From contig CAZGKV010000002.1 in assembly GCA_964526305.1 (NCBI GenBank), forward strand, positions 9,599-73,598: DNA of 64,000 nt. The letters are read 5' to 3'. Below the pieces are notes generated by a model. It had not been told where the DNA came from and did no database searches. It saw nothing but the letters and a program-made list of their open reading frames with translations. A program made the translations under genes and the position numbers. This document shows positions 1-64,000 of the stretch, piece after piece. Source of the DNA: an uncultured Planctomycetales bacterium. GTDB taxonomy: Bacteria; Planctomycetota; MHYJ01; JACPRB01. Within the stretch, counting starts at the first letter, position 1. Every line of letters begins with the position of its first letter.

Positions 1-167
1 CATTGTGTCGGCATCTTGGGAAGCGCCTCCCGCTCGCGGGCTTGGATTCCGAGGAGTCGCTCGAATCGACTTTGATGATCCGATTCCTCGGCCTCTTGCC
101 GGCGCAAGAAGTCGGCGACCTCCGGAGGCGCGTCGGGGAGAGCCGCCCGGAGGGCGTACTTAGCCAT
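1..167 (-). CDS. hypothetical protein (5' part only; gene runs off the window start)
   Basis: Minus-strand ATG at 167 opens a frame (MAKYALRAALPDAPPEVADFLRRQEAEESDHQSRFERLLGIQAREREALPKMPTQ...) that continues past position 1. It is absent from the ORF track because there is no stop inside the window. No family recognised. Confidence 0.25.
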   Translation of the reverse strand, partial: MAKYALRAALPDAPPEVADFLRRQEAEESDHQSRFERLLGIQAREREALPKMPTQ

Positions 168-830
168 GGACTCGGCGCGAAGGAAGCGCTCGAGGATGGC
201 GCGGGTCAGGTCGGTTCCAGGTTCCAAGTTTCAGGTTCCACAGTAAAGCGGGCGGCTCTGTCGTCCTCATCCCTGCGAGAAGGGGGAACGTGAGTATACC
301 GTTCCGCCTCCCGGTACGCTTCTGCGAGAAGATCTGGGATCGTGCGCAATGGCAGAAGCGAGCCCCCCGGAATCCGGCGCCATCCGCAGAGCGGGGATGG
401 AGTCATGATGATGCGCCAAGCCTCCGTGGGGGAGGTTTTATCGCCAGGCAATGCCGCGGGAAGCGCCCTGGCGCTGCGCATGGATTCGAAGGAGGAATCC
501 CGATGAGCAATCGAAGCGGCATTCGCTCCGGGACGATCGACGGATGCAGCAATGCTCCAGACTCCAGCTAGACGGACAAGGTAGTCTTCCGTTGCTCCGT
601 TCAAGCAAACTTCCATCGATGAGTCGAGGAAGGGGACAACAAAAGTGAAACTGCGAACCGACCTCCGGGCCGGGAAAAGCAAGCATGATGCCAAGATGAA
701 TCAGCCGAGAAGGAGAACCCGCCGTGAAGATTCGAAGCGCGATTCCATGCGGAGATACAAGCAAGGGCATCATCGATTCGATTGGGAGATGACGTTTGAC
801 CAAGGAGTGCCGCAACTCAACTTCTCGCGT

Positions 831-847
831 TTCGTGCTAGACTGTCT
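831..847 (+). promoter_or_regulatory. 17-nt motif TTCGTGCTAGACTGTCT, copy 1 (second copy at 1369-1385)
   Basis: The same 17-mer with one mismatch (TTCGTGCTAGACTATCT) recurs at 1369-1385, 8 nt upstream of the kinase ATG at 1394. This copy lies about 52 nt upstream of the lipoprotein ATG at 900. Candidate shared promoter or operator element. Confidence 0.35.
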
Positions 848-899
848 CACGGCCCTAGGAAGATGAGCCCAAAGATCCCCGCGATGGAAGGGAGGCGGA

Positions 900-1310
900 A
901 TGAACCGACCGTGGACATTCTTACTGTTGCTCGTGTCAGGCTGTGCCTCGTCCCCCGAACCCGATCCGGCGACGACCGCGGCGGGGACGAATCGTATCTG
1001 GGTTCAGGTTCAGCAGGGCAGCCGGACGCTCGGCAGCGGCACCGTGGATCGGAACAAGCCCATCACGATCGCACAGACGGAAGGCGCCATCGACGCCGCG
1101 GTCGCGAGCGTCAGCTCCAAGAGCGTCCGAGATGCGGCGAAAACGCCGGCGGAAAACTTGAAGAAGAAAGTCCGCGGGGTGCGCGGCAAGGGGATCTCCA
1201 GCAGTGGCGACGGGGTGTTCCGCGAGACGTTCAAGGCGAAGGAAGACGGGAAGGAGAAAACATTTCGAATCGACTTGGGCAACGCTGGAAAGGACAACTG
1301 CAAGGAGTGA
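900..1310 (+). CDS. small secreted lipoprotein, hypothetical
   Basis: N-terminal signal peptide with lipobox (MNRPWTFLLLLVSGCASS). SD-like GGAGGCGGA 6 nt upstream. Lys/Gly-rich mature part. No family recognised. Confidence 0.45.
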   Translation: MNRPWTFLLLLVSGCASSPEPDPATTAAGTNRIWVQVQQGSRTLGSGTVDRNKPITIAQTEGAIDAAVASVSSKSVRDAAKTPAENLKKKVRGVRGKGISSSGDGVFRETFKAKEDGKEKTFRIDLGNAGKDNCKE

Positions 1311-1368
1311 AGCCACCCCGGCCATCGATTACCCGGATCTATAGGAGGAATTGTCCCTCCCTCCCCCC

Positions 1369-1385
1369 TTCGTGCTAGACTATCT
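1369..1385 (+). promoter_or_regulatory. 17-nt motif TTCGTGCTAGACTATCT, copy 2, immediately upstream of the kinase start
   Basis: Matches 831-847 at 16/17 positions. It ends 8 nt before ATG 1394 with no SD in between, so possibly a -10-containing element of a leaderless or short-leader transcript. Confidence 0.35.
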
Positions 1386-1393
1386 TCAGACCC

Positions 1394-4300
1394 ATGGAAG
1401 ATGCTCCAAAGGAAAACGTCCCGGACGATCTCCGCGCCGCGCGTCGCGCCCTTGAAATGGGGCTCCTCGGCGAAACCGATTTCGAGACGGTCGTCCAGGA
1501 ACTGAAGAAGGGGCCGTCACAACTTCTGGCCACGGTGCTCCGCGAGGTCAAAGCGAATTCGAAGGGAGAGGATACTTCCGACACCACGGTGCCCGCTCGA
1601 TCCCTTCCCCCTCGGATCGGTAAGTACGAGATCCAGTCCGAATTGGGTCGGGGCGGAATGGGGGTCGTCTACAAGGCCTTCGACCCGAGCCTGGGGCGCA
1701 CGGTGGCCGTCAAGTGCCTCCTCGACTCCGCCGAACCCGAAATGGTGAAGAGATTCGAGCGCGAGGCGCGGACGGTCGCGAGACTCTCCCATCCGAACAT
1801 CGTCCCCATTTACGAAGTCGGCGTGGAGGGAGATCGCCGGTTCATCGCCATGGAGTTCGTGGAAGGTACTCCGCTCGATCGGGTGAAGCTCGATTACCAT
1901 CGCGCGGCCGAGGCCATGATCGACGTGAGCCGCGCGGTCCATTTCGCCCACCTTCACGGGATCATCCATCGCGACCTCAAGCCGCAAAACCTCATGCTCT
2001 CCAAGGACGGCCATGTCTGGGTGATGGACTTCGGCATCGCGCACCAACGGGGCGGGAAAGGCACGCTCACGGCGACGGGCGACGTCATGGGGACTCCATC
2101 CTTCATGAGCCCGGAGCAGGCCTCCGGTCGAAGTCACGAAGTGGACGCGCGAAGCGACGTGTGGAGTCTGGGAGCCACGCTCTACGCGCTCACGACCGAC
2201 CGCGCCCCGTTCCGCGGGGACACGTTGCACGCCATCCTCTTCGATATTCTCTCCACCGACCCCGTGCGGCCTCGTGCGGTGCGCGGCGACGTTCCGGTGG
2301 ATCTCGAGACGATCACCCTCAAGTGCCTGGAAAAGGACCCTGCCCGCCGTTACCTCTCGGCCGGGGAGCTTGCGGACGATCTCCGGCGATGGCTCGACGG
2401 CGACTCCATCAAGGCGCGCCCTGCATCCGTGGCGTATCGGATCCGAAAATCGCTCGCGAAACGGAAGGCGGTCGTCGCCGCCTTGGGGCTCGGATTCGTC
2501 GCGCTCGTCGTGGCGCTGGTGTTCCTCCTTCCGAGGCTCTCTGAGACCGAGCGGAAACTCTCGGAAACCGAGCAGCAGCGGCAGGCGGGGCGGGCGAAGC
2601 TCTCGGATGCCGAAGCGGAACTCCAACTGTGGAGTCGCATCGCCACCGTCCAAGCGGAGGCGGAACGACTGGCGCGAGTCGGGGAGACGAAGAGGGGAGC
2701 GAAACGCCTGGAGGAGGGGATCTCGATCTGCCGCGAAGTGCTCGCCCGCCACGAATTCGCCGCCGGGCGCTTCTTCCTCGGGAGGCTGCTCTACCAGCGG
2801 GGAAGCGGAGACGAGGCGCTGGCCGAACTCGATCGGGCTCTCGAGATGGATCCGCAGCTCGGCGAAGCCAGCGTGTGCCGAGGCATTCTGTTGGCGCGAC
2901 AGTACGAGGATCGACTCGGAGGGCTGGAGCGCGGCTTTGTCGCCGCGATCCCCGTGCGCGACGGTCGCGAGCTCGAGGAACTGGATCCCGTTCTCAAGGA
3001 TCTTCGAAGTCGTATCGAGAAGGACCTTTCCGTGTCCGTCGGCCGGAGCGCGTATTTCACGGAGGTGGAGAAGGCGTATCATCGGGGCGAGTTTCATCGG
3101 ATCCGAGGCGAGTGGGACAAGGCGACCAAGCTCTACCGCCGGATGCTCTCCCTGGATCCCGCTCAGACCGGGGCGCGGCTGGCCCTTGCCTGGATCGCCC
3201 GAATGGAGCGACGACTCGACGAGGCGCTGCAGGAACTGGACAAAGCCATCGATCACGATCGCGGTTCCTGGACGGCCTACTACGTCCGGAGCGGCGTGTA
3301 TCACGACCGGGTGGAAGCGGATCCCTATCACGCGGAGTCCGCGACGTGGCGCACGCGCTCGCTCGAAGACATCGAACGCGCCCTGAAGCTCAAGGACGAG
3401 TCCGACCCCGTCCTCCTCAACAATCGAGCCATTCTTCGCTTGGAGATGGGAAACGTGGGGGGAGCGCGGGAAGACCTCCAGCGCGCGCGGGGCCGGAGCC
3501 CCAATCTCGCCCTGGCGCACGGGAATTTCGGAAACGTCGCCAAGCGGCTGGGAGACTCGAGCGCGGCGCGCGGCGATCGTCGCGAAGCGATCGCGCATTG
3601 GAAGGAAGCCGTAGAGAGTTTCGACAAGGCCCTGAGCCTGGAGCCCGGTCTCATCGGCGCCTATCTGAACCGCGCCGACTTGCGGCGCTCCTTCGGCGAT
3701 TTCGCTGGTGCGACCGAAGACGCGCAGCGCGCCATGGCGATCCCCTCGCTGGCTCCCGATGTCCACTTCGTTCTGGGGAAGATCTTCCAGGACCAGGGAG
3801 AATTCACCCGGGCGATCGAACAATTCCGCAAGGCTCTGGCGAAACGGAATCGATTCCCCCATGCCTTGGTAGAGTGCGCTGCGGCCCTCCATCGGCGCGG
3901 AGCCTCCCAAGTCCCCCCTCAAACGGCGTGGGACGACTGGGAGCAAGCGCTCCGGGATTGCGCGGAGGCGCTGTCGATTCGGCCGCGATTCCCCGAAGCG
4001 TTCGGCGTTCGTGGAAACGTCCTCCGCGCGCGGGGCGATCTTCTTCAGGGCTCCAAGCCGGCCGAGGCGCTCCTCGAGCTCGATTCCGCGTTGAAGGACT
4101 ATGGCTCGTCGCTGGAACTGGATCCGAATCTCGTGGATTCCTACAACAATCGCGGGGCTACGTACCACACCCGAGGATTCGTTCTCCAGAAACTCGGCCG
4201 AGGCGAAGATGCGCTGGCCAGTTGGGACGCGGCGATCGAGGACTACGGTCGCGCCCTCGCGAAGGCTCCGGAGCACCGAGGGGCTCTGGAGAATCGGATT

Positions 4301-4762
4301 CGAGCCGCGTACCTTCGTGGGAAGAGAGGCCGGAAGGAGGACTTCAAGACGGCTCTCGAGGACGCTACGCGTTTGATCGGACTCGAACCGAATCTCGAAT
4401 CCGGGTATCTGCTTCGGAGCGTGGTGCGGAAGGACACCGGCGATTCCAAAGGCGCGCTTGAGGATCTCGGAGAAGCGGTCCGGATCAATCCCAAGAACGC
4501 GGCGGCGTTCCACACGCGAGGGGGCCTGCGATACGGGACGGGTGACCTCAAAGGAGCGATCGAGGAGTACACGAAGGCGTTGGAGGCGGACGGCCAGTAC
4601 CATTTCTCCCTCGAGAATCGTGGGATTTGCTACATGAAGCTCCGCCGATTCCCCGAAGCGATCGCCGATTTCGAGAAGGCGCTCGCGATCGGGCCGAAAG
4701 AGTGGGAAGATCGCACTCGCATCCAGGGATGGATCGAGATGCTGAAAAAGGCCTCTCGATGA
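1394..4762 (+). CDS. Ser/Thr protein kinase with single TM helix and long C-terminal TPR-repeat region
   Basis: Hanks kinase motifs GRGGMGVVYKA, VAVK, HRDLKPQNLML, DFG, SPE. TM segment AVVAALGLGFVALVVALVFLL. At least 10 TPR-like repeats downstream (LGEASVCRGILLARQ, AYLNRADLRRSFGDFAGA, SYNNRGATYH, AAFHTRGGLRYGTGDLKGAIEEY, HFSLENRGICYMKL). Confidence 0.9.
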   Translation: MEDAPKENVPDDLRAARRALEMGLLGETDFETVVQELKKGPSQLLATVLREVKANSKGEDTSDTTVPARSLPPRIGKYEIQSELGRGGMGVVYKAFDPSLGRTVAVKCLLDSAEPEMVKRFEREARTVARLSHPNIVPIYEVGVEGDRRFIAMEFVEGTPLDRVKLDYHRAAEAMIDVSRAVHFAHLHGIIHRDLKPQNLMLSKDGHVWVMDFGIAHQRGGKGTLTATGDVMGTPSFMSPEQASGRSHEVDARSDVWSLGATLYALTTDRAPFRGDTLHAILFDILSTDPVRPRAVRGDVPVDLETITLKCLEKDPARRYLSAGELADDLRRWLDGDSIKARPASVAYRIRKSLAKRKAVVAALGLGFVALVVALVFLLPRLSETERKLSETEQQRQAGRAKLSDAEAELQLWSRIATVQAEAERLARVGETKRGAKRLEEGISICREVLARHEFAAGRFFLGRLLYQRGSGDEALAELDRALEMDPQLGEASVCRGILLARQYEDRLGGLERGFVAAIPVRDGRELEELDPVLKDLRSRIEKDLSVSVGRSAYFTEVEKAYHRGEFHRIRGEWDKATKLYRRMLSLDPAQTGARLALAWIARMERRLDEALQELDKAIDHDRGSWTAYYVRSGVYHDRVEADPYHAESATWRTRSLEDIERALKLKDESDPVLLNNRAILRLEMGNVGGAREDLQRARGRSPNLALAHGNFGNVAKRLGDSSAARGDRREAIAHWKEAVESFDKALSLEPGLIGAYLNRADLRRSFGDFAGATEDAQRAMAIPSLAPDVHFVLGKIFQDQGEFTRAIEQFRKALAKRNRFPHALVECAAALHRRGASQVPPQTAWDDWEQALRDCAEALSIRPRFPEAFGVRGNVLRARGDLLQGSKPAEALLELDSALKDYGSSLELDPNLVDSYNNRGATYHTRGFVLQKLGRGEDALASWDAAIEDYGRALAKAPEHRGALENRIRAAYLRGKRGRKEDFKTALEDATRLIGLEPNLESGYLLRSVVRKDTGDSKGALEDLGEAVRINPKNAAAFHTRGGLRYGTGDLKGAIEEYTKALEADGQYHFSLENRGICYMKLRRFPEAIADFEKALAIGPKEWEDRTRIQGWIEMLKKASR

Positions 4763-5640
4763 GCGAGTTCGCCTTCACGGTGGTCGAGCCCAACGGCCGG
4801 CAGTCGGCGCAACTTCTCGATGTCATGGTCCCCGTCGCGGAGATCGTTCGTCGCCTGGTCGCGCTCTTGGGTTGGCCCGAGGAACTCCACTACCGGCTCG
4901 TGTCCGATGCCACGGGTGAAGAGCTTGAAGGCGGAGTCGCCTTGGCCGCGGCCGGAGTCGGACCCGGCGAGGTCCTCCATCTGGAGGTAATCCGGGACGC
5001 CTGGCTAAAGAAGCTCCTGGATCGGCTCAGGGACGAAGCTCGGGACTACGCGCGCGACCAGGTCTGGGACATGGTCCAGGAACGGTTGGACCGGATCGAG
5101 AGCATCGAGCCGGATTATCCAGGCTTGGAGGACTTGCGCGGAGGGATCGGATCTTCTCCAGCCGCGCCGTTGCCTCCGGCGAAAACGTCCCCCGCGGGTG
5201 TGGGGGGATGTTTCGTCCTCTTGGCCGTCGGGGCGGTCATCGCGGTGGCGACGCAGTGGAAGCCGATCTCCGGGTGGGTGAAGAAGTTGTGGGGGACCCA
5301 CGAGCCGGTGAAGGGGGCGGAGGGAACAATCTCGGCTGGAGCCGGGGGACGCATCGAAATCGTCGATCACAACTCGGTCCTCGATTTCGCGTACCGGCTC
5401 TATCTCAACGGCAAGCTCGTGGGGGACGTGCGCAATCCCGCTGGGGGAACGACGTCCTACCCGGTGACGTTCGCCGAGGGCAGGAATCTCGTGGAACTGC
5501 GGTATCTGGACGGGAATGCGGCACGGGACACCCGCCTCATCATCCGGATCAACGCCGGAGAATTCGCGCGAGAGTTCTCCGATAACGGCACGGGGGAGCG
5601 CAAGTCGTTCCAATGGTTGCTCGAAGGGATGCGGAAGTAA
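4759..5640 (+). CDS. membrane protein with N-terminal ubiquitin-like (YukD/EsaB/EccD-N-like beta-grasp) domain, TM helix and C-terminal beta-rich domain
   Basis: ATGA overlap with the kinase stop (ATG 4759 chosen rather than the out-of-context ATG 4627 of the track). N-terminus FAFTVVEPNGRQSAQLLDVMVPVAEIVRRLVALLGWP...GEVLHLEV resembles YukD-type Ubl folds (inference). TM GGCFVLLAVGAVIAVATQW. Confidence 0.6.
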   Translation: MSEFAFTVVEPNGRQSAQLLDVMVPVAEIVRRLVALLGWPEELHYRLVSDATGEELEGGVALAAAGVGPGEVLHLEVIRDAWLKKLLDRLRDEARDYARDQVWDMVQERLDRIESIEPDYPGLEDLRGGIGSSPAAPLPPAKTSPAGVGGCFVLLAVGAVIAVATQWKPISGWVKKLWGTHEPVKGAEGTISAGAGGRIEIVDHNSVLDFAYRLYLNGKLVGDVRNPAGGTTSYPVTFAEGRNLVELRYLDGNAARDTRLIIRINAGEFAREFSDNGTGERKSFQWLLEGMRK

Positions 5641-5811
5641 TCACTCCGGCTCGACCGACACCTCGACCGTTCCGTCGCGACGAGATCGAATCCGAACCCG
5701 CCACGGGCGGCAGCACACCGGGCAATCCATCGAGAATTCCCCGTTCTCGACCGCGACGGTACTGGGCTCGCCGCAGTACGGACATACGACTTCGACCTCG
5801 TCGTCGATCAT
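5641..5811 (-). CDS. CPXCG-motif cysteine-rich small protein (56 aa)
   Basis: Not in the ORF track (<60 aa). Minus-strand ATG at 5811 gives MIDDEVEVVCPYCGEPSTVAVENGEFSMDCPVCCRPWRVRIRSRRDGTVEVSVEPE* with stop at 5641-5643. C-P-Y-C-G and C-P-V-C-C pairs are typical of the conserved CPXCG small zinc-ribbon family. Convergent with the upstream gene. Confidence 0.55.
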   Translation of the reverse strand: MIDDEVEVVCPYCGEPSTVAVENGEFSMDCPVCCRPWRVRIRSRRDGTVEVSVEPE

Positions 5812-5834
5812 CCGCTGAAAGTGTACAATAGGGC

Positions 5835-6554
5835 GTGATCCCTGTTTGGCTGATGCTGGCTCTCCTCCAAGGGCAGGAGGAGGATCACATTCAGATCGTC
5901 CTCTCCGGGTACGCCGGTCTTGCCGTTACCCCGAGGGCCGATCTTACGCTGGAGCGCGCGGGCGGCACAAATCTGACCTTCCGCGACGTGGCCTGGGAAG
6001 ACGCGTCGTTTCGATCGCCTCAATACTACGGATTGCGGCTCGGCGTATTCCTCGGGCGGCGCTCCCCGTGGGGACTGATGCTCGATTTCACGCACGCGAA
6101 GATCATCGCGGAGGATGACGAGGAAGTAGCGGTCGTCGGAACCAGGGACGGCGCGGCGGTCGACGCGGACGAGCGAATCGATCGGACGCTGGAGTCGCTC
6201 GACATCACTCATGGCCTGAACTTTCTTACCGTGAATATCGTGCACCGGTGGCTGTTCGATCCCGAGACGTTTTTGGGCAGATTTGAGCCCTATGTGGGAG
6301 CCGGCGGCGGAATCGCCATTCCTCACGTCGAAGCCTCCATCGGCGGAGAGTCCGACCACGGCTATCAAACCGACGGCCCCGCGTTCCAGGCGCTCGCGGG
6401 TCTGTCCGCGACGCTCGTCGGTCCGCTGGCGGTGTTCGTGGAATACAAGATCTCCGTCGCTTTTCTGAATCGTCTCGAGGTGCCCGGCGGAACGATCTCG
6501 CTGGAGCCATGGACGCATCACCTTGTGGTGGGGATTTCCCTGCGGATCTGGTAG
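5835..6554 (+). CDS. outer-membrane beta-barrel protein (OmpW/PagL-like)
   Basis: N-terminal hydrophobic signal-like segment MIPVWLMLALLQ, alternating amphipathic beta-strand pattern, and a C-terminal aromatic residue (…VGISLRIW). Family assignment is inference. Confidence 0.55.
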   Translation: MIPVWLMLALLQGQEEDHIQIVLSGYAGLAVTPRADLTLERAGGTNLTFRDVAWEDASFRSPQYYGLRLGVFLGRRSPWGLMLDFTHAKIIAEDDEEVAVVGTRDGAAVDADERIDRTLESLDITHGLNFLTVNIVHRWLFDPETFLGRFEPYVGAGGGIAIPHVEASIGGESDHGYQTDGPAFQALAGLSATLVGPLAVFVEYKISVAFLNRLEVPGGTISLEPWTHHLVVGISLRIW

Positions 6555-6578
6555 GCGGAACGGCCGATACTTCCTACG

Positions 6579-7301
6579 ATGGTGCTGGCCCTTGTCTGGA
6601 TGCTCCTCGGAGACGAGGAGGAATTGGCCAAACTCCTCTCGGAAAAGGACGACGCGGTCCGGGCCCGCAATGAGGCGGCGATTCTCGCACGCGGATCGGA
6701 GGCCCTCCCCGCTCTCGACTCGATTGCGCTCAAGGGAGAGGACACCATTCGCGGCCGCGCGTCGGCGCTCAAAGGCAGGATCGCCGAGAACGGCGCCGAG
6801 GCGGGGCTCTCCGAACGAGAGCGGCTCCATCGCGTCCGGGTCTACTTGTACCCGTCCTCGTGCCTCTGTTGCGAATCTCGGCTCCGAGGATTGGAGGCGG
6901 CCGCGCGGCGCCTGAGCGACATGGGGGATGTCCTGGCCGTGCACGCGGGACGCGCGCGTCTTCCCCCGCGCCGGGAGGGCGAGGCCTACGTCCTCTCCGT
7001 CTTCGTACGGCAGGGCGCGCCCGTCGTCCTTCGACCGATCGCGAGGATCTTGGGAGAAACGCTCCGACACGGGGGAGTCGGCGCCGGAGACGCCGCGCTT
7101 CCGGCATCGATCTTTGCGGAGGCGGACGTGCTGGTCGAGGCTTGGGGTGCCGCGCAAGCCCGATTCGTGGAGACCCCGGCGGGACAGCGGTTCCCGACGT
7201 CGGATCCGGATGCGAGAGGATCGGCTCGCGTGCTTCTTCGACTGCGCGGATTCGACCGGGAACCCGGGGGAAAACCGCCTATTCCGCGGCCCCGTTCTTG
7301 A
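6579..7301 (+). CDS. hypothetical protein (HEAT-like N-terminal repeats)
   Basis: Long ORF in a coding-like frame (DDAVRARNEAAILARGSEALPAL). No motif recognised. Convergent 22-bp overlap with the next gene. Confidence 0.4.
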   Translation: MVLALVWMLLGDEEELAKLLSEKDDAVRARNEAAILARGSEALPALDSIALKGEDTIRGRASALKGRIAENGAEAGLSERERLHRVRVYLYPSSCLCCESRLRGLEAAARRLSDMGDVLAVHAGRARLPPRREGEAYVLSVFVRQGAPVVLRPIARILGETLRHGGVGAGDAALPASIFAEADVLVEAWGAAQARFVETPAGQRFPTSDPDARGSARVLLRLRGFDREPGGKPPIPRPRS

Positions 7302-8205
7302 GGATGTCGAAGGGGGTCATCTCGCGGAGCCGGCAATTCCCCAGCGGAACAATGAACGTATCCACGAAGGCGTGCTGTCCCGAGACGCATGCGTGGCTAA
7401 CCATGTCGGTAAACACCATCCACGCGGAGAAGGGCTTGAAATCGAATTGCCGGTGACCATCGGGCGTCTCTTGGAATTCCCGGCTCTCCTTCATGAAGTT
7501 GTGGAATTTCCGCATGAGCCGGTCGTAGGGAGAGGTGTCCGCCATTTTGGCGAGCGGGAAGGCGGAGGCGACCGTATCTACAAGTCCGCTATACAGTCGG
7601 TCCACCGTACCTTCCCTCAGGCGATCGGGCAACGGCCGATCCGGGCGGATGCCCGCGACCTTGCCGTACTTTCGGTAGAGTTCGGGGAACGCCCCCTTGG
7701 AGATCCAGACGCGGTCTTCGCTCGGATTGATGTTGACGAAAAACCGGAGCACCCGGTCGCCGTGCGTCGCTCCGTAGGCGCCGGCGTCGACGTGGACCAA
7801 CTCGTTGCTGGCACGTACGGACAGATTCCGGCCGCGCTCCTGGAGCGGACGGTAACTCGATGTCCCGATGAGCCACTTGTTCGCGAGCGTCGGAATCCGC
7901 TGCCGGAGGAAGGCCTGCGCCCGATCGCTGTGGGCTCGCAGGATTCGCTCCACTCTCGCGATAGCCGCGAGATCGCCCTTGGCGCCGATGATCCGTCCGG
8001 CTTCCGGATGGTAGCTGATGTTCTTGAGCTTGACGGACTTGGGCATTTCCTGCCGAAGGAACGCGAGCTCGGTTCCTTCGGGAAGTTCGATCGGACATTC
8101 CGGAAAGTAGACGATCTTTCCGTTCTCGAGCTCGTCGGAAACGGCCGTGGGTCCCGCGGATGCGAGATCGGCCGGGGTGAGCGTCGCGAGCATACGGGCG
8201 ACCAT
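7279..8205 (-). CDS. Kdo hydroxylase (KdoO)-like Fe(II)/2-oxoglutarate dioxygenase family protein
   Basis: 308 aa with a GKIVYFPECP-type N-terminus and an HVD...H candidate 2-His-1-carboxylate motif (HVDAGAYGATHGDRVLRFFVNINP), as remembered for KdoO family proteins. Family call from memory, not computed. Confidence 0.5.
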   Translation of the reverse strand: MVARMLATLTPADLASAGPTAVSDELENGKIVYFPECPIELPEGTELAFLRQEMPKSVKLKNISYHPEAGRIIGAKGDLAAIARVERILRAHSDRAQAFLRQRIPTLANKWLIGTSSYRPLQERGRNLSVRASNELVHVDAGAYGATHGDRVLRFFVNINPSEDRVWISKGAFPELYRKYGKVAGIRPDRPLPDRLREGTVDRLYSGLVDTVASAFPLAKMADTSPYDRLMRKFHNFMKESREFQETPDGHRQFDFKPFSAWMVFTDMVSHACVSGQHAFVDTFIVPLGNCRLREMTPFDILKNGAAE

Positions 8206-8260
8206 GGTAGTGAGTCCGGAGCCCGGAGTCCAGAGCGGCGACCGCCGCTTAGTTGTCGCG

Positions 8261-9022
8261 TCAGCCTTCCTTCGCGTCCTCGCGCGTGCACTTCAGCCGG
8301 AGATGGTAGTGGTTGTCGTGGTCGTTTTTCGTCGTGAAGTACTTCTCGGCGAGCTTGAGATGCTTCTCCAGGTATTCCCGTTCCGCCGGAATCCGCGATT
8401 TCAGCATCCGATCTCGAGCGTACTTGGTCAGGAGATCCTGAACCCACTCGGCCAGGATGATGAAGCGGATGTTCTCGCCGAAATACGGATTGTCGATCAT
8501 CGTGCAGACGAAGGTCCAATTGCGCTCCAGATCGAATCGGAGGTTGCCGGACTTGGCCTTTCCTTCCTTGTCGATGTCGACGATCCGGTTCCCCTGCGAG
8601 CGCCCTTTGTCGTCGCAGATGTAGAATCCGAGGTCGACATCGCGTCCTCCCTGATGGCTGATGTGGGGGCTGAGCTTGCCTCCCTCCTTGTGACCGATGT
8701 CGTACACGTGGAAGGTGCCGTCGGTCCCGTAGCGCTCCGCCATTTCGGCGCCCTGGAGCATCAGACCAAACACCATCTCGTCGGTGCCGAAGTTGGTCTT
8801 TCGGTCGGGATTGGCGACTTTGTAGCCCCAACCCTTCTTGGGCAACTCGGCCGCGTCGCGGAGCGCGGCCCTATTCGGCTCTCCCGTCGAGCAGCTCGGC
8901 GGCTTCGTTTTCCGCATCTGCTCGATCTGGCGGACGACGGCGAGATACTCGGCCGAGACCCGCCGCCTGGGGGTGTCCTGCGCGAAGGTCGCCGCGCAGA
9001 GGAGGGCGATCAGCGATTTCAT
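8261..9022 (-). CDS. mepA: penicillin-insensitive murein endopeptidase (peptidase M74, MepA family)
   Basis: Signal peptide MKSLIALLCAATFA. Metal-binding motifs HQGGRDVDL and HDNHYHLRL characteristic of MepA. Confidence 0.8.
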   Translation of the reverse strand: MKSLIALLCAATFAQDTPRRRVSAEYLAVVRQIEQMRKTKPPSCSTGEPNRAALRDAAELPKKGWGYKVANPDRKTNFGTDEMVFGLMLQGAEMAERYGTDGTFHVYDIGHKEGGKLSPHISHQGGRDVDLGFYICDDKGRSQGNRIVDIDKEGKAKSGNLRFDLERNWTFVCTMIDNPYFGENIRFIILAEWVQDLLTKYARDRMLKSRIPAEREYLEKHLKLAEKYFTTKNDHDNHYHLRLKCTREDAKEG

Positions 9023-9090
9023 GCTTTCTACGTAACGAGGGCGGAGGTTGTAACGTACATTTGGTGTCGAATCAAGAGGGAATATCCACG

Positions 9091-10692
9091 ATGAAACAGC
9101 TCCGCTTCTTCGCGCTCCTCTGGCTCGCTCCGCTCCTCGCCGCCCGCCAAGAACGCGACCCCGTCGTCGAGACGGTGGTCCGGGAGGGACGCGAGAACCC
9201 CAAGGTGATGGAGCACCTGGATCACCTCGTGAACAAGATCGGACCGCGCCTGACCGGTTCCGACAGTCTCACGAAGGCCTGCGAATGGACGCGGGACCAA
9301 TTCAAGAGTTTCGGGATCGAGAACGCCCGGCTCGAGGAGTGGGGGACGTTTCCCGTCGCGTTCAACCGGGGTCCGTGGTCCGGGGAGATGACGGCGCCGG
9401 AGAAGAAGAAGCTGACGTGCGGCACGATGGCCTGGACTCCCGGGACCGACGGGCCGGTCGAAGGCCCGGCCATGCTGGCTCCCGCAGGGTCGGAAGACCT
9501 CAAGGCGGAGTACAAGGGAGCGTGGATCGTGTCCCCGCCCCGACTTTCCGATGCGGTAACCAAGGCGCTGGACGAGGCCGGGGTCGCGGGCTACGTGCGG
9601 GGTTCTCGGAACGAGCTCCTGGTCACCGATGGGAATCATCGAATTCGTTGGGAGAATCTGCCGAAGCGGGTGAACGTGCAGGTGGTCTCGTCCGAGTTCA
9701 AAGATTTGGTCGCGCGACTGGAGAAGGGAGAGTCGGTTCGGCTCCGGTTCGACATCAAGAACGAGTTCAAGCAGGGACCGGTGAAACTGTTCAACGTCAT
9801 CGCCGACATCCCCGGCACGGAGAAGCCGGAGGAGATGGTCATCGTCGGCGGACACATCGATTCCTGGGACGGCGCGACCGGGACGAACGACAACGGCACC
9901 GGCGTGTCGACGACGCTTGAGGCCGCTCGTCTGCTCATGAAGGCGGGAGCGAAGCCGAAAAGGACGATTCGCTTCATGCTTTGGAGCGGGGAGGAGCAGG
10001 GACTCTTGGGATCGGCCGGCTGGATCCAGAAGCACCGGGACGATCTCAAGAACATCTCTTGTGTTCTCGTCCACGACGGCGGCACCAATTACGTGTCCGG
10101 TATCGTCGCGACGAACAAGATGGTGCCGATGTTCGAGAAGGCATTCGCCCCCGCACGGGAGCTGGACGGCGCGATGAAGTTCAAGATCCGAGAGGTCCAG
10201 AGACTTCCCTACGGGATCGGGAGCGATCACGACTCGTTCCTCGGCGCGGGCGTCCCGGGATTCTTCTGGGCGCAGTCGGGCCGGTCGAACTATGTCCACG
10301 TCCATCACACGCAGCACGACACCTACGACTCCGCGATTCCCGAGTACCAGAAGCACTCGGCGGTGGTGATCGCGTTGGGGGCCTGGGGACTCGCCAATGC
10401 GGAGGGCCTGGTGCCTCGCGACGGCCTTCCGACCGGGGGAGGCGGCGGGCACGGCCGAATGCTCGGCGTGAATCTCGACGAGGACGGCGTCACGGTTACC
10501 GGTCTGATGGAGGGGTACCCCGCGGAGAAAGCGGGCATCAAGGTCGGGGACAAGATCGTGAAGGTCGGCGACCGGACAGTCGCCAGCCGTGAGGATCTCA
10601 TCAACGCGATTCGCAAAGCGCCGAAGAAAACGAAGGTCGTCGTTCTGCGAGGGGGGAAGGAGATCTCGGTGGCCGTGGAGTTTACCGAGTAG
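9091..10692 (+). CDS. M28 family Zn aminopeptidase with PA and C-terminal PDZ domain, secreted
   Basis: Signal peptide MKQLRFFALLWLAPLLAA. M28 motifs (VGGHIDSWDGATGTNDNGTGV, WSGEEQGLLGS, GSDHDSF). C-terminal PDZ (GVNLDEDGVTVTGLMEGYPAEKAGIKVGDKIVKVGD). Confidence 0.85.
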   Translation: MKQLRFFALLWLAPLLAARQERDPVVETVVREGRENPKVMEHLDHLVNKIGPRLTGSDSLTKACEWTRDQFKSFGIENARLEEWGTFPVAFNRGPWSGEMTAPEKKKLTCGTMAWTPGTDGPVEGPAMLAPAGSEDLKAEYKGAWIVSPPRLSDAVTKALDEAGVAGYVRGSRNELLVTDGNHRIRWENLPKRVNVQVVSSEFKDLVARLEKGESVRLRFDIKNEFKQGPVKLFNVIADIPGTEKPEEMVIVGGHIDSWDGATGTNDNGTGVSTTLEAARLLMKAGAKPKRTIRFMLWSGEEQGLLGSAGWIQKHRDDLKNISCVLVHDGGTNYVSGIVATNKMVPMFEKAFAPARELDGAMKFKIREVQRLPYGIGSDHDSFLGAGVPGFFWAQSGRSNYVHVHHTQHDTYDSAIPEYQKHSAVVIALGAWGLANAEGLVPRDGLPTGGGGGHGRMLGVNLDEDGVTVTGLMEGYPAEKAGIKVGDKIVKVGDRTVASREDLINAIRKAPKKTKVVVLRGGKEISVAVEFTE

Positions 10693-11524
10693 GGAGGAGA
10701 CGCTCGGCGTTGGCGTGGCCAATCTTCGCCGCCGTCTCCGCCTTGAGCTGTCCGAGGACCGAGCGGTAGTACTTGACCACGTCGGGTAGGAGGGGGACGC
10801 GGTCCGCATTCTGCCCGCCGACGTCGCTGCCGAAAAGGAAGCGGTCCGGGAATTCCTCGAAGAGTTCCTTCCACTCGGGCTTGAGCGTCCCTCCGTTCTC
10901 CGTGATCGATTGCTCCGACATCGGATGGCCCCGCTTGAAATAGGGGTTGCGGCAGGACAAGTCCGCGTAGAGGTTTCCGTGCTTCCTCATCAGGGTGCGG
11001 AGGGTCGGCGGCGAGGCATCGCCCGCGTGCGCCCAAATCACCTTGGCGTCCTTGTTGTGACCGAGCGCTCGATCCAATTCCGCCGAATACGACTTCTCGA
11101 CGTGGAGGTTCACGGGCGCTCCGTACTTGGCCGCGACGTCCAAGATCTTGAGCAGGATGGGGTGGTCGGCCGGGTAGTTCACCGCGGCGCGCTTGTGGCG
11201 GAGCGGGATTTCGCCCACGCCCCGCGCCGCACCCGACTTGAGTTGCTCTTCCACATGCGCGACGGAGGTCTCGTCCAGGATCATCTTCTTGGTGTCGGGT
11301 TCGAATCGAAGGGGCGTGAATCGCACGGCGAACTTCGGATCCAACTTGAGATTCGGCTGACCGGCCATCAGACAGACGCGAGTGATTCCCGCCTCTTTCG
11401 CCTGATCCAGGAGCTTGGGATCGAAGGGACGGGCCGTATGGAGATGGACGTCATAGAGCTCGCCCTCGTAGGGATTCTGGACCATCCAGCCGGCCACGAG
11501 GAGGAGTGCGGAGATCATTCCCAT
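10682..11524 (-). CDS. amidohydrolase-2 (TIM-barrel metal-dependent hydrolase) family protein
   Basis: N-terminal TM/signal segment, then YDVHLHT metal-binding motif and later H/D residues typical of PF04909-like amidohydrolases. Confidence 0.7.
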   Translation of the reverse strand: MGMISALLLVAGWMVQNPYEGELYDVHLHTARPFDPKLLDQAKEAGITRVCLMAGQPNLKLDPKFAVRFTPLRFEPDTKKMILDETSVAHVEEQLKSGAARGVGEIPLRHKRAAVNYPADHPILLKILDVAAKYGAPVNLHVEKSYSAELDRALGHNKDAKVIWAHAGDASPPTLRTLMRKHGNLYADLSCRNPYFKRGHPMSEQSITENGGTLKPEWKELFEEFPDRFLFGSDVGGQNADRVPLLPDVVKYYRSVLGQLKAETAAKIGHANAERLLPTR

Positions 11525-12263
11525 CTATGATACCTCTCGATTCAAACGGGACACAGGTAGGAAAAAGAAGAACCACGGGACGGTTTGGGGAAACTTGGAG
11601 TATACGCCTCACGTCGCTTCCGTTCCATCCGGTCGGTTTTCGAAGCTGGGGAGGAAATCTCATGGGGCGGGGGGATCTTGGTATTACGATGCAGACAAGG
11701 CCCGCGGCTCCCGCCGGGCCGGAAGCGTCGAGGACAAGAGAAACAGCACGTTTGGCATTCGTGTGGCGCTTCAGGCCTCCCTGGGAGTGAGAGTACCCCA
11801 TCCCTCTTTTCCCGCTGCTTCGACGGGGGGCGCTCGAGGTGCATTTTATATGTGTTACGGAGTGCGCCCTCCCTCGTCCTACTGTGGGATCAAAGGAGGA
11901 CGCAACATGGTACGACGAACAAGCGTAAGGTCCGGACTGATTTCCGCCGATCGGTCAAGGATCCAAGTGGAGCGCCCGAGGGGGAGTATTGCCTAACTCG
12001 GGGTGGTTCTTGGTACCCGGACGCAGATAAGACCCGTCTCCTTCGGAGGGGCTCCGAAGAATCCTGACGCGGCGCGACCCCAACCGATTCTCCTGCGGAA
12101 GACCCATCGAGCGAAAACTCTAAAGAGGTGATTGTGTGGGCTGCAGGAGGAGGATATGTCTTTCCTTCCACACCTTGCGCCGTTCGAGGTCGATTTTCTG
12201 AGTGTTTCGGAAGGAGCGTGCGGAAGCTTGATGCCCGAGGCTCGATGCCGCTACTCTCTTCCC

Positions 12264-13532
12264 ATGCCTTCCGTCGTCCTCCTGAACGTCGTCGGCCTCA
12301 CGCCTCGCCTCGTTCCGCACGCGCCCTCCATCGCGTCGGTGGGCCGAATCATGCCGATGCGAGGACCCCTGCCGGCCGTGACCAGCACGGCCCAGGCGAC
12401 GATGCTCACGGGGACGCCGCCATCGCGACATGGCATCGTCGGGAACGGATGGCTCTTCCGAGACACCATGGAGGTCCGATTCTGGCCGCAGTCGAACCGA
12501 CTGATCCAGACGGAGACTCTGTACGCTCCTCGACGATTCACCTGCGCGAAGATGTTTTGGTGGTTCAACCAGGGGGCACCGGTGGATTGGTTCGCGACCC
12601 CGAAGCCGCACTACGGCGCGGACGGCTCGAAGGTGTTCGCGATCGTGGACGGCACCGGGTGCGATCTGGAACGCGCGCTGGGGCCGTTTCCCTTCCCGGC
12701 CTTCTGGGGACCCGCCGCCGGACTCGCCTCCAGTGACTGGATCGCCCGCGCCTCCGCGATCGTGATCGAGAAGAATCGCCCTCAACTGACGCTCGTGTAT
12801 CTGCCGCATCTCGATTACGACTATCAGCGGTGCGGCCCGGGCGATCTGGAACGCGTCCGAGAAGTCGATGCCTGCGCGAAGCTCGTGATCGACGCCGCCC
12901 GATCCATCGGCGCGAAGGTCGTGGCGGTCTCGGAGTACGGATTGGTTCCGGTGAAGCGCGCGGCGTACTTGAACCGCGAGCTTCGGCGTGCCGGCTGGCT
13001 TGCGGTTCGGGATGGCCCGTTCGGCGAGCAGCTCGACACGTTTGCGTCGAAAGCCTTCGCTGTCGTCGATCACCAGGCGGCGCATCTCTACGTTCGCGAT
13101 CTGCCGCTCGAGGCGGTCTGCGACCGCCTGGCGCCGCTGGCGGATCGGATCGTCGCTCCCGGCGAGGTCGGGCTCGACCACCCGCGCTCGGGCGATCTCA
13201 TCGCCCTAGCCCGACCGGACGAGTGGTTCGCCTATCCGTATTGGCTCGAGGATTCGCGCGCTCCGGACTTCGCGCGGACGGTCGACATCCACCGAAAGCC
13301 GGGCTACGACCCCTGCGAGCTCTTCCTGACCTCAAAGTTTCGCGCGGCGCGGAAGCTGGCCCGGAAGAAGCTTGGATTCCGCTATCTCATGGACGTGATT
13401 CCGCTCGACGCCGGGATCGTGCGAGGCAGCCACGGCCTGATGACGGATCCCGCCGACGGTGCGGTGTGCGTCGCGGAAACGCCGGTCCCGGACATGCTGG
13501 ACGTCCGGAAGTTGGTGTTGGGGTTGCTGTGA
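12264..13532 (+). CDS. alkaline-phosphatase superfamily protein (type I phosphodiesterase/nucleotide pyrophosphatase-like)
   Basis: VVLLNVVGLTP...SVGRIMPMRGPLPAVTSTAQATMLTGTPPSRHGIVGN (metal-ligand Thr/Asp region) and later HLDYDYQRCGP, VVAVSEYGL: typical AP/NPP core motifs. Start at ATG 12264 chosen over the track's upstream ATGs (12132/12231), which add a non-conserved leader. Confidence 0.8.
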   Translation: MPSVVLLNVVGLTPRLVPHAPSIASVGRIMPMRGPLPAVTSTAQATMLTGTPPSRHGIVGNGWLFRDTMEVRFWPQSNRLIQTETLYAPRRFTCAKMFWWFNQGAPVDWFATPKPHYGADGSKVFAIVDGTGCDLERALGPFPFPAFWGPAAGLASSDWIARASAIVIEKNRPQLTLVYLPHLDYDYQRCGPGDLERVREVDACAKLVIDAARSIGAKVVAVSEYGLVPVKRAAYLNRELRRAGWLAVRDGPFGEQLDTFASKAFAVVDHQAAHLYVRDLPLEAVCDRLAPLADRIVAPGEVGLDHPRSGDLIALARPDEWFAYPYWLEDSRAPDFARTVDIHRKPGYDPCELFLTSKFRAARKLARKKLGFRYLMDVIPLDAGIVRGSHGLMTDPADGAVCVAETPVPDMLDVRKLVLGLL

Positions 13533-13608
13533 ACCATGCTCGGCGCGGTAGAGATGTAGCGATTTGCGGCTTCGAAATCCACCGCAAAGGCGCGAGGGCG
13601 CAGAGAGA

Positions 13609-13995
13609 TCATCGGTTGTTCACGAGTCTGCGAATCCCCTGTCGCAGCACCGGTACGTTGAAGTTGAGGATCAAGCCCAGAGGATTCCCCGTCATCCTCA
13701 AGTCGGTCAGCAATGGAGCCTCATGCACCGGTACGACTCTCTCGATGGCTTTCACCTCGACTATCACGGTTTCTTCCACGAGCACGTCCACACGATATCC
13801 GCAAGCGAGTCTCACTCCCTTGTACTCGACCGGAATCTCCAGTTGACGTCGGAAACGCAGATCCCTGAGACTGAGTTCGCGGCACAAACATTCCTCGTAC
13901 GCGGACTCCAGCAGACCCGGCCCAAGCGCGCGGTGCACCTCGATCGCGGCACCGATCACCTCATTGCTGATCCTGTTGATCTCCGACACCTCCAT
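13609..13995 (-). CDS. GxxExxY family protein (PD-(D/E)XK-like)
   Basis: [31 protein letters not shown] matches the GxxExxY signature. 128 aa, typical size. Confidence 0.85.
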
Positions 13996-14115
13996 CCATC
14001 CTCATCGTGCCTTCAGCCATCCTCTTGTCGACGCCGAAAACGACATGGAAATCTCGGCGTCTCAGCGTTTTGAAAAAGCGCAACTTGTCCCCGCAGCGAG
14101 TATACTTGGGCCGAT

Positions 14116-14916
14116 ATGGCGTTTCTGCTCCTCATCATCCTTGCGCCTCAGGACTACGAGAAGAAGGCCCTCGAGAGAATCAACACCCATCGACGCCTCG
14201 CGGGTCTGGATCCGGTCACCCTGGATTCCGCGCTCTCGAAGGGGTGTTCGGCGCACGCGGCATACCTGGTGAGGAACGAGGGGCATCCCTCCACCGACGG
14301 CCTCGGCGCGCACGACGAGAATCCAAAGCTTCCCGGCTACTCTCCGGAAGGAAAGAAGGCGGCCGGCGCCTCCGACATCGGTTATCAGGATCCGGTGACC
14401 TCGGTCGATGCCTGGATGTCCGGCCTCTTCCATCGAGTTCCGATTTTGGATCCGCTACTCAAGAAGGTGGGTGTCGGCTATGCGAAGGGGGGAAAGTGGG
14501 GTTGGGTCTCGGTCTTGGACGTGGTCAGCGGTCGAGGGCCCGGGAAGCCGAGAGACCCCGTCCTCTATCCGGCGCCCAAGCAGAAGGACGTTCCCTTGAC
14601 CTTGGGAAACGAACTTCCGTCGCCGGTGCCGGACGATTCCGACAAGCGCGCCGGGTATCCGGTCACCATCACGTTCAGAGAGGAAGTGATGGTGAAGGGC
14701 GTGATCGCCACGATGCAGGACGAGACGGGGAAGGGATTGGATGTGTGGCTCTCCACTCCCGAGCACCCGGCAGACTCGCGCTATCAACGAAACACGATCT
14801 GTCTCATCGCGAAGGATCCCTTGCGCGCCCGGACGACCTATACGATTACCGCGCAGGGAAACGTCGCCGGCAAGCGATGGACGAAGACATGGACCTTTAC
14901 CACGGGCGGGCGGTAG
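14116..14916 (+). CDS. CAP (SCP/PR-1-like, YkwD-type) domain protein
   Basis: ALERINTHRRLAGLDPVTLDSALSKGCSAHAAYL...DAWMSGLFHRVPILDPLLKKVGVGYA: CAP domain hallmark residues. N-terminal hydrophobic segment. Confidence 0.75.
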   Translation: MAFLLLIILAPQDYEKKALERINTHRRLAGLDPVTLDSALSKGCSAHAAYLVRNEGHPSTDGLGAHDENPKLPGYSPEGKKAAGASDIGYQDPVTSVDAWMSGLFHRVPILDPLLKKVGVGYAKGGKWGWVSVLDVVSGRGPGKPRDPVLYPAPKQKDVPLTLGNELPSPVPDDSDKRAGYPVTITFREEVMVKGVIATMQDETGKGLDVWLSTPEHPADSRYQRNTICLIAKDPLRARTTYTITAQGNVAGKRWTKTWTFTTGGR

Positions 14917-14954
14917 GGATTCCTCTTCGATTTGGGGCGTGATACGATACCGGC

Positions 14955-15218
14955 ATGACGATCGAGAGTCGCCGAGCGGAGTGCTTGCGGCGGAAGGACA
15001 CCTTGGCCGACCTCATGGAGGAGGTCCGGCCTTATGTCGGGATGTCGCCGGAACGCAGGGACGAGCTGATCCAGCAGATCTCTCGGTGGGTCCTCCAGTT
15101 GTTTCTCGATCTCGGCAGCCGGCCTTGTTTGGCCACGCCGGACGCGCTGCCCGAATCCAGTCGGCGGATCTGGAGCCGACTGATGGAAGAACACCGGCGT
15201 GCCGGAAGCTCCCATTGA
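14955..15218 (+). CDS. small hypothetical protein (87 aa), candidate partner/antitoxin of the downstream nucleotidyltransferase
   Basis: ORF with 20-nt overlap into the next gene. No family recognised. Confidence 0.45.
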   Translation: MTIESRRAECLRRKDTLADLMEEVRPYVGMSPERRDELIQQISRWVLQLFLDLGSRPCLATPDALPESSRRIWSRLMEEHRRAGSSH

Positions 15219-15768
15219 TCTCGCCACGTTGGCCAGGCGCCTGGCCGACGCGCTGGAAGCGGCGGGAGTTCCCTATGCCATAGGCGGTGCGTTGGCCTAT
15301 GGACAGTGGGCGGTTCCCCGCGCCACGGCCGACGTCGACATTACGCTCTTTCTCGACGAACCGGAGTGGCCGAAGGCACTGGATCTTCTCCAGCGGGAGG
15401 GAGTGGAGGGGGACGGTCGGGTCGCCCTCACGGAGCTTCAGGACCGCGGTTCATGCAGATTGAAGGGGGGGGCGTTCTATGTCGATCTGTTCGTCCCGTC
15501 CATTCCCTTCTATTCCGCCGCAAGGAGTCGAATCGTCTTGCGTCCTCTCGTAGGTCGCCCCGCCGGCTTTCTCACCGCGGAAGATCTTTCCGTATTCAAG
15601 ATGCTCTTCTTTCGCCCGAAGGACTTGGTCGACATCCGATACATGCTCGCGGTGCAGGGGGGGGCATTCGATCGATTCTACGTGCGGCATTGGTTGGCCG
15701 AGATGGTCGGCGAGTCCGACGAGCGTGTCCTCCGTTGGGACGAACTATGCCGCGAGGTGCCTGCCTGA
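15199..15768 (+). CDS. Pol-beta superfamily nucleotidyltransferase (AbiEii/MenT/DUF1814-like)
   Basis: hG[GS]x9-13Dh[DE] NTase motif: YAIGGALAYGQWAVPRATADVDITLF. 189 aa. Overlaps the upstream small ORF and overlaps the hemE start by 22 nt. Confidence 0.6.
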   Translation: MPEAPIDLATLARRLADALEAAGVPYAIGGALAYGQWAVPRATADVDITLFLDEPEWPKALDLLQREGVEGDGRVALTELQDRGSCRLKGGAFYVDLFVPSIPFYSAARSRIVLRPLVGRPAGFLTAEDLSVFKMLFFRPKDLVDIRYMLAVQGGAFDRFYVRHWLAEMVGESDERVLRWDELCREVPA

Positions 15769-16787
15769 GCCCAGACGAATCGCGTCTGCTTCGCGCCGCT
15801 CGACGATTGCCGGTGGACCGAACCCCCGTCTGGTTCATGCGCCAGGCGGGCCGTTTCCTGCCGGAGTACCGCGACCTCCGCAAGCGCTACTCGATGCTCG
15901 AACTTTGTACGAACGCGGATCTTGCGGCGCAGGTCACGATGCTTCCGATCCGTCTTCTGCCGGGTCTCGATGCCGCCATCGTCTTCTCGGATCTCCTGCT
16001 GCCGCTTCAGCCGATGGGGCTCGAGATCCGGTTCGCTGCGTCCGAGGGGCCGCAGGTCCTGAATCCGATCGCCCACGAGTCCGATGTCGAGCGCCTGCGT
16101 CCCCTGGAACCCGAGCAGGATCTTCGCCCGGTTCTCGACGCCATTCGGATTCTTCGCCGCGAACTCCAGGTTCCGCTCATCGGTTTCGCGGGCGCGCCGT
16201 TCACCCTCGCGAGTTACGCCATCGAGGGCGGCTCGTCCCGCCATTACCTCAAGACGAAGGGCTTGATGACGAGCCATTCTCCCGTGTGGTCGAGACTCAT
16301 GACCAAGCTGGCGGAGGCTGCGCTTCGCCATCTTCGCGCGCAAATCGAGGCCGGGGCGCAGATGGTCCAGCTCTTCGACAGCTGGGTGGGGGCCTTGGGG
16401 CCCCGCGACTACGAGGAGTTCGTCCTTCCGTATTCGCGAATCGTCTTCGAAGGCCTTCGAGACACCGGTGCTCCCACCATTCACTTCGGGACCGGGACGG
16501 CCTCGCTTCTCGAACTCATGAAGCGGGCCGGTGGGGACGTGATCGGACTGGACTGGCGCGTGAATCTGGCCGAGGCATGGCTGCGCCTTGGAGAGGTCGC
16601 CGTGATGGGGAACCTCGACCCCGCGATGCTTCTGGCTCCCCGGGAGGCGCTCGTGAGTCGGGTGGATTCGATCTTGGATTCGGCGGGGAGGAGGGCCGGA
16701 CACATATTCAACCTGGGGCATGGCGTGCTCCCCGAGACGCCGGTGGAGAATCTCCTGGCCGTCCTTGAGCGGGTCCACTCGCGATGA
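15747..16787 (+). CDS. hemE: uroporphyrinogen decarboxylase
   Basis: DRTPVWFMRQAGRFLPEY signature. Full-length similarity pattern. Start at ATG 15747 rather than the track's 15306 extension, which reads through the previous gene. Confidence 0.9.
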   Translation: MPRGACLSPDESRLLRAARRLPVDRTPVWFMRQAGRFLPEYRDLRKRYSMLELCTNADLAAQVTMLPIRLLPGLDAAIVFSDLLLPLQPMGLEIRFAASEGPQVLNPIAHESDVERLRPLEPEQDLRPVLDAIRILRRELQVPLIGFAGAPFTLASYAIEGGSSRHYLKTKGLMTSHSPVWSRLMTKLAEAALRHLRAQIEAGAQMVQLFDSWVGALGPRDYEEFVLPYSRIVFEGLRDTGAPTIHFGTGTASLLELMKRAGGDVIGLDWRVNLAEAWLRLGEVAVMGNLDPAMLLAPREALVSRVDSILDSAGRRAGHIFNLGHGVLPETPVENLLAVLERVHSR

Positions 16788-17617
16788 AGACGGCGGTTCT
16801 TCTGATGGCGCATGGATCCCCGGACTCCCCGGACCAGATGGAGGAGTACCTCCGGCGGGTGATGGCCCCCCGCGTTCCGAAGCCGGAGTTCGTGGGGGAG
16901 ATGGCGGAGAGATACCGGAAGATCGGCGGCCGGTCACCCCTCCTGGAGATCACTCGCGCCCAGGCTCATGCGCTGGCATCGAGGATCGGCCTGCCGGTCT
17001 ACGTGGGGATGAGGCATTGGCATCCCCTCATCCGGGAGGCGGTGGAGGAAGTTCGGCGCGATGGGGCACGCAAGATCGTCGGACTCGCGCTCGCCCCCCA
17101 GTACTGCCCGGTCAGCGTCGGGGCGTATCACCGCGCCCTCATCGATTCGCGGGAGGATTTGGAGGTGGTGCTTGTCGGCAGTTGGGCGACCGAGCCCGGC
17201 CTCCTCGACTGCTGGGCAGCTCGGTTGCGACCGGGGGCGAACGTCCTGTTCACCGCGCACAGCGTCCCGGTCGATCAGGCGGGTCCATACCCCCAGGAGG
17301 TCCGGGAGACGATTCGCGGGATCCTGGACCGAGTCGAGGTGCGAGCCCATTTCGCCTGGCAGAGCCGGAGTCCCTCTCCGAATCCGTGGTTGGGACCGGA
17401 GATCCAGGAGATTCTCCCCTCCTTGAAGGGGCAAGAGGTGACGGTCGCCCCGATCGGTTTTGTCGCCGAACATGTGGAGACGCTCTACGACCTGGACATT
17501 CTGCACCGGGCGCAGGCGGAGCGGCTCGGGATTCGCTGGAAGCGGGTAGCGATGCCGAACGCCGATCCGATGCTGATCGAGGCGATGGCCTCGGCCTTGA
17601 AGTTTCATCTGAGCTGA
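16784..17617 (+). CDS. hemH: ferrochelatase
   Basis: ATGA overlap with hemE. MAHGSPDSPDQMEEYL, RHWHP, FTAHSVP, GFVAEHVETLYDLDI: ferrochelatase motifs. Confidence 0.9.
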   Translation: MKTAVLLMAHGSPDSPDQMEEYLRRVMAPRVPKPEFVGEMAERYRKIGGRSPLLEITRAQAHALASRIGLPVYVGMRHWHPLIREAVEEVRRDGARKIVGLALAPQYCPVSVGAYHRALIDSREDLEVVLVGSWATEPGLLDCWAARLRPGANVLFTAHSVPVDQAGPYPQEVRETIRGILDRVEVRAHFAWQSRSPSPNPWLGPEIQEILPSLKGQEVTVAPIGFVAEHVETLYDLDILHRAQAERLGIRWKRVAMPNADPMLIEAMASALKFHLS

Positions 17618-17721
17618 ACGACCCTCCATGGGCCTATTGACTCGCTCCGGTTCCGGCCGATATCATTGAAGGCGCTTTTTGCCATGCCCAAGACAACGAT
17701 GATAACAGAAACGAGAATAAG

Positions 17722-18414
17722 ATGCAGCTCTCCGTACGCGAAACGGCTCGTCTACTGAAGGTATCCGAAACTACCGTATATAGATGGATTCGCAAGGGGT
17801 CGATCCCGGCCAGCCAAATCAACGACCAAGTTCGGCTCAGCAGGGCTGAGCTGCTCGAATGGGCGTCCTCGCACAATATCCCCGTCTCCCCCGAGATGTT
17901 CCAGGAACCGGAAGGCGCTGACGGCCAAGTCAGTGGCTTGTTCCAGGCGCTGAAGGCGGGGGGAATCCTCTACGGAATCAAGGGAGCGGACAAACCCGCT
18001 GTCCTTCATGGGGTTGTCGCGGCCATCCCGTTTCCCGAGGATATGGACCGCCAGTTCCTTTGCCAAATTTTATTGGCACGGGAGGCACTGGGATCGACCG
18101 CCATCGGGAACGGAATCGCGATCCCACACGTCCGTCATCCGATCGTGATGCAACTGACGGAGCCGATGATTACCCTCTGCTTCCTGCAGCGGGCCATAGA
18201 TTTCGGTGCTCCGGACGGGAAGCCCGTGGACAAGCTATTCATGCTTTTCAGCCCGACGGTCAAACTGCATCTTCAACTTCTGTCCAAGCTCATTTTCCTA
18301 CTTCGAAGTCCGGAGTTCTGGGGCGCCTTGGTGCGAGCGGCGCCGGCTGAGGAGCTCCTATCCATCGTCCAGAGGACGGAGGGCTCGGTCCCGCGCACCG
18401 GCAAGGCCTCCTAG
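17722..18414 (+). CDS. fusion regulator: N-terminal MerR/excisionase-type HTH + C-terminal PTS EIIA(Ntr)/PtsN-like domain
   Basis: HTH: LSVRETARLLKVSETTVYRWIRKGSIPAS. EIIA type-2 domain with the phosphorylatable His context GNGIAIPHVRH. Stop 18414 lies 4 nt before the next gene. Confidence 0.8.
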   Translation: MQLSVRETARLLKVSETTVYRWIRKGSIPASQINDQVRLSRAELLEWASSHNIPVSPEMFQEPEGADGQVSGLFQALKAGGILYGIKGADKPAVLHGVVAAIPFPEDMDRQFLCQILLAREALGSTAIGNGIAIPHVRHPIVMQLTEPMITLCFLQRAIDFGAPDGKPVDKLFMLFSPTVKLHLQLLSKLIFLLRSPEFWGALVRAAPAEELLSIVQRTEGSVPRTGKAS

Positions 18415-18417
18415 GCC

Positions 18418-20415
18418 ATGCCCCTGAGCCTGGTTCTCCTGGCCGCCGGGGCGATGGCGTTCAGCGGCATCCCCGGGCTCCTCTTCCACTGGCGCTCAAG
18501 AATCGGCCAGTGGATTGCAATGGTCTTCGCAGTCGGCGCGGCCGGGGCCGGGCTCATGGGAGCGTTCGGAGGGATCTTCCAGGCTGAGGCGAGTCTCCGC
18601 GTGCCGTGGCCACTCCCTGGCGCAGAACTGAACGTCCGACTCGATGCCTTGAGCGGTTTTTTCCTCGTCCCCATCTTCCTCATCGGAGGCCTGGGCTCAA
18701 TCTATAGCTTGGGGTATTGGAGCCAACAGGATCGGCCTCGGACCGGCAGGCAGGTGCGGTTCTTCTACGGAGTCCTCGTCGCGGGGATGGCGGTCCTCGT
18801 CGTTGCGAAGAACGGCATTCTCTTCCTCTTCGGTTGGGAGGCAATGGCGCTTGCCTCCTTCTTCCTCATTACCGCCGAATCCCACGATCCCGAGGTGCGC
18901 AAAGCGGGATGGCTCTACTTGATGCTGACCCATGTCGGGACGCTTACTCTCTTCGCGGTGTTCGCGCTGCTGCGGAAGGCGACTGGGTCCTTCCTGCTGA
19001 GACCACTCGGGGTCGAAGAGGCCGGACTCGGGACGTTGATGCTCCTGTTCCTCCTCATGCTCATTGGATTCGGCATGAAGGCGGGCTTGATGCCTCTCCA
19101 TGTCTGGCTTCCGAGCGCGCACGCCAGCGCCCCGAGCCACGTTTCCGCCCTCATGTCCGGGGTGGTGATCAAGATGGGCATCTACGGATTGGTTCGATTC
19201 CTGGGGATGATGCCGCAGCCGCCCGTGAGCTGGGGGGCGATCCTCCTGCTCCTGGGGACGATCAGTGGAGTCGTCGGCGTCTTGTTCGCGATCGGACAGC
19301 ACGACCTCAAGCGTCTCTTGGCCTATCACAGCGTCGAGAATGTCGGCATCATCGTCATGGGGTTGGGTGTCGCGATGCTCGGTCGGTCGTTGGGACGACC
19401 GGATTGGGTAATCCTGGGGTTGGCCGGTTGTCTCCTCCATGTTTGGAACCATGGGTTGTTCAAGGCCCTCCTCTTCCTGGGGGCGGGCTCGGTCATTCAC
19501 GCAGTTCATACTCGTGAAATCGATCGGATGGGCGGCTTGGCCAAGTCGATGCCTCGAACCGCACTCCTGTTCTTGATCGGAGCGGTTGCGATTTGCGGGT
19601 TACCTCCCCTCAACGGGTTCGTGAGCGAACTGCTCGTGTACATGGGATTGTTCCGAACGCTGGGCATCGGCGCGGGGCCGTCCTGGGTCCAGGCGGCGCC
19701 GGCCGCTCCCGCATTGGCTCTGATCGGCGCTCTGGCCGTGGCGTGTTTCGTCAAGGTCTTCGGTGCGGTTTTCCTCGGGAGCGCTCGAAGCCACGATGCG
19801 GAGGGCGCCCGCGAGTCTTCCTGGCCTATGGTCGGAGCCATGGGTGTTCTGGCCGTCTGCTGCGTCGCCATCGGGGTGGCGCCCGTCCTCGTGGGGCCTG
19901 TCCTCGACCGAGCCGCTGCGGCATGGACGAATCAGCCGTTACCCGGCGTCGGCTCGCTCGCCCCGTTCCGGCCGCTGACCTTTCTCGGCGTTGGACTCCT
20001 CGGAGCCATCGCGGCGGGGTGGGCGCTTCTCTCTCGTGTCCGCACTTCGGGCGGAGTGGGAACCTGGGATTGCGGATATGCGGCACCGACCGCGAGGATC
20101 CAATACACGTCCTCCTCCTTCGCCGACACGTTGGTGGGCCTGTTCCGCTGGGTGCTGCGTCCGCGCGTCCATCGTCCTCATCTCGAGGGAATCTTCCCCG
20201 GGGGCACCCGATTCGCGAGTCGCGTGGACGACACGGTTCTCGACGGCCTACTGGCGCCGGCGGCGCGCGCGGCCGAGAAGGCCGTCGGGCGTGTGAAGGT
20301 ATTCCAACAGGGGAGTTCGCAGCGATACATCCTGTACGTTCTCGTCGCGCTCGTTGGGCTGCTGCTTTGGTCTTTCCCGCTGGAGCGCCTGTTCCTCAAG
20401 CTTTTTTCGAGGTGA
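18418..20415 (+). CDS. NuoL/MrpA/HyfB-like antiporter-type membrane subunit of hydrogenase-4/Ehr-like complex
   Basis: 665 aa, about 16 TM helices. WLPSAHASAPSHVSALMSGVVIK and HSVENVGIIV motifs typical of NuoL/HyfB proton-translocating subunits. Confidence 0.85.
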   Translation: MPLSLVLLAAGAMAFSGIPGLLFHWRSRIGQWIAMVFAVGAAGAGLMGAFGGIFQAEASLRVPWPLPGAELNVRLDALSGFFLVPIFLIGGLGSIYSLGYWSQQDRPRTGRQVRFFYGVLVAGMAVLVVAKNGILFLFGWEAMALASFFLITAESHDPEVRKAGWLYLMLTHVGTLTLFAVFALLRKATGSFLLRPLGVEEAGLGTLMLLFLLMLIGFGMKAGLMPLHVWLPSAHASAPSHVSALMSGVVIKMGIYGLVRFLGMMPQPPVSWGAILLLLGTISGVVGVLFAIGQHDLKRLLAYHSVENVGIIVMGLGVAMLGRSLGRPDWVILGLAGCLLHVWNHGLFKALLFLGAGSVIHAVHTREIDRMGGLAKSMPRTALLFLIGAVAICGLPPLNGFVSELLVYMGLFRTLGIGAGPSWVQAAPAAPALALIGALAVACFVKVFGAVFLGSARSHDAEGARESSWPMVGAMGVLAVCCVAIGVAPVLVGPVLDRAAAAWTNQPLPGVGSLAPFRPLTFLGVGLLGAIAAGWALLSRVRTSGGVGTWDCGYAAPTARIQYTSSSFADTLVGLFRWVLRPRVHRPHLEGIFPGGTRFASRVDDTVLDGLLAPAARAAEKAVGRVKVFQQGSSQRYILYVLVALVGLLLWSFPLERLFLKLFSR

Positions 20416-20419
20416 GAGG

Positions 20420-21328
20420 GTGGTCGAGAGGATCGTTCACGTCGTCTTGTTCTTGACGATGCCTCCGCTCTTGCTCGGAGTCATCCACAAGACGAAAGCT
20501 CTCTTCGCCGGTCGGGTCGGGCCTCCCGTTCTTCAGCCGTACTTCGATCTCATCAAGTTGATGCGGAAGGGCATGGTGTTGAGCTCGACCACCACCTGGA
20601 TCTTCCGCGCGAGCCCGGTGGTCACGGTGGCGACCGTCCTCCTGGCGGGCCTCCTGATTCCACTCGGTCGATTCGACGCTCCGATCGTATTCGCCGGGGA
20701 TCTGATTCTCTTCGCGTACCTGTTCGCCCTCGCCCGATTCTTCACCACCGCGGCGGCGCTGGACACCGGATCTCCCTTCGAGGGGATGGGAGCGGCGCGG
20801 GAAGTCACCTTCGCCTGCTTCTCGGAACCCGCGCTCTTCTTCGCGCTTCTTTCGCTCGCCAGACTCAGCGGCTCGGTGAGTCTCACGGCCATGCTCCACT
20901 CGGCGCAGTTCGGCGGCGCAGGGCTCTCGAGCGCGGCCCTCCTTCTCGTCGCCGTCGGGCTCTTCCTCTTCCTTCTCTCCGAGAATTGTCGGATACCGGT
21001 GGACGATCCGAACACGCACCTCGAGCTCACGATGATCCACGAGGTCATGGTGCTCGATCACGGCGGGCCCTTGTTCGGGATGATCCTCTACGGGGCGTCG
21101 CTGAAGCTCTTCGTGCTGAGCGCGCTCTTTGTCCACGTGGTGGCCCCCATTCGGACGACTCGTCCTTGGCTCGACACGGGGATCTTCGTCGCCCTCATGA
21201 TCGGCGTGGCCGTGCTGGTGGGAGTCGTCGAGTCGGTGATGGCCCGTCTCCGGATGCGGCACGTGCCGACGCTCCTCATCGCGTCGTGCCTTCTGTGCGG
21301 CTTCGGATTTCTCCTCCTGGTGAGATGA
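20420..21328 (+). CDS. NuoH/HycD/HyfC-like membrane subunit
   Basis: GTG start 5 nt after the previous stop. Multi-TM protein with the NuoH-family region (DPNTHLELTMIHEVMVLDHGGPLFG). Confidence 0.8.
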   Translation: MVERIVHVVLFLTMPPLLLGVIHKTKALFAGRVGPPVLQPYFDLIKLMRKGMVLSSTTTWIFRASPVVTVATVLLAGLLIPLGRFDAPIVFAGDLILFAYLFALARFFTTAAALDTGSPFEGMGAAREVTFACFSEPALFFALLSLARLSGSVSLTAMLHSAQFGGAGLSSAALLLVAVGLFLFLLSENCRIPVDDPNTHLELTMIHEVMVLDHGGPLFGMILYGASLKLFVLSALFVHVVAPIRTTRPWLDTGIFVALMIGVAVLVGVVESVMARLRMRHVPTLLIASCLLCGFGFLLLVR

Positions 21329-21329
21329 C

Positions 21330-21974
21330 ATGCTGACGACGGCGGCCGACGCGATCCTCATCGTGGTTCTCCTGATGAATCTCTTCATGCTGGGGACGAG
21401 TCGGATCAACTCGGTGATCCGGATCGTCGCGGCCCAGGGGGTGGCGCTCGGGGTGATGGCCCTGATCCAGCACGGGGAATTGGGATTGCGGACCGTCCTC
21501 CTCGCCGGTGCGACGATCGCCGTCAAGGGGGCCGTCATTCCCTGGATGCTGACCCGCGCGATGCGTCAGGTGCAGATCAAAAGGGAGGTGGAGCCGCTCG
21601 TCGGCTTGGTACCTTCGATGCTCTTGGGGGCCGCCGGAACGGGTCTGGCCGTGCTCTTCGCGGCGCAGCTTCCCATCGTTCGGGGACACGGCTCGTCGCT
21701 GATCGTGCCCGCTTCGCTCGCAACCGTATTGACCGGATTCGTTCTTCTGACCACGCGGATCAAGGCCATCAGCCAGGTCCTGGGATACCTCGCGCTCGAG
21801 AACGGAATCTTCACCTTCGGTCTCCTGCTCCTCGAGGCGATGCCGTTCTTGGTGGAGATCGGGGCGTTGCTGGATCTCTTCGTGGGCGTCTTCGTGATCA
21901 GCATCATCATCCACCACATCAATCGGGAGTTTGCGACCTTGGATACGCGGAAGCTCTCCACGCTCAAGGACTGA
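21330..21974 (+). CDS. HyfE-like (hydrogenase-4 component E) small membrane subunit
   Basis: 214 aa with 6-7 TM helices, directly abutting the previous gene. Size, hydropathy and position match HyfE of hyf operons. Confidence 0.7.
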   Translation: MLTTAADAILIVVLLMNLFMLGTSRINSVIRIVAAQGVALGVMALIQHGELGLRTVLLAGATIAVKGAVIPWMLTRAMRQVQIKREVEPLVGLVPSMLLGAAGTGLAVLFAAQLPIVRGHGSSLIVPASLATVLTGFVLLTTRIKAISQVLGYLALENGIFTFGLLLLEAMPFLVEIGALLDLFVGVFVISIIIHHINREFATLDTRKLSTLKD

Positions 21975-21978
21975 CGCC

Positions 21979-23412
21979 ATGGCTCTCGCGATGGTTCTCG
22001 CCCCGATGGCGCTGGCGCTCGTCGCCTGGGCCGTTCCCAGCGACCGCCTTCGAGTCTGGGCGCTTCCGCTCGGAGGCGTCGCCCAGATTGCGGCCACGGG
22101 GATCAGTTTGTGGCGTCCCGGCCTTCCCACCGGCGGAAGTTGGCTCGTCCTCGACGCCCCCGGCCGCGTCGTTCTCGTCACGATCAGCGCGCTCTTCTTC
22201 TTGTGCAGCCTGTACGGGGTCGGCTACTTGCGCTACCGGACCGAGAGGCCCAACCGCGTGTTCTGCAGCTGCCTCCTGCTCCTGCTGGGGATCATGAATC
22301 TGGTCGTCTGGTCCCATCATTTGGGGTTGATGTGGGTGGGGATCGAGGCGACGGCCCTGGCTACGGCGCCGCTCCTCTATTTCAATCGGACCCCGCAATC
22401 CATCGAGGCGACGTGGAAGTATCTCCTCGTCGGCTCGGTCGGAATCGCCCTGGCCCTCTTCGGTTCCTACTTCCTGGCGTATTCCTCGCTGCACGCCGGC
22501 CATGCGTCGTCCCTCATGTTCGACGATCTCCTTCGAATCGCTCCGCATCTCTCCAAGCCGTGGCTGCACGTCGCGTTCGTTCTGCTCCTGGTGGGATACG
22601 GGACGAAGATGGGAATCGCGCCGCTCCACACCTGGAAACCCGACGCGTACGGCGAGGCTCCGGGACTCGTGGGCGCGATCTTGGCCGGAGGGGTCACGAA
22701 CTGCGCGTTCCTCTCGCTCCTGCGCGTCTATCGCATCTGCGTCGCGGCGGGGGAGGGACCGTTCGCGGGGCGCATGATGATCTTCCTGGGACTCCTCTCG
22801 ATGGCGGTGGCGGGCGCGTTCATGATCGGGCAACGCGATCTGAAGCGGATGCTCGCCTACTCGAGCGTCGAGCACATGGGGATCCTCACCTTGGGCGTCG
22901 GGATCGGCGGCGGGGCTCTCTTCGGTGCGATGCTCCATCTCGTCAACAACGGAATGACGAAGGGGATCACGTTTCTGGCCGCGGCGAACATCCATCGGGC
23001 CTTCGGGAGTAAGGCCACCGGAGCCGTAGCCGGAGCCATGCGGCGCCTCCCCGTTTCGGGGACCCTCTTCCTGGCCGGATTCCTTGCGATCACCGGGTCG
23101 CCTCCTTTCGGACCGTTCGTGAGCCAGTTCGCGATCTTCAATGGAGCCGTCGCCGGCGGACGCGCCTGGATCGCGTTTCTCTTTCTGGCCTTCCTCGCCG
23201 TGGTGTTCCTGGGGATGGGAACGACGGTGCTGCGGGCGGTGCAGGGACGGCCCTCCGCAGCGGCCATGGCATCGCCATACCGGGATGGAGTCCTCACCAC
23301 GGTTCCCCTGCTCGTTTTCCTCGGGGTCGTTCTGATGTTGGGGGTGTACATTCCCGAACCGTTGCGGCGAATGCTGACGGAGGCGGTGGCCTTCGTGGAG
23401 GGCCGGCCATGA
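21979..23412 (+). CDS. NuoN/NuoM/HyfF-like antiporter-type membrane subunit
   Basis: ATG 21979 starts 5 nt after HyfE stop. WKYLLVGSVGIALALFG, PLHTWKPDAYGEAP, YSSVEHMGILTLGVG: NuoN/HyfF motifs. Confidence 0.85.
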   Translation: MALAMVLAPMALALVAWAVPSDRLRVWALPLGGVAQIAATGISLWRPGLPTGGSWLVLDAPGRVVLVTISALFFLCSLYGVGYLRYRTERPNRVFCSCLLLLLGIMNLVVWSHHLGLMWVGIEATALATAPLLYFNRTPQSIEATWKYLLVGSVGIALALFGSYFLAYSSLHAGHASSLMFDDLLRIAPHLSKPWLHVAFVLLLVGYGTKMGIAPLHTWKPDAYGEAPGLVGAILAGGVTNCAFLSLLRVYRICVAAGEGPFAGRMMIFLGLLSMAVAGAFMIGQRDLKRMLAYSSVEHMGILTLGVGIGGGALFGAMLHLVNNGMTKGITFLAAANIHRAFGSKATGAVAGAMRRLPVSGTLFLAGFLAITGSPPFGPFVSQFAIFNGAVAGGRAWIAFLFLAFLAVVFLGMGTTVLRAVQGRPSAAAMASPYRDGVLTTVPLLVFLGVVLMLGVYIPEPLRRMLTEAVAFVEGRP

Positions 23413-24908
23413 ATCGGTTTCGGCCGATGTTCCCCGGCAAGGCCGTGGAATTGGACGAGGTGCCTCGACTGGGCCTCGCCGAATTTCAGCAGTCGATCGT
23501 CGAGGGGGTGAGCGCGGGGGCGAGGATCTCGGCGCTGTTCGGCGCGGGTTCCCAGGTCGTCACCCTCTACGGCGTCCTGGCGGACGATCCGGAGAGCCGA
23601 CTCCTGGTGGCAAGGAGCGAGGTGGAGGGAGATTCGTTCGAATCCATTACGCCTCGATGCCCCCAAGCGCATCTTTTCGAGCGGGAGATTGCGGAACAAT
23701 TCGGACTGATGCCCCGAGGCCATCCCTGGCTGAAGCCCGTTCGGTTTCATCCTTCCTACCGGCCGGGACACGCCGTCTGGCCGGATCCGACGATCGGCGT
23801 CACCGACTTTTACCGGGTCGAAGGCGAGGAGATCCACGAGGTGGGAGTCGGCCCCGTCCACGCGGGAGTGATCGAGCCGGGGCACTTTCGGTTCCAATGT
23901 CACGGCGAGGAAGTCTTCCACCTGGAGATTTCCCTGGGATACCAGCACCGGGGAGTGGAGCCGGCCCTGGTGGGGGGACCGAACCGCAGAACGATCCACC
24001 TCATGGAAACGACGGCGGGCGACACCACCGTGGGGCACGCGACGGCCTACTGCGAGGTCATGGAAGCCCTGACCCGCTGCCAGAAATCGGCCCGCGCGCA
24101 GGTCCTGAGGGGGATCGCCCTCGAGCTGGAGCGGCTGGCGAATCACGTGGGGGATCTGGGGGCGTTGGCGAACGACGTCGGGTTTCTCCCGACGGCCTCC
24201 TACTGCGGTCGCATTCGGGGCGACTTCCTCAACATGACCGCACTTCTGTGCGGGAGCCGCTTCGGACGGGGATTCCTTCGGCCGGGCGGCGTAGGGTTCG
24301 ACGTGGACGATGTGCGAGTCGGGACGCTCCTGGAGCGGCTGGCCGCGGCGCAGAAGGACACGAGGGTGGCGGTCGATCTGTTGTGGGCGAGCCCCTCGGT
24401 GATGGCACGGTTCGAGGAGACCGGTGCCATACCAAAAGAGGTATGTACACAGTTGGGACTCGTCGGGCCCGCCGCACGGGCGTGCGGCGTCGAATTGGAC
24501 GTGCGTCGCGATCAGCCGTCGGGAATCTACCGGTTCAGTCACATCCCGGTTGCGAGTTGGCCGAGCGGAGATGTGTTCGCGCGGGCGTACGTGCGGTGGC
24601 TCGAGATCGAGCGATCGATCCTCTTCATCCGGGAGCAGCTCAAGGCGCTGCCGTCAGGATCGGTGGGGGTGGATGCCGGGAGTCCGCAGCCCGACCGCAT
24701 CGCGGTCTCGTTGGTGGAGGGATGGCGGGGGGAAATCTGCCATGTTGCGCTGACCGATGCGGAGGGCCGGTTCTTGCGGTACAAGATCGTCGATCCCTCC
24801 TTCCACAACTGGACCGGCCTGGCGTACGCGCTACGAAATCAACAGATCTCCGATTTTCCGCTGTGCAACAAGAGCTTTAATCTCTCGTACTGCGGGCACG
24901 ACCTATGA
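23409..24908 (+). CDS. [NiFe]-hydrogenase large-subunit homolog (fused NuoC-NuoD/HycE-like) that apparently lacks the N-terminal Ni-binding CxxC
   Basis: ATGA overlap. GPVHAGVIEPGHFRF...HRG...TVGHATAY aligns to the HycE GPLHVTSDEPGHFRL...RVCGICGFAHSTAY region (HycE recalled from memory), but with AGDTTVG in place of CGICGFA. C-terminal ISDFPLC...SYCGHD retains one Cys of the DPCxxC L2 motif with aberrant spacing. Confidence 0.8.
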   Translation: MNRFRPMFPGKAVELDEVPRLGLAEFQQSIVEGVSAGARISALFGAGSQVVTLYGVLADDPESRLLVARSEVEGDSFESITPRCPQAHLFEREIAEQFGLMPRGHPWLKPVRFHPSYRPGHAVWPDPTIGVTDFYRVEGEEIHEVGVGPVHAGVIEPGHFRFQCHGEEVFHLEISLGYQHRGVEPALVGGPNRRTIHLMETTAGDTTVGHATAYCEVMEALTRCQKSARAQVLRGIALELERLANHVGDLGALANDVGFLPTASYCGRIRGDFLNMTALLCGSRFGRGFLRPGGVGFDVDDVRVGTLLERLAAAQKDTRVAVDLLWASPSVMARFEETGAIPKEVCTQLGLVGPAARACGVELDVRRDQPSGIYRFSHIPVASWPSGDVFARAYVRWLEIERSILFIREQLKALPSGSVGVDAGSPQPDRIAVSLVEGWRGEICHVALTDAEGRFLRYKIVDPSFHNWTGLAYALRNQQISDFPLCNKSFNLSYCGHDL

Positions 24909-25660
24909 TCGATGTCTTTCTCGCGCGGCTTCAGCAGAAGCACCGGACGATTCCGTTTCCCGGTCACGAGCCGACGCTTCCCGATCTGTTCCGAGGGAGG
25001 CCGGAGATCGACGGCTCGAAGTGTCCCGAGGGGTGTCGCGATTGTGTGGAGGCTTGTCCGACCGGCGCGGTGAAGCTGGAAGGAGGAGTCTCCGTGGATC
25101 TGGGGCGCTGCCTCTTCTGCGCGGAGTGTTCGCGGGCATGTCCGCAGGGGGCGATCACCCATACGCGGGATTATCGGATGGCGACCCGCGCACGCGAGGA
25201 CTTGGTCCTGTCTGGAAAGGCGATGGAGCTGGCGAAGGCCCTCGACGGGAAGATGCGATCGCTCTTCGGGCGATCCCTCAAGCTGCGTCAGGTCAGCGCC
25301 GCAGGTTGCAACGCCTGCGAGGCGGACGTCAACGTCCTGAACACCGTCGTCTTCGACCTCGGGCGATTCGGAATCCAGATCGTCGCTTCGCCACGCCATG
25401 CGGACGGCCTTCTCATCACGGGTCCGGTATCGCGGAACATGAAGCTCGCGCTCGAAAAAACTTACGCCGCGGTCCCGCCTCCCAAGCTCGTGATCGCGGT
25501 GGGGGCATGCGCGATCAGCGGCGGGCCCTTCGTCGATTCCCCCGAGGTCTGCAATGGAGCGGGCGGAATCGTGCCGGTGGATCTCTACATTCCGGGATGC
25601 CCTCCTCATCCGATCACCATTCTCGACGGACTCCTCCGGTTGTTGGGGCGCATCTCATGA
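24905..25660 (+). CDS. fusion of 2x[4Fe-4S] ferredoxin (NuoI/HycF-like) and NuoB/HycG-like hydrogenase small subunit
   Basis: ATGA overlap. CPEGCRDCVEACP and CLFCAECSRACP ferredoxin motifs. Then NuoB-type cluster ligands GCNACE, GACAISGGP, PGCPPHP. Confidence 0.8.
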   Translation: MIDVFLARLQQKHRTIPFPGHEPTLPDLFRGRPEIDGSKCPEGCRDCVEACPTGAVKLEGGVSVDLGRCLFCAECSRACPQGAITHTRDYRMATRAREDLVLSGKAMELAKALDGKMRSLFGRSLKLRQVSAAGCNACEADVNVLNTVVFDLGRFGIQIVASPRHADGLLITGPVSRNMKLALEKTYAAVPPPKLVIAVGACAISGGPFVDSPEVCNGAGGIVPVDLYIPGCPPHPITILDGLLRLLGRIS

Positions 25661-25705
25661 GTCGAGAACTGGCGCCGGTCGCGAGATTCTGGTAGCGTCC
25701 CGCCG

Positions 25706-26017
25706 ATGTGGCCGTGGATCATCCTGGCGGCCGTATGGGCTGCCGCGGGGTATCAGGCGTGGCACGCGTATCGCCAGGCGCGGATGGCGGAGCCCGCGAA
25801 TCCGCTCGCGGCGATCGCGGCGCGGGTGAAGGTGGGGCTCGGTTTCCTCTGGGCGATCCTCATGCTCTTGGCCGGAGCGATCGCGTCGTTGACGGTGGCC
25901 TCGGCCGAGAAGAATCGCGTCGCCTCCTGGGCGGCCGGGGGGACGATGGCGCTGGCGGTCTTGGGCGGGATGGGAGCGTGGAAGTGGTTCTGGAGGCGTC
26001 GACGAACGGCGTCGTGA
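25706..26017 (+). CDS. small membrane protein, hypothetical (3 TM)
   Basis: 103 aa hydrophobic ORF between the Ehr-like operon and the ion-channel gene. Stop 26017 lies 8 nt before the channel ATG. Confidence 0.4.
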   Translation: MWPWIILAAVWAAAGYQAWHAYRQARMAEPANPLAAIAARVKVGLGFLWAILMLLAGAIASLTVASAEKNRVASWAAGGTMALAVLGGMGAWKWFWRRRRTAS

Positions 26018-26025
26018 CACCGGGA

Positions 26026-26787
26026 ATGGAACTCAAGAACGTCGTAGAATCGAAGTGGTTCCGCACTACGGTGGCGCTGCTCATCGGCCTGAATGCGCTG
26101 GTGGTAGGGGCCGAGACGTATCCCCAAGTTACAAGCCGCTTCGGGAAATGGCTTGAGGCGACCGATCGCATCATTCTCGTCCTCTTCGCGGTGGAACTGG
26201 TGCTTCGGTTCATCGCCACGCCGCCTCGGTATCGGTTTTTCCTCAACGGATGGAATCTCTTCGACATCGTGATCGTGAGTGCCGGATTCGTGCCGGCAAC
26301 CGAATACCTCTCGGTCCTGCGGTTGCTGCGGATCATCCGAATCCTCCGCGCCGTGACGGTGATGCCCCATCTGCAGAAACTGGTCCTGGCGCTCTTGAGG
26401 AGTCTCCCTTCTCTGGGGCACATCGCCTTCCTACTCGGCCTTCTCTTCTTCGCGTTCGGGGCGACGGGTACCTATCTCTTCCGGGACGTGGATCCGAACA
26501 ACTTCGGCTCCCTTCACCGATCGATGCTGACGCTCTTCGGCGTCGTCACGCTGGAGGGATGGGTCAGCGTGATGGAGGGGCTGCTGAAGCACAAACCATG
26601 GGCGTGGCTGTACTTCGTCAGCTTCATCCTCCTCGGAACGTTCATCTCCATGAACCTGTTCGTCGGCGTCCTCGTGAACAACCTCCAATCCGCCGAGGCG
26701 GAAGACAAGGAGGCTCACGACAAGGCCGTACGCGATCGCCTGGCCCGGATCGAAGAGAAACTCGACGCCCTCCTCCCTCCCCGATGA
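26026..26787 (+). CDS. voltage-gated cation channel (NaChBac/NavAb-like single-domain ion transport protein)
   Basis: S4 voltage sensor with Arg every third residue (LSVLRLLRIIRILRAV). Pore/selectivity region FGVVTLEGWVSVM (TLESW-like). 6-TM architecture. ATG 26026 chosen rather than the upstream in-frame 25708. Confidence 0.8.
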   Translation: MELKNVVESKWFRTTVALLIGLNALVVGAETYPQVTSRFGKWLEATDRIILVLFAVELVLRFIATPPRYRFFLNGWNLFDIVIVSAGFVPATEYLSVLRLLRIIRILRAVTVMPHLQKLVLALLRSLPSLGHIAFLLGLLFFAFGATGTYLFRDVDPNNFGSLHRSMLTLFGVVTLEGWVSVMEGLLKHKPWAWLYFVSFILLGTFISMNLFVGVLVNNLQSAEAEDKEAHDKAVRDRLARIEEKLDALLPPR

Positions 26788-26852
26788 TATAGAAATAGCC
26801 AGGCTTCTTTTATATCATGATATAAAAGAAGCCTGGCTATTTCTATATCATC
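26783..26852. repeat. perfect 70-bp AT-rich palindrome (35-bp arms, no spacer)
   Basis: GATGATATAGAAATAGCCAGGCTTCTTTTATATCAT|GATATAAAAGAAGCCTGGCTATTTCTATATCATC is exactly self-reverse-complementary. It starts inside the channel stop codon (TGA 26785-26787). About 30% GC in a ~67% GC context. No T-tract follows. Confidence 0.9.
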
Positions 26853-26927
26853 GAGACAAAGGGGGGCGCCGACTCCATGCGGCCGGGTGTTGACGGCGAG
26901 GCCTCAACCCGCTATGAATCTCCCTTG

Positions 26928-27653
26928 ATGGACGCGGTACCGATGATCGAGGCCCAGGGCCTCTGCAAGTATTACGGCTCCTTTGCCGCACTTCGGGACG
27001 TCAGCTTCTCGGTTCCGCAGGGCCAGGTCGCCGCCTTCTTGGGGCCAAACGGGGCGGGGAAGTCCACCACGATGAAAATCCTGACGGGCTTTCTTGCACC
27101 CAGCTCCGGCACCGCCCGCATCGCGGGTTGCGACGTATCGACCCAACGACTCGCGGCCGCGAAGCACCTCGGATACCTGCCCGAGAACGGGCCTCTCTAC
27201 CTCGACATGACTCCCATCGCCTTGCTCCAGTTCTTTGGGAAGGCGCGCGGGATGGGCGGCGCGCTCCTGCAGCAGCGGATCGGAGAGCTCGCGGGACGAT
27301 GCGGCATCGAACCGGTTCTCTACAAGCCGATATTCAAACTCTCCAAAGGATACCGCCAACGCGTAGGAATGGCCCAAGTCCTCCTCCACGATCCGAGCGT
27401 CCTGATCATGGACGAACCGACGTCCGGCCTCGACCCCAATCAGATCCGAGACGTGCGCGCCACCATCCGAGAACTTGGCAAAACCAAGACGATTCTGCTT
27501 TCGACCCATATCCTTCAGGAGGTCCCCGCGATGGCGGACCGCGTGATCTTCATCCACGACGGCCGGATCGTCTTCGACGGGACGCCGAAGGAGATGTGCG
27601 CGGAGAGCGAATCCTTGGAAGTATTCTTCCACCAGAAAACGGGGGCCCTCTAG
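26928..27653 (+). CDS. ABC transporter ATP-binding protein (GldA-like)
   Basis: Walker A GPNGAGKST, signature LSKGYRQRV, Walker B LIMDEPTSGLD, H-loop. Start at ATG 26928 (the track's 26877 ATG lies just after the palindrome and is equally possible). Confidence 0.85.
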   Translation: MDAVPMIEAQGLCKYYGSFAALRDVSFSVPQGQVAAFLGPNGAGKSTTMKILTGFLAPSSGTARIAGCDVSTQRLAAAKHLGYLPENGPLYLDMTPIALLQFFGKARGMGGALLQQRIGELAGRCGIEPVLYKPIFKLSKGYRQRVGMAQVLLHDPSVLIMDEPTSGLDPNQIRDVRATIRELGKTKTILLSTHILQEVPAMADRVIFIHDGRIVFDGTPKEMCAESESLEVFFHQKTGAL

Positions 27654-27655
27654 CG

Positions 27656-30646
27656 ATGCGAGCGTTCGTCATCCGAGCCATCTTCTGGCGGAACTTCGTC
27701 GCCTATTTCTCCAAGCCCACCGGATACGTTTTCATCACCGTCTTCCTGTTCTTGGGCGCGCTCCTCGCCTTCTTCCGGGCCGAGTTCTTCAAAAACAACC
27801 TCGCGACCCTCGACACCCTGAGCGAATACTTTCCCTGGCTGCTCGTTCTATTCGTTCCCATGGTCACGATGAGCGCCTGGGCGGAGGAGCGACTTCACGG
27901 AACCGACGAACTCCTGCTGACCTTGCCCGTCCGCGATCTGGAAGTCGTCTTGGGAAAGTACCTGGCCTGTCTTGGCATCTATACGGTCGCTCTCGCTTTT
28001 TCCGTCAGCCACCTCTTCGTGCTGGCGTTCCTGGGACAACCCGATGCCGGATTGATGGTGTCGACCTATTTCTCCTATTGGCTCCTGGGAGCCGCGCTCC
28101 TTGCGGCCGGAATGGTGGGATCGTCCCTGACTTCCAGCCTCCCGATCGCTTTCATCCTGGGACTGATTCACTGCGCTGTCCTAGTGGGATTGGGATTCGG
28201 CGACCTAGTCCTTCCTCCAACCTGGGAAGGGATCGTCGCTCCGGTGGGCATCACCGCCTATTTCACGGAAGTCAATTCCGGCGTGCTCAGCCTCCGAGCC
28301 GTCCTCTACTTTTCCTCGCTCACCGGTGTGTTGCTCTACCTCAATCTCCTGTTGCTCTCGAGGCGCCGTTGGACAGGGGGAGGGTTCTCCTTCTCCCTTT
28401 TCATCGTCCTATGCCTCAGCGTGACGGTCGGATTCCTGGTGACGCGGAGTCCTCTCAAGAGCCCCTGGCCCTGGGTACCTCTCGCTGCCGCGCTCGGCGC
28501 CGCTCTGTGGCAGTTCATTCTGGGAGGATCCTGGGATCCGCGAGCCGGCCTGGCCGGCGCGCGGTGGGGACTGCTGGCGGCCGCTCTGGTGGGAGTGAAC
28601 GCTCTGGTCGGTCGCGCCCGGGCGGGAATGGACGCCACCGCCGAAAAACTCCACACGCTCTCGCCGGAAACGCGCGGCGTTCTCTCCAGGATCTCTCCCG
28701 ACGAGCCTGTCTACGTCCATGCCTATGTCAGCCCGGAGGTTCCGAAGGAGTGGGTCCAGCGTCGCGCGACCCTCATCGCCCTCCTGCGCGACTTCGAGGC
28801 TTTGGGAGGCGGTCAGGTCCAAGTCAAGGTGTACGAGACCGAGAAGTACACCCCGGTCGCGAGGGACGCGAAGGAGAAGTTCGGGATCGAGCCTCAAGCG
28901 GTGGGGAATCGCGACGAGGGAGAGAGCGCCAAGAAGGAAATCTATCTCGGGGTGGCCGTCGTCTCCGGCGCCCGCGAAACGGTCGTTCCGTTCCTGTACA
29001 AGGGACTCTCGGTCGAGTACGAACTGACTCGGTCGATTCGCGCGGTTTCGGGACAGGCAAGGCGTAAGATCGGAATCCTCTCCACCGACGCCCGGCTCTT
29101 CGGCGGCATCACCAACTTCCAGACGTTTCAGCAGGCTCCTGAATGGCAATTCGTCGCCGAATTGCGAAGACAGTATGAAGTCGTCCAAGTCATGCCGGGG
29201 GAAGCGGTCCCCGACACGATCGATGCCTTGGTTCTTCCGCTTCCCTCCTCGCTCACCGACCCTCAACTCACCCAAATCGAGACCTTCCTGAAAACCGATC
29301 CGCCCTCGTTGGTGCCGATCGCTCCGTGTCCCGACTTGGGAGCCAAGTGCAAAGAGGCGACCGACAAGCTGAAAAAGGAGGGACAGCGCTGGATCGTGGC
29401 GAAGGGCAAGATCGAGGGACTCTGCGCGAAGTGCGCCGAACGCTTCCATCAATTCGAGAGATACGAATGGCCCGTGTTGGTCTTGGAGGACCCGCTGCCT
29501 TGGTTCGATCCGTCGCTCGCTCCGTGGCAGCAGAAGCGCCCTCCCGGCGGAATGATGTTCGGAAACATGCAGCGGCCCGAGCCCAAGGGAGACGTCGGCC
29601 GACTCTTCCGGCAGCTCGGCGTCCAACTCGACACCCAGAACGTCGTTTGGCACACCTACAATCCCTACCCAGATCTTCGGATGCTCCCCTTCGAGTTCGT
29701 ATTCGTCGGAAGTTCCGATTCCGGGGGGGCGGCTCTGCTGCGCGGGATGGGCGGCGTCGCAGCCGCGACGGACGGTCTGGTCGCGCCCTCCGGCGAACCC
29801 TTCGCCGCGAAAGACCCGATCAGTTCGGGACTCCAGAGCATGGTGTTCCTCTATACGGGAATGGTGCGCCCGTTGTCGGCCACCGGCGGTCCGGTCTTCA
29901 CTCCGCTGGTCCGTACGTCCCGTCATTCCGGAATCCGCATCGCATCGCGCATTCGCTCGCGCGAAGACGGAGAGGAGGCCCGGGGAAAGCCCACCAACGT
30001 GGAATACACTCTGGCCGCCCGCGTTAAGGGAAAGGGCGTGAATGCGGTCGTCATCGCCGATCTCGATTTGATCGGAGACGTGTTCTTCAACCTCCGGCGA
30101 GACAAATGGGAGAACAAAGAGTTCGACAACATCACGTTCGTCCTGAATTGCGTGGACGCCCTCTTGGGGGACGAGTCGACGATCGGCTTGCGCAAACGGC
30201 GTCCCAAGCATCGCGTGCTCGAGCTCATCGAGACCGAGATTCTCGCCCACGATCAGATCGCCCTTTTCCAGGAGGAGAAGGCGGAAGAAAACGCCCGCAC
30301 TCGTCTCCGAGAAGCGCAGGATCATCTGGATGCCGAGGTTCGCAAAGTCGAACAGCGTCCCAACCTCGACGACAAAGAGAAAGAGCGCCTCAAGTCCGCC
30401 AAACAGGAAGAGGAGCAGCGCAAATTCAACCGTACCAAGCGAGAAATCGAGGATGAGAAAGAAGCGGCCATCGAGGCGAGCAAGACGAGCAAGGATCGCG
30501 AAATCAAACGGATCCAGCGGACGATCCGTACCCTTGCTGTGGTGCTGCCGCCCTTGCCGGCTCTTCTCATCGGAGTCATCGTCTTCTTCTTCCGGTTCGG
30601 TCGGGAGCGTCAGGCGATCCCGAAGGAACGGTGGGTAAAACCGTGA
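27656..30646 (+). CDS. ABC-2 type permease fused to GldG-like periplasmic domain (GldF/GldG-like), C-terminal coiled coil and TM anchor
   Basis: ATG 27656 lies 3 nt after the ATPase stop (the track's 27128 extension is out of context). N-terminal 6-TM ABC-2 domain. Long extracytoplasmic GldG-like region. Charged coiled coil (EEKAEENARTRLREAQDHLDAEVRK...). Terminal TM LPALLIGVIVFFF. Confidence 0.8.
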   Translation: MRAFVIRAIFWRNFVAYFSKPTGYVFITVFLFLGALLAFFRAEFFKNNLATLDTLSEYFPWLLVLFVPMVTMSAWAEERLHGTDELLLTLPVRDLEVVLGKYLACLGIYTVALAFSVSHLFVLAFLGQPDAGLMVSTYFSYWLLGAALLAAGMVGSSLTSSLPIAFILGLIHCAVLVGLGFGDLVLPPTWEGIVAPVGITAYFTEVNSGVLSLRAVLYFSSLTGVLLYLNLLLLSRRRWTGGGFSFSLFIVLCLSVTVGFLVTRSPLKSPWPWVPLAAALGAALWQFILGGSWDPRAGLAGARWGLLAAALVGVNALVGRARAGMDATAEKLHTLSPETRGVLSRISPDEPVYVHAYVSPEVPKEWVQRRATLIALLRDFEALGGGQVQVKVYETEKYTPVARDAKEKFGIEPQAVGNRDEGESAKKEIYLGVAVVSGARETVVPFLYKGLSVEYELTRSIRAVSGQARRKIGILSTDARLFGGITNFQTFQQAPEWQFVAELRRQYEVVQVMPGEAVPDTIDALVLPLPSSLTDPQLTQIETFLKTDPPSLVPIAPCPDLGAKCKEATDKLKKEGQRWIVAKGKIEGLCAKCAERFHQFERYEWPVLVLEDPLPWFDPSLAPWQQKRPPGGMMFGNMQRPEPKGDVGRLFRQLGVQLDTQNVVWHTYNPYPDLRMLPFEFVFVGSSDSGGAALLRGMGGVAAATDGLVAPSGEPFAAKDPISSGLQSMVFLYTGMVRPLSATGGPVFTPLVRTSRHSGIRIASRIRSREDGEEARGKPTNVEYTLAARVKGKGVNAVVIADLDLIGDVFFNLRRDKWENKEFDNITFVLNCVDALLGDESTIGLRKRRPKHRVLELIETEILAHDQIALFQEEKAEENARTRLREAQDHLDAEVRKVEQRPNLDDKEKERLKSAKQEEEQRKFNRTKREIEDEKEAAIEASKTSKDREIKRIQRTIRTLAVVLPPLPALLIGVIVFFFRFGRERQAIPKERWVKP

Positions 30647-32202
30647 ACGAGTGGGTCAAGACCGGAATCTTCGGAGGAGTCGCCGCGATCGCCGTCCTGG
30701 CCGCGGTCTTCACGCAACCTCGGCGAAAGGACCCCGAGATCTTCAAGGAGGAGGGAAAACCCTTCTTCCCGAACCTGACCGATTCGCTCCAGGTCGCGTC
30801 GATGGAGGTGGTGGAGTACGACGAACTCCGTAGCCGTCCGCGGCCCTTCAAGGTCGAGGTGAAGAACGGGGCCTGGGTGCTCCCGACGCATCACGACCAT
30901 CCGGCGGACGCCGCGGAGCGGTTGAAGAAGACGGTCGCGCAAGTGGTGGACCTGCAGCGGGACTCTCTCCGGAGCGATCGGGCGAGCGATCACGAGAGCC
31001 TGGGCGTCGTCGATCCGCTGGACGATCAGGCGAAGGCGACTCGCGGACGAGGAAAGCGCATCACGCTTCGGGATCCCGAAGGCAGCGTGCTCGCCGATTT
31101 CATTCTCGGCAACGACGTCCCCGGCGGCCGCGAAATGAAGTACGTCCGCCTGCCCGGCCAAAAGTGGGTCTACGGAGTGAAGACGAAGGCGGAGTTCTCG
31201 GCGAAATTCTCCGATTGGATCGAGACGGACTTCCTGAAGGTGGACACCTACGACATCCGCCGCTTGCGCTTCGACTACTACCGAATCGAGGAGCGCATGG
31301 TCGATGCCGTGATGCGCACCGAGACGGGAGAGCAGGTGATCGTGAAGCTCCCGGTCCCGCGCCTTCATCGCGCCGACACCTTCCTCGTGGAAAAGGGAGA
31401 AGACTACCGCTGGAAAATCGACGGCAAGGAAGCCGAGGACGCCAAGGTCACCGAAGTCACCGGCGCTCTGGACAAGCTGTCGATCGTGAGCGTGCGCCCG
31501 AAGCCCGCCGGGATCGCCGCGGATCTGACGTTGGGTCGCGACGTGGTCGTGAGCGGAGAGGCGATCTCGTCGCTCTTGGGGAAGGGATACTTCCTTCGCG
31601 TTCCGAACGGCACGAGCATCGTTTCCATGGAGGCGCTTCAGCTGCTCTACGCCAAGGGAGCCTCGAAGATCTCGGTCGGTCAACTGGTCAAGGACCTCAA
31701 GAAGTACGAGGTCATCGAGAAGAACGAAGGGGAGGACCTGACGCTCGAGGTGGCCTCGAAAGCGGGCCAGATCGATCTCATCACCGAGAAGGGAGTCGTC
31801 TACACCCTGCGGTTCGGCGACATCGCTACCGGCATCGAAGAGGCGGGAGGAGAGAAGCCTGCGGGCGAGCACCGATGGATTCTGGTTACGGTCAAGTTCG
31901 ATCCTCAGTGGATTCCGGCTCCGAAGCCGGATCCCCGTCCCGAACCGACGGACGGCGATCCGCTCCTGGACTGGGACTCGCAGCGGTCGGCCTTCGAAAA
32001 GCGACAGAAGGAAGACGAGGAGTGGGAGAAAAAGTCCCAGGAGACGATGAAGCGGCGCAAGGAGGAGTGGGACCAGAAGGTGAAGGACGGCGAGAAGGCG
32101 GCGAAGGAGCTGAATCGCCGCTTCGCGAATTGGTATTACGTCATTTCCGGCGAGAATTTCGACAAGCTGCAGGCCTCGCGCGAGAAGCTCCAGAAGAAGT
32201 AG
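30631..32202 (+). CDS. DUF4340-like protein associated with GldG-type ABC systems; N-terminal TM anchor, C-terminal charged coiled coil
   Basis: 16-nt overlap with the previous gene. N-terminal TM GIFGGVAAIAVLAAVF. Family assignment by gene context and memory of the DUF4340 pattern. Lys/Glu-rich tail. Confidence 0.6.
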   Translation: MGKTVNEWVKTGIFGGVAAIAVLAAVFTQPRRKDPEIFKEEGKPFFPNLTDSLQVASMEVVEYDELRSRPRPFKVEVKNGAWVLPTHHDHPADAAERLKKTVAQVVDLQRDSLRSDRASDHESLGVVDPLDDQAKATRGRGKRITLRDPEGSVLADFILGNDVPGGREMKYVRLPGQKWVYGVKTKAEFSAKFSDWIETDFLKVDTYDIRRLRFDYYRIEERMVDAVMRTETGEQVIVKLPVPRLHRADTFLVEKGEDYRWKIDGKEAEDAKVTEVTGALDKLSIVSVRPKPAGIAADLTLGRDVVVSGEAISSLLGKGYFLRVPNGTSIVSMEALQLLYAKGASKISVGQLVKDLKKYEVIEKNEGEDLTLEVASKAGQIDLITEKGVVYTLRFGDIATGIEEAGGEKPAGEHRWILVTVKFDPQWIPAPKPDPRPEPTDGDPLLDWDSQRSAFEKRQKEDEEWEKKSQETMKRRKEEWDQKVKDGEKAAKELNRRFANWYYVISGENFDKLQASREKLQKK

Positions 32203-32206
32203 CCCG

Positions 32207-32635
32207 CTATCGGCTCCCCAGGGTCGCTTCGAGCGTGAGTTCTACGCCGTCCCGACTGACCGAGATCCATATCCTGCTTCCGGGTTGAAGCCTGCCGATG
32301 TGTCCCCGGATCCCTCGCTCGTTCATACCCCCGATTCCGTCGAAACGGATAATCACATCCCCCTCCCGAAGTCCGGCCTGACTTGCTGCGGAGTCGGATT
32401 GAACGGAGCCGATTCGGGCTCCGTGACCGTCCTCCTCGAGCGTCACGCCGAGGTAGGCCCGCGGAGGCTCTTCCGAATTCCCGTCGGTCTCGTACTTCGA
32501 GCGCTGAGAGGAGTCCAGCCGCGAGAGGAGCGCTTGTTCGAGAAACTGGAATTGCTCGTCGCTGAGTCCCAGGGTGGAGCGAAGCGACCCGAGGAGATCT
32601 TTCGGGGAGTCGACAAGTCTCTGGTTGTCCATCAT
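32207..32635 (-). CDS. PDZ domain protein
   Basis: C-terminal half LGVTLEEDGHGARIGSVQSDSAASQAGLREGDVIIRFDG is a canonical PDZ GLGF-type region. Confidence 0.6.
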   Translation of the reverse strand: MMDNQRLVDSPKDLLGSLRSTLGLSDEQFQFLEQALLSRLDSSQRSKYETDGNSEEPPRAYLGVTLEEDGHGARIGSVQSDSAASQAGLREGDVIIRFDGIGGMNERGIRGHIGRLQPGSRIWISVSRDGVELTLEATLGSR

Positions 32636-32650
32636 GAGCTCGCGCCGGGT

Positions 32651-32902
32651 CTACTCGGTGGCGGTCAGGACTTCCGCGTCCTCGCTCTCAGGCTGATGGG
32701 CCGGCGGCGTCGAATCTGTTTTGGGCTCGGGGGTGATTGCAGGAGACGCCGCCAGGACGGTGACCGTTCCCTCCGGGGCAATCGGGTACGGTGTCCTGCG
32801 GACAAGGATAGTGAGAGCCTCCTCGCGGCTGAGGCGGGCGAGCAAGAAGACGTTCGCGAGAATCGAAAAGGCCGCCAAGATTCGCCAATTCCATGAGCGC
32901 AT
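32651..32902 (-). CDS. small membrane protein, hypothetical
   Basis: Internal ATG at 32902 of the long Arg-rich track ORF 32651..33910 gives MRSWNWRILAAFSILANVFLLARL... (one TM). The upstream part of that track ORF looks non-coding. Confidence 0.25.
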   Translation of the reverse strand: MRSWNWRILAAFSILANVFLLARLSREEALTILVRRTPYPIAPEGTVTVLAASPAITPEPKTDSTPPAHQPESEDAEVLTATE

Positions 32903-32974
32903 GAGGCCCTCCTGGGAGGAATGGTATCCCAGGAAGGTGTTCGATCGACGGAATTCTGATATACACTTGTCTGG

Positions 32975-33712
32975 ATGCCGACCCTCATCCTCCCGCCGAT
33001 GTACAACGAGGACAATGTCCGATTGGCGCAGGCGGCGGCACGGGCGGGTTGGGACCTCCAGCGGTTGGAGTCGTGGGAGGTGCCCGAGGGGAAGAAGTGG
33101 CCGGACCCTGTGCTCTATGGGGAAACCGGATTCGCCGAGACGGTCGCGCCCAAGATGGGAATCCGCCTTCTCGAGCCGCATCCGACGGTGCTGGCGCGGA
33201 TGCCGCGGCGATTCGTCCGGCGCGTGGTCGAACTCGCGCCTCTGGGCGAGGCCCGAAAGAAGAAAGGGCGCTGGCTCATCAAGCCGGCGACCCCCAAGAG
33301 GATCTTCGTGAAGAAGATCTACTACGACGGACAGGGCCTGCCGGATCCTCGGGCGCTTCCGGATGCAACCCCGGTACTGATGAGCGAAGTCGTGCCCTAC
33401 GATCGCGAGCATCGCTTTTTCGTCGCGGACGGGTCCCTGGCGACGTTTTCCCCGTATCGTCGAGGCACGGCTCTGGCGAAGGAGGACGACCGCTGGCTCT
33501 TCGACGATTCGATCGACCGCGGCGCCCAGGAATTCGCGCGGGAACTTCTCCTCGAGTGCGTCGGCTTCGTTCCGGCGGCGGCCGTGGTGGACGCCGGTTT
33601 TCGCGACGGCGCCTGGGAGGTCAGCGAGATCCTCTGTCCGGCCGAGGCTCCGCTCCTCGGATGCTCGGAAGACAAAGCCCTCCCGGTGGTGGGGCGGGCG
33701 AGCCAATCCTAG
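32975..33712 (+). CDS. ATP-grasp domain protein (short, R2K/DUF4343-like)
   Basis: WLIKPATPKRIFVKKIYY (ATP-grasp Lys region) and AAVVDAGFRDGAWEVSEI (C-terminal Mg/ATP-binding E/D region). 245 aa without a pre-ATP-grasp domain. Classification from motifs, not computed. Confidence 0.5.
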   Translation: MPTLILPPMYNEDNVRLAQAAARAGWDLQRLESWEVPEGKKWPDPVLYGETGFAETVAPKMGIRLLEPHPTVLARMPRRFVRRVVELAPLGEARKKKGRWLIKPATPKRIFVKKIYYDGQGLPDPRALPDATPVLMSEVVPYDREHRFFVADGSLATFSPYRRGTALAKEDDRWLFDDSIDRGAQEFARELLLECVGFVPAAAVVDAGFRDGAWEVSEILCPAEAPLLGCSEDKALPVVGRASQS

Positions 33713-34213
33713 TGTCGCGGGTGACACCCTCCCCTCTGGATTCCCGCAACCGGACCTCGCGTAAGCTACATCGGCTCCGGGTCCGAGGGTGCACTCCGCT
33801 GGGGCGTTCGTAGGCCCCGCTCGGTGATGATCCCGTGGACGAGATGGCCGGGAACGGGTTCGAAACCGCGCAAGCCTTACCCGTTTCCATTTCGATGCTA
33901 CGGTGAACACCGCCGAGCGCGTGGAGGACGGCCTCGAGGGTACCGCTCGATCCGAACGATAGGATCATGCCGCGATCAGGAAGGATCCGACAAGCCTGTC
34001 GAACAACGCTTCTCGAGCTCTGACGAAGCCGTTTTCGGGCGTGGGGAACGCCGCGCCGGAGGGCGAGGCGCACGACGGCATCGCGCGCAGTCCGATCAAT
34101 CGCGGCACGACGGACCGCGAAAACGCGAGGGCGTCCAGCGCTCGTTCCGCCAGGGCGGTGGCTCCCCGCCGGCGGTCTCGCGCGATCTCACGAACGATTC
34201 TCTCGGCGCTCAT
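33712..34213 (-). pseudogene. possible frameshifted/truncated remnant of an eIF-2B-family (MtnA-like) isomerase gene
   Basis: Minus-strand frame A (33965-34213) encodes IVREIARDRRRGATALAERALDALA (RGAxAIxxAA-like N-terminal motif). Frame B (33621-34073) encodes ILSFGSSGTLEAVLHAL (ILTHCNSG-like motif). They are in the right order but in different frames, and only about 500 bp are available versus about 1 kb for an intact gene. Confidence 0.3.
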
Positions 34214-34736
34214 TCCAGTGCCGGCGAAGGAGGCAGACGCGCACCATGTCGTGGAACTCCTCGCGGTGGTAATACTCCTCGAGGAGCACCCCTTCTTGCA
34301 CGAATCCGAGCTTTTCGGTGATGTGCCGCATCCGGAGATTTGTCGTGTAGAAGATCGCCCAGATCTTGTTCAAGCCCAACTGCTCGAAGGCGAGCGGGAC
34401 GAGCTGCTCGATCGCTCGCGAGGCGTGACCGCGTCCCCATTCGCTTCGCTTGCCGATCACGATGCCGAGACGCCCGTTTCGGGCCGGCCAATAAATCTGG
34501 TGAATCCCGATTTGCCCGATGTAGCCACCGCCTTCGTCCTCGATCGAAAAGACACGGTCGGTGGGCGAGGCGAAATGCCGCAGCAAGAACTCGCGCTCCT
34601 CTTCTCGCGAGATCTTTCCGTCGAATCGCGCGAGGTTCTTGGTCACGTCGGGATCGTTCACCCAGGACATCACGTCGTCGAGAAGCCCGTCGACGTCCGA
34701 GGCCGTCAGAGGGCCGCGGAGGCGGGTGGCGCTCAT
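34188..34736 (-). CDS. GNAT family N-acetyltransferase (RimJ/RimL-like)
   Basis: Internal ATG 34736 of track ORF 34188..35546 gives MSATRLRGPLTASDVDGLL... with acetyl-CoA motif IGIVIGKRSEWGRGHASRAIEQLV and LGLNKIWAIFYTTN. Confidence 0.8.
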   Translation of the reverse strand: MSATRLRGPLTASDVDGLLDDVMSWVNDPDVTKNLARFDGKISREEEREFLLRHFASPTDRVFSIEDEGGGYIGQIGIHQIYWPARNGRLGIVIGKRSEWGRGHASRAIEQLVPLAFEQLGLNKIWAIFYTTNLRMRHITEKLGFVQEGVLLEEYYHREEFHDMVRVCLLRRHWNERRENRS

Positions 34737-34862
34737 CGTGAGGCGAGTATACGGATTCGGGCTCGGCGTTCGCTCTTTTTTCCGGGGGGAACCCTCGCGA
34801 AAGGGAGAGGTATTTCTAGAGGAATCGGCTTTCCGTGTGCACAGGAGAGCAAGGAGATCCAC

Positions 34863-35366
34863 ATGATCGCTCAATCGTTCTGGGTGACGTATCCGGTCCG
34901 TCGGGTCCAGCAGACGACGGCGACGGGTTGTTGGGCCGCCGCGGCCGCGATGGTCTTGGGTCGCAACCGACCGGTGTCCGCTCCCCGAGGTGTCCTCGTC
35001 CCGGATTCGATCGGGATCGATTACGCGGCCTGGAATATTTCCCGATTCGCACAGGCCTACGGTTTCGTGGCGCATCATCCTCAAACCTGGACGGTAGAGG
35101 GCTTGTACGAACTCCTGTGCCTGCATGGCCCGCTGTGGGTGGGGGGATGGTTCGGCACGGCGGGGCACGTGAGCGTTCTGGCCGGGATGTGGGGAGACGG
35201 GGGAAACGAAGATACCACCCTCCTTATCATCGACTCCCAGAAGACGCTGCCGCAGCCGATCGAGGTGACCTACCGGGAGGCGATTTCGAAGTTCCCCGAG
35301 TTCTCGGAGTGGATCCTCCATGCTCGGACTTCCAGCTATGAACGGAATCCCGTAGGACTGAGGTGA
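34863..35366 (+). CDS. papain-like (C39/BtrH-like) cysteine peptidase/acyltransferase fold protein
   Basis: SD AGGAGA 7 nt upstream of ATG 34863. Q-x5-C arrangement QQTTATGCWAAAAAMVL (oxyanion Gln + catalytic Cys). Downstream His in TAGHVSVLAG. Fold call is inference. Confidence 0.5.
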   Translation: MIAQSFWVTYPVRRVQQTTATGCWAAAAAMVLGRNRPVSAPRGVLVPDSIGIDYAAWNISRFAQAYGFVAHHPQTWTVEGLYELLCLHGPLWVGGWFGTAGHVSVLAGMWGDGGNEDTTLLIIDSQKTLPQPIEVTYREAISKFPEFSEWILHARTSSYERNPVGLR

Positions 35367-35403
35367 GAATTCCGCTCCGGCGTAGAAGGCACGCGCGGTA
35401 CGA

Positions 35404-36513
35404 CTATTTGCGTCCGGTGCCGGGGAGAAGCTGGGCTTGCGGGAAGTAGTGCGCGAGAATGCGGTCGAACTTCCATCCCTTCCGGGCCATCTCGATCGTC
35501 CCGGTTTGGCACAGGCCGACGCCATGACCGTAGCCGGCGCCGGCAAACGTGACGACGTCGCCGGCTTGGGAGACGGCGTAGAGGGACGTGGGAAGCGATA
35601 GCGCCTGGTCGACCTCCTTCGCCGAGAGTTGGGCGCGTCCTCCGGCGAGCTCGAGCGTGAGCGCCGATGGTCGCCCGCTCGAGGTCGCCTCCTTGACCAG
35701 GAGGCGCACCACCGGCTTGCCCGCGGTCTTCGACTTGAACTTGGTCCCCAGATCGGCGAGGGAAAACTTTCTCGACCATTCGTGCGATCCCGCGCACCAT
35801 CCGCACTTCACTCCGGCGAGAGGGGGAATCTCCGCGGCGCCCGTCCATTCGCGAACGCCCATCGTATGGCCGCCGCACGCGCTCGAGAAATAGGTCCGAA
35901 CGATCCGACTGCGGTAGAAGATCATGAGCCCGGAGGTCTCGCGGACGGCCCTCTCGACGTTGGAGTTCTTCGCCGGAACCCCGACGTACACTTGACTGCG
36001 CGTGTCGTCGTAGACGTCCCACGCCGGACGGGCGATTCCCGGCGACGGGAAACCGTCCACGCTCGCCGCCGCGTACCCGCGGGCCGCCACCGACTGCGCC
36101 TTGATCGCCTCGATCGGCGAGCCGCTTCCGATCTCGGCTCCTACCACCCCGAGGAGGTAGGTCTCGAGATCCACCTCGTTCACGACCTTCAGCGTCGCGC
36201 CGCCGCGGTGGACATGAAGGCGTCCCCGATAGTGGCGAGCTCCCAATTTCAAAGGCTCCTGTCGCGACTCCAGCGTGATCCGATTCTCCGCGAAGGTCCG
36301 CTCGAGAATCCGGAGTCTTCCCTCGACTAGGTCGATCCGGGTCGCGGACAATCGCGCCATCTGGAGGAGGGGGCGTGGTTGGGGGGGAATCCAGAGGTCC
36401 ACCGGCCCCGCGCACTCCACGTTCAGGGAGGACACTCCCTCCTGAAGGAGGACGCGAATGGTGGGACCCTCTCCGCTCTGAGCGAGAATCGCCGACAGCA
36501 GGACGAGAATCAT
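35404..36513 (-). CDS. SpoIID/LytB domain protein (secreted)
   Basis: Start at ATG 36513 (MILVLLSAILAQSGEG signal peptide) rather than the track's 36774. SpoIID region YFSSACGGHTMGVREW and C-terminal GYGHGVGLCQTG. Confidence 0.8.
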   Translation of the reverse strand: MILVLLSAILAQSGEGPTIRVLLQEGVSSLNVECAGPVDLWIPPQPRPLLQMARLSATRIDLVEGRLRILERTFAENRITLESRQEPLKLGARHYRGRLHVHRGGATLKVVNEVDLETYLLGVVGAEIGSGSPIEAIKAQSVAARGYAAASVDGFPSPGIARPAWDVYDDTRSQVYVGVPAKNSNVERAVRETSGLMIFYRSRIVRTYFSSACGGHTMGVREWTGAAEIPPLAGVKCGWCAGSHEWSRKFSLADLGTKFKSKTAGKPVVRLLVKEATSSGRPSALTLELAGGRAQLSAKEVDQALSLPTSLYAVSQAGDVVTFAGAGYGHGVGLCQTGTIEMARKGWKFDRILAHYFPQAQLLPGTGRK

Positions 36514-36586
36514 CGCATCACCCAACGCTCGAGGGGGCGGAATCGTACATTGACTGGTTTCGGACGTCAAGGTAGGATTCCCGCCC

Positions 36587-37090
36587 ATGCGCTGGTTGGC
36601 GATTCTGCTCGTGGTGGCGGTCGGTTGTACCAAGAAGAAACCCAAGACGCCGCCGCCCGAGATCAAGCCCCCTCCGCGCGACGAACAGAAACTGAAGCGG
36701 GCGCCCGGCGAACCGGATCGCGTCGAGATCAGTTTCATTCTCTTGTGTTTCAAGGGGAGCCACCCGGCGACCAAGGCGACTCGGAGTCGGGACGAAGCGC
36801 GCGGGCTTGCGGAGGAATTGCTCGAGTCCGCCCGGAAGCCCGGATCGGATTTCCAGGGACTCGTCGATCAGTATTCGGAGCCTCAGTTCCACAATCCGGG
36901 CGTCCTGGGCATCGTCAATTACGAGGTACAGCGGCAAGGGAACGAACAAGCGCGATTGCAGTTGCGATCCGCCTGGGGGAGTTCCGTGACCGACGCGCTC
37001 TTCCGGATGAAGGAGGGAGAGGTCGTGTTGGTCCCGCACGACGCCCGTACGGCCAAGTTCGGCTTCTGGCTCGTCAAGCGGATGAAGTAG
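36587..37090 (+). CDS. lipoprotein with PpiC/parvulin-like PPIase fold (putative)
   Basis: Lipobox LLVVAVGCT. ISFILLCFKGS and C-terminal GFWLVKRMK resemble parvulin HILV / G-HIIK elements. Weak, inference. Confidence 0.4.
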   Translation: MRWLAILLVVAVGCTKKKPKTPPPEIKPPPRDEQKLKRAPGEPDRVEISFILLCFKGSHPATKATRSRDEARGLAEELLESARKPGSDFQGLVDQYSEPQFHNPGVLGIVNYEVQRQGNEQARLQLRSAWGSSVTDALFRMKEGEVVLVPHDARTAKFGFWLVKRMK

Positions 37091-37261
37091 CGCATTCGGG
37101 ACTCCGTAGATCGGCACCGATGGCGCCTCCGGGGCACGTCGTTCTGCGCAATCTGGGGGCGCGTCCGTGGGCCCATCGCGTCTCACGGGTCGGTCACGAC
37201 GCGCTTCTGCGAAATCGGTGAGGCCGGCGGGCATCCATCCCTCTGAACCGGTACGAAGTCG

Positions 37262-38302
37262 CTACCGGACGATCTCCAACTCCGGCTGCTCCGACGTCAC
37301 CGCTTCGCCGACAATCCGCGCGTCGCTTACCCCGCGCTCCTGGAGTTTCCGGAGGAGCGCGTCGGCATCCTTGGCCCGCATGGCGATGAGCAGTCCGCCC
37401 GAGGTTTGCGGATCCCAGAACACGGCCTTTTCTTCCTCCGACAGTCCGCCGGCGAATCGAATGGAAGGGCTCGCCATCTTGGCGTTCGACCCCGTGACTC
37501 CTGTCCGGACCCCCTGAGCGATGAGATCGAGCGTCAGCGGGAAACGCGGTATCGCTTCCGCGAAGAACCGGAGAGAAACCCGACTGGCGCGGGCCATGCC
37601 GAGCGCGTGGCCGGAGAGTCCGAATCCGGTGATATCGGTCGCCCCCCGACACTCGAACTCCATCATCGTTTCGCAGGCCACCTTGTTCAGCGTCGCCATG
37701 GCGCGGACGATCGGTTCGAACGCCGCGGGTTCGATGGCTCCGCGCTTCGCCGCCGTGATGTGGACGCCGGTGCCGATGGGTTTCGTCAGGAGGAGTTTGT
37801 CGCCGGCCTTCGCTCCGGAATTCGGGGTATAGCGCCGGGGATGGACAAGGCCGTTCACCGAGAGTCCGTACTTGATTTCCTCGTCCTTGACGGTGTGGCC
37901 TCCGACCAGGAGCGCTCCCGCTTCGTGGATCTTGTCCAGACCGCCCTTGAGGATCTTGCCCAGCGTTTCGATTTCGACGCCCTCCGCCGGGAAGTTGCAC
38001 AGATTCAGAGCGGTGATCGGGCGGCCGCCCATGGCGTATACGTCGCTCAGGGAATTCGCCGCCGCCACCGCGCCGTACCAGTAGGGATCGTCCGTAATCG
38101 GCGTGATGTAGTCGGCGGTGATCACCAGCGCGGTCTCGTCCGACAGCCGATAGATGGCGGCGTCGTCCATGGTGTCGATGCCGACGAGGAGGTTCGCGTC
38201 CTTCCGGGGCTCGATCTGCCGGAACAGGCCCTGTAAGTCCAACGGACTCAGTTTGGCCGCTCAACCCCCGCTTCGAGCGAAGTCGCGGATATCGCACGGC
38301 AT
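37262..38302 (-). CDS. selD: selenide, water dikinase (selenophosphate synthetase) containing in-frame UGA selenocysteine
   Basis: The track ORF (37262..38242) starts at an internal Met. Extending upstream on the minus strand gives ATG(38302) MPCDIRDFARSGG-U(TGA, plus 38261-38263)-AAKLSPLDLQGLFRQ..., matching the SelD N-terminal SHGAG[C/U]GCKISP motif. The rest matches SelD (VGIDTMDDAAIYRL, GGHTVKD, TDITGFGLSGH). Confidence 0.85.
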
Positions 38303-38670
38303 GGGAGCTCTCCTGAATTCGTGGCCGTTCATGATAACGCCCGAGTGGGGAGAGTCCACTCCTTTCGCGTCCACATTTTTCTTGGATTCTGCGGCCGAAA
38401 GGATGCTAGAATTTCCACAGGTTCCGGGGAACACGAGATCAGCGCATACGAGAGGTCCGGCGGCAAGGTCCGGCAGACCGGCGGCGACGCCCCGCTTACG
38501 GGAGCCTACGCTCGTTCTACAAATCCGTCACCAATGATCTTCTGTCTCCGGTTTCGTTCTTCTTGGGACCCGGCAGGAAGGGAGGGGGTGAGGATCGCCG
38601 GAACTCGCTCGGAGTTTTTCGCAGGACCGCAGCTGGATACAAAGATTGGCTTAAAGGAAAGGGTCAAGGC

Positions 38671-39048
38671 ATGCCGTTCGCAGACAAGCAATTGACGTGC
38701 GTCGAGTGCGGGGGCGGGTTCACGTACACCGCCTCGGAACAGGAACTCCACTCGTCGCTGGGCTACCAGAACGAACCCAAGCGTTGCCAGCCGTGTCGCG
38801 ACGCCAAGAAAGCCCGCATGGGCACCGGCGGAGGAGGCGGCGGTCGAGGCGGCGGAATGGGAGGCGGAGGTAGGGGAGGCGGAGGAGGACGAGGCGGCTT
38901 CGGCGGTGGGGGCGGCGGAGGCGGCGGAGGAGTCCGCGAGATGCATACCGCCCAGTGCGCCGATTGCGGCAAGGAAGCTCGCGTCCCCTTCAAGCCGCGG
39001 TTCGACCGTCCCATCTACTGCAGCGACTGCTACGAACGACATCGGTAA
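38671..39048 (+). CDS. double zinc-ribbon (zf-trcl-like CxxC..CxxC) protein with central Gly/Arg-rich (RGG-box) low-complexity spacer
   Basis: SD AAGGAAAGGG upstream of ATG 38671. N-terminal ribbon CVECGGGF...CQPCRDAKKA. Spacer GGGGGGRGGGMGGGGRGGGGGRGGFGGGGGGGGGG. C-terminal ribbon CADCGKEARVPFKPRFDRPIYCSDCYERHR. Confidence 0.6.
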   Translation: MPFADKQLTCVECGGGFTYTASEQELHSSLGYQNEPKRCQPCRDAKKARMGTGGGGGGRGGGMGGGGRGGGGGRGGFGGGGGGGGGGVREMHTAQCADCGKEARVPFKPRFDRPIYCSDCYERHR

Positions 39049-39106
39049 CGGTCGGCGATAATCGAGACGGCCTCCGCTCCCCTCGAGCGGGGGCCGTCTA
39101 TTCTCC

Positions 39107-39442
39107 ATGGACGACTTCGGACCGGCCCAGATCCTTCGAATCCTCGCCGTCACCGATTCTCTCGGGATTCATCGCGAGGCCGTACGAATCCCCCTTGCGA
39201 CGGAAGGGGAAGGGATCGTTCGCCTCGTCTCTTCCGGCCGGATCCTGGAGATCGTCGCGCCGGAGACGGCAGCTTTGGAGACTTGGCTTCGCGACTTGCC
39301 GCGCCGGATCCGTCCCCTGGATCTGTCGGCGATCAAACGCTCGCAGCCCATTTGCGTTCTCTGCGGGTCTCCCGCCGAAGAGCGACAATGTAAGCTGGTC
39401 TGCACCACCTGCGGGGCCGTGGTCGATTGTTCGGATCCGTAG
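39107..39442 (+). CDS. hypothetical protein with C-terminal CxxC...CxxC pair
   Basis: 111-aa ORF with coding-like composition. C-terminus ICVLCGSPAEERQCKLVCTTCG. No family recognised. Confidence 0.35.
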   Translation: MDDFGPAQILRILAVTDSLGIHREAVRIPLATEGEGIVRLVSSGRILEIVAPETAALETWLRDLPRRIRPLDLSAIKRSQPICVLCGSPAEERQCKLVCTTCGAVVDCSDP

Positions 39443-39443
39443 C

Positions 39444-41897
39444 CTACCGTCGGACGCGCGCGGAAAACTTTTCGTACAGACGCGTCTGCTTGGTCTCGAG
39501 CGCAACCGGCTTGCCTTCGATCATCAGATAGACCACGGAACTCACGATCTCCAGTGGGTCTCCCGTCGTGATCATGAGATCGGCCGGTCGTCCTTCCTCG
39601 AGCGTCCCGCGCTCCAGTCCCAGGATCTGCGACGGGGAGAGCGTAATCGCCTTAAGAGCCTCGTCGCGGGGAAGGCCGTACGCCGCCGCCATGGCGGCCT
39701 GATAGGGGAGGTTGCGTACGTCTGAGGAGGAAGAGGACCGGATCGCGAAGCGGACACCCGCCCGATGGAGTCGAGCCGCGTTGAAGTACGCGGAGTCGTA
39801 CGGATCGTGCTTCTTCGCGGGCAAATCCAAGACCGAGAGGAGCACGGGAATCTTCTTGGCCGCCAGGACCGACGCCATCTTCCAGGCCTCTTCGCCCCCG
39901 GAAATAATGGCGCGAAGGTTCAGGTCCTCCATGAGCTTGATCGCGGCGCGAATCTGCAGGAGGGAGTCCGCCGAAAAGACCACGGGCCGCTCGCCGCGGA
40001 CGTAGGGAAGGAGCGCCTCCAAGCGCAGGTCGCGGCGGCCCGCAGGATCGTAGCGCCGGGCCGACTGAAGAAGCTCCCGCAGGTCTTTCAGCGGCTTCGG
40101 CTCCTCCTTTTGCTCTTTGTCCTCGGGAAGGGAGGGGATCTCGACGTGAAGGGCGACCGTTTCGCGCACGACAAGCTCGCGGGTCGTCCAGCCGACGAGT
40201 CGGATGTAGGAGCTCTGCCCCGCGACGAGTCCACCGGAAGGAGCGACGATGGCGCTCGTGATCCCGTTGGCCCGCGCGACCGGCAGGTGTTCGCTGTCGG
40301 CCTTCACGGCCGCGATGGCCCGCAGGTCGGGCTGCACCTCTCCGATCTCCGAGTAGTCCTTCGTTCCCGCGATCGATCCGATTTCGCTCAGCCCGAGCGA
40401 GGTTTCGGCATCGATCAAACCGGGATAGACGCGGAGTCCCGTCGCATCCACGATTCTCGCGCCGGGAGGTACGTCGACGTTCGATCCAAGCTTTGCGATC
40501 TTTCCGTCGCGAACGAGAATGACTCCTCGGAACGGCGCGGCCGTCACCGGATAAACGGTCCCGCCGATAATCGCCGTCCACTCGCTCTTGGTCTCTTCGA
40601 TTCTGGGTGCGCGGATCTCGGGGATGCGGAATTCGGGCGCCGGCTCGCGATCCCCGCGCCGCTCGAAGAACACTTCACCATCAACGAGCGTCATCACGCA
40701 GCGGGCGGCGGTGCTCAGGGGATGGCCCCGGAAGATCGCGAGATCCGCGTCCTTTCCGATCTCGATGCTGCCGACGCGGGCGTCGATTCCAAGTTGTTTC
40801 GCGGGATGGAGGGTGACGAGCCGAAGGGCTTCGTCTTCCGACAATCCGCCGTACTTGATCGCCTTGGCGGCCTCGAGATTCAGTCGCCGAATGTGGTTGG
40901 AACTATCCGAGTTGATCGAAGTCAGGACGCCCGACCGGGTCAAGAGCGCGGCGTTGTAGGGGATGGCATCGTACGCCTCGATCTTGAACGCCCACCAGTC
41001 GGCAAAGGTGGAAACGCCCACGCCTGCTTCGGCGATCTCGGGAGCGACCTTGTAGGCCTCCAGCGCGTGCTGAAGAGTGGCGATCCGGAATCCGAATTCC
41101 TTCGCCAGACGCAGGATCATCAGGATTTCATCCGCGCGATAGCAATGGCAATGCACCCGGATCTCTCCGCGAAGAATATCCGCAAGCGCCTCCAGGCGAA
41201 GGTCCTTGCGCGGCGGAGCTCCCTTCTTCGAGCGGTTCCACTCCTCCCACCCCGCGAGGTACTCGCGTGCCTCCGTGAAGGCGCGGCGGAGCGTCGCCTC
41301 GACTCCGAGCCTCGTGTTGGGGAAGCGCTTGCCCCGATTCGAGGGGTGGTTCGCCTGAACGACGTTTTCTCCGAGGGCGAACTTCACTCCTCGAGGCGCG
41401 CCCTCTAAGAGCATCTCTCGTGCGGTCTTGCCCCAGCGCAATTTGACCACCGCATCCTGCCCTCCGATGGTGTTCGCGCTTCCGTGGAGGAGATGGGCCG
41501 TCGTACATCCCCCCGCAAGGGCGCGGTAGATCGCGACATCCTTGGAATCGATCACGTCCGCGACCCGCACTTCGGGGGTGACGGACTGCGTTCCCTCGTT
41601 GATGGAGTCCAAGGCGATGTGCGAATGGCAGTCGATGATGCCCGGCATGACATGGAGATCCGTCCCGTCGATGACGGAGATGCCTTCCGGCGATTTCAGA
41701 TCGGATCCGATCTCGGCGATCTTCCCGCCGCGAACGAGCAGGTCTCCCCGAATCGTGCCTCGCGCGGAGACCGTGTGCAGCGTGGCGTTTCGAATGAGAC
41801 ACTGGCCGCTCGTGCGCGTCTTCGGTACTCGGTCGGCGTCGAGCTCGACATCCGCGTCCTGGAGCAGGAGAACGAGCGCAAGGAGGAGCCTAGTCAT
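39444..41897 (-). CDS. secreted amidohydrolase family protein (two tandem amidohydrolase domains)
   Basis: Signal peptide MTRLLLALVLLL. Two copies of the metal-dependent hydrolase pattern (VMPGIIDCHSHIAL... and VYPGLIDAETSLGL...). 817 aa. Confidence 0.8.
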   Translation of the reverse strand: MTRLLLALVLLLQDADVELDADRVPKTRTSGQCLIRNATLHTVSARGTIRGDLLVRGGKIAEIGSDLKSPEGISVIDGTDLHVMPGIIDCHSHIALDSINEGTQSVTPEVRVADVIDSKDVAIYRALAGGCTTAHLLHGSANTIGGQDAVVKLRWGKTAREMLLEGAPRGVKFALGENVVQANHPSNRGKRFPNTRLGVEATLRRAFTEAREYLAGWEEWNRSKKGAPPRKDLRLEALADILRGEIRVHCHCYRADEILMILRLAKEFGFRIATLQHALEAYKVAPEIAEAGVGVSTFADWWAFKIEAYDAIPYNAALLTRSGVLTSINSDSSNHIRRLNLEAAKAIKYGGLSEDEALRLVTLHPAKQLGIDARVGSIEIGKDADLAIFRGHPLSTAARCVMTLVDGEVFFERRGDREPAPEFRIPEIRAPRIEETKSEWTAIIGGTVYPVTAAPFRGVILVRDGKIAKLGSNVDVPPGARIVDATGLRVYPGLIDAETSLGLSEIGSIAGTKDYSEIGEVQPDLRAIAAVKADSEHLPVARANGITSAIVAPSGGLVAGQSSYIRLVGWTTRELVVRETVALHVEIPSLPEDKEQKEEPKPLKDLRELLQSARRYDPAGRRDLRLEALLPYVRGERPVVFSADSLLQIRAAIKLMEDLNLRAIISGGEEAWKMASVLAAKKIPVLLSVLDLPAKKHDPYDSAYFNAARLHRAGVRFAIRSSSSSDVRNLPYQAAMAAAYGLPRDEALKAITLSPSQILGLERGTLEEGRPADLMITTGDPLEIVSSVVYLMIEGKPVALETKQTRLYEKFSARVRR

Positions 41898-43479
41898 GAT
41901 TTCCCTCCGGCTTCGCGGTGAATTCGCTTTCTCCCATGAAGGTGCTTACCTTCCCCGAGAGCTTGCCCTCTTTCCACTCTCCTTCCACGGTGAACGCGCT
42001 TCCGTGAAATTGACCGGTGAGAGAAAACTTCTTTCCCGAAACGGAACCCGTGAGTTCGGTCTCCCCGTGATCGGTGACGAGTTTTCCCGAGAGTTCGGCG
42101 TCCTTTTGCGACAGCTCCAGTGTCGCCTCGAGTTTCATCGGCGGCTCCACCGTCACGGCCCACTTTCCCGTCAGATCGGCCTCTGCGGGCGCCCCTCCCT
42201 TCCGGACGTCGAATTCGAACATGCGGCCGTCCGCGAAGACGTATCGCACCTTCGCCTTCTTGGCGCCGAGGGGGGCCGTCAAGACCGTCAGATTCGCGAT
42301 CTTCCCCTGTTCGACCGTGCCGATTTCGGACGCCTCCAGAATCTCCGCCGCGGATTGGGTCAGCGCCGCCAACGCCTCGTCGCGGGTCAGCCCTCGAGCC
42401 ATCATCTTGACGAGGTGGTCGAGGAGATCGGACGGGTTCGCGCCGTGGGAGGCGAACGCGAACCGGACCTTGGCCTCCGCGAGTCGGTGGGCGCACGCAA
42501 CCCGTTCCTCCCACAGCCGCTTCTCTTCCTCGAGGAGTCGTTTGGGCCGGTCGTCCTTCTTTCGCGGTTTGGGTTCCCTCGGGAGGTCGAGGTGGAGAAG
42601 CACCGGCACTTCCCGGAGCCGATCCGCCACTTTCCACGATTCGCCGCCTCCCTCGATGACGAGACGGATCTCGAATTCCGACGCGAAGGCGAGGGCGCGA
42701 TGGATTTGGATCTCGGTATCGGCCTCGAAGACGAGAGGCGACTTGCGGTCGAGGACGGGGAGGATGGACTCCAGCGAAGGATCGAACGGAGGTCGGGTCT
42801 TTCCGCGCGGCGCGGCCCGGTAGTCTTTCCAGCGTTCCCGATAGGCTTTCGCGTCGTGGAGGAACTGGCGCACGTGGGCGAGCGCTCCCATCGGAGTCCG
42901 CGGGTATCCCTCTCCGGAAGCGCGGAAGGCGGCGTGCATTCCCCAGCGAGGGGTCAGGATGGATCCGCGCCGGGTTCCCTCGTTCAGGGAGAGCAGCGCG
43001 GAAGTGCCGCTGAGGAATTCCTCGTCTGCCGCGGTGACGACGAACGCGAAACCGGCGGCGTGCCACTTCTTGGTGTCGCTCTCGCTCGGGGCGACGAATT
43101 CGCACGCATTCAGGTCCGGGCGCAATCCACGCCGGTTGGCATCCTGCATTCCGAACAGAGGTCCGCGCGTGAAATCCGGGGGCGCTCCTTCCCGCGACCG
43201 AACCTGATCCGAAGACTGCTTGGTCTCCGGGAGGCCGAATCGTGCGCGAGCGTCGATGAACCCCGCGTAGACATGCAGACCCTTTCCGTCGACGATTCGG
43301 GCGTCCGGGGGAACGGCGATATCGACCCCCACCGCTTCGATGAGGCCGCGTCGAAGAACGACGGTCGCGTTTTCGAGCACGCGTCCGGGCTCGACCGCGA
43401 CGGTCGCGCCTCTCACGGCTACCGGCGGCGGAGGGTCGGACTGCACCCAAAGGGCGATCAAAAGCGATAGCACGGGCAC
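41890..43479 (-). CDS. secreted amidohydrolase family protein
   Basis: 8-nt overlap with the downstream paralog. Signal peptide MPVLSLLIALWV. VYAGFIDARARFGL-type metal-binding start. Paralogous to the previous gene. Confidence 0.8.
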   Translation of the reverse strand: MPVLSLLIALWVQSDPPPPVAVRGATVAVEPGRVLENATVVLRRGLIEAVGVDIAVPPDARIVDGKGLHVYAGFIDARARFGLPETKQSSDQVRSREGAPPDFTRGPLFGMQDANRRGLRPDLNACEFVAPSESDTKKWHAAGFAFVVTAADEEFLSGTSALLSLNEGTRRGSILTPRWGMHAAFRASGEGYPRTPMGALAHVRQFLHDAKAYRERWKDYRAAPRGKTRPPFDPSLESILPVLDRKSPLVFEADTEIQIHRALAFASEFEIRLVIEGGGESWKVADRLREVPVLLHLDLPREPKPRKKDDRPKRLLEEEKRLWEERVACAHRLAEAKVRFAFASHGANPSDLLDHLVKMMARGLTRDEALAALTQSAAEILEASEIGTVEQGKIANLTVLTAPLGAKKAKVRYVFADGRMFEFDVRKGGAPAEADLTGKWAVTVEPPMKLEATLELSQKDAELSGKLVTDHGETELTGSVSGKKFSLTGQFHGSAFTVEGEWKEGKLSGKVSTFMGESEFTAKPEGNHD

Positions 43480-43571
43480 CTCCGATTGGGATGCGGGATT
43501 CTACGGCCCTTCGAGTCGCTTGGCAACGATGCTTGCAAGTCCGGGGTCCGAATGGTAGCACAGGTACGCCC

Positions 43572-44300
43572 ATGTGCATTCTCGCGTTGATCTCCGACCC
43601 GACTCCCGGCGTGGCTCTCGTCGTAGCGGCGAACCGCGACGAGTATTTGCACCGGCTCTCCGTGCCGCCGACGGAGTTGGGCCCCGGCATTTTCGGCGGT
43701 AAGGACCTCGAGGCGGGGGGCACCTGGCTCGGACTCAACAGCTTCGGCCTCTTGGTGGCGGTGACGAATCGGCGGATTCCGCCGAAACTCCGTGCCTGCA
43801 CCTCTCGCGGCCTTCTCTGCCTCGAAGCGCTCAAGATGGAAACGCCGGACCAGGTGGAGCGCTTGGTGCAGGAACGAACGGCCTCGGGACGCTATGCCGG
43901 CTTCAATCTCGTGGCGTTGCACGGCGGAAAGGGGATCTGTCTTCAGTTCGACGGGCGAATCCGACCGGTCCGGATCGAGGGAGGGATCCACATCGTTTCC
44001 TCGCACCGAGACATGGACGACCTCCGGATGCCGGAACGGAAGGTCCTCCTCGGCAGGATCTCCGGTTGGGATCGGCTGGACACCCTGCTCGACCGACTCA
44101 GGGCGTCGCTCGCGGATCACGAAGAGACGGACGGATGGGCCGTGTGCAAGCACGGCAACGGGTACGGGACCGTCTCCTCGACGCTGCTCGTCGTTCCTTC
44201 CGGCGAGCGGTCCAGCCTCAAGTACTGGTATTCCGCGGGCCCCGCATGCCGGAATCCGATCCAGGATATCACGCCGGCCGCGCTTCGAGTCTTGGGGTAG
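43572..44300 (+). CDS. NRDE family protein (DUF833/TANGO2-like)
   Basis: MCILALI...VVAANRDEYLHRLSVPP...GGTWLGLN: NRDE signature and overall pattern. Start at ATG 43572 rather than the track's 43491. Confidence 0.75.
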   Translation: MCILALISDPTPGVALVVAANRDEYLHRLSVPPTELGPGIFGGKDLEAGGTWLGLNSFGLLVAVTNRRIPPKLRACTSRGLLCLEALKMETPDQVERLVQERTASGRYAGFNLVALHGGKGICLQFDGRIRPVRIEGGIHIVSSHRDMDDLRMPERKVLLGRISGWDRLDTLLDRLRASLADHEETDGWAVCKHGNGYGTVSSTLLVVPSGERSSLKYWYSAGPACRNPIQDITPAALRVLG

Positions 44301-44303
44301 TCC

Positions 44304-45086
44304 TTGGCGGACCTCTATTCGCGGCCCGACATCTATCGTCTTCTCTTCGGGGGATGGAGCGCGGACCTTCCGTTTTACCGGGCTCTCGCGGCACGTGTCG
44401 GCGGACCGATCCTCGAGTGCGGCGTCGGTGCCGGTCGAGTGGCGATCGCGCTGGCTCGCGAGGGACACGCGGTGCACGGCGTGGATACCGAAGGCGCGAT
44501 GCTCGACGAGTTGGCCCTCAACGTGAAGTCGGAGGCGGAGGACATCCGCGCGCGGGTTACGATGGAGCGCTCGGATGTGCGCGACTTGGAGTTGGGAAGG
44601 CGGTTTCCCCTCGTCATCGCTCCGTTCAACCTGGTCTCGCGTCTGGTCGAGGATCGGGACGTAGAGTCGTTCCTCGGTCGCGTTCGGAGACACTTGGATG
44701 CCGGAGGAACGTTCGCGTTCGACCGTTGGATTCCGGATGAAGCGCTTCTGGCCGGGTTCGTCGGCGAGTCGCCCCGGTTTCCCCATCCCCGGAACGGCCG
44801 ACCGGTGCGCTGCGAGGAACGATACGCCTTCGATCCCCGGCGACGGGTGTTGACGATGGAGATCACGCTGACGCCGGTGGAGGACTCGGAAGCCTGCGAG
44901 CGCGTCGTGAACCGATACCGCGTGTTCGCTCCGGAAGAGATCGAGCGATTCCTCTCCACGGCAGGCTTGGAGGTCGTGCACCGAACGGATCGCTTCGATC
45001 CTTGGGGCGGCGGAACAGCCACCGAGCCGGGGGATATCGTCGCGTACGTGTGCCGCGCTACCGATTCGGTTGCGCCCCGGGGATGA
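44304..45086 (+). CDS. class I SAM-dependent methyltransferase
   Basis: Motif I ILECGVGAGRVAIALA. Post I D-region. Motif II/III (LVIAPFN, LDAGGTFAFD). Confidence 0.8.
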   Translation: MADLYSRPDIYRLLFGGWSADLPFYRALAARVGGPILECGVGAGRVAIALAREGHAVHGVDTEGAMLDELALNVKSEAEDIRARVTMERSDVRDLELGRRFPLVIAPFNLVSRLVEDRDVESFLGRVRRHLDAGGTFAFDRWIPDEALLAGFVGESPRFPHPRNGRPVRCEERYAFDPRRRVLTMEITLTPVEDSEACERVVNRYRVFAPEEIERFLSTAGLEVVHRTDRFDPWGGGTATEPGDIVAYVCRATDSVAPRG

Positions 45087-45504
45087 TCCCTTCGGAGCGC
45101 TGTCGCTGGTACCTCAGCCGATCGGCCGGCGGGAGGACGGCGGCGATCGCGAGGTCGGTGCGCTCGTCCAGTCGCGCCAACTCCGCCTCCAGGCGCAGTT
45201 GATCGACCTCGCTCAGGCGACCGCCCGAGGCGTCGAGGAATTCATCTTCGATCCGATCCGCTTCCGCGTCGCGATTCGCCAGAAGTCGTTCCAGTTCTCC
45301 CGCCATAGAGAGGGACGGATTGGAGAACCCCCGAGCGGAGGAGGAATCGACTCTCGACTCTCGATGTGCGCCGATCGTTGCCGCCTGAAGGGAGCCGCTT
45401 TTCTCGGCGGACCGCCGCGAGGCGGCCTTCCGTGCGGGGCGGAAGGCCGTCGCGACAGCGACCACGCCGATCACCATGCACAGCGCGATCGAGGACTTGC
45501 TCAT
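45058..45504 (-). CDS. hypothetical membrane-anchored protein
   Basis: Internal ATG 45504 of track ORF 45058..45678: MSKSSIALCMVIGVVAVATAF (TM), then a charged coiled-coil-like region. Convergent overlap with the methyltransferase. Confidence 0.4.
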   Translation of the reverse strand: MSKSSIALCMVIGVVAVATAFRPARKAASRRSAEKSGSLQAATIGAHRESRVDSSSARGFSNPSLSMAGELERLLANRDAEADRIEDEFLDASGGRLSEVDQLRLEAELARLDERTDLAIAAVLPPADRLRYQRQRSEGIIPGAQPNR

Positions 45505-46502
45505 GGAGCTACCAGATTCGGGTCCGCAACGATGTAGTTGGTGCCGAGGAAGCCGAGAGATGCGCCGTTCGGATTCCAGTAGGTGTTGCTGTTCGCGTTT
45601 GCGTTTCCGTATCCGGGCGATACGTAGAAACACCAGGATCCTGGCCCCGCGTGGTTGGAGAACGTGTTGTGCCTCCATCGGGTGCTGCCGGCGGTCCCAT
45701 GACTGGCAAGGATCGGCCAGGCGGAATAACCGGAACCCGCCGCGGGAAGGTAGAGGAAGGTACAGTTATCGACGGTTCCCCCGCCGTTGTTGATGTGGCA
45801 GGCGCGATAGTCCCAGTTGTAGAAGGTGCAGTGATTGATCGTCACGCGCGAGCCGGAGCAATAGAGACCGTCGTCGGCCCCCGGCCCTTGCCCGTAGAAG
45901 AGCGTCGAGAGGAATGTTCCGCTGGAGCCCAAAAAGGCCCCCTTGCATTGACCGGCGGGGTTCTCTGCCGAAACGCGGATCACGCAACCCTGAACCCGAA
46001 GATTGTGGTCGGACCAACTCGTGGTGAGGGCAGCGGTACTGCCCCCGTTCGTCGACGTGAGGGTGAGCCGGCAGTTCAGGATCGAATTGTCCCGCGCGCC
46101 GTTCTTGAATTCGAAGCAGGAGACGTTTTCGCCTTCGATCTTCAGCCCGCTGAAGACGCACCAGTCCGCGCCATCACAGACGACGACGGAACTTAGGGAC
46201 GACCGAAGGATTACCTCCCCGCACATCGCGGGGTTCTTCTCGAAGCGGATTCGTCTGTTGGATCGCCCGGTCGCCCTTCCATACAGCCGGACTTGGCCTT
46301 CGTAGCCGGCGGGATTCGGGGCGATTCGGACGGTGATTCCTCCGGACCCGACCCCCCTCACGCTGATCGCGTTGGCTGCGGCCGCGGGTGTGGGATAGTC
46401 GTCCGATGGGACGTAGATCGTCCCCTGCAGCGGAGCGCTCGATTGGGCGGACGCCGCGGACCCGAGCAGGGCGAAGAACAGGATTGCCGGGAGACCTCTC
46501 AT
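45501..46502 (-). CDS. secreted right-handed parallel beta-helix repeat protein (pectate-lyase-like fold)
   Basis: Signal peptide MRGLPAILFFALLGSAASAQ. Repeated NxxxxNC/N-G beta-helix rungs (ILNCRLTLTSTNGG, VQGCVIRVSAEN, INHCTFYNWDYRACHINNGGGTVDNCTF). Confidence 0.7.
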   Translation of the reverse strand: MRGLPAILFFALLGSAASAQSSAPLQGTIYVPSDDYPTPAAAANAISVRGVGSGGITVRIAPNPAGYEGQVRLYGRATGRSNRRIRFEKNPAMCGEVILRSSLSSVVVCDGADWCVFSGLKIEGENVSCFEFKNGARDNSILNCRLTLTSTNGGSTAALTTSWSDHNLRVQGCVIRVSAENPAGQCKGAFLGSSGTFLSTLFYGQGPGADDGLYCSGSRVTINHCTFYNWDYRACHINNGGGTVDNCTFLYLPAAGSGYSAWPILASHGTAGSTRWRHNTFSNHAGPGSWCFYVSPGYGNANANSNTYWNPNGASLGFLGTNYIVADPNLVAP

Positions 46503-46657
46503 GCCAAGTTTCCTTTCCTGAATGGGTAACGATCCGGGAGGACTCTCCCGGATCCGGTCGCATCAAAATGCAGTACCGTACATGCACGAGAACCCGCCCA
46601 CCGTCTGGGAAAAAAAGAGCGGGGAATGCGGAAGGGGAGACTGGCGCGGCGGGAGAT

Positions 46658-49321
46658 CTACCCACCGATTTTCAGGATCACGCCCTCGCCGGCTTCCAGA
46701 TCGAAGCGGATCTCCAGCCGACCGTCTGGAAGGGCTTGCCAAACCAACGTCGCCTGGCCGAACGCCACCATCGGTGTCGGAGCCCCTTCCATTCCGAGGG
46801 GAGCGAGGTCCACCGTCAGTCGGACCGATTGAGCGGAGGTGGTCGGGTCGTTCAGCACTCCCGTCCGATTGTTGAGGACGGCGAAGTACACCGAGGCGCC
46901 CGATCCGAAACGCTCGACACGTAACGCCTCGGATCCGGCCGCGTCACCCGAGGCGTTGACGAACTCCGCGTACGGGATTACTTGCCATCCCGCTGCGTGC
47001 ATCGCGTCCAGGACCGGGATGACCTCTCGATAGAGAGACCGATACCAATCCTGCTGCGCGCCATCCATCAGCGGCGGAGGCGGCGTGTGCGACTCGATGA
47101 TGTTGGGATACACGCCCAGCAATGCCGCGCTCTCGAAGAACCGTCGAAGCGCATCCTGATGCCCCGGAACATTCCACCATTCCCCTTTGAAGATCACGGC
47201 GAGCGGCTTGCCCGGGAGCATCATCCTTCGGAGGTTGAATTCTCGATGGTCGAAATTCACTCCCATCGCGGGACTGCTCTCCCAACCGGCCTGATCCAGC
47301 AACGGCATTCCGAAGATCGAGGGGCCACTGGCCGTAAGATTTCCGGACATCCGTTTGTCCCCGTGTCCGCTTGCGTCCAAGCGCGCCCGCAGCGCGTTCA
47401 AGAAGGAGAGATTCCCATCGGCCAGATGCGCCACCGGCTCACCGGTATCGGGATCGTACGTGAGGGGAGAATCGCCGGCCGCCTCCGACCGATCGTCCAA
47501 CACCTTGGACTCCTTCATGAATCCGTCGAAATTCGCCCCGACGATCCTCTGTTCCGGCATCGCGGCTCCGGCGTCAAAGGCGGGGAGGAATTTCTCGGTG
47601 AGCGTCGTCTCGAGATACTCGGACTGATCCGGACGGAGGTTCGTCGGAATCCGCAAGAGCCACCGGCCACCGGAGAAGGAAGGCGCGAAGTTCCGATTGA
47701 TCCGGAGATCGCCTCGGGAGTCCCGAAGCGCCTTCTGTGCCTGGATCTTCCTCAATTTTCCGAACGTGCTCGTCGGGGTGCCGGCTACGAGGGCGGCCAC
47801 CGTCGCCTCGGCTCCTTCATAGGAAGCGGGCGGAGCCGTCGCATCGCCCGCCTCCGTCTCGAGGATCCAGGGGTAGTCGTAGTTCAGGGCCTCCAGATTG
47901 TACGTCTGCAGGCGATCGAGGAGACCGGCCGAGATTGGGGGAAGCGATCCTATCCGTTCGAGCACGGTGCGCAGCCCGAAGTCCTGGATCATTCCCGCGA
48001 GGTCGGGATAGAAGGGCGGCACCCCCGGCTGGGTCGTATCGAAGAGCGCGGCATAGAAGGCACCCGTGCCGCCCGGTGCGGGCCGCCGAATCGACGAAAC
48101 GACGGGTTCGATCTCCGTCACATACCTGCGCCACAACTCTCGGTACTTCCAGGAACTCTCCGAGCGCAGCACATGGACGGAGAACGAGGCGCGATCGTGA
48201 AGGCCGGTACCGCGAAGACCGAATCGATGCACCGCCTCAAAACTTCGCAATCGGGCGTCGTATCGAAAGAGGACGATCCGGAGAGGGGAGAGGGGAATCG
48301 CCAGGCCCGTGGTGGAGCCGGAAGGACTCGTCACCGACCCAAGGGGAACGGGACTCATCGTGAGGTCCGAATACCAGTCCGCGGAGACAGGGTCGGAGTA
48401 ATACCGGGTCGCACCCGCGACGACGCTGCCCCGGGAGATGTCATAGTCCACTCGCGCGGCCTCCAGCTCGAGGGCGTAGAGAAGATCCACGGCGACGTTC
48501 TTGCCGGTGAGGTTGACGAGATCCCCGCTTACGTTGCCGCCGGTGGAGGTCGCTTCCAAGCGGAATCCGGGGATGGAACCGGAGAAGAGAAGGGATCCGT
48601 CTGGGGCACGGGACGCGCTCCCCTCGATGCGACGCGGGAGCAACGAAGCGGGCTCGGGGAAGAACCGCACGTTGTCCAGAAAAGTCTCGTGCGGCTCGGA
48701 GGTCTCGTTCGGAACGTTTCCGGCAACGGTGAAACGCACCTGCGCCGTCACGGCGCCCCCGGGGACCGTCACCTCGCTCAAGTGAGGTCGCCAAGTATGG
48801 AGCGCGTGGTGGACTCGACGGGCGATTGTCTCCGTGAATGTCCCTCCCGCGAAGCCCCACCGGATGGCGGCCTGGACCGCGATGCTGGACGACCCGGCTC
48901 CCTGCTCTTCGGTTCCCACTCCGCCCCATCCCTCATCGAGCATGCCGAAGTCCGTTCTCGCCTCGAACGACAAGTAGTACCGCTCCACTTCGCTCGATAG
49001 AGAGAGGGACGGAGAGACGACCGTCATCCGGTCGTTTCCCGTGACGGTGGTGACGCGAAGGGCATAGCCCGTGCCGTCGGGGACTCGATCTGCGACCGGG
49101 GCGCCTCCGGGGCCTGCGAGGAACTGCCAATCGGTCGGGATGCCCCCGCTGTCGGATTCGAATCCGCCGTTGGAGAGAAGAGTGTGCGCGGGATCGTACA
49201 GGGCTCCCCGATCGATCAGCCAGAATACGCCGGGGAACTGGACCGGGCTTTCTTGGGTTCCGCCGCTTCCGCCCCCGCCGCACGAGGCGAGGAGGAGGAA
49301 GGCCATCCGGAGATTTCTCAT
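46658..49321 (-). CDS. large secreted lipoprotein, hypothetical (possible N-terminal carbohydrate-binding-like domain)
   Basis: Lipobox AFLLLASCGGG. 887 aa with coding-like composition throughout. No catalytic motif recognised. Confidence 0.65.
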   Translation of the reverse strand: MRNLRMAFLLLASCGGGGSGGTQESPVQFPGVFWLIDRGALYDPAHTLLSNGGFESDSGGIPTDWQFLAGPGGAPVADRVPDGTGYALRVTTVTGNDRMTVVSPSLSLSSEVERYYLSFEARTDFGMLDEGWGGVGTEEQGAGSSSIAVQAAIRWGFAGGTFTETIARRVHHALHTWRPHLSEVTVPGGAVTAQVRFTVAGNVPNETSEPHETFLDNVRFFPEPASLLPRRIEGSASRAPDGSLLFSGSIPGFRLEATSTGGNVSGDLVNLTGKNVAVDLLYALELEAARVDYDISRGSVVAGATRYYSDPVSADWYSDLTMSPVPLGSVTSPSGSTTGLAIPLSPLRIVLFRYDARLRSFEAVHRFGLRGTGLHDRASFSVHVLRSESSWKYRELWRRYVTEIEPVVSSIRRPAPGGTGAFYAALFDTTQPGVPPFYPDLAGMIQDFGLRTVLERIGSLPPISAGLLDRLQTYNLEALNYDYPWILETEAGDATAPPASYEGAEATVAALVAGTPTSTFGKLRKIQAQKALRDSRGDLRINRNFAPSFSGGRWLLRIPTNLRPDQSEYLETTLTEKFLPAFDAGAAMPEQRIVGANFDGFMKESKVLDDRSEAAGDSPLTYDPDTGEPVAHLADGNLSFLNALRARLDASGHGDKRMSGNLTASGPSIFGMPLLDQAGWESSPAMGVNFDHREFNLRRMMLPGKPLAVIFKGEWWNVPGHQDALRRFFESAALLGVYPNIIESHTPPPPLMDGAQQDWYRSLYREVIPVLDAMHAAGWQVIPYAEFVNASGDAAGSEALRVERFGSGASVYFAVLNNRTGVLNDPTTSAQSVRLTVDLAPLGMEGAPTPMVAFGQATLVWQALPDGRLEIRFDLEAGEGVILKIGG

Positions 49322-49396
49322 GCCCTACCCGTACCGACGCGAGAAGAATCCGTTTAGGGGAAACTGCATTTTTCATGGAACTGATTCGTCGGAGAT

Positions 49397-50059
49397 GTGT
49401 TCCATGAGGGAATGGGATCGTCGGACACGAGTCTCGTGCGGGGGTTCCCGACGACGCGGTGGTCGGCCGTCTTCGCGGCGGGAGAGTCGTCCGATCGCGC
49501 GGCGCTCGACCGACTGTGCCGGACCTACTGGAAGCCGGTGTACACGTTCATCCTCTTGGTGTGGCGGGCACGGGAAGAGGATGCGCGAGACCTGGCCCAA
49601 GGTTTCTTCGTCCGATTGTTGGAACAGAACCCTTGGTCGCGCCTTCGGCCGGAGTGCGGAAGCTTTCGCCGCTACGTGAAGAGGGCCCTTCGGAACTTTC
49701 TCATTTCCGCACAGGACCGCGTCGGCGTCATCCCCCCTCCGATGGCGACGGATCCTCCCGAGAGAGCGTTCGATCGCGAGTGGTTCCGGATCCTCCTCGA
49801 CGAGGCCATGGCCGAAACGACCCAACGATTGGAACGGGAGCACAAGCCGCTCTACGCCGAGGCATTCCGGATGTACGCGATCGACTCCGAAGGCACATAC
49901 CGGGAAGTCGCGGACCGACTGGGGATTCGGGAGTCGGACGTGAGGAATCATCTCACCCACGTACGCCGTCTCCTGCGGGAAGCTCTTCGCCGGAAGATCC
50001 GAGCCTATGTCGCAAGCGATGGGGAAGTCGAGGAGGAACTCAAGGAGGCGATGGCGTGA
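49397..50059 (+). CDS. ECF-type RNA polymerase sigma factor (TIGR02999/Sig70_X6-like)
   Basis: RWSAVFAAGESSDRAALDRLCRTYWKPVYTFI...DLAQGFFVRL (region 2-like) and C-terminal YREVADRLGIRESDVRNHLTHVRRLLREAL (region 4 HTH). Stop overlaps the kinase start. Confidence 0.8.
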   Translation: MFHEGMGSSDTSLVRGFPTTRWSAVFAAGESSDRAALDRLCRTYWKPVYTFILLVWRAREEDARDLAQGFFVRLLEQNPWSRLRPECGSFRRYVKRALRNFLISAQDRVGVIPPPMATDPPERAFDREWFRILLDEAMAETTQRLEREHKPLYAEAFRMYAIDSEGTYREVADRLGIRESDVRNHLTHVRRLLREALRRKIRAYVASDGEVEEELKEAMA

Positions 50060-51240
50060 ACGATCTCGCTTTCCCGGTCTGGAGCTTCTTGGCGGAATCT
50101 CCCACGATCTCCCGCTACGAGATCGAAGGGCCTCTGGGGGAAGGGGGAATGGCCGTCGTCTACCGCGCGTGGGATTCCGAGCTCCGCCGTCCCGTCGCCC
50201 TCAAGATTCTCAAGGACGATCGGAGCGCTCATGAGGAGGTGCGATGCCGCTTTCGGCGCGAGGCGCAGGCGGCCGCAACGCTGTCCCATCGGAACGTCGT
50301 CGCCGTCCATGATGCGGGCGAAGAGGCAGGCCGGATGTACCTCGTACTGGAACTCGTCGAGGGTTCCTCCCTCGCCGCACTCATGGTCGAGCATCGGAGG
50401 GATCTCCCGCAAATGCTTGCCTGGCTCGAACAGGCGGCGCGGGGAGTCGGGGAAGCGCACGCCCGGGGAATCGTCCATCGAGATGTGAAGCCGGCCAACA
50501 TTTTGGTGCCCCCCACCGGACAGGCAAAGGTGGGGGACTTCGGACTGGCCCACCGGATGGAATCCCCGACGGCACTCACCCGGACCGGAATGGCGATGGG
50601 GACGCCGGCGTACATGGCTCCGGAGCAAGTGCGCGGGTGTACCGGCGCGATCGGTCCACACACGGACGTCTACGCCCTGGGGGCGATCCTGTACGAGATG
50701 CTGACGGATCATCCCCCTCACGCGGGCCCGACGATCGCCGAGATCCTTTCGAAGACCCTGAACGAAGATCCGGCCCCTCCTCGGAAGGCGAATCCGGCGG
50801 TTTCCCGCGATTTGGAAAACGTCTGTCTGAAGGCCCTCGAGAAGGATCCCTCCCGACGCTATCGGACCGCGACCGAATTCGCGGAAGAGTTGAAGCGGTG
50901 TCGGATCGGGGAACCGGCTCTGGCGCGGCCCCCAGGCCGGTTCCGGCGCGGACTCCGATGGCTCAATCGCCACCGCTTCGGGACAGCTCTTCTCCTGGCC
51001 CCCATCCTGGCTTCGGCGATGGTCTGCGCCTTATGGACCTACCGAACGGAACGTCTGAAGCGACGCATCGAGACGCTCGTGCAACGGGCCGGAGAATCGG
51101 AACGAGCCGGACGCTTCGGAGAAGCCCGAGACTTGTACTCCCAGGTCCGCGCGCTCGCCGCGGATCATCCGGCGGTCGGAGAAGGGTATGCCAGGGCGGA
51201 GGCCGCGGAGCGTCGGCGGATTTCCGCTGGACCGAGATAG
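50056..51240 (+). CDS. Ser/Thr protein kinase with C-terminal TM segment
   Basis: GTG 50056 overlaps the sigma-factor stop (GTGA). GEGGMAVVYRA, VALK, HRDVKPANILV, DFG, APE kinase motifs. TM ALLLAPILASAMVCALW. Confidence 0.85.
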   Translation: MNDLAFPVWSFLAESPTISRYEIEGPLGEGGMAVVYRAWDSELRRPVALKILKDDRSAHEEVRCRFRREAQAAATLSHRNVVAVHDAGEEAGRMYLVLELVEGSSLAALMVEHRRDLPQMLAWLEQAARGVGEAHARGIVHRDVKPANILVPPTGQAKVGDFGLAHRMESPTALTRTGMAMGTPAYMAPEQVRGCTGAIGPHTDVYALGAILYEMLTDHPPHAGPTIAEILSKTLNEDPAPPRKANPAVSRDLENVCLKALEKDPSRRYRTATEFAEELKRCRIGEPALARPPGRFRRGLRWLNRHRFGTALLLAPILASAMVCALWTYRTERLKRRIETLVQRAGESERAGRFGEARDLYSQVRALAADHPAVGEGYARAEAAERRRISAGPR

Positions 51241-51257
51241 GGCGGCCGCGCAGGCCA

Positions 51258-52700
51258 CTACTTGTCGCGTTCCAAGGTCTCCGGATTCGGGAGCGGGACG
51301 TTCTTCACCGGCCCGAAGTCGGACAACGTCGCAGAGTGCTTGCCGTCGCCCTTGACCATGACGCCGATGTTGCCCACGCAGACGACGACGAGCTTGTCGG
51401 GCTTCATGTGCTGTTTGGCGACGCGGAGAACGTCCTCCGGCCGGACCGCCGCGATCTTTTCGCGATAGGTTTGGTAGTAGTCCTTCGGGTAGCCGTTCAA
51501 CTCCGCGGCCGCGAAGGTCTGAACCGTCTTCGACTTCGAAGCGAAGAAAAACGCGGGGAAGCCGTCGATGAAGTACTTCTTCGCCTCCTCGACGACTTTC
51601 GCGTCGGGAGCCTTTTCTTGCATCTTGCGGAGCTCCTCGAGGCACAGCTGCATCGCGTAGGCGCAGGACTCGTTCTTGCTTTGAAACTTGATTCGGAACG
51701 TGCCCGTATATCGAATCCCGGGTTGGAACTCCGACCGGACGTCGTAGGCGAGGCCCTCGTCGGTGCGCACGCGTTGCATCAGCCTCGAGCTGAAGCCACC
51801 CCCTCCGTAGATGTAGTTCATGATCCGGATGGCGTGAAGATCGGGATTGTCGAGGCGGATTCCGAGATGGGCCATCGTCACCCGTCCCTGCGTCACGTTC
51901 TTGTCGTCTTTGTTGAAGCAAAAGACTCCCGGAGCCGGATCGTGCGCCGCGATGCCGTTTCTCTCGTTCGCACCCTGGAACCATCCGTCGAAGGCGGCGA
52001 GCTTCTTGAGCAACGCCTCCCGGGAGAATCCTCCGGCCGCGGCGATGAGAAGCGAACTCTGCTCCAGAACGTCACGGTGAAATCGAAGTAGGTCCTCGCG
52101 GGTAATGGACTCGATGGACTGGAGCGTGGCATGGACGTTCATCGGGTGCCGCGGACCGTAGAGGAGCAAACCGGCCTCGCGCGCCTCGATCGACGCGGTC
52201 GAGTCGTTCCGCGCCTTGATTCGGTCGAGCAATTGCGCCTTCGCCAAGTCCAGCTTCTCTTGGCGGAATTCGGGGTTCTTGAGAACGTCCTCGAGGATCT
52301 CGAGTCCGCGATCCAGGTCCTTGGCCAAGAGCGATAGCGTCGCGGAGCTGTCGAGTTCGTCGGGCGAGAATCCCAGGGACGCCGCCAGGAAGTCCAGCTC
52401 CTCGTCGAGCTGTTGCGGCTTCAGGCTTTTCGTCCCGCCGGTTCGAAGCACCTCCGCCCAGAGCTGCGCGAGGCCGGCCTTTCCGGTCGGCTCGTCGAAC
52501 GATCCCCGGCGGAAGTGGAACTGAAGGTGGACGAGGGGCAAGCCCGGATCCTCGAGGGCATAGACGGTCGTTCCTCCCTTGAGGGTGCTCCGCATCGCCG
52601 CCGGGTCCGGTACGGAGAACTGAAGGGCCGGATACCGGAGTTTGTCGGGATGGTCCGGAAGATCCTGCGAGGCGAGGAAAAGGAGGAGCAGTGGCGTCAT
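51258..52700 (-). CDS. M16 family peptidase (non-catalytic/second subunit type), secreted
   Basis: Signal peptide MTPLLLLFLASQ. M16 fold pattern without HxxEH. 4-nt overlap with the upstream catalytic paralog. Confidence 0.75.
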   Translation of the reverse strand: MTPLLLLFLASQDLPDHPDKLRYPALQFSVPDPAAMRSTLKGGTTVYALEDPGLPLVHLQFHFRRGSFDEPTGKAGLAQLWAEVLRTGGTKSLKPQQLDEELDFLAASLGFSPDELDSSATLSLLAKDLDRGLEILEDVLKNPEFRQEKLDLAKAQLLDRIKARNDSTASIEAREAGLLLYGPRHPMNVHATLQSIESITREDLLRFHRDVLEQSSLLIAAAGGFSREALLKKLAAFDGWFQGANERNGIAAHDPAPGVFCFNKDDKNVTQGRVTMAHLGIRLDNPDLHAIRIMNYIYGGGGFSSRLMQRVRTDEGLAYDVRSEFQPGIRYTGTFRIKFQSKNESCAYAMQLCLEELRKMQEKAPDAKVVEEAKKYFIDGFPAFFFASKSKTVQTFAAAELNGYPKDYYQTYREKIAAVRPEDVLRVAKQHMKPDKLVVVCVGNIGVMVKGDGKHSATLSDFGPVKNVPLPNPETLERDK

Positions 52701-54196
52701 GGGTTCTTCTCCTTGCGCTTGACGATGAGGACGTTCCGGCCCTGGGGCGTCAGATACTTCACGGCCGCTTCGCGCACCTGACTCGCCGTCACCGCCATGA
52801 CGCGCTTGAGGTAGTCGAAGGCTTCGTGCCAGTCGGCGTTGATTTCGGCGTATCCGAGCGCGTCGCCGATTCCTTTGTTCGACTGAAGCTGGCGGGCCGT
52901 GGTCGCCAGCGATTGGTTCTTCACTTTCTGCAGTTCACGCTCGGTCACTCCGTCCTTTTTCAGCCCCTCGACGATCTCCTCGATTCCCCTCTCCAGGTCG
53001 GAGAAGGAGACTCCCTCCTTGGGGCGCGCGTCGACATCCGCCATTCCGCCGTACCGCAGCGCCCAATACGAGGATCCCGCGGCGAGAGCGAGGTTTTTCT
53101 CCTCGACGAGAATGCGATGGAGGCGGCCGGAGGGACCGTCGAGGATCATCATCGCGAGGTCCAGCGCGGCGGTATCGCTGTGGGCGGCGCCGGGCGCGTG
53201 CCATCGAACGGTCAAGGAGGGCTGCGATTTCGCTTCGGCATGCATGCGCCGTTCCGCGACCTGCTCGGATTCTCGGGTTACGATCGCCGGCGGTTCGTCC
53301 TTGTTTCGCGGGATGCGCCCGAAATAACGCGTGGCGAGATCCCGGATCTTGGCGGGCTCCACGTCTCCGACGAAGATCGCGGTACACCGATGAGGGGAGT
53401 AGTAGATCCGGAAGTACTCCAGCGCATCGGCCAGAGTGTACATCTCGATATCGCTCATCCATCCGATGACGGGCCAACTGTATGGGTGGGACTGCCAAAA
53501 CATGGCCCGAAAGGCTTCGTGGATGAGTCCCGTGGGCGTCGAGTCGTACCGCATCCGCCGTTCTTCCTTGACGACGTCCCGCTCCGGATAGAACTCGCGG
53601 AAGACGGGTCGGAGGAAGCGGTCCGATTCCAACCAGAAAAAGAGTTCGACCTTGTTCGAAGGAAGCTCGATGAAGTAGCGGGTCCAATCGTAGTAGGTCG
53701 AGGCGTTGAGGCCGGTCCCACCGGCTCCCATGTAGAGTTTCGAGATGTGCTCGCTCACCGTGATCTTCTTCTGCTCGGCGATCAACTCTTCGTATCGCGC
53801 CGTGTGTTTCCGGAGAGCCTGGCTGAGCCTCGTCTGCTCCTCCATGTTCGGCTTCGATCCCCGGCGTTCGAATTCCCGGTGGAGAAGCTGGATCTCACGG
53901 ACTCGACCCATGACCTGGTCCACCTCGGCGTTGATCTCCGCATCGCGCTTCGCGTCTGTGGTGCCGATGGTGGCCGTTCCCTTGAACATCATGTGTTCGA
54001 AGAAATGCGAGAGTCCCGTGATGCCGGGACGTTCGTCGACCGATCCGACTTTCCAGTACAGGGCGCAGAAAACCCGGGGGGTGTCCCGCCGAGGAACCGC
54101 CAGAATCTTCATCCCGTTCTCGAGGCGAAACTCCTCGACAGGGAGGCGGAGCTCGGTGTCTTGCGCCGCGACGAGAACGCACAGCAGGGCGATCAT
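52697..54196 (-). CDS. M16 family Zn peptidase (catalytic subunit)
   Basis: Signal peptide MIALLCVLVAAQ. Inverted zinc motif GLSHFFEHMMFKGT (HxxEH). Downstream E residues. Confidence 0.85.
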   Translation of the reverse strand: MIALLCVLVAAQDTELRLPVEEFRLENGMKILAVPRRDTPRVFCALYWKVGSVDERPGITGLSHFFEHMMFKGTATIGTTDAKRDAEINAEVDQVMGRVREIQLLHREFERRGSKPNMEEQTRLSQALRKHTARYEELIAEQKKITVSEHISKLYMGAGGTGLNASTYYDWTRYFIELPSNKVELFFWLESDRFLRPVFREFYPERDVVKEERRMRYDSTPTGLIHEAFRAMFWQSHPYSWPVIGWMSDIEMYTLADALEYFRIYYSPHRCTAIFVGDVEPAKIRDLATRYFGRIPRNKDEPPAIVTRESEQVAERRMHAEAKSQPSLTVRWHAPGAAHSDTAALDLAMMILDGPSGRLHRILVEEKNLALAAGSSYWALRYGGMADVDARPKEGVSFSDLERGIEEIVEGLKKDGVTERELQKVKNQSLATTARQLQSNKGIGDALGYAEINADWHEAFDYLKRVMAVTASQVREAAVKYLTPQGRNVLIVKRKEKNP

Positions 54197-54300
54197 GGGA
54201 TCCCTCCTACGAATCGGCCCATTCTAGGGCGGATCGGAGGGCGGTCAATGAAATCCAAGTGCGTTTGACTTCCGCATGCCCGACCGAGTACCCTTCCCCC

Positions 54301-55710
54301 ATGAACAGATTCGCCTCCGCTCTTGCCGTTTCGCTCGTCGTGATGTGCAAACCGGCCCCGGTCCCCTCGGTGACGCCTCACGAGCCCGGGGTCCAGGACG
54401 AGAAGGACTTGCCGAACGTCGCCGGGATCGACTTCTCGAAATTCCCCAAGTGGCCGGTACTTCCCCGAAAGGGGAGGTCGGTCGTCGTGAAGCCCGGCTC
54501 CGGGCCTTCCCTTGCCGAAGCGGTCGAGAAAGCGGAAGGCGGCGATACGATCTTGCTGACGGAAGGAAAACACACGATCCCCGAGGAGATTCTGGTCGCC
54601 AAGTCGGGAATCTCGATTCGATCCGAGGCCGCGAAGGCGACGTTGGCTCCGGCCTCCGCGGAAGTGCGCCAGTGCCTCGTGTTGACCGGCGACGATCTCT
54701 GGATCGACGGGATCACGTTCGACGGTTTCGGAGGGATGCCGATTCAAGTGGGGAGACGGGACGGCTCGACGCAGAAGAATGTGGTCCTCTCGCGCGTCGT
54801 CGTCCGGGGAGGGGAGGACGGCATTCGGACGGCGCCCATCGGAGGAAAGGCCGCGAAGCCTCAGATCAGCGGGCTCCTGGTGCGCGACGTTCGTCTGGAA
54901 GGCCAGCGCTTGGCCGGGTTCAACATCGGCGAGGGTCCGGCGACGGACGTGCGACTGGAGAACGTGACGATCGAGATGAAGGGAGCCGATCCGGGGAATT
55001 CGGGAGCCGACGCCATCGCGGCGGAGAACGGCGACAACATTCTGGTCAACCGATGCACCGTCAGCGGCGCCTCCGGCGATGGGATCGACTTCAAGGCGAC
55101 TCGCGTGTGCGTCTACAACACGGTGGTCCACGATCTCGGACGCAACGGCGTGAAGTTCTGGCGCGGCGGCGATCTCGTGAATTCGCTGGTGTACAACACC
55201 GGCGCGGATGCGGCCCTCGTGTTCGAGGGAGAAGGGACGTATCGGATTCTCCATACCATCGTCGCCTTCCACGTTTCGTACTCGCTCACCTGCGGATACG
55301 GGAACAAGGAGCCCATCAAGCTGACGATCGCGAACTCGATCTTCTACAACAACGCGAGCGCCGTGTGGGTCTCGGCCACGACGGAGCTCGCCGTCCTTCA
55401 TTCCCTCTTCACGGGCTCCAAGAGCGGGTATGAACTCGCCGTCCAACAGAAGAACGGCGAAGAGCTGTATGTCACTCGAGAGGAGGGATGGGGTCCCCTG
55501 GCCAAGGATCCGAAGATTCGCGGGAATCTCCCGCTGGGGACCGATCCGAAGTTTCTGGATCCGGCCAAGGGGGATTTCGGATTCGCCTCGGGGAGTCCCG
55601 CCCTCGATGCGGGGACGGTCGAGGTGAGACCCTATCCGCCGGCGGATCGGCGGGGTTCTCGCCGAAACCTCGGGCGGGCTCCCGATCTTGGACCGGACGA
55701 GCGGAAATAA
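54301..55710 (+). CDS. secreted right-handed parallel beta-helix repeat protein (pectin-lyase fold)
   Basis: Start at ATG 54301 (MNRFASALAVSLVVMC) within track ORF 54259. Repeated N/G-rich rungs (VVRGGEDGIRTAP, VSGASGDGIDFKA, NTVVHDLGRNGVKFW, NSIFYNNASAVWV). Confidence 0.7.
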   Translation: MNRFASALAVSLVVMCKPAPVPSVTPHEPGVQDEKDLPNVAGIDFSKFPKWPVLPRKGRSVVVKPGSGPSLAEAVEKAEGGDTILLTEGKHTIPEEILVAKSGISIRSEAAKATLAPASAEVRQCLVLTGDDLWIDGITFDGFGGMPIQVGRRDGSTQKNVVLSRVVVRGGEDGIRTAPIGGKAAKPQISGLLVRDVRLEGQRLAGFNIGEGPATDVRLENVTIEMKGADPGNSGADAIAAENGDNILVNRCTVSGASGDGIDFKATRVCVYNTVVHDLGRNGVKFWRGGDLVNSLVYNTGADAALVFEGEGTYRILHTIVAFHVSYSLTCGYGNKEPIKLTIANSIFYNNASAVWVSATTELAVLHSLFTGSKSGYELAVQQKNGEELYVTREEGWGPLAKDPKIRGNLPLGTDPKFLDPAKGDFGFASGSPALDAGTVEVRPYPPADRRGSRRNLGRAPDLGPDERK

Positions 55711-55804
55711 TCCGCGACAATTCCGGTTGTCGGGCGACGTTGAATCCATAGGGCGACTGGAGGAGGACTTCCGACATTCGACATCTTTTATTGGAGGACT
55801 GGCG

Positions 55805-56344
55805 ATGAAATCGTGGATCGTTTTGGGCGCGCTCCTGCTTCTTCCAGTCGCGGCTGCCGCGCAGGAGGATCAGGACCGCAAGGTTGCAGAAATGCGCCGC
55901 TCGTTCGAGCAGCGCCGCCAGGAGATGGAGAAGAAATTCCGGGAGGAGATGGCAAAGCTCGACGCGGAGTTCAAGGCGCGCATGGAGGAACTTCGCCGCC
56001 AGCACGACAAGAGGGGAGGGGAAGAGAAGCAGCGTCGGGAACACGACAAGCGGGGCGGCGAAACGCCCGGTTGGGAGAACGCCCTCCGGCGGATCGCCAA
56101 CGCCTTGGAACAGCTCCAGCAACGAGTGGAGCGACTCGAGCACGGCCAGCGGCAGGAGAATCCTCGCGAGCGGTCCGATCCACGGGGCCAGGATCGAGGC
56201 CCGGACGGCGCCGACCGGTGCCCGTGCCAGGGCCGGTGTCAGCATTGCCATCCGCGCCGAGACGACCGGCGTCCTTCGGACGATCGCCGTCCGGAGCGCC
56301 GGCGACCCCAGGAAAACCACGACGAACGGGAAGACTATCTGTAG
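55805..56344 (+). CDS. secreted charged coiled-coil protein (Spy/CpxP-like periplasmic protein?), His/Arg/Cys-rich C-terminus
   Basis: Signal peptide MKSWIVLGALLLLPVAAAAQ. Repeated RRQHDKRGGEEKQRREHDKRGGE. C-terminal CPCQGRCQHCHPRRDDRR. Start ATG 55805 inside track ORF 55688. Confidence 0.45.
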   Translation: MKSWIVLGALLLLPVAAAAQEDQDRKVAEMRRSFEQRRQEMEKKFREEMAKLDAEFKARMEELRRQHDKRGGEEKQRREHDKRGGETPGWENALRRIANALEQLQQRVERLEHGQRQENPRERSDPRGQDRGPDGADRCPCQGRCQHCHPRRDDRRPSDDRRPERRRPQENHDEREDYL

Positions 56345-56393
56345 GCTGGAGTCGTCGGCTTTCGGCCTTCGTGACGCGAGGGCCGATCGCCGA

Positions 56394-56813
56394 CTACTCT
56401 CCGATCACCTTGACGAGGATGCGTTTGCGGCGCTGTCCGTCGAACTCGCCGTAGAAGATCTGCTCCCACGGGCCGAAATCGAGTCTTCCCTGAGTAATGG
56501 CCACGACGACCTCCCGGCCGAAGAGCTGTCGTCGAAGGTGGGCGGCCGCGTTGTCCTCGCCCGTGTCGTTGTGGCGGTACTGCCCGACCGGCTCCCAGGG
56601 TACGAGCCTCTCGAGGAACGCTTGGAAATCGTGATGGAGCCCGTGCTCGTCGTCGTTGATGAAAACACTGGCGCTGATGTGCATCGCATTGGCGAGGACG
56701 AGACCCTCACGCACTCCGCTCCGGTGGACGATTTCTTCCACCTGCGGCGTGATGTTGACAAACTCCGTGCGGTCCTTCGTCTCGAACCAGAGATAGTCCG
56801 TGAGCGATTTCAG
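56394..56813 (-). CDS. YjbQ/UPF0047 family protein (secondary thiamine-phosphate synthase-like)
   Basis: [27 protein letters not shown]...[19 protein letters not shown]...AAAHLRRQL: YjbQ family pattern. No in-frame ATG/GTG/TTG after the kbl stop. Nearest start is CTG at 56813 overlapping the kbl stop. Start uncertain. Confidence 0.6.
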
Positions 56814-57997
56814 CGGATCACCCCGAGGTTCCGTCCCACCTTTTCGAAGGCCCCGAGCGCGATGTCGATGTCCGAGTCTTCGTGAGCGGCGCTGATCTGG
56901 ACGCGGATTCGCGCTTGCCCTTGGGGGACGACCGGATAGCTGAAGCCGATGACGTAGATGCCTTCGTCCAGCATTGTTCGAGCGAATTCCTGGGCGAGTT
57001 TGGCCTCGTGGAGCATGATGGGGACGATGGGCGTCTGGCCCGGCTTGACGGAGAACCCGCGCCCGACGATCCCCTCGCGAAACCGTTTCGTGTTCCGCTC
57101 CAGCTTGTCGCGAAGTTCCGTAGACCGTCCGAGGAGTTCGAGGGCCCGGGTCGCCGCTCCGACGATCGGAGGCGGCAGGGTATTGGAGAACAGGTAGGGT
57201 CGCGAGCGCTGCCGTAGGATTTCCACGATCTCGCGCCGCGCGGCCGTGAATCCGCCCGCCGCGCCGCCCAGGGCCTTTCCCAAGGTGCTCGTGACGACGT
57301 CGATCTTCCCCTGAACGCCGTGATGCTCCGGCGTTCCACGCCCGGTCTTTCCGATGAACCCGGTCGCGTGGGAATCGTCGACCATGACGAGAGCGCGGTA
57401 GCGCTCGGCCAGTTCGCAAATCTCGGGGAGCTTCGCGATGTCGCCGTCCATGGAGAAGACGCCGTCCGTGGCGACGAGTCGGACCCGTTGCGCCTGGGCC
57501 TTCTTGAGACACTCTTCCAGTTGCGTCATGTCGGCATGGGCATACCGGTACCGCACCGCCTTGCACAGGCGGATCCCGTCGATGATGCTCGCGTGGTTGA
57601 GGGCGTCGCTGATCACGGCGTCCGATTCGCCCAAGAGCGTCTCGAACAGTCCGCCGTTGGCGTCGAAGCAACTCGTGTACAGGATCGCGTCGTCGGTGCC
57701 GAGGAAGCCGGCGAGCGTCCGCTCCAAATTCTGATGGATGTCCTGAGTGCCGCAGATGAATCGAACGGACGAGAGCCCGTATCCGTGCGAGTCGAGGGCG
57801 GCGCGCGCCGCGGCGACGATTTCCGGATGGGAGGAGAGACCGAGGTAGTTGTTCGCGCAGAAGTTCAGGACCGGCCCGCGAGGCACTCGAATGCGGGCTC
57901 CCTGCGGCCCGAGAATCGTACGCTCCTCCTTGTAGAGGCCCGCCTCGCGGATGGCGCGGAGTTCCTCGTCGAGAATGGGTTTGATCGTATGAGTCAT
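56810..57997 (-). CDS. kbl: 2-amino-3-ketobutyrate CoA ligase (glycine C-acetyltransferase)
   Basis: 395 aa. PLP-Lys region [26 protein letters not shown] and full-length AONS-family pattern. Confidence 0.9.
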
Positions 57998-58077
57998 GGG
58001 GCGGATTCTACGCCCTCGAGCGGGGGCGTCAATGAAATCTCTTTGCTGTCGGGAGGGAGGGACTATACTGGCCCATC

Positions 58078-59517
58078 ATGGCGGAGCGCGCGGGCCTCCC
58101 CTTCGTATTCGGACTCTACGGTATCGAACCTCTTCCGGACACGGTCCAGCTCCTGCGCGATTCGGGGGCCTGCGGCGTCCTGCTCCTGCGCCGAAACATC
58201 GAGAGCGGCGAGCAGGTACGAGCGCTGTTGAGGTCCTTGGAGGAGGCCGTCGGCCATCCTCTCCTCGCGGCCGTCGAGCAAGAGGGGGGAATGGCCTCGC
58301 TCTTTCCGCGGGACGTGACCCCATTTCCCGGGAATCTCGCTCTCGGTCGGACGGAAACGCCGTCCCTCGCCTACGAGGTGGGGAAGGGGATGGCTCGAGA
58401 GCTCCGTCCCTTCGGAATCCACGTCGACCTCGCTCCTGTCCTGGATGCGGACGAGTCTCTGACCCTTCGCGCCTTCGGGGAGAATCCGGAGCTGTGCGCC
58501 GTGATGGGAACGGAGATGATCCGGGGAATGCAGGAGGTCGGCCTGTCGGCGGGAGCCAAGTACTTTCCCGGGCGCGGGAAGGGCGGCCACGCGACCGAGC
58601 ATCTGATGCCTTTTCGCGCCGCCATCGAGAAGGGAGTCGACGTGGTCGTCCCTTCGTCGAGCGCGTGTCCGACGCTCGACGGGAAGCCGGCGGTGTTCTC
58701 GCGGAGAATCGTCCACGATCTTCTCCGGATCGAGTGCGGTTTTCGGGGCATCGCTTGGAGTCCGGATCTCGCTTCGCTTCCCGATCGTCCCGCGGAGGAG
58801 GCCGCCGTCGAGGCCGCGCGCGCGGGCAACGACATCCTCGTCGTCGCCCACCACACCGAGGTGATGCGCCGGGCCTTCGAAGCCTATCGAACGGCGAGGG
58901 ACGCGGGCCGCCTCGATCCGACGCACCTGGAGGAATCTCAGGCCCGCATCGAGTCCCTCGTTCGCAAGCACGCCGAGACCTGGACGCCGGCCGGTGCGGA
59001 CGACGACTCTGATCCGCGCGCCCTTTCGGAGATCATCGCCGGGGCGTCCGTTCGAGTCGAGAAGGACCCGCAGAAACTCGTGCCGATTCCCCGGGGGCGT
59101 CGAGTCGGGATCCTGTTTCCGCGTCTGACCGATGTCGGAGACCGGATCGTGATCGACGACGATCTCCGGCATGGGATGGAGCTGTTGCGCTCCTGGGTTC
59201 AGGAGGTTTCGAAATCCGTGGATGTCCTCGAGATTCCGATCGAGCCGAAGGCGGATCTTTTCGCGATGACGCTGGAGTGGTGTTGCTCGCTGGAAATCGT
59301 CATCGTCTTCGCCTTCGACGCGACGACCCATGCCGGCCATCGGCGGGTGATCCAAGAGGTTCAACGCCAGTGTCCCCGGGTGGTCCTGGTCCCGATCCGA
59401 AATCCCGAGGACCGCGCACTGGCGGATGCTAAGAGCACGATCGTCCAGGCGTACGGGTTCCGAATTCCCCAACTCGCGGCGGCGACCGACGTCATCTTCC
59501 GGGGAGCGGGAGGATGA
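58078..59517 (+). CDS. glycoside hydrolase family 3 N-terminal domain protein (NagZ-like beta-N-acetylhexosaminidase)
   Basis: LLAAVEQEGGMASLFP, FGIHVDLAPVLD, KYFPGRGKGGHATEH: GH3 signature motifs. Confidence 0.85.
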   Translation: MAERAGLPFVFGLYGIEPLPDTVQLLRDSGACGVLLLRRNIESGEQVRALLRSLEEAVGHPLLAAVEQEGGMASLFPRDVTPFPGNLALGRTETPSLAYEVGKGMARELRPFGIHVDLAPVLDADESLTLRAFGENPELCAVMGTEMIRGMQEVGLSAGAKYFPGRGKGGHATEHLMPFRAAIEKGVDVVVPSSSACPTLDGKPAVFSRRIVHDLLRIECGFRGIAWSPDLASLPDRPAEEAAVEAARAGNDILVVAHHTEVMRRAFEAYRTARDAGRLDPTHLEESQARIESLVRKHAETWTPAGADDDSDPRALSEIIAGASVRVEKDPQKLVPIPRGRRVGILFPRLTDVGDRIVIDDDLRHGMELLRSWVQEVSKSVDVLEIPIEPKADLFAMTLEWCCSLEIVIVFAFDATTHAGHRRVIQEVQRQCPRVVLVPIRNPEDRALADAKSTIVQAYGFRIPQLAAATDVIFRGAGG

Positions 59518-61029
59518 TCACGGCACCCGTTTCCATCCCTCGGACTCAGGCTGGCCCGGCCAGGCCCTGACGGCCTTTCCCTTCAGATCCTGGCCGTACA
59601 CCTCGCCGACCGCGTTGATGATCAAGGTGCGCTCTCCGCTGACGCCATGACGCTCGGGGAAGGCGCAGAAGGCGAACGTGGAGAGGTGATGGACCGCCCA
59701 CCCGCTGCGATCGGTGTCTATCGCAAAGGGCTCGCCGGAGGCTCCCCGGTTCAGAACGGCGAAGAAGTACCCGCGGTGAGGTCGGGCGTGGAGAGGGGGC
59801 CCGAGGCGGGCCTCGTCCGATAGCGGCGCCGCATCGGCGCACGCGATCCCTTCCTCGATCAGAGCGAGGGGCGCACCCGCCACCCGGAGGCGATGGAGAC
59901 CCGACACGTCCCCGGTCCAAAAATCCCGCACGCCGTTCCGGTCGCGATCGTGTTCTTGGAACTCGTATTCGGAACGGAGGAGGGCACGGAGAGCCCCGAC
60001 CGCCTCGGCTTCGTTGACTCGGCATTCCACGAGAGAGCGGCGAAGACGTCCGGTGGCCGAGGCGACGCGACCGCGACAATCGATCCGCAGATTCTCCAGC
60101 CACTCCTCGAATCCTCCCAGAGCGGCCCGAGTCCGCGGTTCGTCGTCTCCCGCACCGTATCCAACGACATAGGAAAAGGCCGCTTCTTCCGGAGAGGTCG
60201 ACCGAAGACTCGCTCCCGCTCCCTGGGACCCCGCGGGAGCCGAAGCGAGGAGCCCGCGCGTCATCGTCGACATGCGCGTCCGCTCCTCGACTCCCGGCGA
60301 TTTCGAGAGCCACATCCAATTTCCCCGCGGAAGCCGACCGAGAGTCCTCCTCTGCGCCGGGGTCAGCCCTTGGAGAAAACGCTTTGCGCGACCTTCGCGC
60401 GCCTCCAGAGCTTCGAGGACAAGGGGGGGTGGGCCGGAGAGGATTCGGGTCCGAGAAACCCAGACCGCCTCTTCCGATCGCGGGTAGACGTAGAGCCGCT
60501 CGACCTTGGACGAGTCGACGACGTACCCGCGCGAGAGAAGATCGCTGCCGATCGAGGGCGGTGTGAAGTCTCCGGCGTGCACGGTCAACGATTTCCCCGC
60601 ACGGAAGACCGTGGCCGTCTCCTTCGTGTCGCCGAAGGGAAGAGCTTCCGGGGGAAAGAACGAGATGCCCTTGGAGGTGCGATAGACCACGAAGTCTCCA
60701 TCGGGAAGTTCGCTCACGAGTTCGGGGATCGGGGAGGAGGGGAACAGATAGAACCAGCCGACGATTCCGACGGCGACAACGACGATGCCGGCGGCGACCC
60801 GAATTCCGATCTTGCGGCCGAGCCGGCGGCCGGAGGGGCGCGGCGCGAGAAGCGCTCCGAGCGCCTCGGGGTCGGGTTCGCGTTCGACGATCCGGAATCC
60901 AGGATCGGAGGACTCGATCGGCGCGATGACCACTTCGGTGCATGCGCGGCATCGGACACGGCGGCCGGCCAGGGCGTCGTCGATCCGGAGTCGCGCGGAG
61001 CAGCGGGGACAGGCGAACGCTACGGGCAC
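59518..61029 (-). CDS. zinc-ribbon (MJ0042-type CxxC..CxxC) membrane protein, hypothetical
   Basis: N-terminal ACPRCSARLRIDDALAGRRVRCRAC. TM VAAGIVVVAVGIVGWFYLF. Large C-terminal domain of unknown function. Start uncertain: GTG 61029 (MPVAFACPRC...) preferred over the track's GTG 61074; both lie inside the 43-bp palindrome. Confidence 0.55.
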   Translation of the reverse strand: MPVAFACPRCSARLRIDDALAGRRVRCRACTEVVIAPIESSDPGFRIVEREPDPEALGALLAPRPSGRRLGRKIGIRVAAGIVVVAVGIVGWFYLFPSSPIPELVSELPDGDFVVYRTSKGISFFPPEALPFGDTKETATVFRAGKSLTVHAGDFTPPSIGSDLLSRGYVVDSSKVERLYVYPRSEEAVWVSRTRILSGPPPLVLEALEAREGRAKRFLQGLTPAQRRTLGRLPRGNWMWLSKSPGVEERTRMSTMTRGLLASAPAGSQGAGASLRSTSPEEAAFSYVVGYGAGDDEPRTRAALGGFEEWLENLRIDCRGRVASATGRLRRSLVECRVNEAEAVGALRALLRSEYEFQEHDRDRNGVRDFWTGDVSGLHRLRVAGAPLALIEEGIACADAAPLSDEARLGPPLHARPHRGYFFAVLNRGASGEPFAIDTDRSGWAVHHLSTFAFCAFPERHGVSGERTLIINAVGEVYGQDLKGKAVRAWPGQPESEGWKRVP

Positions 61030-61068
61030 TGGTAAAAGGTAGCCCGTGCGGCTATCTTTTACCAGTGC
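61026..61068. repeat. 43-bp near-perfect palindrome (19-bp arms, 5-bp spacer) covering the divergent start-codon region
   Basis: GCACTGGTAAAAGGTAGCC-CGTGC-GGCTATCTTTTACCAGTGC, with 1 mismatch between arms. Both strands therefore encode similar peptides (…ALVKGSPCGYLLPV… / …ALVKDSRTGYLLPV…). Confidence 0.9.
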
Positions 61069-62255
61069 GCGCACGCACCATTCGAGGCCGCCTCCTGACT
61101 CCCACGTCCCGCGGCCGTTGGCGCGAAGAGAGGGATGCGACGATCCTGGTCGCTCCCGACGGTCGCATCGAGGCGGTGAGGCCGGGGGGAACGTCGGATC
61201 ACGATTGGCGTCCCCATCTGCTGTTCCCGGGATTGATCGACACCCATGCCCATGTGCCTCAGCACTCGGTATGCGGCGTTCGGCGGGGCCGACTCCTGGA
61301 TTGGCTGCGCGAGCTGGTCTTTCCGCTCGAGGCGAAGTGCCGGGGAGAGAATGCGGAGGCGTTCTTCCGGGAAGCGCTTCGGAACGGAACCGTTGCGGGG
61401 GCGTTCTATTCTTCGGCGTGGCCCGAATCCGCCGACGCGAGCCGAGCGACGATGCGCAAGCTCGGAGTGCGTGGCTGGATCGGGATGCCTCTGATGGACC
61501 TTCAGGTGTACCGGGACGATTTGCGAAGCCTCCCTCTCCGCGAGCGCACGAGGAGGGTGATCCGGGAGCTGGAGGAGCAGGTACGGCGCGATGGTTCGAT
61601 TCGCACCGCGATCACGCCGCGGTTCGCGCTCTCCTGCTCGGACGAGTTGCTGGAGGCGGCGGGATCGTTCTCGCTGCCGGTCCAAACGCATATCGCGGAG
61701 CAGCCGGCGGAGGTCCGCCTCGCGCGCCGTAGAGGAAAAGACTATCTCGCCATCTACGAGCGGGCGCGACTGGTTCGTTCGGAGTCGATATTCGCTCACG
61801 GAGTGTGGCTCTCTGCTTCGGAGTGGACTCGGTTGCGGCGGGCGGGGGCGACGATCTCTCATTGCCCGACGTCGAATCTCTTCCTGGGGAGCGGAGTAAT
61901 GGATTGGCGGATCGCCCGGCGGGGACACGTGACGCTGGGATCGGACGTGGGCGCGGGTCCGACGCTGTCGATGTACGAGGTGATGCGATGCGCATGGGCG
62001 GCGCAGGCGTCGCGGGGGAGGGAGGCGCCGGCGGCGCGCGAGCTCCTCGAGGCCGCCACCGTCGGAGGCGCGGCCGCCCTGGGAGAACCTCTGGGTTGTC
62101 TCGAGCCGGGGTGTCGCGCGACGCTTCAGGTTCTCGATCGAGACGCGCTTCTTCTCTCCGAGGAGGACTCGCTCGACGACGTCTTGTCGCGCATCGTCCA
62201 CCGCGGCGGACTCCAGGCGATCCGGGCCGTCTACGTCGACGGAAAGCGGCGGTAG
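61063..62255 (+). CDS. amidohydrolase superfamily deaminase (guanine deaminase / MTA-SAH deaminase-like)
   Basis: GRIEAV...HLLFPGLIDTHAHVPQ (HxH metal site), later HIAE, HGVWL, GSDVGAG (metal/catalytic residues). GTG 61063 chosen as start. The track's ATG 60942 would overlap the divergent gene by more than 100 nt. Confidence 0.7.
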
Positions 62256-62294
62256 TTCTTGGGCGGCGTTCGCCTCCCTGCTATAGTGGGCGCC

Positions 62295-62576
62295 ATGACG
62301 GCGACCTTCTCCATCGATGCGACGCCGAATCCCAACGCGAGGAAGATCACCGTCTCCGCTCCGATCTCTCCGGGAACCCCATTGACGTTCAATTCCGCCG
62401 TAGAAGCGGAGAAGCATCCCCTGGTTCGCGCACTCTTCGCGATCCCGGGAGTGCGAAGCGTTTTCGTCGTGAACAATTTCGCCACCGTCACCAAGGAACC
62501 CGATGCCGATTGGAACGCCATCGAGCCCCGGCTGAGGGACGCCGTGACGCAGCAGCTCCAGGGAAAGGCGCCGTGA
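62295..62576 (+). CDS. Nfu_N (scaffold protein Nfu/NifU N-terminal) domain protein
   Basis: FSIDATPNPNARKITVSAPI...LVRALFAIPGVRSVFVVNNFATVTKEPDADWNAIEP matches the Nfu_N pattern (TPNPN...GV.SVF...FITVTK) remembered from NFU1/NfuA. No Cys, so not a cluster-binding NifU C-domain. Confidence 0.65.
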   Translation: MTATFSIDATPNPNARKITVSAPISPGTPLTFNSAVEAEKHPLVRALFAIPGVRSVFVVNNFATVTKEPDADWNAIEPRLRDAVTQQLQGKAP

Positions 62577-63550
62577 CGCTCTGGCGGAACATCGCGGGTC
62601 GCTCGATCGAAGGACGGTGTCCCACGAGGGACGAAGGGCGCGCCGTTCTCGACTGTTCCGACTCCGAGTTCCTCGGTCTCCTGGACGCGGCCTACCGGGT
62701 GCGATTTCGCTTCCACGGAAATCGCGTGAAGGTGCATGTCCTCCTGAATGCCATGAGCGGACTATGTCCGGAGGACTGCGGCTTCTGCTCCCAATCCCGC
62801 GTCGCCCACGGAGACATCCCGCGGTATCGGCTCCTCTCGAAGGAGGAAATCGTCTCGGCGGCTCGTCGCGCTAAGGAAGCCAAGGCGTGGAAATTCTGCA
62901 TCGTCACTTCCACGCGAGGTCCGAACGAGAAGCAGCTCGATGTCCTCTGCGACGCCGTGCGGGAGATCAAGTCCTCGGTCGGGATTCGGGTCTGCACCTC
63001 CCTGGGCCTCTTGAACGGCGGGCAGGCGCGGCGACTCAAGGAGGCGGGGGTCGATCGATTCAATCACAATCTGGAAACCAGCCGGCGACACTTTCCCAGG
63101 ATCTGCACGACGCACGGATACGACGATCGAGTCCGGACCCTGGAGCGGGTGCACGAGGCGGGAATGGAGGCGTGCGCGGGGGGAATCGTCGGGATGGGGG
63201 AAGACGACGAGGACGTCCTCGATTGGGCCTTCGCTCTCCGCGAACTCGAAGTCGAGTCGATCCCCGTCAACTTTCTCGATCCGAGGCCGGGAACGCCTTT
63301 GGGAGAAGTCCCGCGCCCGGAACCGCGGCGCTGTCTGCGCATCCTGTGCCTCGTCCGATTCGTGAATCCCACCCGAGACATCCGGGCCGCGGGAGGGCGG
63401 GAAACGGCGCTTCGGATGCTGCAACCATTGGCGCTGTACCCCTGCAATTCCATCTTCACGAACGGGTATCTGACGACTCCGGGAAATGAGTCCTCCGAGG
63501 ACATCCGCATGATCGAAGATCTCGGGTTCGAAGTCGAGGTGGAGTCGTGA
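62573..63550 (+). CDS. bioB: biotin synthase (radical SAM)
   Basis: GTG 62573 overlaps the previous stop. Radical-SAM CPEDCGFCSQS. BioB pattern (KFCIVTSTRGP, NHNLETS, GGIVGMGE). Confidence 0.9.
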   Translation: MTLWRNIAGRSIEGRCPTRDEGRAVLDCSDSEFLGLLDAAYRVRFRFHGNRVKVHVLLNAMSGLCPEDCGFCSQSRVAHGDIPRYRLLSKEEIVSAARRAKEAKAWKFCIVTSTRGPNEKQLDVLCDAVREIKSSVGIRVCTSLGLLNGGQARRLKEAGVDRFNHNLETSRRHFPRICTTHGYDDRVRTLERVHEAGMEACAGGIVGMGEDDEDVLDWAFALRELEVESIPVNFLDPRPGTPLGEVPRPEPRRCLRILCLVRFVNPTRDIRAAGGRETALRMLQPLALYPCNSIFTNGYLTTPGNESSEDIRMIEDLGFEVEVES

Positions 63551-63816
63551 CGAAGGCGCAGGCGGCCGGATTGGCCTTGCTCAATGTGCTCGCGTGCGTC
63601 GTCGCCGCGGCCATTTCCTTCCAATTCACCTGGAAAAAATGGTGGCTGCCCCTTCTCCTTGTCGGGGGCGTTTGTGCCCTCGTTTCCTCCCTCCATCTGG
63701 AGTTCGTCCAGCGGAAGTTGGAGGAGTCGCCGGAGAAGACGAAGGTCACGTGGGCGGGGTACGTCCTTTTCGCCGTCGGCATTCTTCTCGCCATCGGGGC
63801 GTTCCGGATTCAGTGA
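63547..63816 (+). CDS. small membrane protein, hypothetical (2-3 TM)
   Basis: GTG 63547 overlaps the bioB stop. Hydrophobic 89-aa ORF. Stop overlaps the next gene start. Confidence 0.4.
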   Translation: MTKAQAAGLALLNVLACVVAAAISFQFTWKKWWLPLLLVGGVCALVSSLHLEFVQRKLEESPEKTKVTWAGYVLFAVGILLAIGAFRIQ

Positions 63817-64000
63817 GCCTCCTGATCGGCGCGCACATGTCGGTCGCGGGCGGATTTCATCTCGCCTGCGAGCGCGCCCGCGAGGTCGACTGCGCCGCAA
63901 TCCAGGTTTTCACCAAGAGCGAGCGCCAATGGAAATCGAAGCCCATCGCCGACGAGGAGGCGGCCGCGTTTCGCCGCGCCCGGAAGACCCATGGAATCGA
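63813..64000 (+). CDS. nfo: endonuclease IV (AP endonuclease family 2), 5' part; continues beyond window
   Basis: GTG 63813 (overlapping stop). LIGAHMSVAGGFHLACERAREVDCAAIQVFTKS matches the Nfo N-terminus (xGAHxSxAGG). Not in the ORF track because there is no stop in the window. Confidence 0.75.
   Translation, partial: MSLLIGAHMSVAGGFHLACERAREVDCAAIQVFTKSERQWKSKPIADEEAAAFRRARKTHGI

Follow-up and report, generated by a model that had tools for sequence, protein, structure and literature searches.

The 499-residue protein encoded at 23409..24908 (+) of the 64-kb stretch of DNA analyzed here (the window) is an ordinary member of the known Ehr family, and the window brings no new kind of system; the protein is very probably of Ehr type and not a [NiFe]-hydrogenase. 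As an overall explanation, to which we assign a probability of roughly 0.55, it would be the EhrL large subunit of an Ehr complex, i.e., of the 'Ech/energy-converting hydrogenase-related' branch of the complex I/group 4 [NiFe]-hydrogenase superfamily, and this complex would be redox-active, carrier-linked and ion-translocating. A Pfam search identified PF00329 and PF00346 (NuoC and NuoD/49 kDa) domains in this EhrL-like protein, which is a fused NuoC + NuoD/HycE-like polypeptide, and its closest solved relative was E. coli HycE (7z0s_E, E=1e-45). HycE was also the top Foldseek match (TM 0.88) to an AF2 model of good overall confidence (pLDDT 90, pTM 0.92), the weakly predicted parts being the beta1-beta2 loop (150-156) and the C-terminus (495-499; pLDDT <50). 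The large subunit contains GPVHAGVIEPGHFRF, near-invariant across the family; more than 50 positions are invariant in the family, and so is E156, the Glu of the beta1-beta2 loop. Relatives of the gene were found in at least 596 species genomes from more than 10 phyla, with protein identities of about 50-72% over at least 10 phyla. Overlapping ORFs, among them an antisense one at 22857-24542, lacked homology support and were set aside as shadow ORFs of this 64% GC sequence.

The assignment rests on the fate of the two CxxC pairs that ligate Ni and Fe in hydrogenases. In a HMMER alignment HycE RVCGICGFAHSTAY pairs with TTAGDTTVGHATAY of the query, and the two L1 Cys are replaced by A203 and T206, as a preliminary description of this DNA had proposed; the L1 position is now A203-G204-D205-T206 (24015..24026, +), its G-D near-invariant in the family, and AGDT stands where the motif C[GS][ILV]C..H would be expected. 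The adjoining GHATAY stretch, called conserved in the preliminary description, proved only moderately so, with H210 in 59/82 and Y214 in 35/82 representatives. At the C-terminus ISDFPLCNKSFNLSY of the query pairs with HycE VSDAPLIIGSLDPCY, and the register is set by two relatives that carry both CxxC pairs, P0249 (DFPLVNKSFNLCYSCTDR) and P0254 (DFPLINKSFELCYSCTDL); the true NiFe relatives from this search (…NKSFNLCYSCTDR) place the L2 Cys at S493 and G496. The former L2 position is thus S493-Y494-C495-G496 (24885..24896, +), aligned with both HycE and the CxxC relatives, and C486 pairs with V/I while C495 pairs with the Ser between the two L2 Cys. In place of the L2 motif [DE][PL]CxxCxD[RL] the query has NLSYCGHDL, with C495 out of register, and the protein stops three residues past G496, without a C-terminal extension. 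Because the P0249/P0254 register equates the L2 Cys with S493 and G496, all four Ni/Fe ligands are gone; the L2 positions were S/G, and L1 was without Cys, in 86/86 family sequences checked. It follows that the first L2 Cys is not kept, contrary to what had been claimed, and that the supposedly unusual partial retention of L2 stems from a 7-residue mis-register; the C-x8-C spacing noted at the C-terminus is real and conserved in the orthologue group, but it is not an L2 remnant. The broader claim of an Ehr-type protein in place of a NiFe hydrogenase holds, as the four Cys are absent and the fold, small-subunit cluster, membrane subunits and gene order all fit Ehr.

With HycE as root, a neighbor-joining (NJ) tree grouped the Cys-less sequences in one clade, sister to the CxxC/CxxC proteins P0249 and P0254, which agrees with the published placement of Ehr next to group 4f (PMC10284858). 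Among known systems the group 4 [NiFe]-hydrogenases (E. coli HycE/Hyf of group 4a, and P0249/P0254, probably 4f) are the best match in sequence and fold, sharing the GPxHxxxxEPGHFR motif, the proximal-cluster CxxC and Hyf-like membrane subunits. The window differs from them not only in the missing Ni/Fe ligands and C-terminal extension of its large subunit, but also in that its NuoI- and NuoB-like proteins are fused and its cassette has no HycI/Hyp linkage, formate dehydrogenase or HycB-type partner. Searches of the 64-kb window, and of the flanks of 82 related loci out to about 10 kb, identified no homologs of hypA-E, hycI or hycH; an AIR-synthase-like gene at 37262-38242 was considered as HypE and rejected, scoring 325 bits as SelD vs 45 bits as HypE (cutoff 252). 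As four NiFe hydrogenases and hyp genes coexist with Ehr in Geobacter sulfurreducens (PMC7894505), the presence of hyp genes does not discriminate.

A challenge to this assignment comes from the Hyq "endo-hydrogenase" of Azorhizobium caulinodans and rhizobia, a Cys-less sister group for which genetic work reports both oxidation and production of H2 in vivo; recycling of endogenous H2 is lost when hyq is deleted, and H2 was reported to be evolved below 1 µM O2 (PMC2650096, PMC3357923). The hyqRBCEFGI operon has the gene order of the window, its HyqG is likewise a fused NuoC::NuoD protein of about 500 aa, and the Rhizobium johnstonii orthologue (pRL11), 36% identical to the query, is equally devoid of Cys in register (TSGDSTVAY ... 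NCSYSGHDL); in addition, the invariant E156 is a proton-relay residue of hydrogenases. Nevertheless, we consider it very unlikely that the window encodes a non-canonical hydrogenase oxidizing or evolving H2 without the classical four-Cys site: small or hydroxyl residues occupy all four ligand positions in 86/86 sequences, there are no cassette-linked maturation or endopeptidase genes, other authors hold Ehr incapable of H2 turnover, and the Hyq evidence is genetic and from strains that also have Hup and nitrogenase. To our knowledge, there is no H2-activating chemistry without a NiFe, FeFe or Fe-GP cofactor. The Hyq proteins are themselves a separate basal clade in the NJ tree, at only 36% identity, and differ in lacking C164 and C495 in HyqG, in a 177-aa HyqI without the NuoI-like 2x[4Fe-4S] domain present in the small subunit of the window, in a 98-aa HTH protein HyqR without EIIA, and, in Azorhizobium, in NifA/sigma-54 control of the operon. 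While gene order is shared, the short HTH HyqR and NuoB-only HyqI that mark the Hyq subgroup are absent from the window cassette.

The cassette comprises, in order, genes for an HTH+EIIA regulator, HyfB-like, NuoH-like, HyfE-like and HyfF-like membrane subunits, the large subunit, and a fused NuoI+NuoB subunit, all on the + strand. The HyfB/NuoL-like antiporter-type subunit (EhrA-like; 18418..20415, 665 aa) matched PF00361 and PF00662, and scored 586 bits against the NCBIfam hydrogenase 4 subunit B model, under its cutoff. It is followed by a NuoH/HyfC-like subunit (20420..21328, 302 aa; PF00146), whose ORF opens at 20354 and whose likely start is the GTG at 20420, based on an upstream GAGG motif and a 303-aa Fontivita orthologue, and by a HyfE-like small membrane subunit (EhrC-like; 21330..21974, 214 aa) matching the NCBIfam hydrogenase 4 membrane subunit NF008556 (E=1e-17). 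The HyfF/NuoN-like antiporter-type subunit (21979..23412, 477 aa; PF00361 and NCBIfam hydrogenase 4 subunit F) has an ORF opening at 21931 with a likely ATG start at 21979; it keeps the TM5 Glu and TM7 Lys, and has a Gln at the TM12 Lys position of MbhH/NuoN. This Gln counts against the overall explanation given above. Judged by sequence, the membrane arm is intact, with two antiporter-like subunits, a NuoH-like and a HyfE-like subunit.

Downstream of the large subunit, the 251-aa EhrS-like small subunit (24905..25660) was identified by Pfam and NCBIfam matches and by PDB alignments to MbhJ and HycG. Its N-terminal part is a NuoI/HycF-like 2x[4Fe-4S] ferredoxin domain (C40, 44, 47, 51 and C69, 72, 75, 79), followed by a NuoB/HycG-like domain with the proximal [4Fe-4S] ligands C135, 138, 202 and 232. 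EhrS keeps every Cys for a predicted wire of three [4Fe-4S] clusters: each of the 12 cluster Cys is kept in about 89-97% of 71 sequences (the window and 70 orthologues), among which the non-ligand C216 is variable.

The cassette is conserved at 81 loci from many phyla, as 7-8 intact, translationally coupled genes, with identities of 50-70% for the set as a whole. This bears on the idea, assumed for Geobacter KN400 (PMC13194489), that such a cassette is the relic of a decayed, non-functional hydrogenase operon, for which one could cite the loss of the catalytic ligands and the ehr gene mutations that one paper took as relaxed selection. A relic is scarcely credible here and already runs counter to what is conserved, namely the intact coupled genes with about 50-72% identity over at least 10 phyla, the more than 50 invariant large-subunit positions and the conserved FeS ligands; moreover, proteomics of Geobacter showed every Ehr subunit to be present and regulated with the growth conditions.

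The first gene of the cassette, ehrR-like (17722..18414, +), ends 3 nt before the HyfB-like gene and encodes a protein with an N-terminal HTH_17 domain (PF12728) and a C-terminal PTS EIIA-2 domain (PF00359) with a sub-threshold match to PtsN. The predicted phosphorylatable His is H136 in GNGIAIPH (codon 18127-18129), and the G.GiAiPH motif is kept in 41 orthologues. By its gene neighborhood, this EIIA-type regulator is a dedicated component of the cassette: it adjoins the cassette at 40/56 genome loci, and in a reciprocal search with the regulator as query the HyfB-like gene came next in 59/59 metagenome loci. A consensus scan found a candidate sigma-70-like promoter upstream of the gene (TTGACT-18-TATCAT, 17637..17666, +; 10/12, a pattern match only), while no inverted repeats were found upstream of the regulator, and an Rfam scan of the whole window gave no matches.

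Coppi (2005) reportedly described the Ehr of G. sulfurreducens (GSU0739-45; EhrA-1, EhrC, EhrL, EhrS and others), and Marreiros et al. (2013) are said to have named the 'energy-converting hydrogenase related' family. Like the protein studied here, the Geobacter large subunit lacks the NiFe Cys, and it is accompanied by the same repertoire of NuoL/HyfB-, NuoH-, HyfE- and HyfF-like proteins and large and small subunits. Geobacteraceae orthologues (Geomonas limicola and Geobacter/Pelobacter MAGs) are 58-60% identical and have the same gene order, EIIA regulator included; through these relatives we infer a probable orthology to GSU0739-45. One difference is that the window has a single HyfB-like gene vs two in the Geobacter-type, Fontivita and several other loci. 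In Geobacter the subunits are produced, at higher levels with formate, and a role in reverse electron transport has been proposed for them (PMC7894505).

We found no biochemical data on any Ehr complex in the literature searched. In the mechanism that we propose, a low-potential diffusible carrier, most probably ferredoxin, would dock at the NuoI-like domain, and electrons would run through the three clusters, in one direction or the other, between this domain and a site at the EhrL/EhrS/NuoH-like junction that would handle something other than H+/H2; translocation of H+ or Na+ would be coupled to this electron transfer. The reverse direction, a pmf-driven ferredoxin reduction for reductive carboxylations, is also possible, ferredoxin as donor and the direction of the reaction both being what we infer. 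The regulator would set expression by its PTS(Ntr) phosphorylation state, and hence by PEP/pyruvate and C/N status.

Our first guess for the partner at the junction would be the membrane (mena)quinone pool, bound non-canonically, but we regard a quinone as doubtful. The comparison with complex I shows both sides of this: the large subunit has its fold (TM 0.84 to E. coli NuoCD) and fused C-D architecture, and the cassette has the three terminal clusters and NuoH plus antiporter-like subunits; however, the quinone-ligating His and Tyr of Thermus thermophilus Nqo4 (H38, Y87) pair with I155 and G204, neither of which varies in the family, on which grounds a canonical quinone site was rejected. 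The proximal cluster also has a hydrogenase-type CxxC (GCNAC) and not the tandem-Cys CC motif of the complex I N2 cluster, the NuoEFG module is missing from the cassette and its neighbors, and Ehr has been reported in lineages without a detected quinone biosynthesis pathway (PMC6349859). A further comparison is to MBS/Mbx of Pyrococcus furiosus (6u8y), which is also hydrogenase-derived, is ferredoxin-dependent and no longer makes H2, and whose L and J subunits are detectable homologs (E=4e-16 and 3e-19); it is much more distant, and MBS has a 13-subunit Mrp-type membrane arm.

A search for partner genes, by all-against-all clustering of the ORFs of 81 loci and Pfam analysis of 95 immediate same-strand neighbors, revealed no recurrent redox partner gene near the cassette; the recurring neighbors were generic kinases and ABC ATPases, with only a weak SulP/STAS signal, and neither FDH, CODH, PFOR nor NuoEF recurred as a linked component. 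The lack of a recurrent redox partner gene favors a diffusible carrier. In another reading the complex would be mainly an ion-transport or homeostasis device, i.e., a Mrp-like cation/proton machine whose FeS arm is structural or a redox sensor and no catalytic wire. The two Mrp/Nuo antiporter-like subunits and the EIIA regulator dedicated to the cassette would fit such a device, given that EIIA(Ntr)-type proteins control K+ transport in proteobacteria, as would a BacNav Na+ channel in the window and the fact that the only recurrent immediate neighbors are ion transporters (SulP/STAS at 6 loci, Na_Ca_ex at 1). We nonetheless think this distinctly unlikely, as the association with transporters is weak (at most 6/81 loci) and all 12 cluster Cys recur across phyla, even in the distal ferredoxin-like domain, which would be pointless without an electron partner.

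The Cys that had been mistaken for part of L2 belong to a conserved, derived triad formed by C164 (23898..23900, +), C486 (24864-24866) and C495 (24891-24893). In sequence alignments all three are present in 76/82 orthologues (≥50% identity), and the triad is absent from HycE, the true NiFe relatives and the Hyq-like basal clade, which argues that it appeared after loss of the NiFe ligands. We consider it unlikely, though worth stating, that the main Ehr clade thereby evolved a new catalytic or cofactor site near the proximal [4Fe-4S] cluster. Were this so, the triad would stand in for the NiFe center, either as a redox-active thiol/disulfide or as a new metal/FeS site beside that cluster, and Ehr would be a ferredoxin-driven reductase of sulfur, a disulfide or another small molecule, by analogy to MBS/Mbx or to chemistry of the ferredoxin:thioredoxin-reductase type. 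The retention of the triad across phyla and the location of C495 within what was the L2 turn, a segment turned toward the proximal cluster in hydrogenases, are consistent with this, as is the detectable homology to MbsL of the sulfane reductase MBS (6u8y_L). However, each Cys is singly replaceable in some orthologues and wider relatives (CNC, CCS, CCA, ACA), C164 lies eight residues from E156 along a beta-strand and may be far from the pocket, C495 falls within the low-confidence model segment 495-499, and no sulfur-metabolism genes recur nearby. If true, Ehr would pump ions while using ferredoxin to reduce a substrate not considered so far, for example a disulfide, a persulfide or another small compound, and a PTS(Ntr)-type EIIA-HTH regulator dedicated to the cassette would control its production according to PEP/pyruvate or C/N status.

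Few members of the complex I/hydrogenase superfamily that still lack an assigned reaction are as widespread as Ehr. Genes such as the one studied here are commonly annotated as "Ni,Fe-hydrogenase III large subunit" or "NADH-quinone oxidoreductase subunit C", and as a consequence metabolic reconstructions can wrongly infer H2 metabolism; with the lost L2 motif placed in its correct register, Cys-less members can be recognized reliably. The Cys triad offers a mutable handle on Ehr, cultured carriers being Geobacter, Geomonas limicola, Geothrix paludis and Fontivita pretiosa, and the signal read by the regulator could tell when the Ehr complex is needed.

The ORF at 23409-24908 (+) encodes a 499-residue protein with Pfam Complex1_30kDa and Complex1_49kDa domains, matching NuoD in NCBIfam only below threshold; a search of all PDB sequences identified E. 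coli HycE of formate hydrogenlyase as the closest (7z0s_E, E=1e-45), followed by T. thermophilus Nqo4 and P. furiosus MbhL. HMMER placed the query ...LMETTAGDTTVGHATAY opposite HycE ...LSDRVCGICGFAHSTAY at L1, the first of the two CxxC motifs that bind Ni/Fe in [NiFe]-hydrogenase large subunits, so that both L1 cysteines correspond to A203 and T206, as the preliminary description had proposed. For the second motif, L2, that description had the first Cys retained and considered such partial retention unusual; both points fall, as the hand alignment was out of register. HMMER paired HycE VSDAPLIIGSLDPCY with query ISDFPLCNKSFNLSY, and an exhaustive HMMER search over 1.84 billion cluster representatives gave two relatives carrying both CxxC motifs, P0249 (RVCGACSFSH ... 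DFPLVNKSFNLCYSCTDR) and P0254 (RICGVCAASH ... DFPLINKSFELCYSCTDL), whose C-termini are collinear with query DFPLCNKSFNLSYCGHDL. This collinearity puts the L2 Cys positions at S493 and G496, with C486 opposite V/I and C495 opposite the Ser between the two L2 Cys. By these alignments, the predicted large subunit has lost all four Ni/Fe ligands. Among 86 family sequences (that of the window, 81 orthologues and four paralogues) the L2 positions were S/G in all 86, and none had Cys at either L1 position. The C-x8-C spacing of C486 and C495 noted earlier is real and conserved in orthologues; with C164 these residues form a triad found in 76/82 orthologues at ≥50% identity. As the triad was absent from HycE, the CxxC relatives and the Hyq-like clade among the sequences compared, we regard it as a derived feature and no remnant of L2; that these cysteines make up a new site in place of the NiFe centre strikes us as unlikely.

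An AlphaFold2 model built from an alignment of 38 sequences was confident (pLDDT 90, pTM 0.92) except for the NuoC-NuoD linker, the beta1-beta2 loop (150-156) and the last five residues, and the top Foldseek match was HycE (TM 0.88), ahead of E. coli NuoCD (0.84). The hydrogenase-type GPVHAG(V/I)IEPGHFRF motif, including Glu156, is near-invariant in the family, and family-specific invariants were found at G204-D205 (in place of C-G-x-C), N487-K488-S489, S493-Y494, G496 and D498. The complex I quinone ligands are absent from the query, Nqo4 His38 and Tyr87 falling on the invariant I155 and G204. With Ni/Fe and quinone ligands both missing, the pocket is not a NiFe site, nor is it a quinone site of the canonical type.

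The large subunit gene is the sixth of a tightly packed cassette, all on the same strand, that starts with an HTH_17 plus PTS_EIIA_2 regulator (17722-18414 (+)), 3' to a predicted sigma-70-like promoter at 17637-17666 (a pattern match only), and continues with genes for HyfB-like antiporter-type (18418-20415 (+)), NuoH/HyfC-like (20420-21328 (+)), HyfE-like (21330-21974 (+)) and HyfF-like (21979-23412 (+)) subunits; it ends with a small subunit (24905-25660 (+)) in which a NuoI/HycF-like 2x[4Fe-4S] domain is fused to a NuoB/HycG-like domain. The small subunit retains two CxxCxxCxxxCP-type motifs and the proximal-cluster cysteines C135, C138, C202 and C232; its cluster cysteines match those of MbhJ and HycG in the alignment, and each of the 12 is ~89–97% conserved in 71 sequences (that of the window and 70 orthologues), the non-ligand C216 being variable. 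In the HyfF-like subunit a Gln (FVSQFAIF) replaces the conserved TM12 Lys of MbhH, MbsH and NuoN (F-x-S-K), and the TM5 Glu and TM7 Lys are retained. A point new from this analysis is that the HTH_17-EIIA gene belongs to the cassette as a dedicated component: it adjoined the cassette in 40 of 56 genome loci with enough upstream DNA and, with the regulator as query, a HyfB-like gene came next in all 59 metagenome loci with ≥900 bp downstream, the full cassette set being present in 16/17 regulator-fetched loci with ≥8.5 kb downstream. Conservation extends to the regulator's PtsN-type phosphorylation motif, G.GiAiPH (His136).

The cassette matches the Ehr complex and, all four Ni/Fe ligands being gone, the earlier Ehr interpretation was correct. 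The complex was named 'Ech-hydrogenase-related' for Geobacter sulfurreducens GSU0739-45 (EhrA-1, EhrC, EhrL, EhrS; Coppi 2005, as cited in PMC7894505 and PMC13194489) and 'energy-converting hydrogenase related' (Marreiros 2013, as cited in PMC6349859), and PMC7894505, PMC13194489, PMC6349859 and PMC10284858 agree that it is without NiFe ligands and has no assigned function. The literature also describes a second relative, the Hyq complex of Azorhizobium caulinodans (hyqRBCEFGI; PMC2650096, PMC3357923). In the Hyq of Rhizobium johnstonii pRL11, HyqG shares 36% identity with the query and is likewise Cys-less (TSGDSTVAY ... NCSYSGHDL); unlike their cassette counterparts, HyqI has no NuoI-like domain and HyqR, an HTH protein of 98 residues, lacks an EIIA domain. 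We consider it improbable that the cassette encodes a non-canonical hydrogenase of the kind claimed for Hyq. No match to E. coli HypA-E, HycI or HycH was found by tblastn in the window, nor in 82 related loci taken with ~10-kb flanks; this is a weak test, because Geobacter has hyp genes and four NiFe hydrogenases besides Ehr (PMC7894505). The sole AIR-synthase-like gene in the window (37262-38242 (-)) was considered for HypE and rejected, the product being the selenide, water dikinase SelD (TIGR00476, 325 bits); the predicted SelD gene implies selenium use by the organism.

The gene is a typical member of the known and widespread Ehr family. There were >8000 matching database proteins, the top 120 all being 67–72% identical and coming from Planctomycetota (Tepidisphaeraceae, Fontivita pretiosa), Latescibacteria, Sumerlaeota, Lentisphaeria, Dormibacteraeota and others; these best hits make a Planctomycetota-like organism the probable source of the window. 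When one genome per GTDB species was scanned, at least 596 genomes held a relative. The best 80 of these (51–66% identity) were from Planctomycetota, Verrucomicrobiota, Spirochaetota, Acidobacteriota (Geothrix paludis), Desulfovibrionaceae, Gemmatimonadota, Desulfuromonadota (Geomonas limicola, Geobacter, Pelobacter), Omnitrophota, Fibrobacterota, Riflebacteria, Hydrogenedentota and Elusimicrobia; their loci keep the cassette gene order, some with a second HyfB-like gene. A neighbour-joining tree with HycE as the root groups all Cys-less sequences in a single clade, to which the two CxxC-bearing relatives are sister; a Hyq-like group is basal and the query lies inside the large derived clade. 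This placement agrees with published trees in which Ehr stands beside group 4f hydrogenases (PMC10284858). Two loci (L031:13353-20548 and L050:2505-9920) have a second, paralogous Hyq-like operon directly beside the main ehr cassette, equally Cys-less and with a large subunit ~36% identical. The loss of NiFe ligands and the retention of a three-cluster wire and membrane arm are strongly conserved across phyla, and all Ehr subunits were detected in Geobacter, at higher abundance on formate (PMC7894505); a dead relic of a hydrogenase operon, contradicted by both conservation and proteomics, is thus hardly credible.

No redox partner gene recurred beside the cassette across the related loci compared, also a new point. 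The only recurrent immediate neighbours among these loci are SulP-family anion transporters with a STAS domain, which lie within ~10 kb of the cassette on the same strand in 6/81 loci (L027, L038, L052, L067, L079 and L080, from Planctomycetota, Verrucomicrobiota and Omnitrophota) and directly abut it in L080 (L080:12059-14005), L079 (L079:2528-4363), L067 (L067:2198-4225) and apparently L038; one further locus has a nearby Na_Ca_ex gene. Directly downstream of the cassette in the window is a BacNav/NaChBac-like voltage-gated sodium channel gene (25708-26787 (+); likely true start a Met near 26026), with phmmer matches to 4bgn_A (1e-71) and NaChBac 6vwx_A (8e-65) and a filter-like TLEGW motif. 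No BacNav-type neighbour was found in the other 81 loci, and this single case could hint at a Na+ cycle; a mainly ion-homeostatic device seems to us rather doubtful. Directly after the channel gene, a perfect 20-bp-stem palindrome (26795-26840, ATAGCCAGGCTTCTTTTATA...TATAAAAGAAGCCTGGCTAT; a pattern match only) looks like a putative bidirectional terminator closing the regulator-to-channel block. Upstream of the cassette are hemE (15306-16787 (+)), with a 157-residue N-terminal extension ahead of its URO-D domain, the start probably mis-called by the first-start rule, and then hemH (16784-17617). Elsewhere in the window are a gliding-motility (Gld-like) type ABC transporter cluster (26877-32202 (+)) of an ABC_tran ATPase, a large ABC-2 membrane protein (ABC_transp_aux plus DUF7088) and a DUF4340 protein, and a 1122-residue Ser/Thr protein kinase with a long TPR array (1394-4762 (+)), similar kinases recurring near other ehr loci as a generic family only.

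As the cassette has no linked dehydrogenase, the most likely electron-exchange partner of the NuoI-like domain would be a diffusible carrier, for instance ferredoxin, as is the case in Ech, Mbh and MBS. Electrons would pass to or from a substrate other than H2 at the junction of EhrL, EhrS and the NuoH-like subunit, coupled to H+ or Na+ translocation. As a first guess we propose the menaquinone pool as the partner, with the complex possibly running in reverse to give reduced ferredoxin; reverse electron transport has been suggested for Geobacter Ehr (PMC7894505). We put a quinone partner at only about one in four, with three findings weighing against a canonical quinone site: the ligands are missing, the proximal cluster has a hydrogenase-type CxxC, and Ehr has been reported from lineages in which no quinone pathway was found (PMC6349859). 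What makes these results useful is the experimental handles that they give on this family, namely the corrected register of the motif, the dedicated EIIA-type regulator and the conserved triad of cysteines.

Follow-up and report, generated by a model that had tools for sequence, protein, structure and literature searches.

[quoted passage not shown] They consist of six subunits, with NuoC::NuoD and NuoI::NuoB fusions (PMC6349859, Supplementary Note 4), and have been described for Margulisbacteria, Geobacter and Nitrospira (PMC6349859, PMC7894505, PMC10284858). In Geobacter, Ehr is induced under formate (PMC7894505). A proteomics supplement, which gives names only, lists EhrS of Geobacter sulfurreducens as GSU0745; the number GSU0744 falls between ehrL and ehrS. 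Ehr is reported as phylogenetically close to group 4f (Ehf in HydDB), for which six-gene clusters with a regulator have been reported (ehfA-F; ACL22288-93). One six-gene cluster of Methylocystis, classed as group 4f, is induced by acid stress (bioRxiv 2025.08.29.672306).

In all solved structures of complex I, FHL, MBH and NDH, the NuoI-type ferredoxin and the NuoB-type small subunit form two distinct chains, which agrees with the original prediction that these parts are normally separate. In complex I, NuoI and NuoB (Nqo9 and Nqo6) have the same folds as the two halves of the protein studied here and carry the three-cluster chain N6a, N6b and N2 beside the NuoD and NuoH homologues. The best solved relatives of both halves are from E. 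coli FHL-1/Hyf (HycF and HycG, HyfH and HyfI; 7z0s_F/G) and Pyrococcus MBH (MbhN and MbhJ; 6cfw_N/J). These enzymes have two separate polypeptides and a large subunit with [NiFe] cysteines, unlike the system described below. Hyq of Azorhizobium and Rhizobium (hyqRBCEFGI) has the same gene order as found here, including the small upstream HTH regulator.

The fused gene was analysed in a 64-kb stretch of DNA (the window). It is the last gene of a six-gene operon in hyf order, after HyfB-, HyfC/NuoH-, HyfE-, HyfF-like and NuoC::NuoD genes (Table 1). Judged from its sequence and gene context, it very likely encodes the EhrS-type small subunit of a six-subunit, membrane-bound, complex-I-like Ehr complex and arose by merger of hyfH/hycF-like and hyfI/hycG-like genes.

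Table 1. Coordinates of the operon, its putative regulator and the parts of the fused gene in the window.
Feature	Coordinates	Strand	Basis or remarks
Putative operon regulator, HTH_17 + PTS EIIA(Ntr)-like domain	17722..18414	+	Pfam; NCBIfam PtsN-like
HyfB-like antiporter-type membrane subunit (NuoL family, 665 aa)	18418..20415	+	NCBIfam hydrogenase 4 subunit B, E=1e-175; Pfam Proton_antipo_M
HyfC/NuoH-like membrane subunit	20420..21328	+	Pfam NADHdh; NCBIfam NuoH; start as called in locus L001
HyfE-like small membrane subunit	21330..21974	+	NCBIfam PRK11492 hydrogenase 4 membrane subunit, E=1e-17, 8-213 of 214 aa
HyfF-like antiporter-type membrane subunit (NuoM/N family)	21979..23412	+	Pfam Proton_antipo_M; NCBIfam hydrogenase 4 subunit F, E=6e-95; start as in locus L001
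EhrL-type large subunit, NuoC::NuoD fusion, 499 aa	23409..24908	+	Pfam Complex1_30kDa + Complex1_49kDa
Probable EhrS-type small subunit, HycF/NuoI-like ferredoxin fused to HycG/NuoB-like subunit	24905..25660	+	Single ORF, 251 aa plus stop
Ferredoxin domain, residues 1-86	24905..25162	+	NuoI/HycF-type N-terminal segment + two [4Fe-4S] motifs
Linker, residues 87-132	25163..25300	+	Predicted helix 106-116, then invariant FGRSLKLRxVS strand into NuoB fold
NuoB/HycG/MbhJ-type domain, residues 133-251	25301..25657	+	C135, C138, C202, C232 for predicted N2-like [4Fe-4S] cluster

The gene order B-C-E-F-G-(H::I) is retained in about 35 loci from many phyla, and at least 10 other loci, representing several phyla, have a homologue of the HTH-EIIA regulator directly upstream of the operon. 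The membrane module is made of HyfB and HyfF (Mrp-antiporter-like), a NuoH homologue and HyfE. The nuoB homologue includes the coding sequence of a NuoI homologue, and the nuoD gene that of NuoC. When compared with the published Ehr complexes (PMC6349859, PMC7894505, PMC10284858), the operon showed no architectural difference. An FDH/NuoEF partner has been proposed for the Margulisbacteria Ehr; no such electron-input module was found among the scanned ORFs of the 64-kb window. The last three genes are in the same order as in FHL-1/Hyf, whereas HycB/HyfA, HyfD and the maturation genes of that system are absent here. Compared with complex I, the operon has no N-module and no NuoA/J/K set, and none of nuoA/E/F/G/J/K was found with it.

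The start of the fused gene overlaps the stop of the preceding large-subunit gene (ATGA at 24905-24908), and the frame runs uninterrupted to the stop codon at 25658-25660. Pfam placed 4Fe-4S dicluster domains at residues 33-86 and Oxidored_q6 (NuoB) at 135-245 (E=4.6e-28). The NCBIfam models HycF, HyfH and NuoI matched residues 1-105 (E=8e-17 to 3e-12), and the NuoB model matched residues 132-250 (E=9e-34). ORF, Pfam and NCBIfam thus all bear out the central claim of the original prediction, a single polypeptide joining a NuoI/HycF-type ferredoxin to a NuoB/HycG-type small subunit. The best PDB matches were MbhN/HycF for residues 6-111 and MbhJ/HycG for 117-249, and the MbhJ and HycG alignments begin at residues 117-119. 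No PDB chain matching both halves was found by sequence or Foldseek searches. The AF2 model is of moderate confidence (pLDDT 75), with low values at residues 11-30 and in the linker (116-122). Its top Foldseek matches in the PDB, 7z0s_G and 6cfw_J, cover the NuoB half only (TMq about 0.5) and are therefore uninformative on the domain arrangement.

All 12 expected cysteine ligands are present and are invariant or nearly so in 64 close homologues. The original prediction had described two CxxCxxCxxxCP motifs. This is correct for the second motif (C69, C72, C75, C79-P80); the first is one residue longer, C40-x3-C44-x2-C47-x3-C51-P52 (Cx3Cx2Cx3CP), and this spacing is kept in 64 of 64 aligned close homologues. 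The motifs GCNACE (134-139), GACAISGGP (200-208) and PGCPP (230-234) follow in the same ORF, as had been stated, and C135-x2-C138, C202 and C232 are invariant in the 64 homologues. The first pair of the proximal cluster is a CxxC, as in the small subunits of group 4 hydrogenases. Complex I, by comparison, has separate nuoB and nuoI genes and a tandem CC in NuoB, whereas here GCNACE lies in one ORF with the ferredoxin. Across lineages, C79 is lost together with C40, C44 and C47, and C51 is kept with C69, C72 and C75, which is the pattern expected of a ligand-swapped 2x[4Fe-4S] ferredoxin.

One or both ferredoxin clusters are lost in some lineages (L025, L006, Desulfobacterales), so in these the relay is incomplete. 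This observation, together with the generic nature of the Pfam Fer4-type matches, would suit a domain that is a generic bacterial ferredoxin, gained independently of HycF/HyfH/NuoI and perhaps having a role in sensing or assembly. Such an origin is very improbable. The best full-domain matches of this half are HycF, HyfH, NuoI, MbhN and NdhI, and the match covers positions 5-111 of 180 in the HycF profile, including the cluster-free N-terminal ~35 residues. Moreover, the fused gene stands exactly at the position of hyfH plus hyfI. In Azospirillum, whose hyf is canonical, this position is taken by H and I as two neighbouring genes, and tblastn detected no separate HycF-like gene in the syntenic operons.

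As canonical hyf/hyc operons have the hycF-like and hycG-like genes side by side on one strand, one indel might in principle fuse them, and the original prediction had allowed for a frameshift or sequencing error hiding a stop and a start between the two domains. We rejected such an artefact, whose likelihood is negligible. Four independent assemblies (two from JGI samples, one from ENA and one from a Logan run) encode the 251-aa protein with 100% identity. The length of the protein and both Pfam domains are common to the best 120 database relatives, and conservation extends through the junction (residues 87-132), where F121-S131 hardly varies in homologue alignments. RefSeq records of cultured strains also hold the fused gene, which is found on plasmids of Variovorax, Burkholderia and Allomeiothermus. 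Cultured carriers include Desulfogranum marinum DSM 2058, Variovorax sp. PBL-E5 and Burkholderia cenocepacia. In addition, MbhN and MbhJ together exceed the fused protein by ~55 aa, a difference that points to an old, trimmed fusion.

The fusion is widespread. It is present in 38 of the 38 syntenic genome loci examined (from a listing of 80 loci, which does not include Geobacter). The carriers comprise at least 38 species genomes, which belong to more than 15 bacterial lineages. Among the 150 top-ranking representatives of 50%-identity clusters, about 30 stand for clusters of the full-length fused form, which also speaks against an artefact. The architecture has been deposited thousands of times. 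Ehr occurs very widely: in Planctomycetota including the anammox Kuenenia, Verrucomicrobiota, Desulfobacterota, Acidobacteriota, Spirochaetota, Melainabacteria and others. Five partial N-terminal matches (L054, L061, L066, L069 and L074) were considered as fusions and rejected as complex I NuoB with the CC motif; L054, L061 and L066 also have the ordinary nuo gene order. Member names in 10 diverse representative clusters are generic, e.g. 'NADH:ubiquinone oxidoreductase'.

The original prediction had also allowed that it would be refuted if some known hydrogenase family proved to have the fusion as a rule. This is what we found, for a known hydrogenase-related family, since every syntenic locus examined has the fusion and PMC6349859 states it for Ehr. 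The NuoI::NuoB fusion is already known as the usual form of the Ehr small subunit. The fusion itself is therefore little of a discovery, being a standard architecture stated in the literature.

To place the large subunit, we aligned it to HycE (7z0s_E). None of the four [NiFe] cysteines is retained: C241, C244, C531 and C534 of HycE correspond to A203, T206, S493 and G496. The same four cysteines are missing in the large subunits of 35 syntenic loci. Instead of the L1 motif RxCGxCxxxH and the L2 motif DPCxxCxxH/R, the large subunit reads TAGDTTVGH and NLSYCGHDL. This loss, which the original prediction had overlooked, makes the complex an Ehr complex and not a canonical hydrogenase. It also sets the operon apart from the group 4f [NiFe]-hydrogenases, as the L1 and L2 cysteines are what defines a [NiFe] hydrogenase. 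The tyrosine of the complex I quinone site is not conserved either, as G204 aligns with Nqo4 Y87. The signature AGD(T/S)...FPLCNKSFNLSYCGHDL of the large subunit recurs in syntenic loci and in rhizobial HyqG.

Several observations would suit a working H2-metabolising enzyme of group 4f/Hyq type (an 'endo-hydrogenase'), in which the fused subunit would be a genuine hydrogenase small subunit that supplies or drains an unconventional H2 site. Hyq shares the gene order, HyqG is 35% identical to the large subunit here and both have the TxGD(T/S) and FPLCNKSFN.SY.GHDL signatures. Deletion of the Azorhizobium operon shifts H2 evolution about tenfold (PMC3357923, PMC2650096). Furthermore, the six-gene 'group 4f' clusters of Methylocystis and Desulfitobacterium are reported as hydrogenases, and two loci, L042 (Chloroflexia) and L043 (Gemmatimonadales), combine a fused small subunit with intact [NiFe] ligands (CGVC...C(Y)xCTDR). 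However, with all four cysteines replaced here, we consider an H2 enzyme improbable. The Hyq authors themselves rate the Ni-Fe site as 'uncertain, if not unlikely', and no isolated Cys-less enzyme is known to act as a hydrogenase. No hyp or hycI/hycH maturation genes were found among the scanned ORFs of the 64-kb window, although this is a weak test, as such genes may lie elsewhere in the genome (compare the hyf of Azospirillum).

The fused protein also differs from the Hyq small subunit. HyqI is 52% identical to it in the small-subunit core, but is only ~170-177 aa long (177 aa in the protein compared), has its CxxC at 55/58, lacks a ferredoxin domain and aligns only from residue 102. The fused protein, of 251 aa, has a complete ferredoxin domain and its CxxC at 135/138. 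The Hyq regulator has 129 aa and, by its size, no EIIA domain; the regulator here has an EIIA-like domain.

For the Ehr complex, we propose that the operon kept the hyf/hyc order while the adjacent hyfH/hycF-like and hyfI/hycG-like genes merged into one reading frame. The merger would have cost the ferredoxin its C-terminal ~70 residues and the small subunit its N-terminal ~20-30 residues; compared with the fused protein, HycF has ~70 extra C-terminal and HycG ~30 extra N-terminal residues. Three [4Fe-4S] clusters are predicted in line within the polypeptide. The distal cluster would be N6a-like, bound by C40, C44 and C47 plus C79. The middle cluster (C69, C72 and C75 plus C51) would be N6b-like, and the proximal cluster (C135, C138, C202 and C232) would be N2-like. 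If all three are occupied, electrons may pass, in a direction that we can only infer, between a cytoplasmic partner (presumably ferredoxin or a dehydrogenase module) and a pocket of the NuoC::NuoD-type large subunit at the membrane interface. Through its HyfB- and HyfF-like antiporter subunits, the complex may couple turnover to ion transport.

The fusion had been said to wire the distal relay directly to the N2-like cluster. This is overstated. In the unfused enzymes the same three clusters already lie side by side; joining the two parts thus adds a covalent tether but no new path for electrons. Most likely, the fusion keeps the ferredoxin module docked and at 1:1 stoichiometry in what is a minimal complex.

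The pocket itself allows a more speculative suggestion, which we hold to be rather unlikely. The wire of three clusters may serve a site of catalysis or sensing within the large subunit that is neither NiFe nor quinone, built from the residues that replace the [NiFe] ligands and hardly vary across phyla (AGD(T/S) at 203-206 and FPLCNKSFNLSYCGHDL at the C-terminus, with C486, C495 and H497). If so, the redox reaction of Ehr would be of a kind new to the complex I superfamily, and wherever a lineage has lost the distal cluster, this would point to a switch of electron donor.

As a subtype marker, the fusion holds in part. It tracks one operon type; however, the rhizobial Hyq small subunit is without the ferredoxin domain, and L042 and L043 are fused with intact [NiFe] ligands. 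A fused Fer4 + Oxidored_q6 gene beside a NuoC::NuoD gene ending in ...FPLCNKSFNLSYCGHDL allows quick recognition of an Ehr operon and helps to avoid its mislabelling as complex I, FHL or [NiFe]-hydrogenase.

Elsewhere in the window, the AIRS-family gene at 37262-38239 was considered as HypE and rejected; it is SelD.

The fused gene is a single unbroken ORF, the sixth and last gene of an operon whose gene order is that of hyf/hyc. Its start codon shares bases with the stop of the gene 5′ to it (ATGA), and the same start/stop overlap occurs one gene earlier (23409-23412). Overlap at two consecutive junctions suggests that these genes may be translationally coupled.

Features of the operon and its surroundings in the window
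Feature	Position	Strand	Remark
hemE (URO-D) and hemH (ferrochelatase)	15306-17617		haem biosynthesis; immediately 5′ of regulator
HTH_17 + PTS-EIIA(Ntr)-like regulator	17722-18414		5′ of six-gene operon
HyfB-like subunit	18418-20415		E=1e-175
NuoH/HyfC-like subunit	20420-21328		
HyfE-like subunit	21330-21974		
HyfF-like subunit	21979-23412		
NuoC::NuoD-type large subunit	23409-24908		
Fused gene	24905..25660	+	251 aa
Hydrophobic ORF	25706-26017		103 aa; directly 3′ of operon
Voltage-gated-type ion channel gene	25708-26787		Pfam Ion_trans, PKD_channel; directly 3′ of operon
SelD (selenide, water dikinase) gene	37262-38239		~12 kb downstream

Pfam placed 4Fe-4S dicluster domains at residues 33-86 of the fused protein and the NuoB family (Oxidored_q6) at residues 135-245 (E=4.6e-28). 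NCBIfam matched residues 1-105 to HycF (formate hydrogenlyase iron-sulfur subunit, E=8e-17), NuoI (1e-14) and HyfH (3e-12), with matches extending over the cluster-free N-terminal ~35 residues, and residues 132-250 to NuoB (E=9e-34). With both halves identified in one 251-aa ORF, the fusion of a ferredoxin to a NuoB-type small subunit proposed in the original prediction is real. The best PDB matches were MbhJ (6cfw_J) and HycG (7z0s_G) for residues 117-249; residues 6-111 matched MbhN (6cfw_N) and HycF (7z0s_F). For the NuoB half, a Foldseek search with the AF2 model was consistent with these matches. The motif strings quoted in the prediction are present, but the first ferredoxin motif is C40-x3-C44-x2-C47-x3-C51-P, that is Cx3Cx2Cx3CP and not CxxCxxCxxxCP; only the second (C69/C72/C75/C79-P) is canonical. 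The uncommon spacing was kept in 64/64 close homologues aligned, in which the junction region F121-S131 is also nearly invariant.

A frameshift or assembly error, which could have created the fusion, was ruled out by the identical protein on contigs of four independent assemblies (two JGI metagenomes, one ENA assembly and one Logan run) and by relatives that share the architecture. In a search of 5.8 billion proteins, the best 120 of at least 8000 scored candidates were all ~245-274 aa long, 69-85% identical and carried both Pfam domains. Their source annotations read "4Fe-4S dicluster domain-containing protein", "NuoB" or "Ni,Fe-hydrogenase III small subunit/ferredoxin". When 1.84 billion cluster representatives were searched exhaustively with HMMER, 338 clusters reached E<=1e-30, and ~30 of the top 150 were full-length fused proteins (36-63% identity).

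The two parts are normally separate, as had been stated. None of the solved PDB chains matches both halves, and in Azospirillum lipoferum, whose hyf operon is canonical, the ferredoxin (hyfH) and the small subunit (hyfI) have a gene each, side by side at the position of the fused gene. Because these genes adjoin there, the simplest origin would be in-situ fusion of neighbouring hyfH/hyfI-like genes with trimming. The fused protein aligns with only positions 17-108 of the 180-aa HycF, and with HycG only from residue 32.

When one genome per species (GTDB) was scanned, the fused gene was present in at least 38 loci (38 of the 80 listed). Their source lineages are Planctomycetia including Candidatus Kuenenia, Leptospiraceae, Chlamydiota, Acidobacteriota, Riflebacteria, Verrucomicrobiota, Lentisphaerota, Desulfovibrio, Desulfobacterales including cultured Desulfogranum marinum DSM 2058, Ignavibacteriales, Spirochaetota, Rhodocyclaceae, Archangiaceae, Gastranaerophilales, Firmicutes, Chloroflexia and Gemmatimonadales. 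Plasmids of cultured Variovorax sp. PBL-E5, Allomeiothermus silvanus DSM 9946 and Burkholderia cenocepacia/multivorans carry it in the same operon. By tblastn with the window proteins as queries, essentially all fused-gene loci have the order B-C-E-F-G-(H::I). Plasmid 3 of PBL-E5 (locus L005) has two paralogous hyf-like/Ehr-like operons ~3.4 kb apart; the first (2388-9672) closes with the fused gene, and the second (13084 onward) runs past the locus end.

Aligned to E. coli HycE, the window large subunit has all four [NiFe] cysteines replaced (C241→A203, C244→T206, C531→S493, C534→G496), so the complex is not a canonical hydrogenase. The residue aligned with the quinone-site Tyr of complex I (Nqo4 Y87) is G204. 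The Cys-less signature, xAGD(T/S)xxxH plus a strikingly conserved C-terminus ISDFPLCNKSFNLSYCGHDL, was found in the adjacent large subunit of 35 loci. Residues 200-215 (xAGD(T/S)xxGH) and 480-499 are the conserved stretches. Together, the replacement residues and the Gly for Tyr look like a conserved putative site. The residues replacing the [NiFe] ligands are almost invariant across phyla despite only 40-68% overall identity.

The same composition has been published for the energy-converting hydrogenase-related (Ehr) complex. Matheus Carnevali et al. (Suppl. Note 4, PMC6349859) reported that the NuoB-homologous gene of Ehr also encodes the NuoI homologue and the NuoD gene also NuoC, the other subunits being HyfB, HyfF, NuoH and HyfE. 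Since this is exactly the composition of the window operon, the fusion is nothing special: it has been described before and is the usual state in Ehr operons, a known family. The structural interpretation in the prediction was essentially right. In Geobacter sulfurreducens, ehrL is GSU0743 and ehrS is GSU0745 (PMC7894505, supplementary file 2); the unnamed GSU0744 between them may encode a ferredoxin of its own, or a fused gene may have been split in annotation.

The rhizobial Hyq operon (hyqRBCEFGI) matches the window operon in gene order, and its large subunit is 35% identical to that of the window with the same signatures (TSGDSTVAY; FPLCNKSFNCSYSGHDL). However, its small subunit is only 177 aa and, unlike the window protein, lacks the ferredoxin domain; it aligns only from residue 102 of the fused protein (52% identity). 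Hyq is an exception to fusion within the family.

Two loci, L042 (a Chloroflexia MAG) and L043 (a Gemmatimonadales MAG), combine a fused small subunit with intact [NiFe] ligands, ERxCGVC...ELCYxCTDR (genes at about 7700-9830 in each locus). Both lack part of the ligand set of the distal ferredoxin cluster. In contrast, Campylobacter Hyf loci have intact [NiFe] ligands and unfused genes. The fusion therefore appears to mark a clade that includes, besides Ehr, at least some hydrogenases whose [NiFe] ligands are intact. As the subtype marker it was proposed to be, it tracks Ehr operons, but Hyq and these two loci depart from the rule. The two loci may help to tell whether the fusion arose before or after the metal site was lost. 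Ehr has been reported to be close to group 4f [NiFe]-hydrogenases, for which six-gene clusters have been reported.

All 12 cysteines are present in the window fused protein. Lineage-specific loss of cluster ligands was seen in L023, L024 and L030-L034 (Victivallaceae and Desulfobacterales, including Desulfogranum marinum), L025 and L006. In Desulfobacterales, L023 (Victivallaceae) and L043, C40/C44/C47 are lost together with C79, and C51 and C69/C72/C75 are kept. L025 has both ferredoxin clusters deleted, and in Allomeiothermus silvanus (L006) the four NuoB-type Cys are also lost. In a classical 2x[4Fe-4S] ferredoxin, the fourth ligand of each cluster comes from the other motif. The loss pattern, coordinated across lineages, is as expected for such a ferredoxin and supports a putative three-cluster wire. 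By homology with Nqo9, the retained cluster is presumably N6b, next to N2, and the lost one the distal N6a.

Electrons would pass from a donor through the distal and middle clusters to the N2-like cluster, and would finally reach the pocket of the large subunit, where this borders on the NuoH-like subunit. The HyfB- and HyfF-like subunits would couple turnover to the translocation of ions. Covalent linkage would add no new electron path; its probable benefit is assured stoichiometry and docking in a minimal complex. The scanned ORFs of the 64-kb window included none for FDH, NuoEF, hyp or hycI.

The HTH-EIIA regulator lies directly upstream of the operon in the window and also in ten or more loci of other phyla (L009, L014, L016-L020, L025, L035, L036, L044). 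In rhizobial Hyq its place is taken by an HTH protein of only 129 aa. The HTH_17 domain is excisionase/MerR-like and the EIIA domain PtsN-like. An operon-adjacent regulator with these two domains suggests that control may be phosphorylation-dependent. The hydrophobic ORF and the ion channel gene 3′ of the operon are also on the identical contigs, and were not found beside the operon in other loci. Two haem biosynthesis genes adjoin the regulator on its 5′ side. Farther downstream, the SelD gene makes selenium use by the source organism probable.

Follow-up and report, generated by a model that had tools for sequence, protein, structure and literature searches.

Small palindromic repeats of the REP, REPIN and MITE kinds are well known in Proteobacteria and little mapped among Planctomycetota or lineages without cultivated members. 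REP and BIME elements bind host proteins, for example IHF or gyrase, and the TnpA transposase of IS200/IS605 elements, a Y1 HUH enzyme, targets TTAC or TTGAT. The MIRUs, reportedly described by Supply et al. in 1997, are said to be intercistronic operon repeats whose ends overlap the upstream stop codon and the downstream start codon, and to consist of direct tandem repeats of 46–101 bp that carry a small in-frame ORF and are not palindromes. In the REPIN an inverted doublet of REPs is the replicative unit, central asymmetric bases distinguish two configurations of it, and the doublet folds either as a long hairpin or as a 'clover' (Bertels and Rainey 2011; PMC3116915, PMC3337134). The GTAG and CGTC superfamilies of REPs include examples from PVC bacteria (Opitutus terrae and Rhodopirellula baltica), their termini often supply stop codons to flanking ORFs, and some of the dimers in PVC bacteria are 1–2 bp apart (Di Nocera et al. 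2013; PMC3733652). In Neisseria, the Correia repeat-enclosed elements (NEMIS) are transcribed into a hairpin that RNase III binds as its substrate and either cleaves or protects, and the ends of these elements can create promoters (PMC2649163).

The window (the whole 64-kb stretch of DNA analysed here) carries a perfect palindrome of 72 bp at 26782–26853, with 36-nt arms that are 100 per cent complementary and 0 nt between them. An earlier note on this DNA had described a perfect 70-bp palindrome without a loop spacer, which is real and extends one base further on each side; its beginning, placed by that note inside the stop codon of the upstream gene, is instead on the last sense codon CGA (26782–26784), and the palindrome encloses the TGA at 26785–26787. 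The palindrome is 33 per cent GC (24/72), and the window is 63.6 per cent GC rather than the ∼67 per cent given earlier. The next longest perfect palindrome in the window is 16 bp, no 32-nt arm match with ≤3 mismatches arose in 100 shuffles, and the RNA fold of the region has an energy of −75.8 kcal/mol (z = −13.7 relative to shuffles). The 72 bp comprise two 33-nt units, joined as an inverted doublet, and the conserved CGA/TCG flanks. Unit 1 (TGATATAGAAATAGCC-A-GGCTTCTTTTATATCA, half-arms A and B′; 26785–26817, forward strand) recurs at many other loci and is itself a near-palindrome (26/33) centred on CCAGG, and unit 2 (TGATATAAAAGAAGCC-T-GGCTATTTCTATATCA, half-arms B and A′; 26818–26850, forward strand) is its exact reverse complement. 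Mirror-image sigma-70-like hexamer pairs (TAGAAA-17-TATCAT; 26790–26845, both strands, 9/12 consensus matches) lie inside the doublet, and in AT-rich DNA of a GC-rich genome they would amount to a consensus match alone and not to evidence of function.

Perfect palindromes without a spacer are a typical mark of fold-back artefacts and protelomerase targets, contigs from de Bruijn assemblers typically break at long palindromes, and the centre of this palindrome, TATATCATGATATA (also given as TATCATGATA), is reminiscent of protelomerase or telomere sites. A fold-back from assembly or amplification, or a unique site of site-specific recombination or hairpin-telomere resolution, nevertheless has next to nothing to commend it. 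Four independent assemblies agree, which disposes of the cloning or assembly artefact that had been considered earlier: the palindrome is identical in two JGI metagenome contigs (L001 and L002), and it is present in part in an ENA contig (L003) and a Logan short-read contig (L004), both of which enter it and end within. The sequences flanking the palindrome are not inverted copies of each other, BLAST against plasmids and phages gave no matches, and the window is ordinary chromosome. A protelomerase or hairpin-telomere site, which would be a single perfect palindrome per replicon on a phage or linear replicon with a protelomerase gene, is ruled out by copy number and context, as the element is dispersed over at least 43 sites in housekeeping operons.

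The palindrome is one copy of an undescribed AT-rich repeat family dispersed in the genome of an uncultivated planctomycete. Scanning JGI metagenomes for an exact 20-mer gave 44 loci, which carry 47 elements (30 doublets and 17 singles) at 43 unique sites; this count is a lower bound, so that at least 43 distinct sites exist on contigs of the same planctomycetotal organism, and all element-bearing contigs are 62–66 per cent GC. RF1 places this host in the Planctomycetota, and matches to a hydrogenase subunit were scattered over several phyla. The host population is represented in JGI samples 3300022563 and 3300025157 and in those that contain Ga0114945 and Ga0137796. The unit consensus is a 33-nt AT-rich near-palindrome, TGATATA-N9-CCWGG-N9-TATATCA. 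Inverted doublets without a spacer make up about two thirds of the elements, a share that rises once truncated ones are counted, and in 27 of the 28 unique doublets the units abut with 0 nt between them; the sole exception (L022) consists of two singles, each with its own flanks, 10 nt apart. The outer half-arms of doublets are nearly always of type A and the inner arms vary. Unit centres are of the a...t configuration, with t...a rarer, and identical composite doublets recur at eight and at five different loci. Where the inner half-arms match, as in the window, a perfect palindrome of 66 bp results, which the conserved CGA/TCG flanks extend to 72 bp. Element ends read CCGA|TGATATAG...CTATATCA|TCGG and are fully paired. 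As RNA the doublet strongly favours the long hairpin (−54.7 kcal/mol vs −17.4 kcal/mol for the 'clover' fold), with long-hairpin energies of −46 to −55 kcal/mol. Covariation maintains neither the unit stem nor the long stem, and the variants resemble shuffled alleles.

The exact arm had one chance match among GTDB species genomes (Niastella, without the palindrome), viral contigs contained no match to the 20-mer, and the 57 viral matches to a 16-mer all fell in AT-rich contigs and included no full unit. A literature search did not find the element sequence. Rfam 15 gave no family at the gathering threshold and returned generic hairpin (miRNA) models alone (45–47 bits vs 81–171). A second hairpin in the window (61023–61071) has a similar TAGCC...GGCTA core, yet is unique and unrelated to the palindrome family.

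The doublet architecture of the family matches the description of REPINs and for that reason counts towards a REP/REPIN-like reading. In both, a short imperfect palindrome is present in many extragenic copies, the inverted doublet predominates and folds as one long hairpin or two small ones, an asymmetric centre separates two doublet configurations, identical doublets occur at unrelated loci beside single units, and the family persists in related lineages (Bertels and Rainey 2011; PMC3116915, PMC3337134). Unlike REPINs, in which units of about 20 nt are separated by a spacer of 18–112 bp, the family has units of 33 nt with 16-bp stems and no spacer; it also lacks the GTAG tag, is without a detected RAYT in 0.54 Mb, and has ends that are integrated with stop and start codons. 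Known REPs are G+C-rich, whereas this family is AT-rich in a GC-rich host. The range of small palindromic repeats is thus widened to AT-rich elements of a GC-rich genome with 16-bp unit stems, to zero-spacer doublets stably maintained as perfect palindromes of 66–72 bp, and to a family without a tag or a known transposase.

The family also has likenesses to the GTAG and CGTC REPs (Di Nocera et al. 2013; PMC3733652). Both occur as singles or as head–head and tail–tail dimers (some of the described dimers being 1–2 bp apart), mostly downstream of ORFs and between unidirectional and convergent genes, and in both the termini often give the flanking ORF its stop codon; like CGTC REPs, the family has no known dedicated transposase. 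The defining unpaired GTAG or CGTC tetranucleotide is however missing from the family ends, the stem is 16 bp rather than 5–13 bp, and the stop is a TGA from a paired position. Uni-REPs stand at a variable distance from the downstream gene, whereas 12–13 copies of the family abut a start codon exactly. The family shares with Correia elements the form of a small dispersed inverted-repeat element beside genes and the occurrence of orthologous sites that are both filled and empty (PMC2649163). Correia elements measure 100–155 bp, with 26-bp terminal repeats around a core, a TA duplication and an IHF site, and none of these is present in the family, which has no core, flanks of GA/TC rather than TA, and no sequence similarity to them. 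Like the IS200/IS605-derived palindrome-associated elements (context in PMC6006769), the family has hairpin-forming ends, no target duplication and a conserved short sequence just 5′ of the insert, here (C)CGA, which could be a target; unlike them, it has a flank consensus that is symmetric on both sides, and no TnpA or RAYT was detected in the 0.54 Mb searched. The overlap with flanking stop and start codons is shared with the MIRUs. The family units are by contrast inverted, with stops in two of the three frames of either strand, and no copy is translated.

We therefore consider it probable that the palindrome belongs to a dispersed family of REP/REPIN-like small palindromic repeats carried on the chromosome of an uncultivated planctomycete. 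Among the four candidates put forward by the earlier note, the REP/MITE-like mobile palindrome is the one backed by evidence, and the count of copies and flanks that it had proposed is decisive for this reading: the 33-nt unit is found at 43 sites or more, and the element is not unique. The element would be non-autonomous and mobile, now or recently. A DNA enzyme that recognizes a specific sequence and is encoded elsewhere would copy the doublet as a whole, probably acting on the hairpin form as RAYT/IS200-type enzymes do, and insertion may prefer (C)CGA-type targets. When transcribed, it is predicted to fold into an AU-rich hairpin of 33–36 bp that begins on the stop codon. Correia elements are bound by RNase III and, according to work cited in PMC12306157, REPs ≤15 nt from a stop codon stall ribosomes. 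By analogy with REPs and Correia elements, the hairpin would most likely act as a barrier to 3′ exonucleases, might serve as an RNase III site and could brake ribosomes arriving at the stop codon; it would not be an obligate transcription terminator.

As the earlier note had it, the palindrome lies between a channel gene and an ABC transporter operon: upstream is a voltage-gated-type ion channel gene (Ion_trans/PKD_channel; 25984–26787, forward strand, 267 aa), with the element capping its 3′ end, and downstream is an ABC ATPase/permease operon. The TGA stop of the channel gene (26785–26787, forward strand), which follows the last codon CGA, is formed by the first three bases of unit 1. When 70 nt (26784–26853), made up of the 68-nt A...T element and one CG, are removed in silico, the channel ORF regains its ancestral form: it then reads ...LLPPR-DKGGRRLHAAGC* and ends on the TGA at 26891–26893; it also brings back the Arg-Asp found in the empty-site relatives. 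Removal of 66, 68 or 72 nt at this locus does not restore the ancestral ORF. The 70-nt insert thus directly follows an Arg codon native to the 3′-terminal part of the channel ORF, and the stop that it supplies is 12 codons ahead of the ancestral one. The TGA at 26891–26893, which is the channel stop codon in the empty-site relatives, falls within a conserved native spacer block, GTTGAC-N17-CCCGCTATGAAT (26889–26919, forward strand), that is common to L050 and L053; from its −35/−10-like sequence this block is a putative promoter. The ABC transporter ATPase gene follows (26928–27653, forward strand), with a start placed at MDAVPMIEAQG by its match to MDAPQPMIEAQG in the relatives. The low GC of the palindrome had been taken earlier to suggest acquisition. 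Low GC instead characterizes the repeat family and not a horizontally acquired island, because the flanks of the palindrome are native and syntenic with the relatives.

The same junction bears on mobility, since orthologous junctions are filled in some lineages and empty in others both here and at prfA|prmC. The channel-to-ABC junction is empty in three relatives (L050/L051, L053 and L054), and in the closest relative (L052) a variant unit occupies the same position. Conservation between the window and L052 lineages, the proteins of which are 68–85 per cent identical, is higher in the element arms than in the coding DNA next to them, which hints at constraint or continued homogenization rather than neutral junk. 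No insertion or excision polymorphism was seen, as four sites from two metagenomes were identical and the window site was identical in four assemblies. Neither phmmer, six-frame tblastn nor a screen for the HUH..Y motif detected a RAYT or IS200 enzyme in the 0.54 Mb (541 kb) searched, which took in every contig with the conserved 20-mer; the genome is incomplete. Element-end pairs, which in a full-length parent IS would enclose a transposase, bracket none in the sampled loci, and the bracketed genes are ordinary.

The check for target-site duplications suggested in the earlier note found no consistent duplication anywhere in the family. The consensus of the flanks is inverted and not direct. 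The window and some of the perfect copies are compatible with a CG duplication of 2 bp, and 33 of 40 sites lack a matching CG/CG. A MITE derived from a DDE-type IS would have inverted repeats, which are trivially present here, and a fixed-length direct target-site duplication, which the family does not have. Simple excision of 66, 67, 68 or 70 nt was tried as a description of all sites and rejected, as it does not restore nearby native stops at most of them; clean restoration of the native stop is confined to the window site, with 70 nt.

Throughout the family the element is placed at ORF boundaries. Both element ends present a TGA inward, which stops incoming genes, and a final A outward, which can complete an ATG. 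Among 37 genes that read into an element, 27 stop on its TGA (with CGA as the last codon in 20 of these), four stop on its TAG and four carry their own stop abutting it. Of 31 genes that read away, 12 start with the element's last A (+TG), and two miscalled sites add to the stop and start classes, for at least 27 stops and 12–13 starts. At 12–13 sites in conserved operons the abutment is exact at both ends and the N-termini are canonical; the entire spacer is the element in the leuD–leuB, prfA–prmC, ABC ATPase–permease and gluconate-DH subunit pairs, and the Pfam domain ends and starts of the genes flanking such spacer-filling copies are intact. Translation through the element was found in none of the copies in the family. 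A split gene or translational bypass is ruled out, as the flanking ORFs are different complete genes, and an apparent read-through at L023 proved to be an artefact of GC3-based gene calling, as did a 'gene-free' region in L020.

The use of TGA over TAG (27:4) departs from a ratio of about 1:1 (p = 3e-5), which is the ratio expected if random insertion were followed by purifying selection, and the bias counts against that course. Codon-phase bias of CCGG, CGATCG or GATC as candidate targets does not explain it either, as the phase of these sequences predicts a bias opposite to the one observed. A less likely reading is that selection keeps the family, rather than merely tolerating it, as domesticated intercistronic 'punctuation', in which the hairpin marks where genes end in polycistronic mRNA. 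The stop would lie at the 5′ foot of the stem and the following start at its 3′ foot, and folding would set UGA beside AUG. Ribosomes might then terminate and reinitiate across the hairpin in a shunt-like manner, or RNase III might cut it precisely for differential stability of the cistrons. The frame bias that target phase leaves without explanation would fit, as would the exact abutment at both ends of the 12–13 operonic sites with canonical N-termini, and ends where the gene reads away are enriched in a C at −2 (13/31 vs 3/37, p = 0.0014), the base that makes the ATG. The conserved CCGA/TCGG flanks would form a G–C clamp closing the AU-rich stem, and the arms are conserved at the same site in the lineage represented by L052.

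Selected punctuation of this kind is nonetheless doubtful. The three relatives lack the element at the channel junction, and two (L115 and L116) lack it at prfA|prmC, where they have a plain ATGA overlap and where L035 has the element with RF1 unchanged in length. Most junctions in the window, ATGA overlaps included, are without the element, some copies separate convergent or divergent genes and stand apart from starts, and the stems are not upheld by covariation. Start-codon calls derive from crude ORF calling and Pfam boundaries. The missing Shine–Dalgarno sequences are no sign of special coupling: Shine–Dalgarno use is weak genome-wide, and because dependence on it is low in this organism their absence calls for no special mechanism. 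The same reserve applies to a palindrome that seeks out gene boundaries and has been adopted by the host, one that would enter, or survive, only at places where its terminal TGA becomes the upstream stop. Within operons its last A would become the start of the following gene, and UGA and AUG would meet at the base of a 33-bp stem in the folded mRNA. If such a role were real, reinitiation across the hairpin would be a bacterial counterpart to the shunting or hopping of ribosomes, or the hairpin would mark an exact separation of cistrons by RNase III; portable stop and start signals on both strands, with targeting of ORF ends, would define a new relationship between mobile DNA and operon architecture. 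Nucleotide-exact integration with stop and start codons, essential operons included, makes the family a clean natural system for asking by what means bacteria put up with, or make use of, long hairpins between cistrons, and whether ORF ends are targets of some mobile elements.

The repeat might instead be an array of binding sites for a nucleoid-associated protein, a global regulator or an IHF/gyrase-like partner, each 33-bp unit being two inverted 16-bp half-sites. The TGATATA and AGCC blocks are invariant in every half-arm, lie about one helical turn apart and leave variation at three positions, although this invariance is partly imposed by the search patterns used. AT-rich DNA would also be conspicuous in a GC-rich genome, and Correia elements bind host proteins (PMC2649163). 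Nucleotide-exact placement at stops and starts together with a frame bias points to something read by ribosomes or set by insertion, and would be unexpected for an operator, and the neighbouring genes have no common functional theme and no recurring regulator gene nearby. A binding-site array is accordingly improbable, and the operator for a dimeric regulator proposed earlier is unlikely for an element with >40 copies at ORF ends of unrelated housekeeping genes.

A hairpin of this stability might be expected to separate the channel gene from the ABC operon as a strong intrinsic terminator or insulator working in both directions, the super-stable one that the earlier note had imagined, and REPs can attenuate transcription (PMC3337134). 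The window copy stands at a gene end, 39 nt ahead of the conserved promoter-like block of the next operon, and a simple scan flags terminator-like sub-hairpins. The stem, however, is AU-rich (33 per cent GC) and is followed by no U-tract, as had been noted before (the tail is UCGAGACAAAGG), relatives have no hairpin at all at the channel-to-ABC junction, and identical elements fill spacers inside operons between genes that need co-expression (leuD–leuB, prfA–prmC and the ABC ATPase–permease pair). Termination is for these reasons disfavoured, and ranks as still less plausible than a binding-site array. The palindromes leave a further trace in the data themselves: they break short-read assemblies (three contigs end inside), so that MAGs of the lineage are fragmented, and they can cause gene ends to be mis-called.

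The palindrome between the ion-channel gene and the ABC transporter operon is perfect, as an earlier note had claimed, and runs one base further on each side than was stated there (26782–26853, 36-nt arms without spacer). It is also AT-rich (33 per cent G+C), but the window is 63.6 per cent G+C rather than the ∼67 per cent assumed. The channel stop codon TGA does lie within the palindrome, yet its position (26785–26787) means that the palindrome starts at the final sense codon (CGA) and contains the whole stop rather than beginning inside it. The runner-up perfect palindrome in the 64-kb window measures 16 bp, shuffled sequence yielded no arm matches, and the region folds as RNA with a stability 13.7 standard deviations above that of shuffles. 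A single-assembly artefact is ruled out, because two independent JGI metagenome contigs carry the identical palindrome and two short-read contigs from other archives enter it and terminate within it. Three short-read contigs from different archives (L003 (7391), L004 (1966) and L052 (3459)) end inside the palindrome, which means that the elements break up assemblies and MAGs of the lineage and conceal their own copy number.

A 33-nt stretch in each arm is itself a near-palindrome (26/33) centred on CCAGG, TGATATAGAAATAGCC-A-GGCTTCTTTTATATCA, and the 72-mer is thus one unit followed by its reverse complement, flanked by CGA to the left and TCG to the right. No other match occurs within the 64-kb window, and one match in a species-level genome was a chance 20-mer. 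The search for further copies proposed in the earlier note was rewarding: scanning JGI metagenomes for an exact 20-mer found forty-four loci in three samples, and a relaxed unit pattern applied to these and to the window gave 47 elements at 43 distinct sites. This is a lower bound, since the scan demanded an exact match to one 20-mer and missed a metagenome contig known to hold it (L002, Ga0209399_10001195). Thirty elements are abutting 66-bp doublets, eight of them perfect palindromes, and seventeen are single units, several of these being truncated at a contig end or paired with a diverged unit. The contigs carrying the 47 elements all have 62–66 per cent G+C and ordinary housekeeping genes. 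Neither the channel protein nor its neighbours have close named relatives, and hydrogenase homologues at ∼70 per cent identity are scattered over several phyla; the nearest named relatives of RF1 from an element-bearing contig (60–84 per cent) are all Planctomycetota. A hairpin at 61023–61071 (22-nt arms, 91 per cent complementary, 5-nt loop), at the 5′ end of the minus-strand gene 59518–61074, has a similar TAGCC...GGCTA core, yet occurs only once in the 0.54 Mb sampled and was rejected as a family member.

Half-arm alleles are few: A is TGATATAGAAATAGCC, B is TGATATAAAAGAAGCC, and C and D differ from these at positions 8, 11 and 12 only. Outer half-arms are nearly always type A while inner half-arms vary, and the unit centres are arranged a...t, the t...a configuration being rarer. 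Since the search pattern fixed TGATATA, CCWGG and TATATCA, these blocks are invariant in part by construction. The composite AaA′.BtA′ recurs at eight unrelated loci and the perfect composite AaB′.BtA′ at five, the window included, from which it follows that whole doublets were copied. The long hairpin is strongly favored over two separate unit hairpins both as RNA (−54.7 versus −17.4 kcal/mol) and as DNA (−36.6 versus −8.7 kcal/mol). Three copies (L027 4823–4843, L031 668–688, L047 4690–4712) have a variant end, CCCAT(T/A)TCCTATA followed by GGATA(T/C)AG. Here GGATATA replaces the terminal TGATATA, and a short extra palindrome (TCCTATAGGA) precedes it; these copies are possibly a subfamily or carry a truncated third unit.

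At 83 of 84 ends an A directly precedes the unit, and before that A come G (56) and C (48), so that the flanks form an inverted consensus, CCGA before and TCGG after the element, and not a direct duplication. With genes called by a crude GC3-based caller, 27 of the 37 ends with a gene reading in stop on the element's TGA (nt 1–3), four on its TAG (nt 6–8), four on an abutting stop of their own and two a few nucleotides earlier; CGA is the last sense codon before the element's TGA in 20/27. Twelve of the 31 ends with a gene reading away start with the element's last A plus TG, and the C at −2 that makes this ATG is enriched there (13/31 versus 3/37, p = 0.0014). Two seemingly deviant sites were caller artefacts and add to both the stop and start classes, and no copy is translated through. 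At 12–13 sites the element is the entire spacer between separate, complete genes of conserved operons, among them leuD–leuB, prfA–prmC, ABC ATPase–permease, gluconate dehydrogenase subunit 3–GMC flavoprotein, ccsA-like–hemA and BMC shell protein–aldehyde dehydrogenase, and Pfam models of the downstream proteins begin at residues 2–8. The prfA–prmC junction is a plain ATGA overlap in two relatives, and RF1 has the same length with the element as in relatives (C-termini ...LSKR versus ...LAKR, ...LGKK and ...MTKR); the element's TGA therefore stands where the native stop does, and its CGA corresponds to a native Arg/Lys codon. The same junction in a related planctomycete whose RF1 is 84 per cent identical (L113 1036–1132; GCA_016190175.1, JACPRC010000013.1) holds an unrelated, GC-rich imperfect palindrome of ∼97 nt (32-nt arms, 75 per cent complementary), between direct repeats of TGAG(CC), the left of which retains the TGA stop while the right one provides a GTG start. 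Junctions where stop and start overlap apparently tolerate the insertion of small palindromes.

Channel–ABC ATPase synteny is kept in relatives, and the palindrome is absent from this junction in L050/L051, L053 and L054 (channel 66–68 per cent identical). The closest lineage, L052 (NuoB-like protein 85.5 per cent identical versus 81 per cent for L050), has a variant unit where the window has its element, its channel gene ending ...CGT CGA TGA TATAGAAATAGCCGGGCTATTTTTA where the contig breaks. Removal of 70 nt (26784–26853, the 68-nt A...T element plus one CG) restores a channel ORF ending ...LLPPR-DKGGRRLHAAGC exactly on the ancestral TGA (26891–26893), with the Arg-Asp of relatives (C-termini ...KRD and ...KRDS) regained; removal of 66, 68 or 72 nt does not restore this end. 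The window element is therefore an insertion directly after the native Arg codon, which costs the channel twelve tail codons and gives it a new stop. To its right lies a conserved native spacer block common to L050 and L053 (26889–26919; GTTGAC-N17-CCCGCTAYRA / TTGACG-17 nt-TATGAAT), whose TGA, within a −35-like hexamer, is the channel stop codon in those relatives. Judged by its sequence, the block looks like a promoter of the ABC operon giving a nearly leaderless mRNA; 9 nt separate its end from the ABC ATPase ATG (26928), and the element sits 39 nt upstream of the block.

Upstream of the channel is a group-4-type membrane-bound [NiFe] hydrogenase/Mrp-antiporter-like cluster (18418–25660; Proton_antipo_M, NADHdh, Complex1_49kDa, and Oxidored_q6 with Fer4), whose junctions are ATGA overlaps without the element. 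A small hydrophobic ORF (25706–26017, 103 aa) without a Pfam family separates the NuoB-like hydrogenase gene from the channel gene, whose start it overlaps; an ORF of 93–102 aa occupies the corresponding place in L050, L052 and L053. L050 also carries two direct tandem copies of an AT-rich repeat (TTAGTCGTTAGAG, 2226–2256) upstream of a TetR-family gene; this repeat is unrelated to the palindrome family.

Among the roles suggested earlier, a terminator or insulator does not fit, because there is no U-tract and copies lie within operons of genes needing co-expression. The REP/MITE-like candidate holds, and to that extent the earlier interpretation was right. Like REPs, the family consists of a short imperfect palindrome found in many extragenic copies; like REPINs, its copied unit is an inverted doublet, with two configurations set by an asymmetric centre and a choice of long-hairpin or clover fold (PMC3116915, PMC3337134). 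REPs also lie after ORFs, their termini often supplying stop codons, and near-abutting dimers occur in a PVC bacterium (PMC3733652), all of which the present family resembles in location, stop-codon supply and abutting dimers. However, its units have no unpaired GTAG or CGTC tag, are joined without spacer and have AT-rich stems of 16 bp. Family sites show no consistent target duplication, and three screens of 0.54 Mb of incomplete genome with approximate queries found no RAYT/IS200-type gene. There was no Rfam match above threshold and none in phage or plasmid collections, viral contigs or the literature. On these grounds we file the family as REP/REPIN-like, outside the GTAG/RAYT family.

A hairpin beginning on a stop codon would be expected to slow terminating ribosomes, by analogy with REPs within 15 nt of a stop, which slow ribosomes according to work cited in PMC12306157. 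It would also be expected to shield mRNA from RNases or expose it to them, as Correia hairpins confer protection or cleavage via RNase III (PMC2649163). The stop frames are used unequally (TGA:TAG = 27:4, p = 3e-5), whereas insertion at random with later purifying selection should use both to a similar extent; judged by codon phase, the plausible targets CGATCG and GATC would favor other frames, and at most sites simple excision fails to bring back the native ends. There are two readings: the element targets the ends of ORFs, with (C)CGA beside a stop as one example, or selection favors the exact stop–hairpin–start geometry, although against such selection stand the junctions that are empty in relatives and the weak Shine–Dalgarno usage of the organism. 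Conservation between the window lineage and that of L052 is higher in the arms than in the coding DNA next to them.
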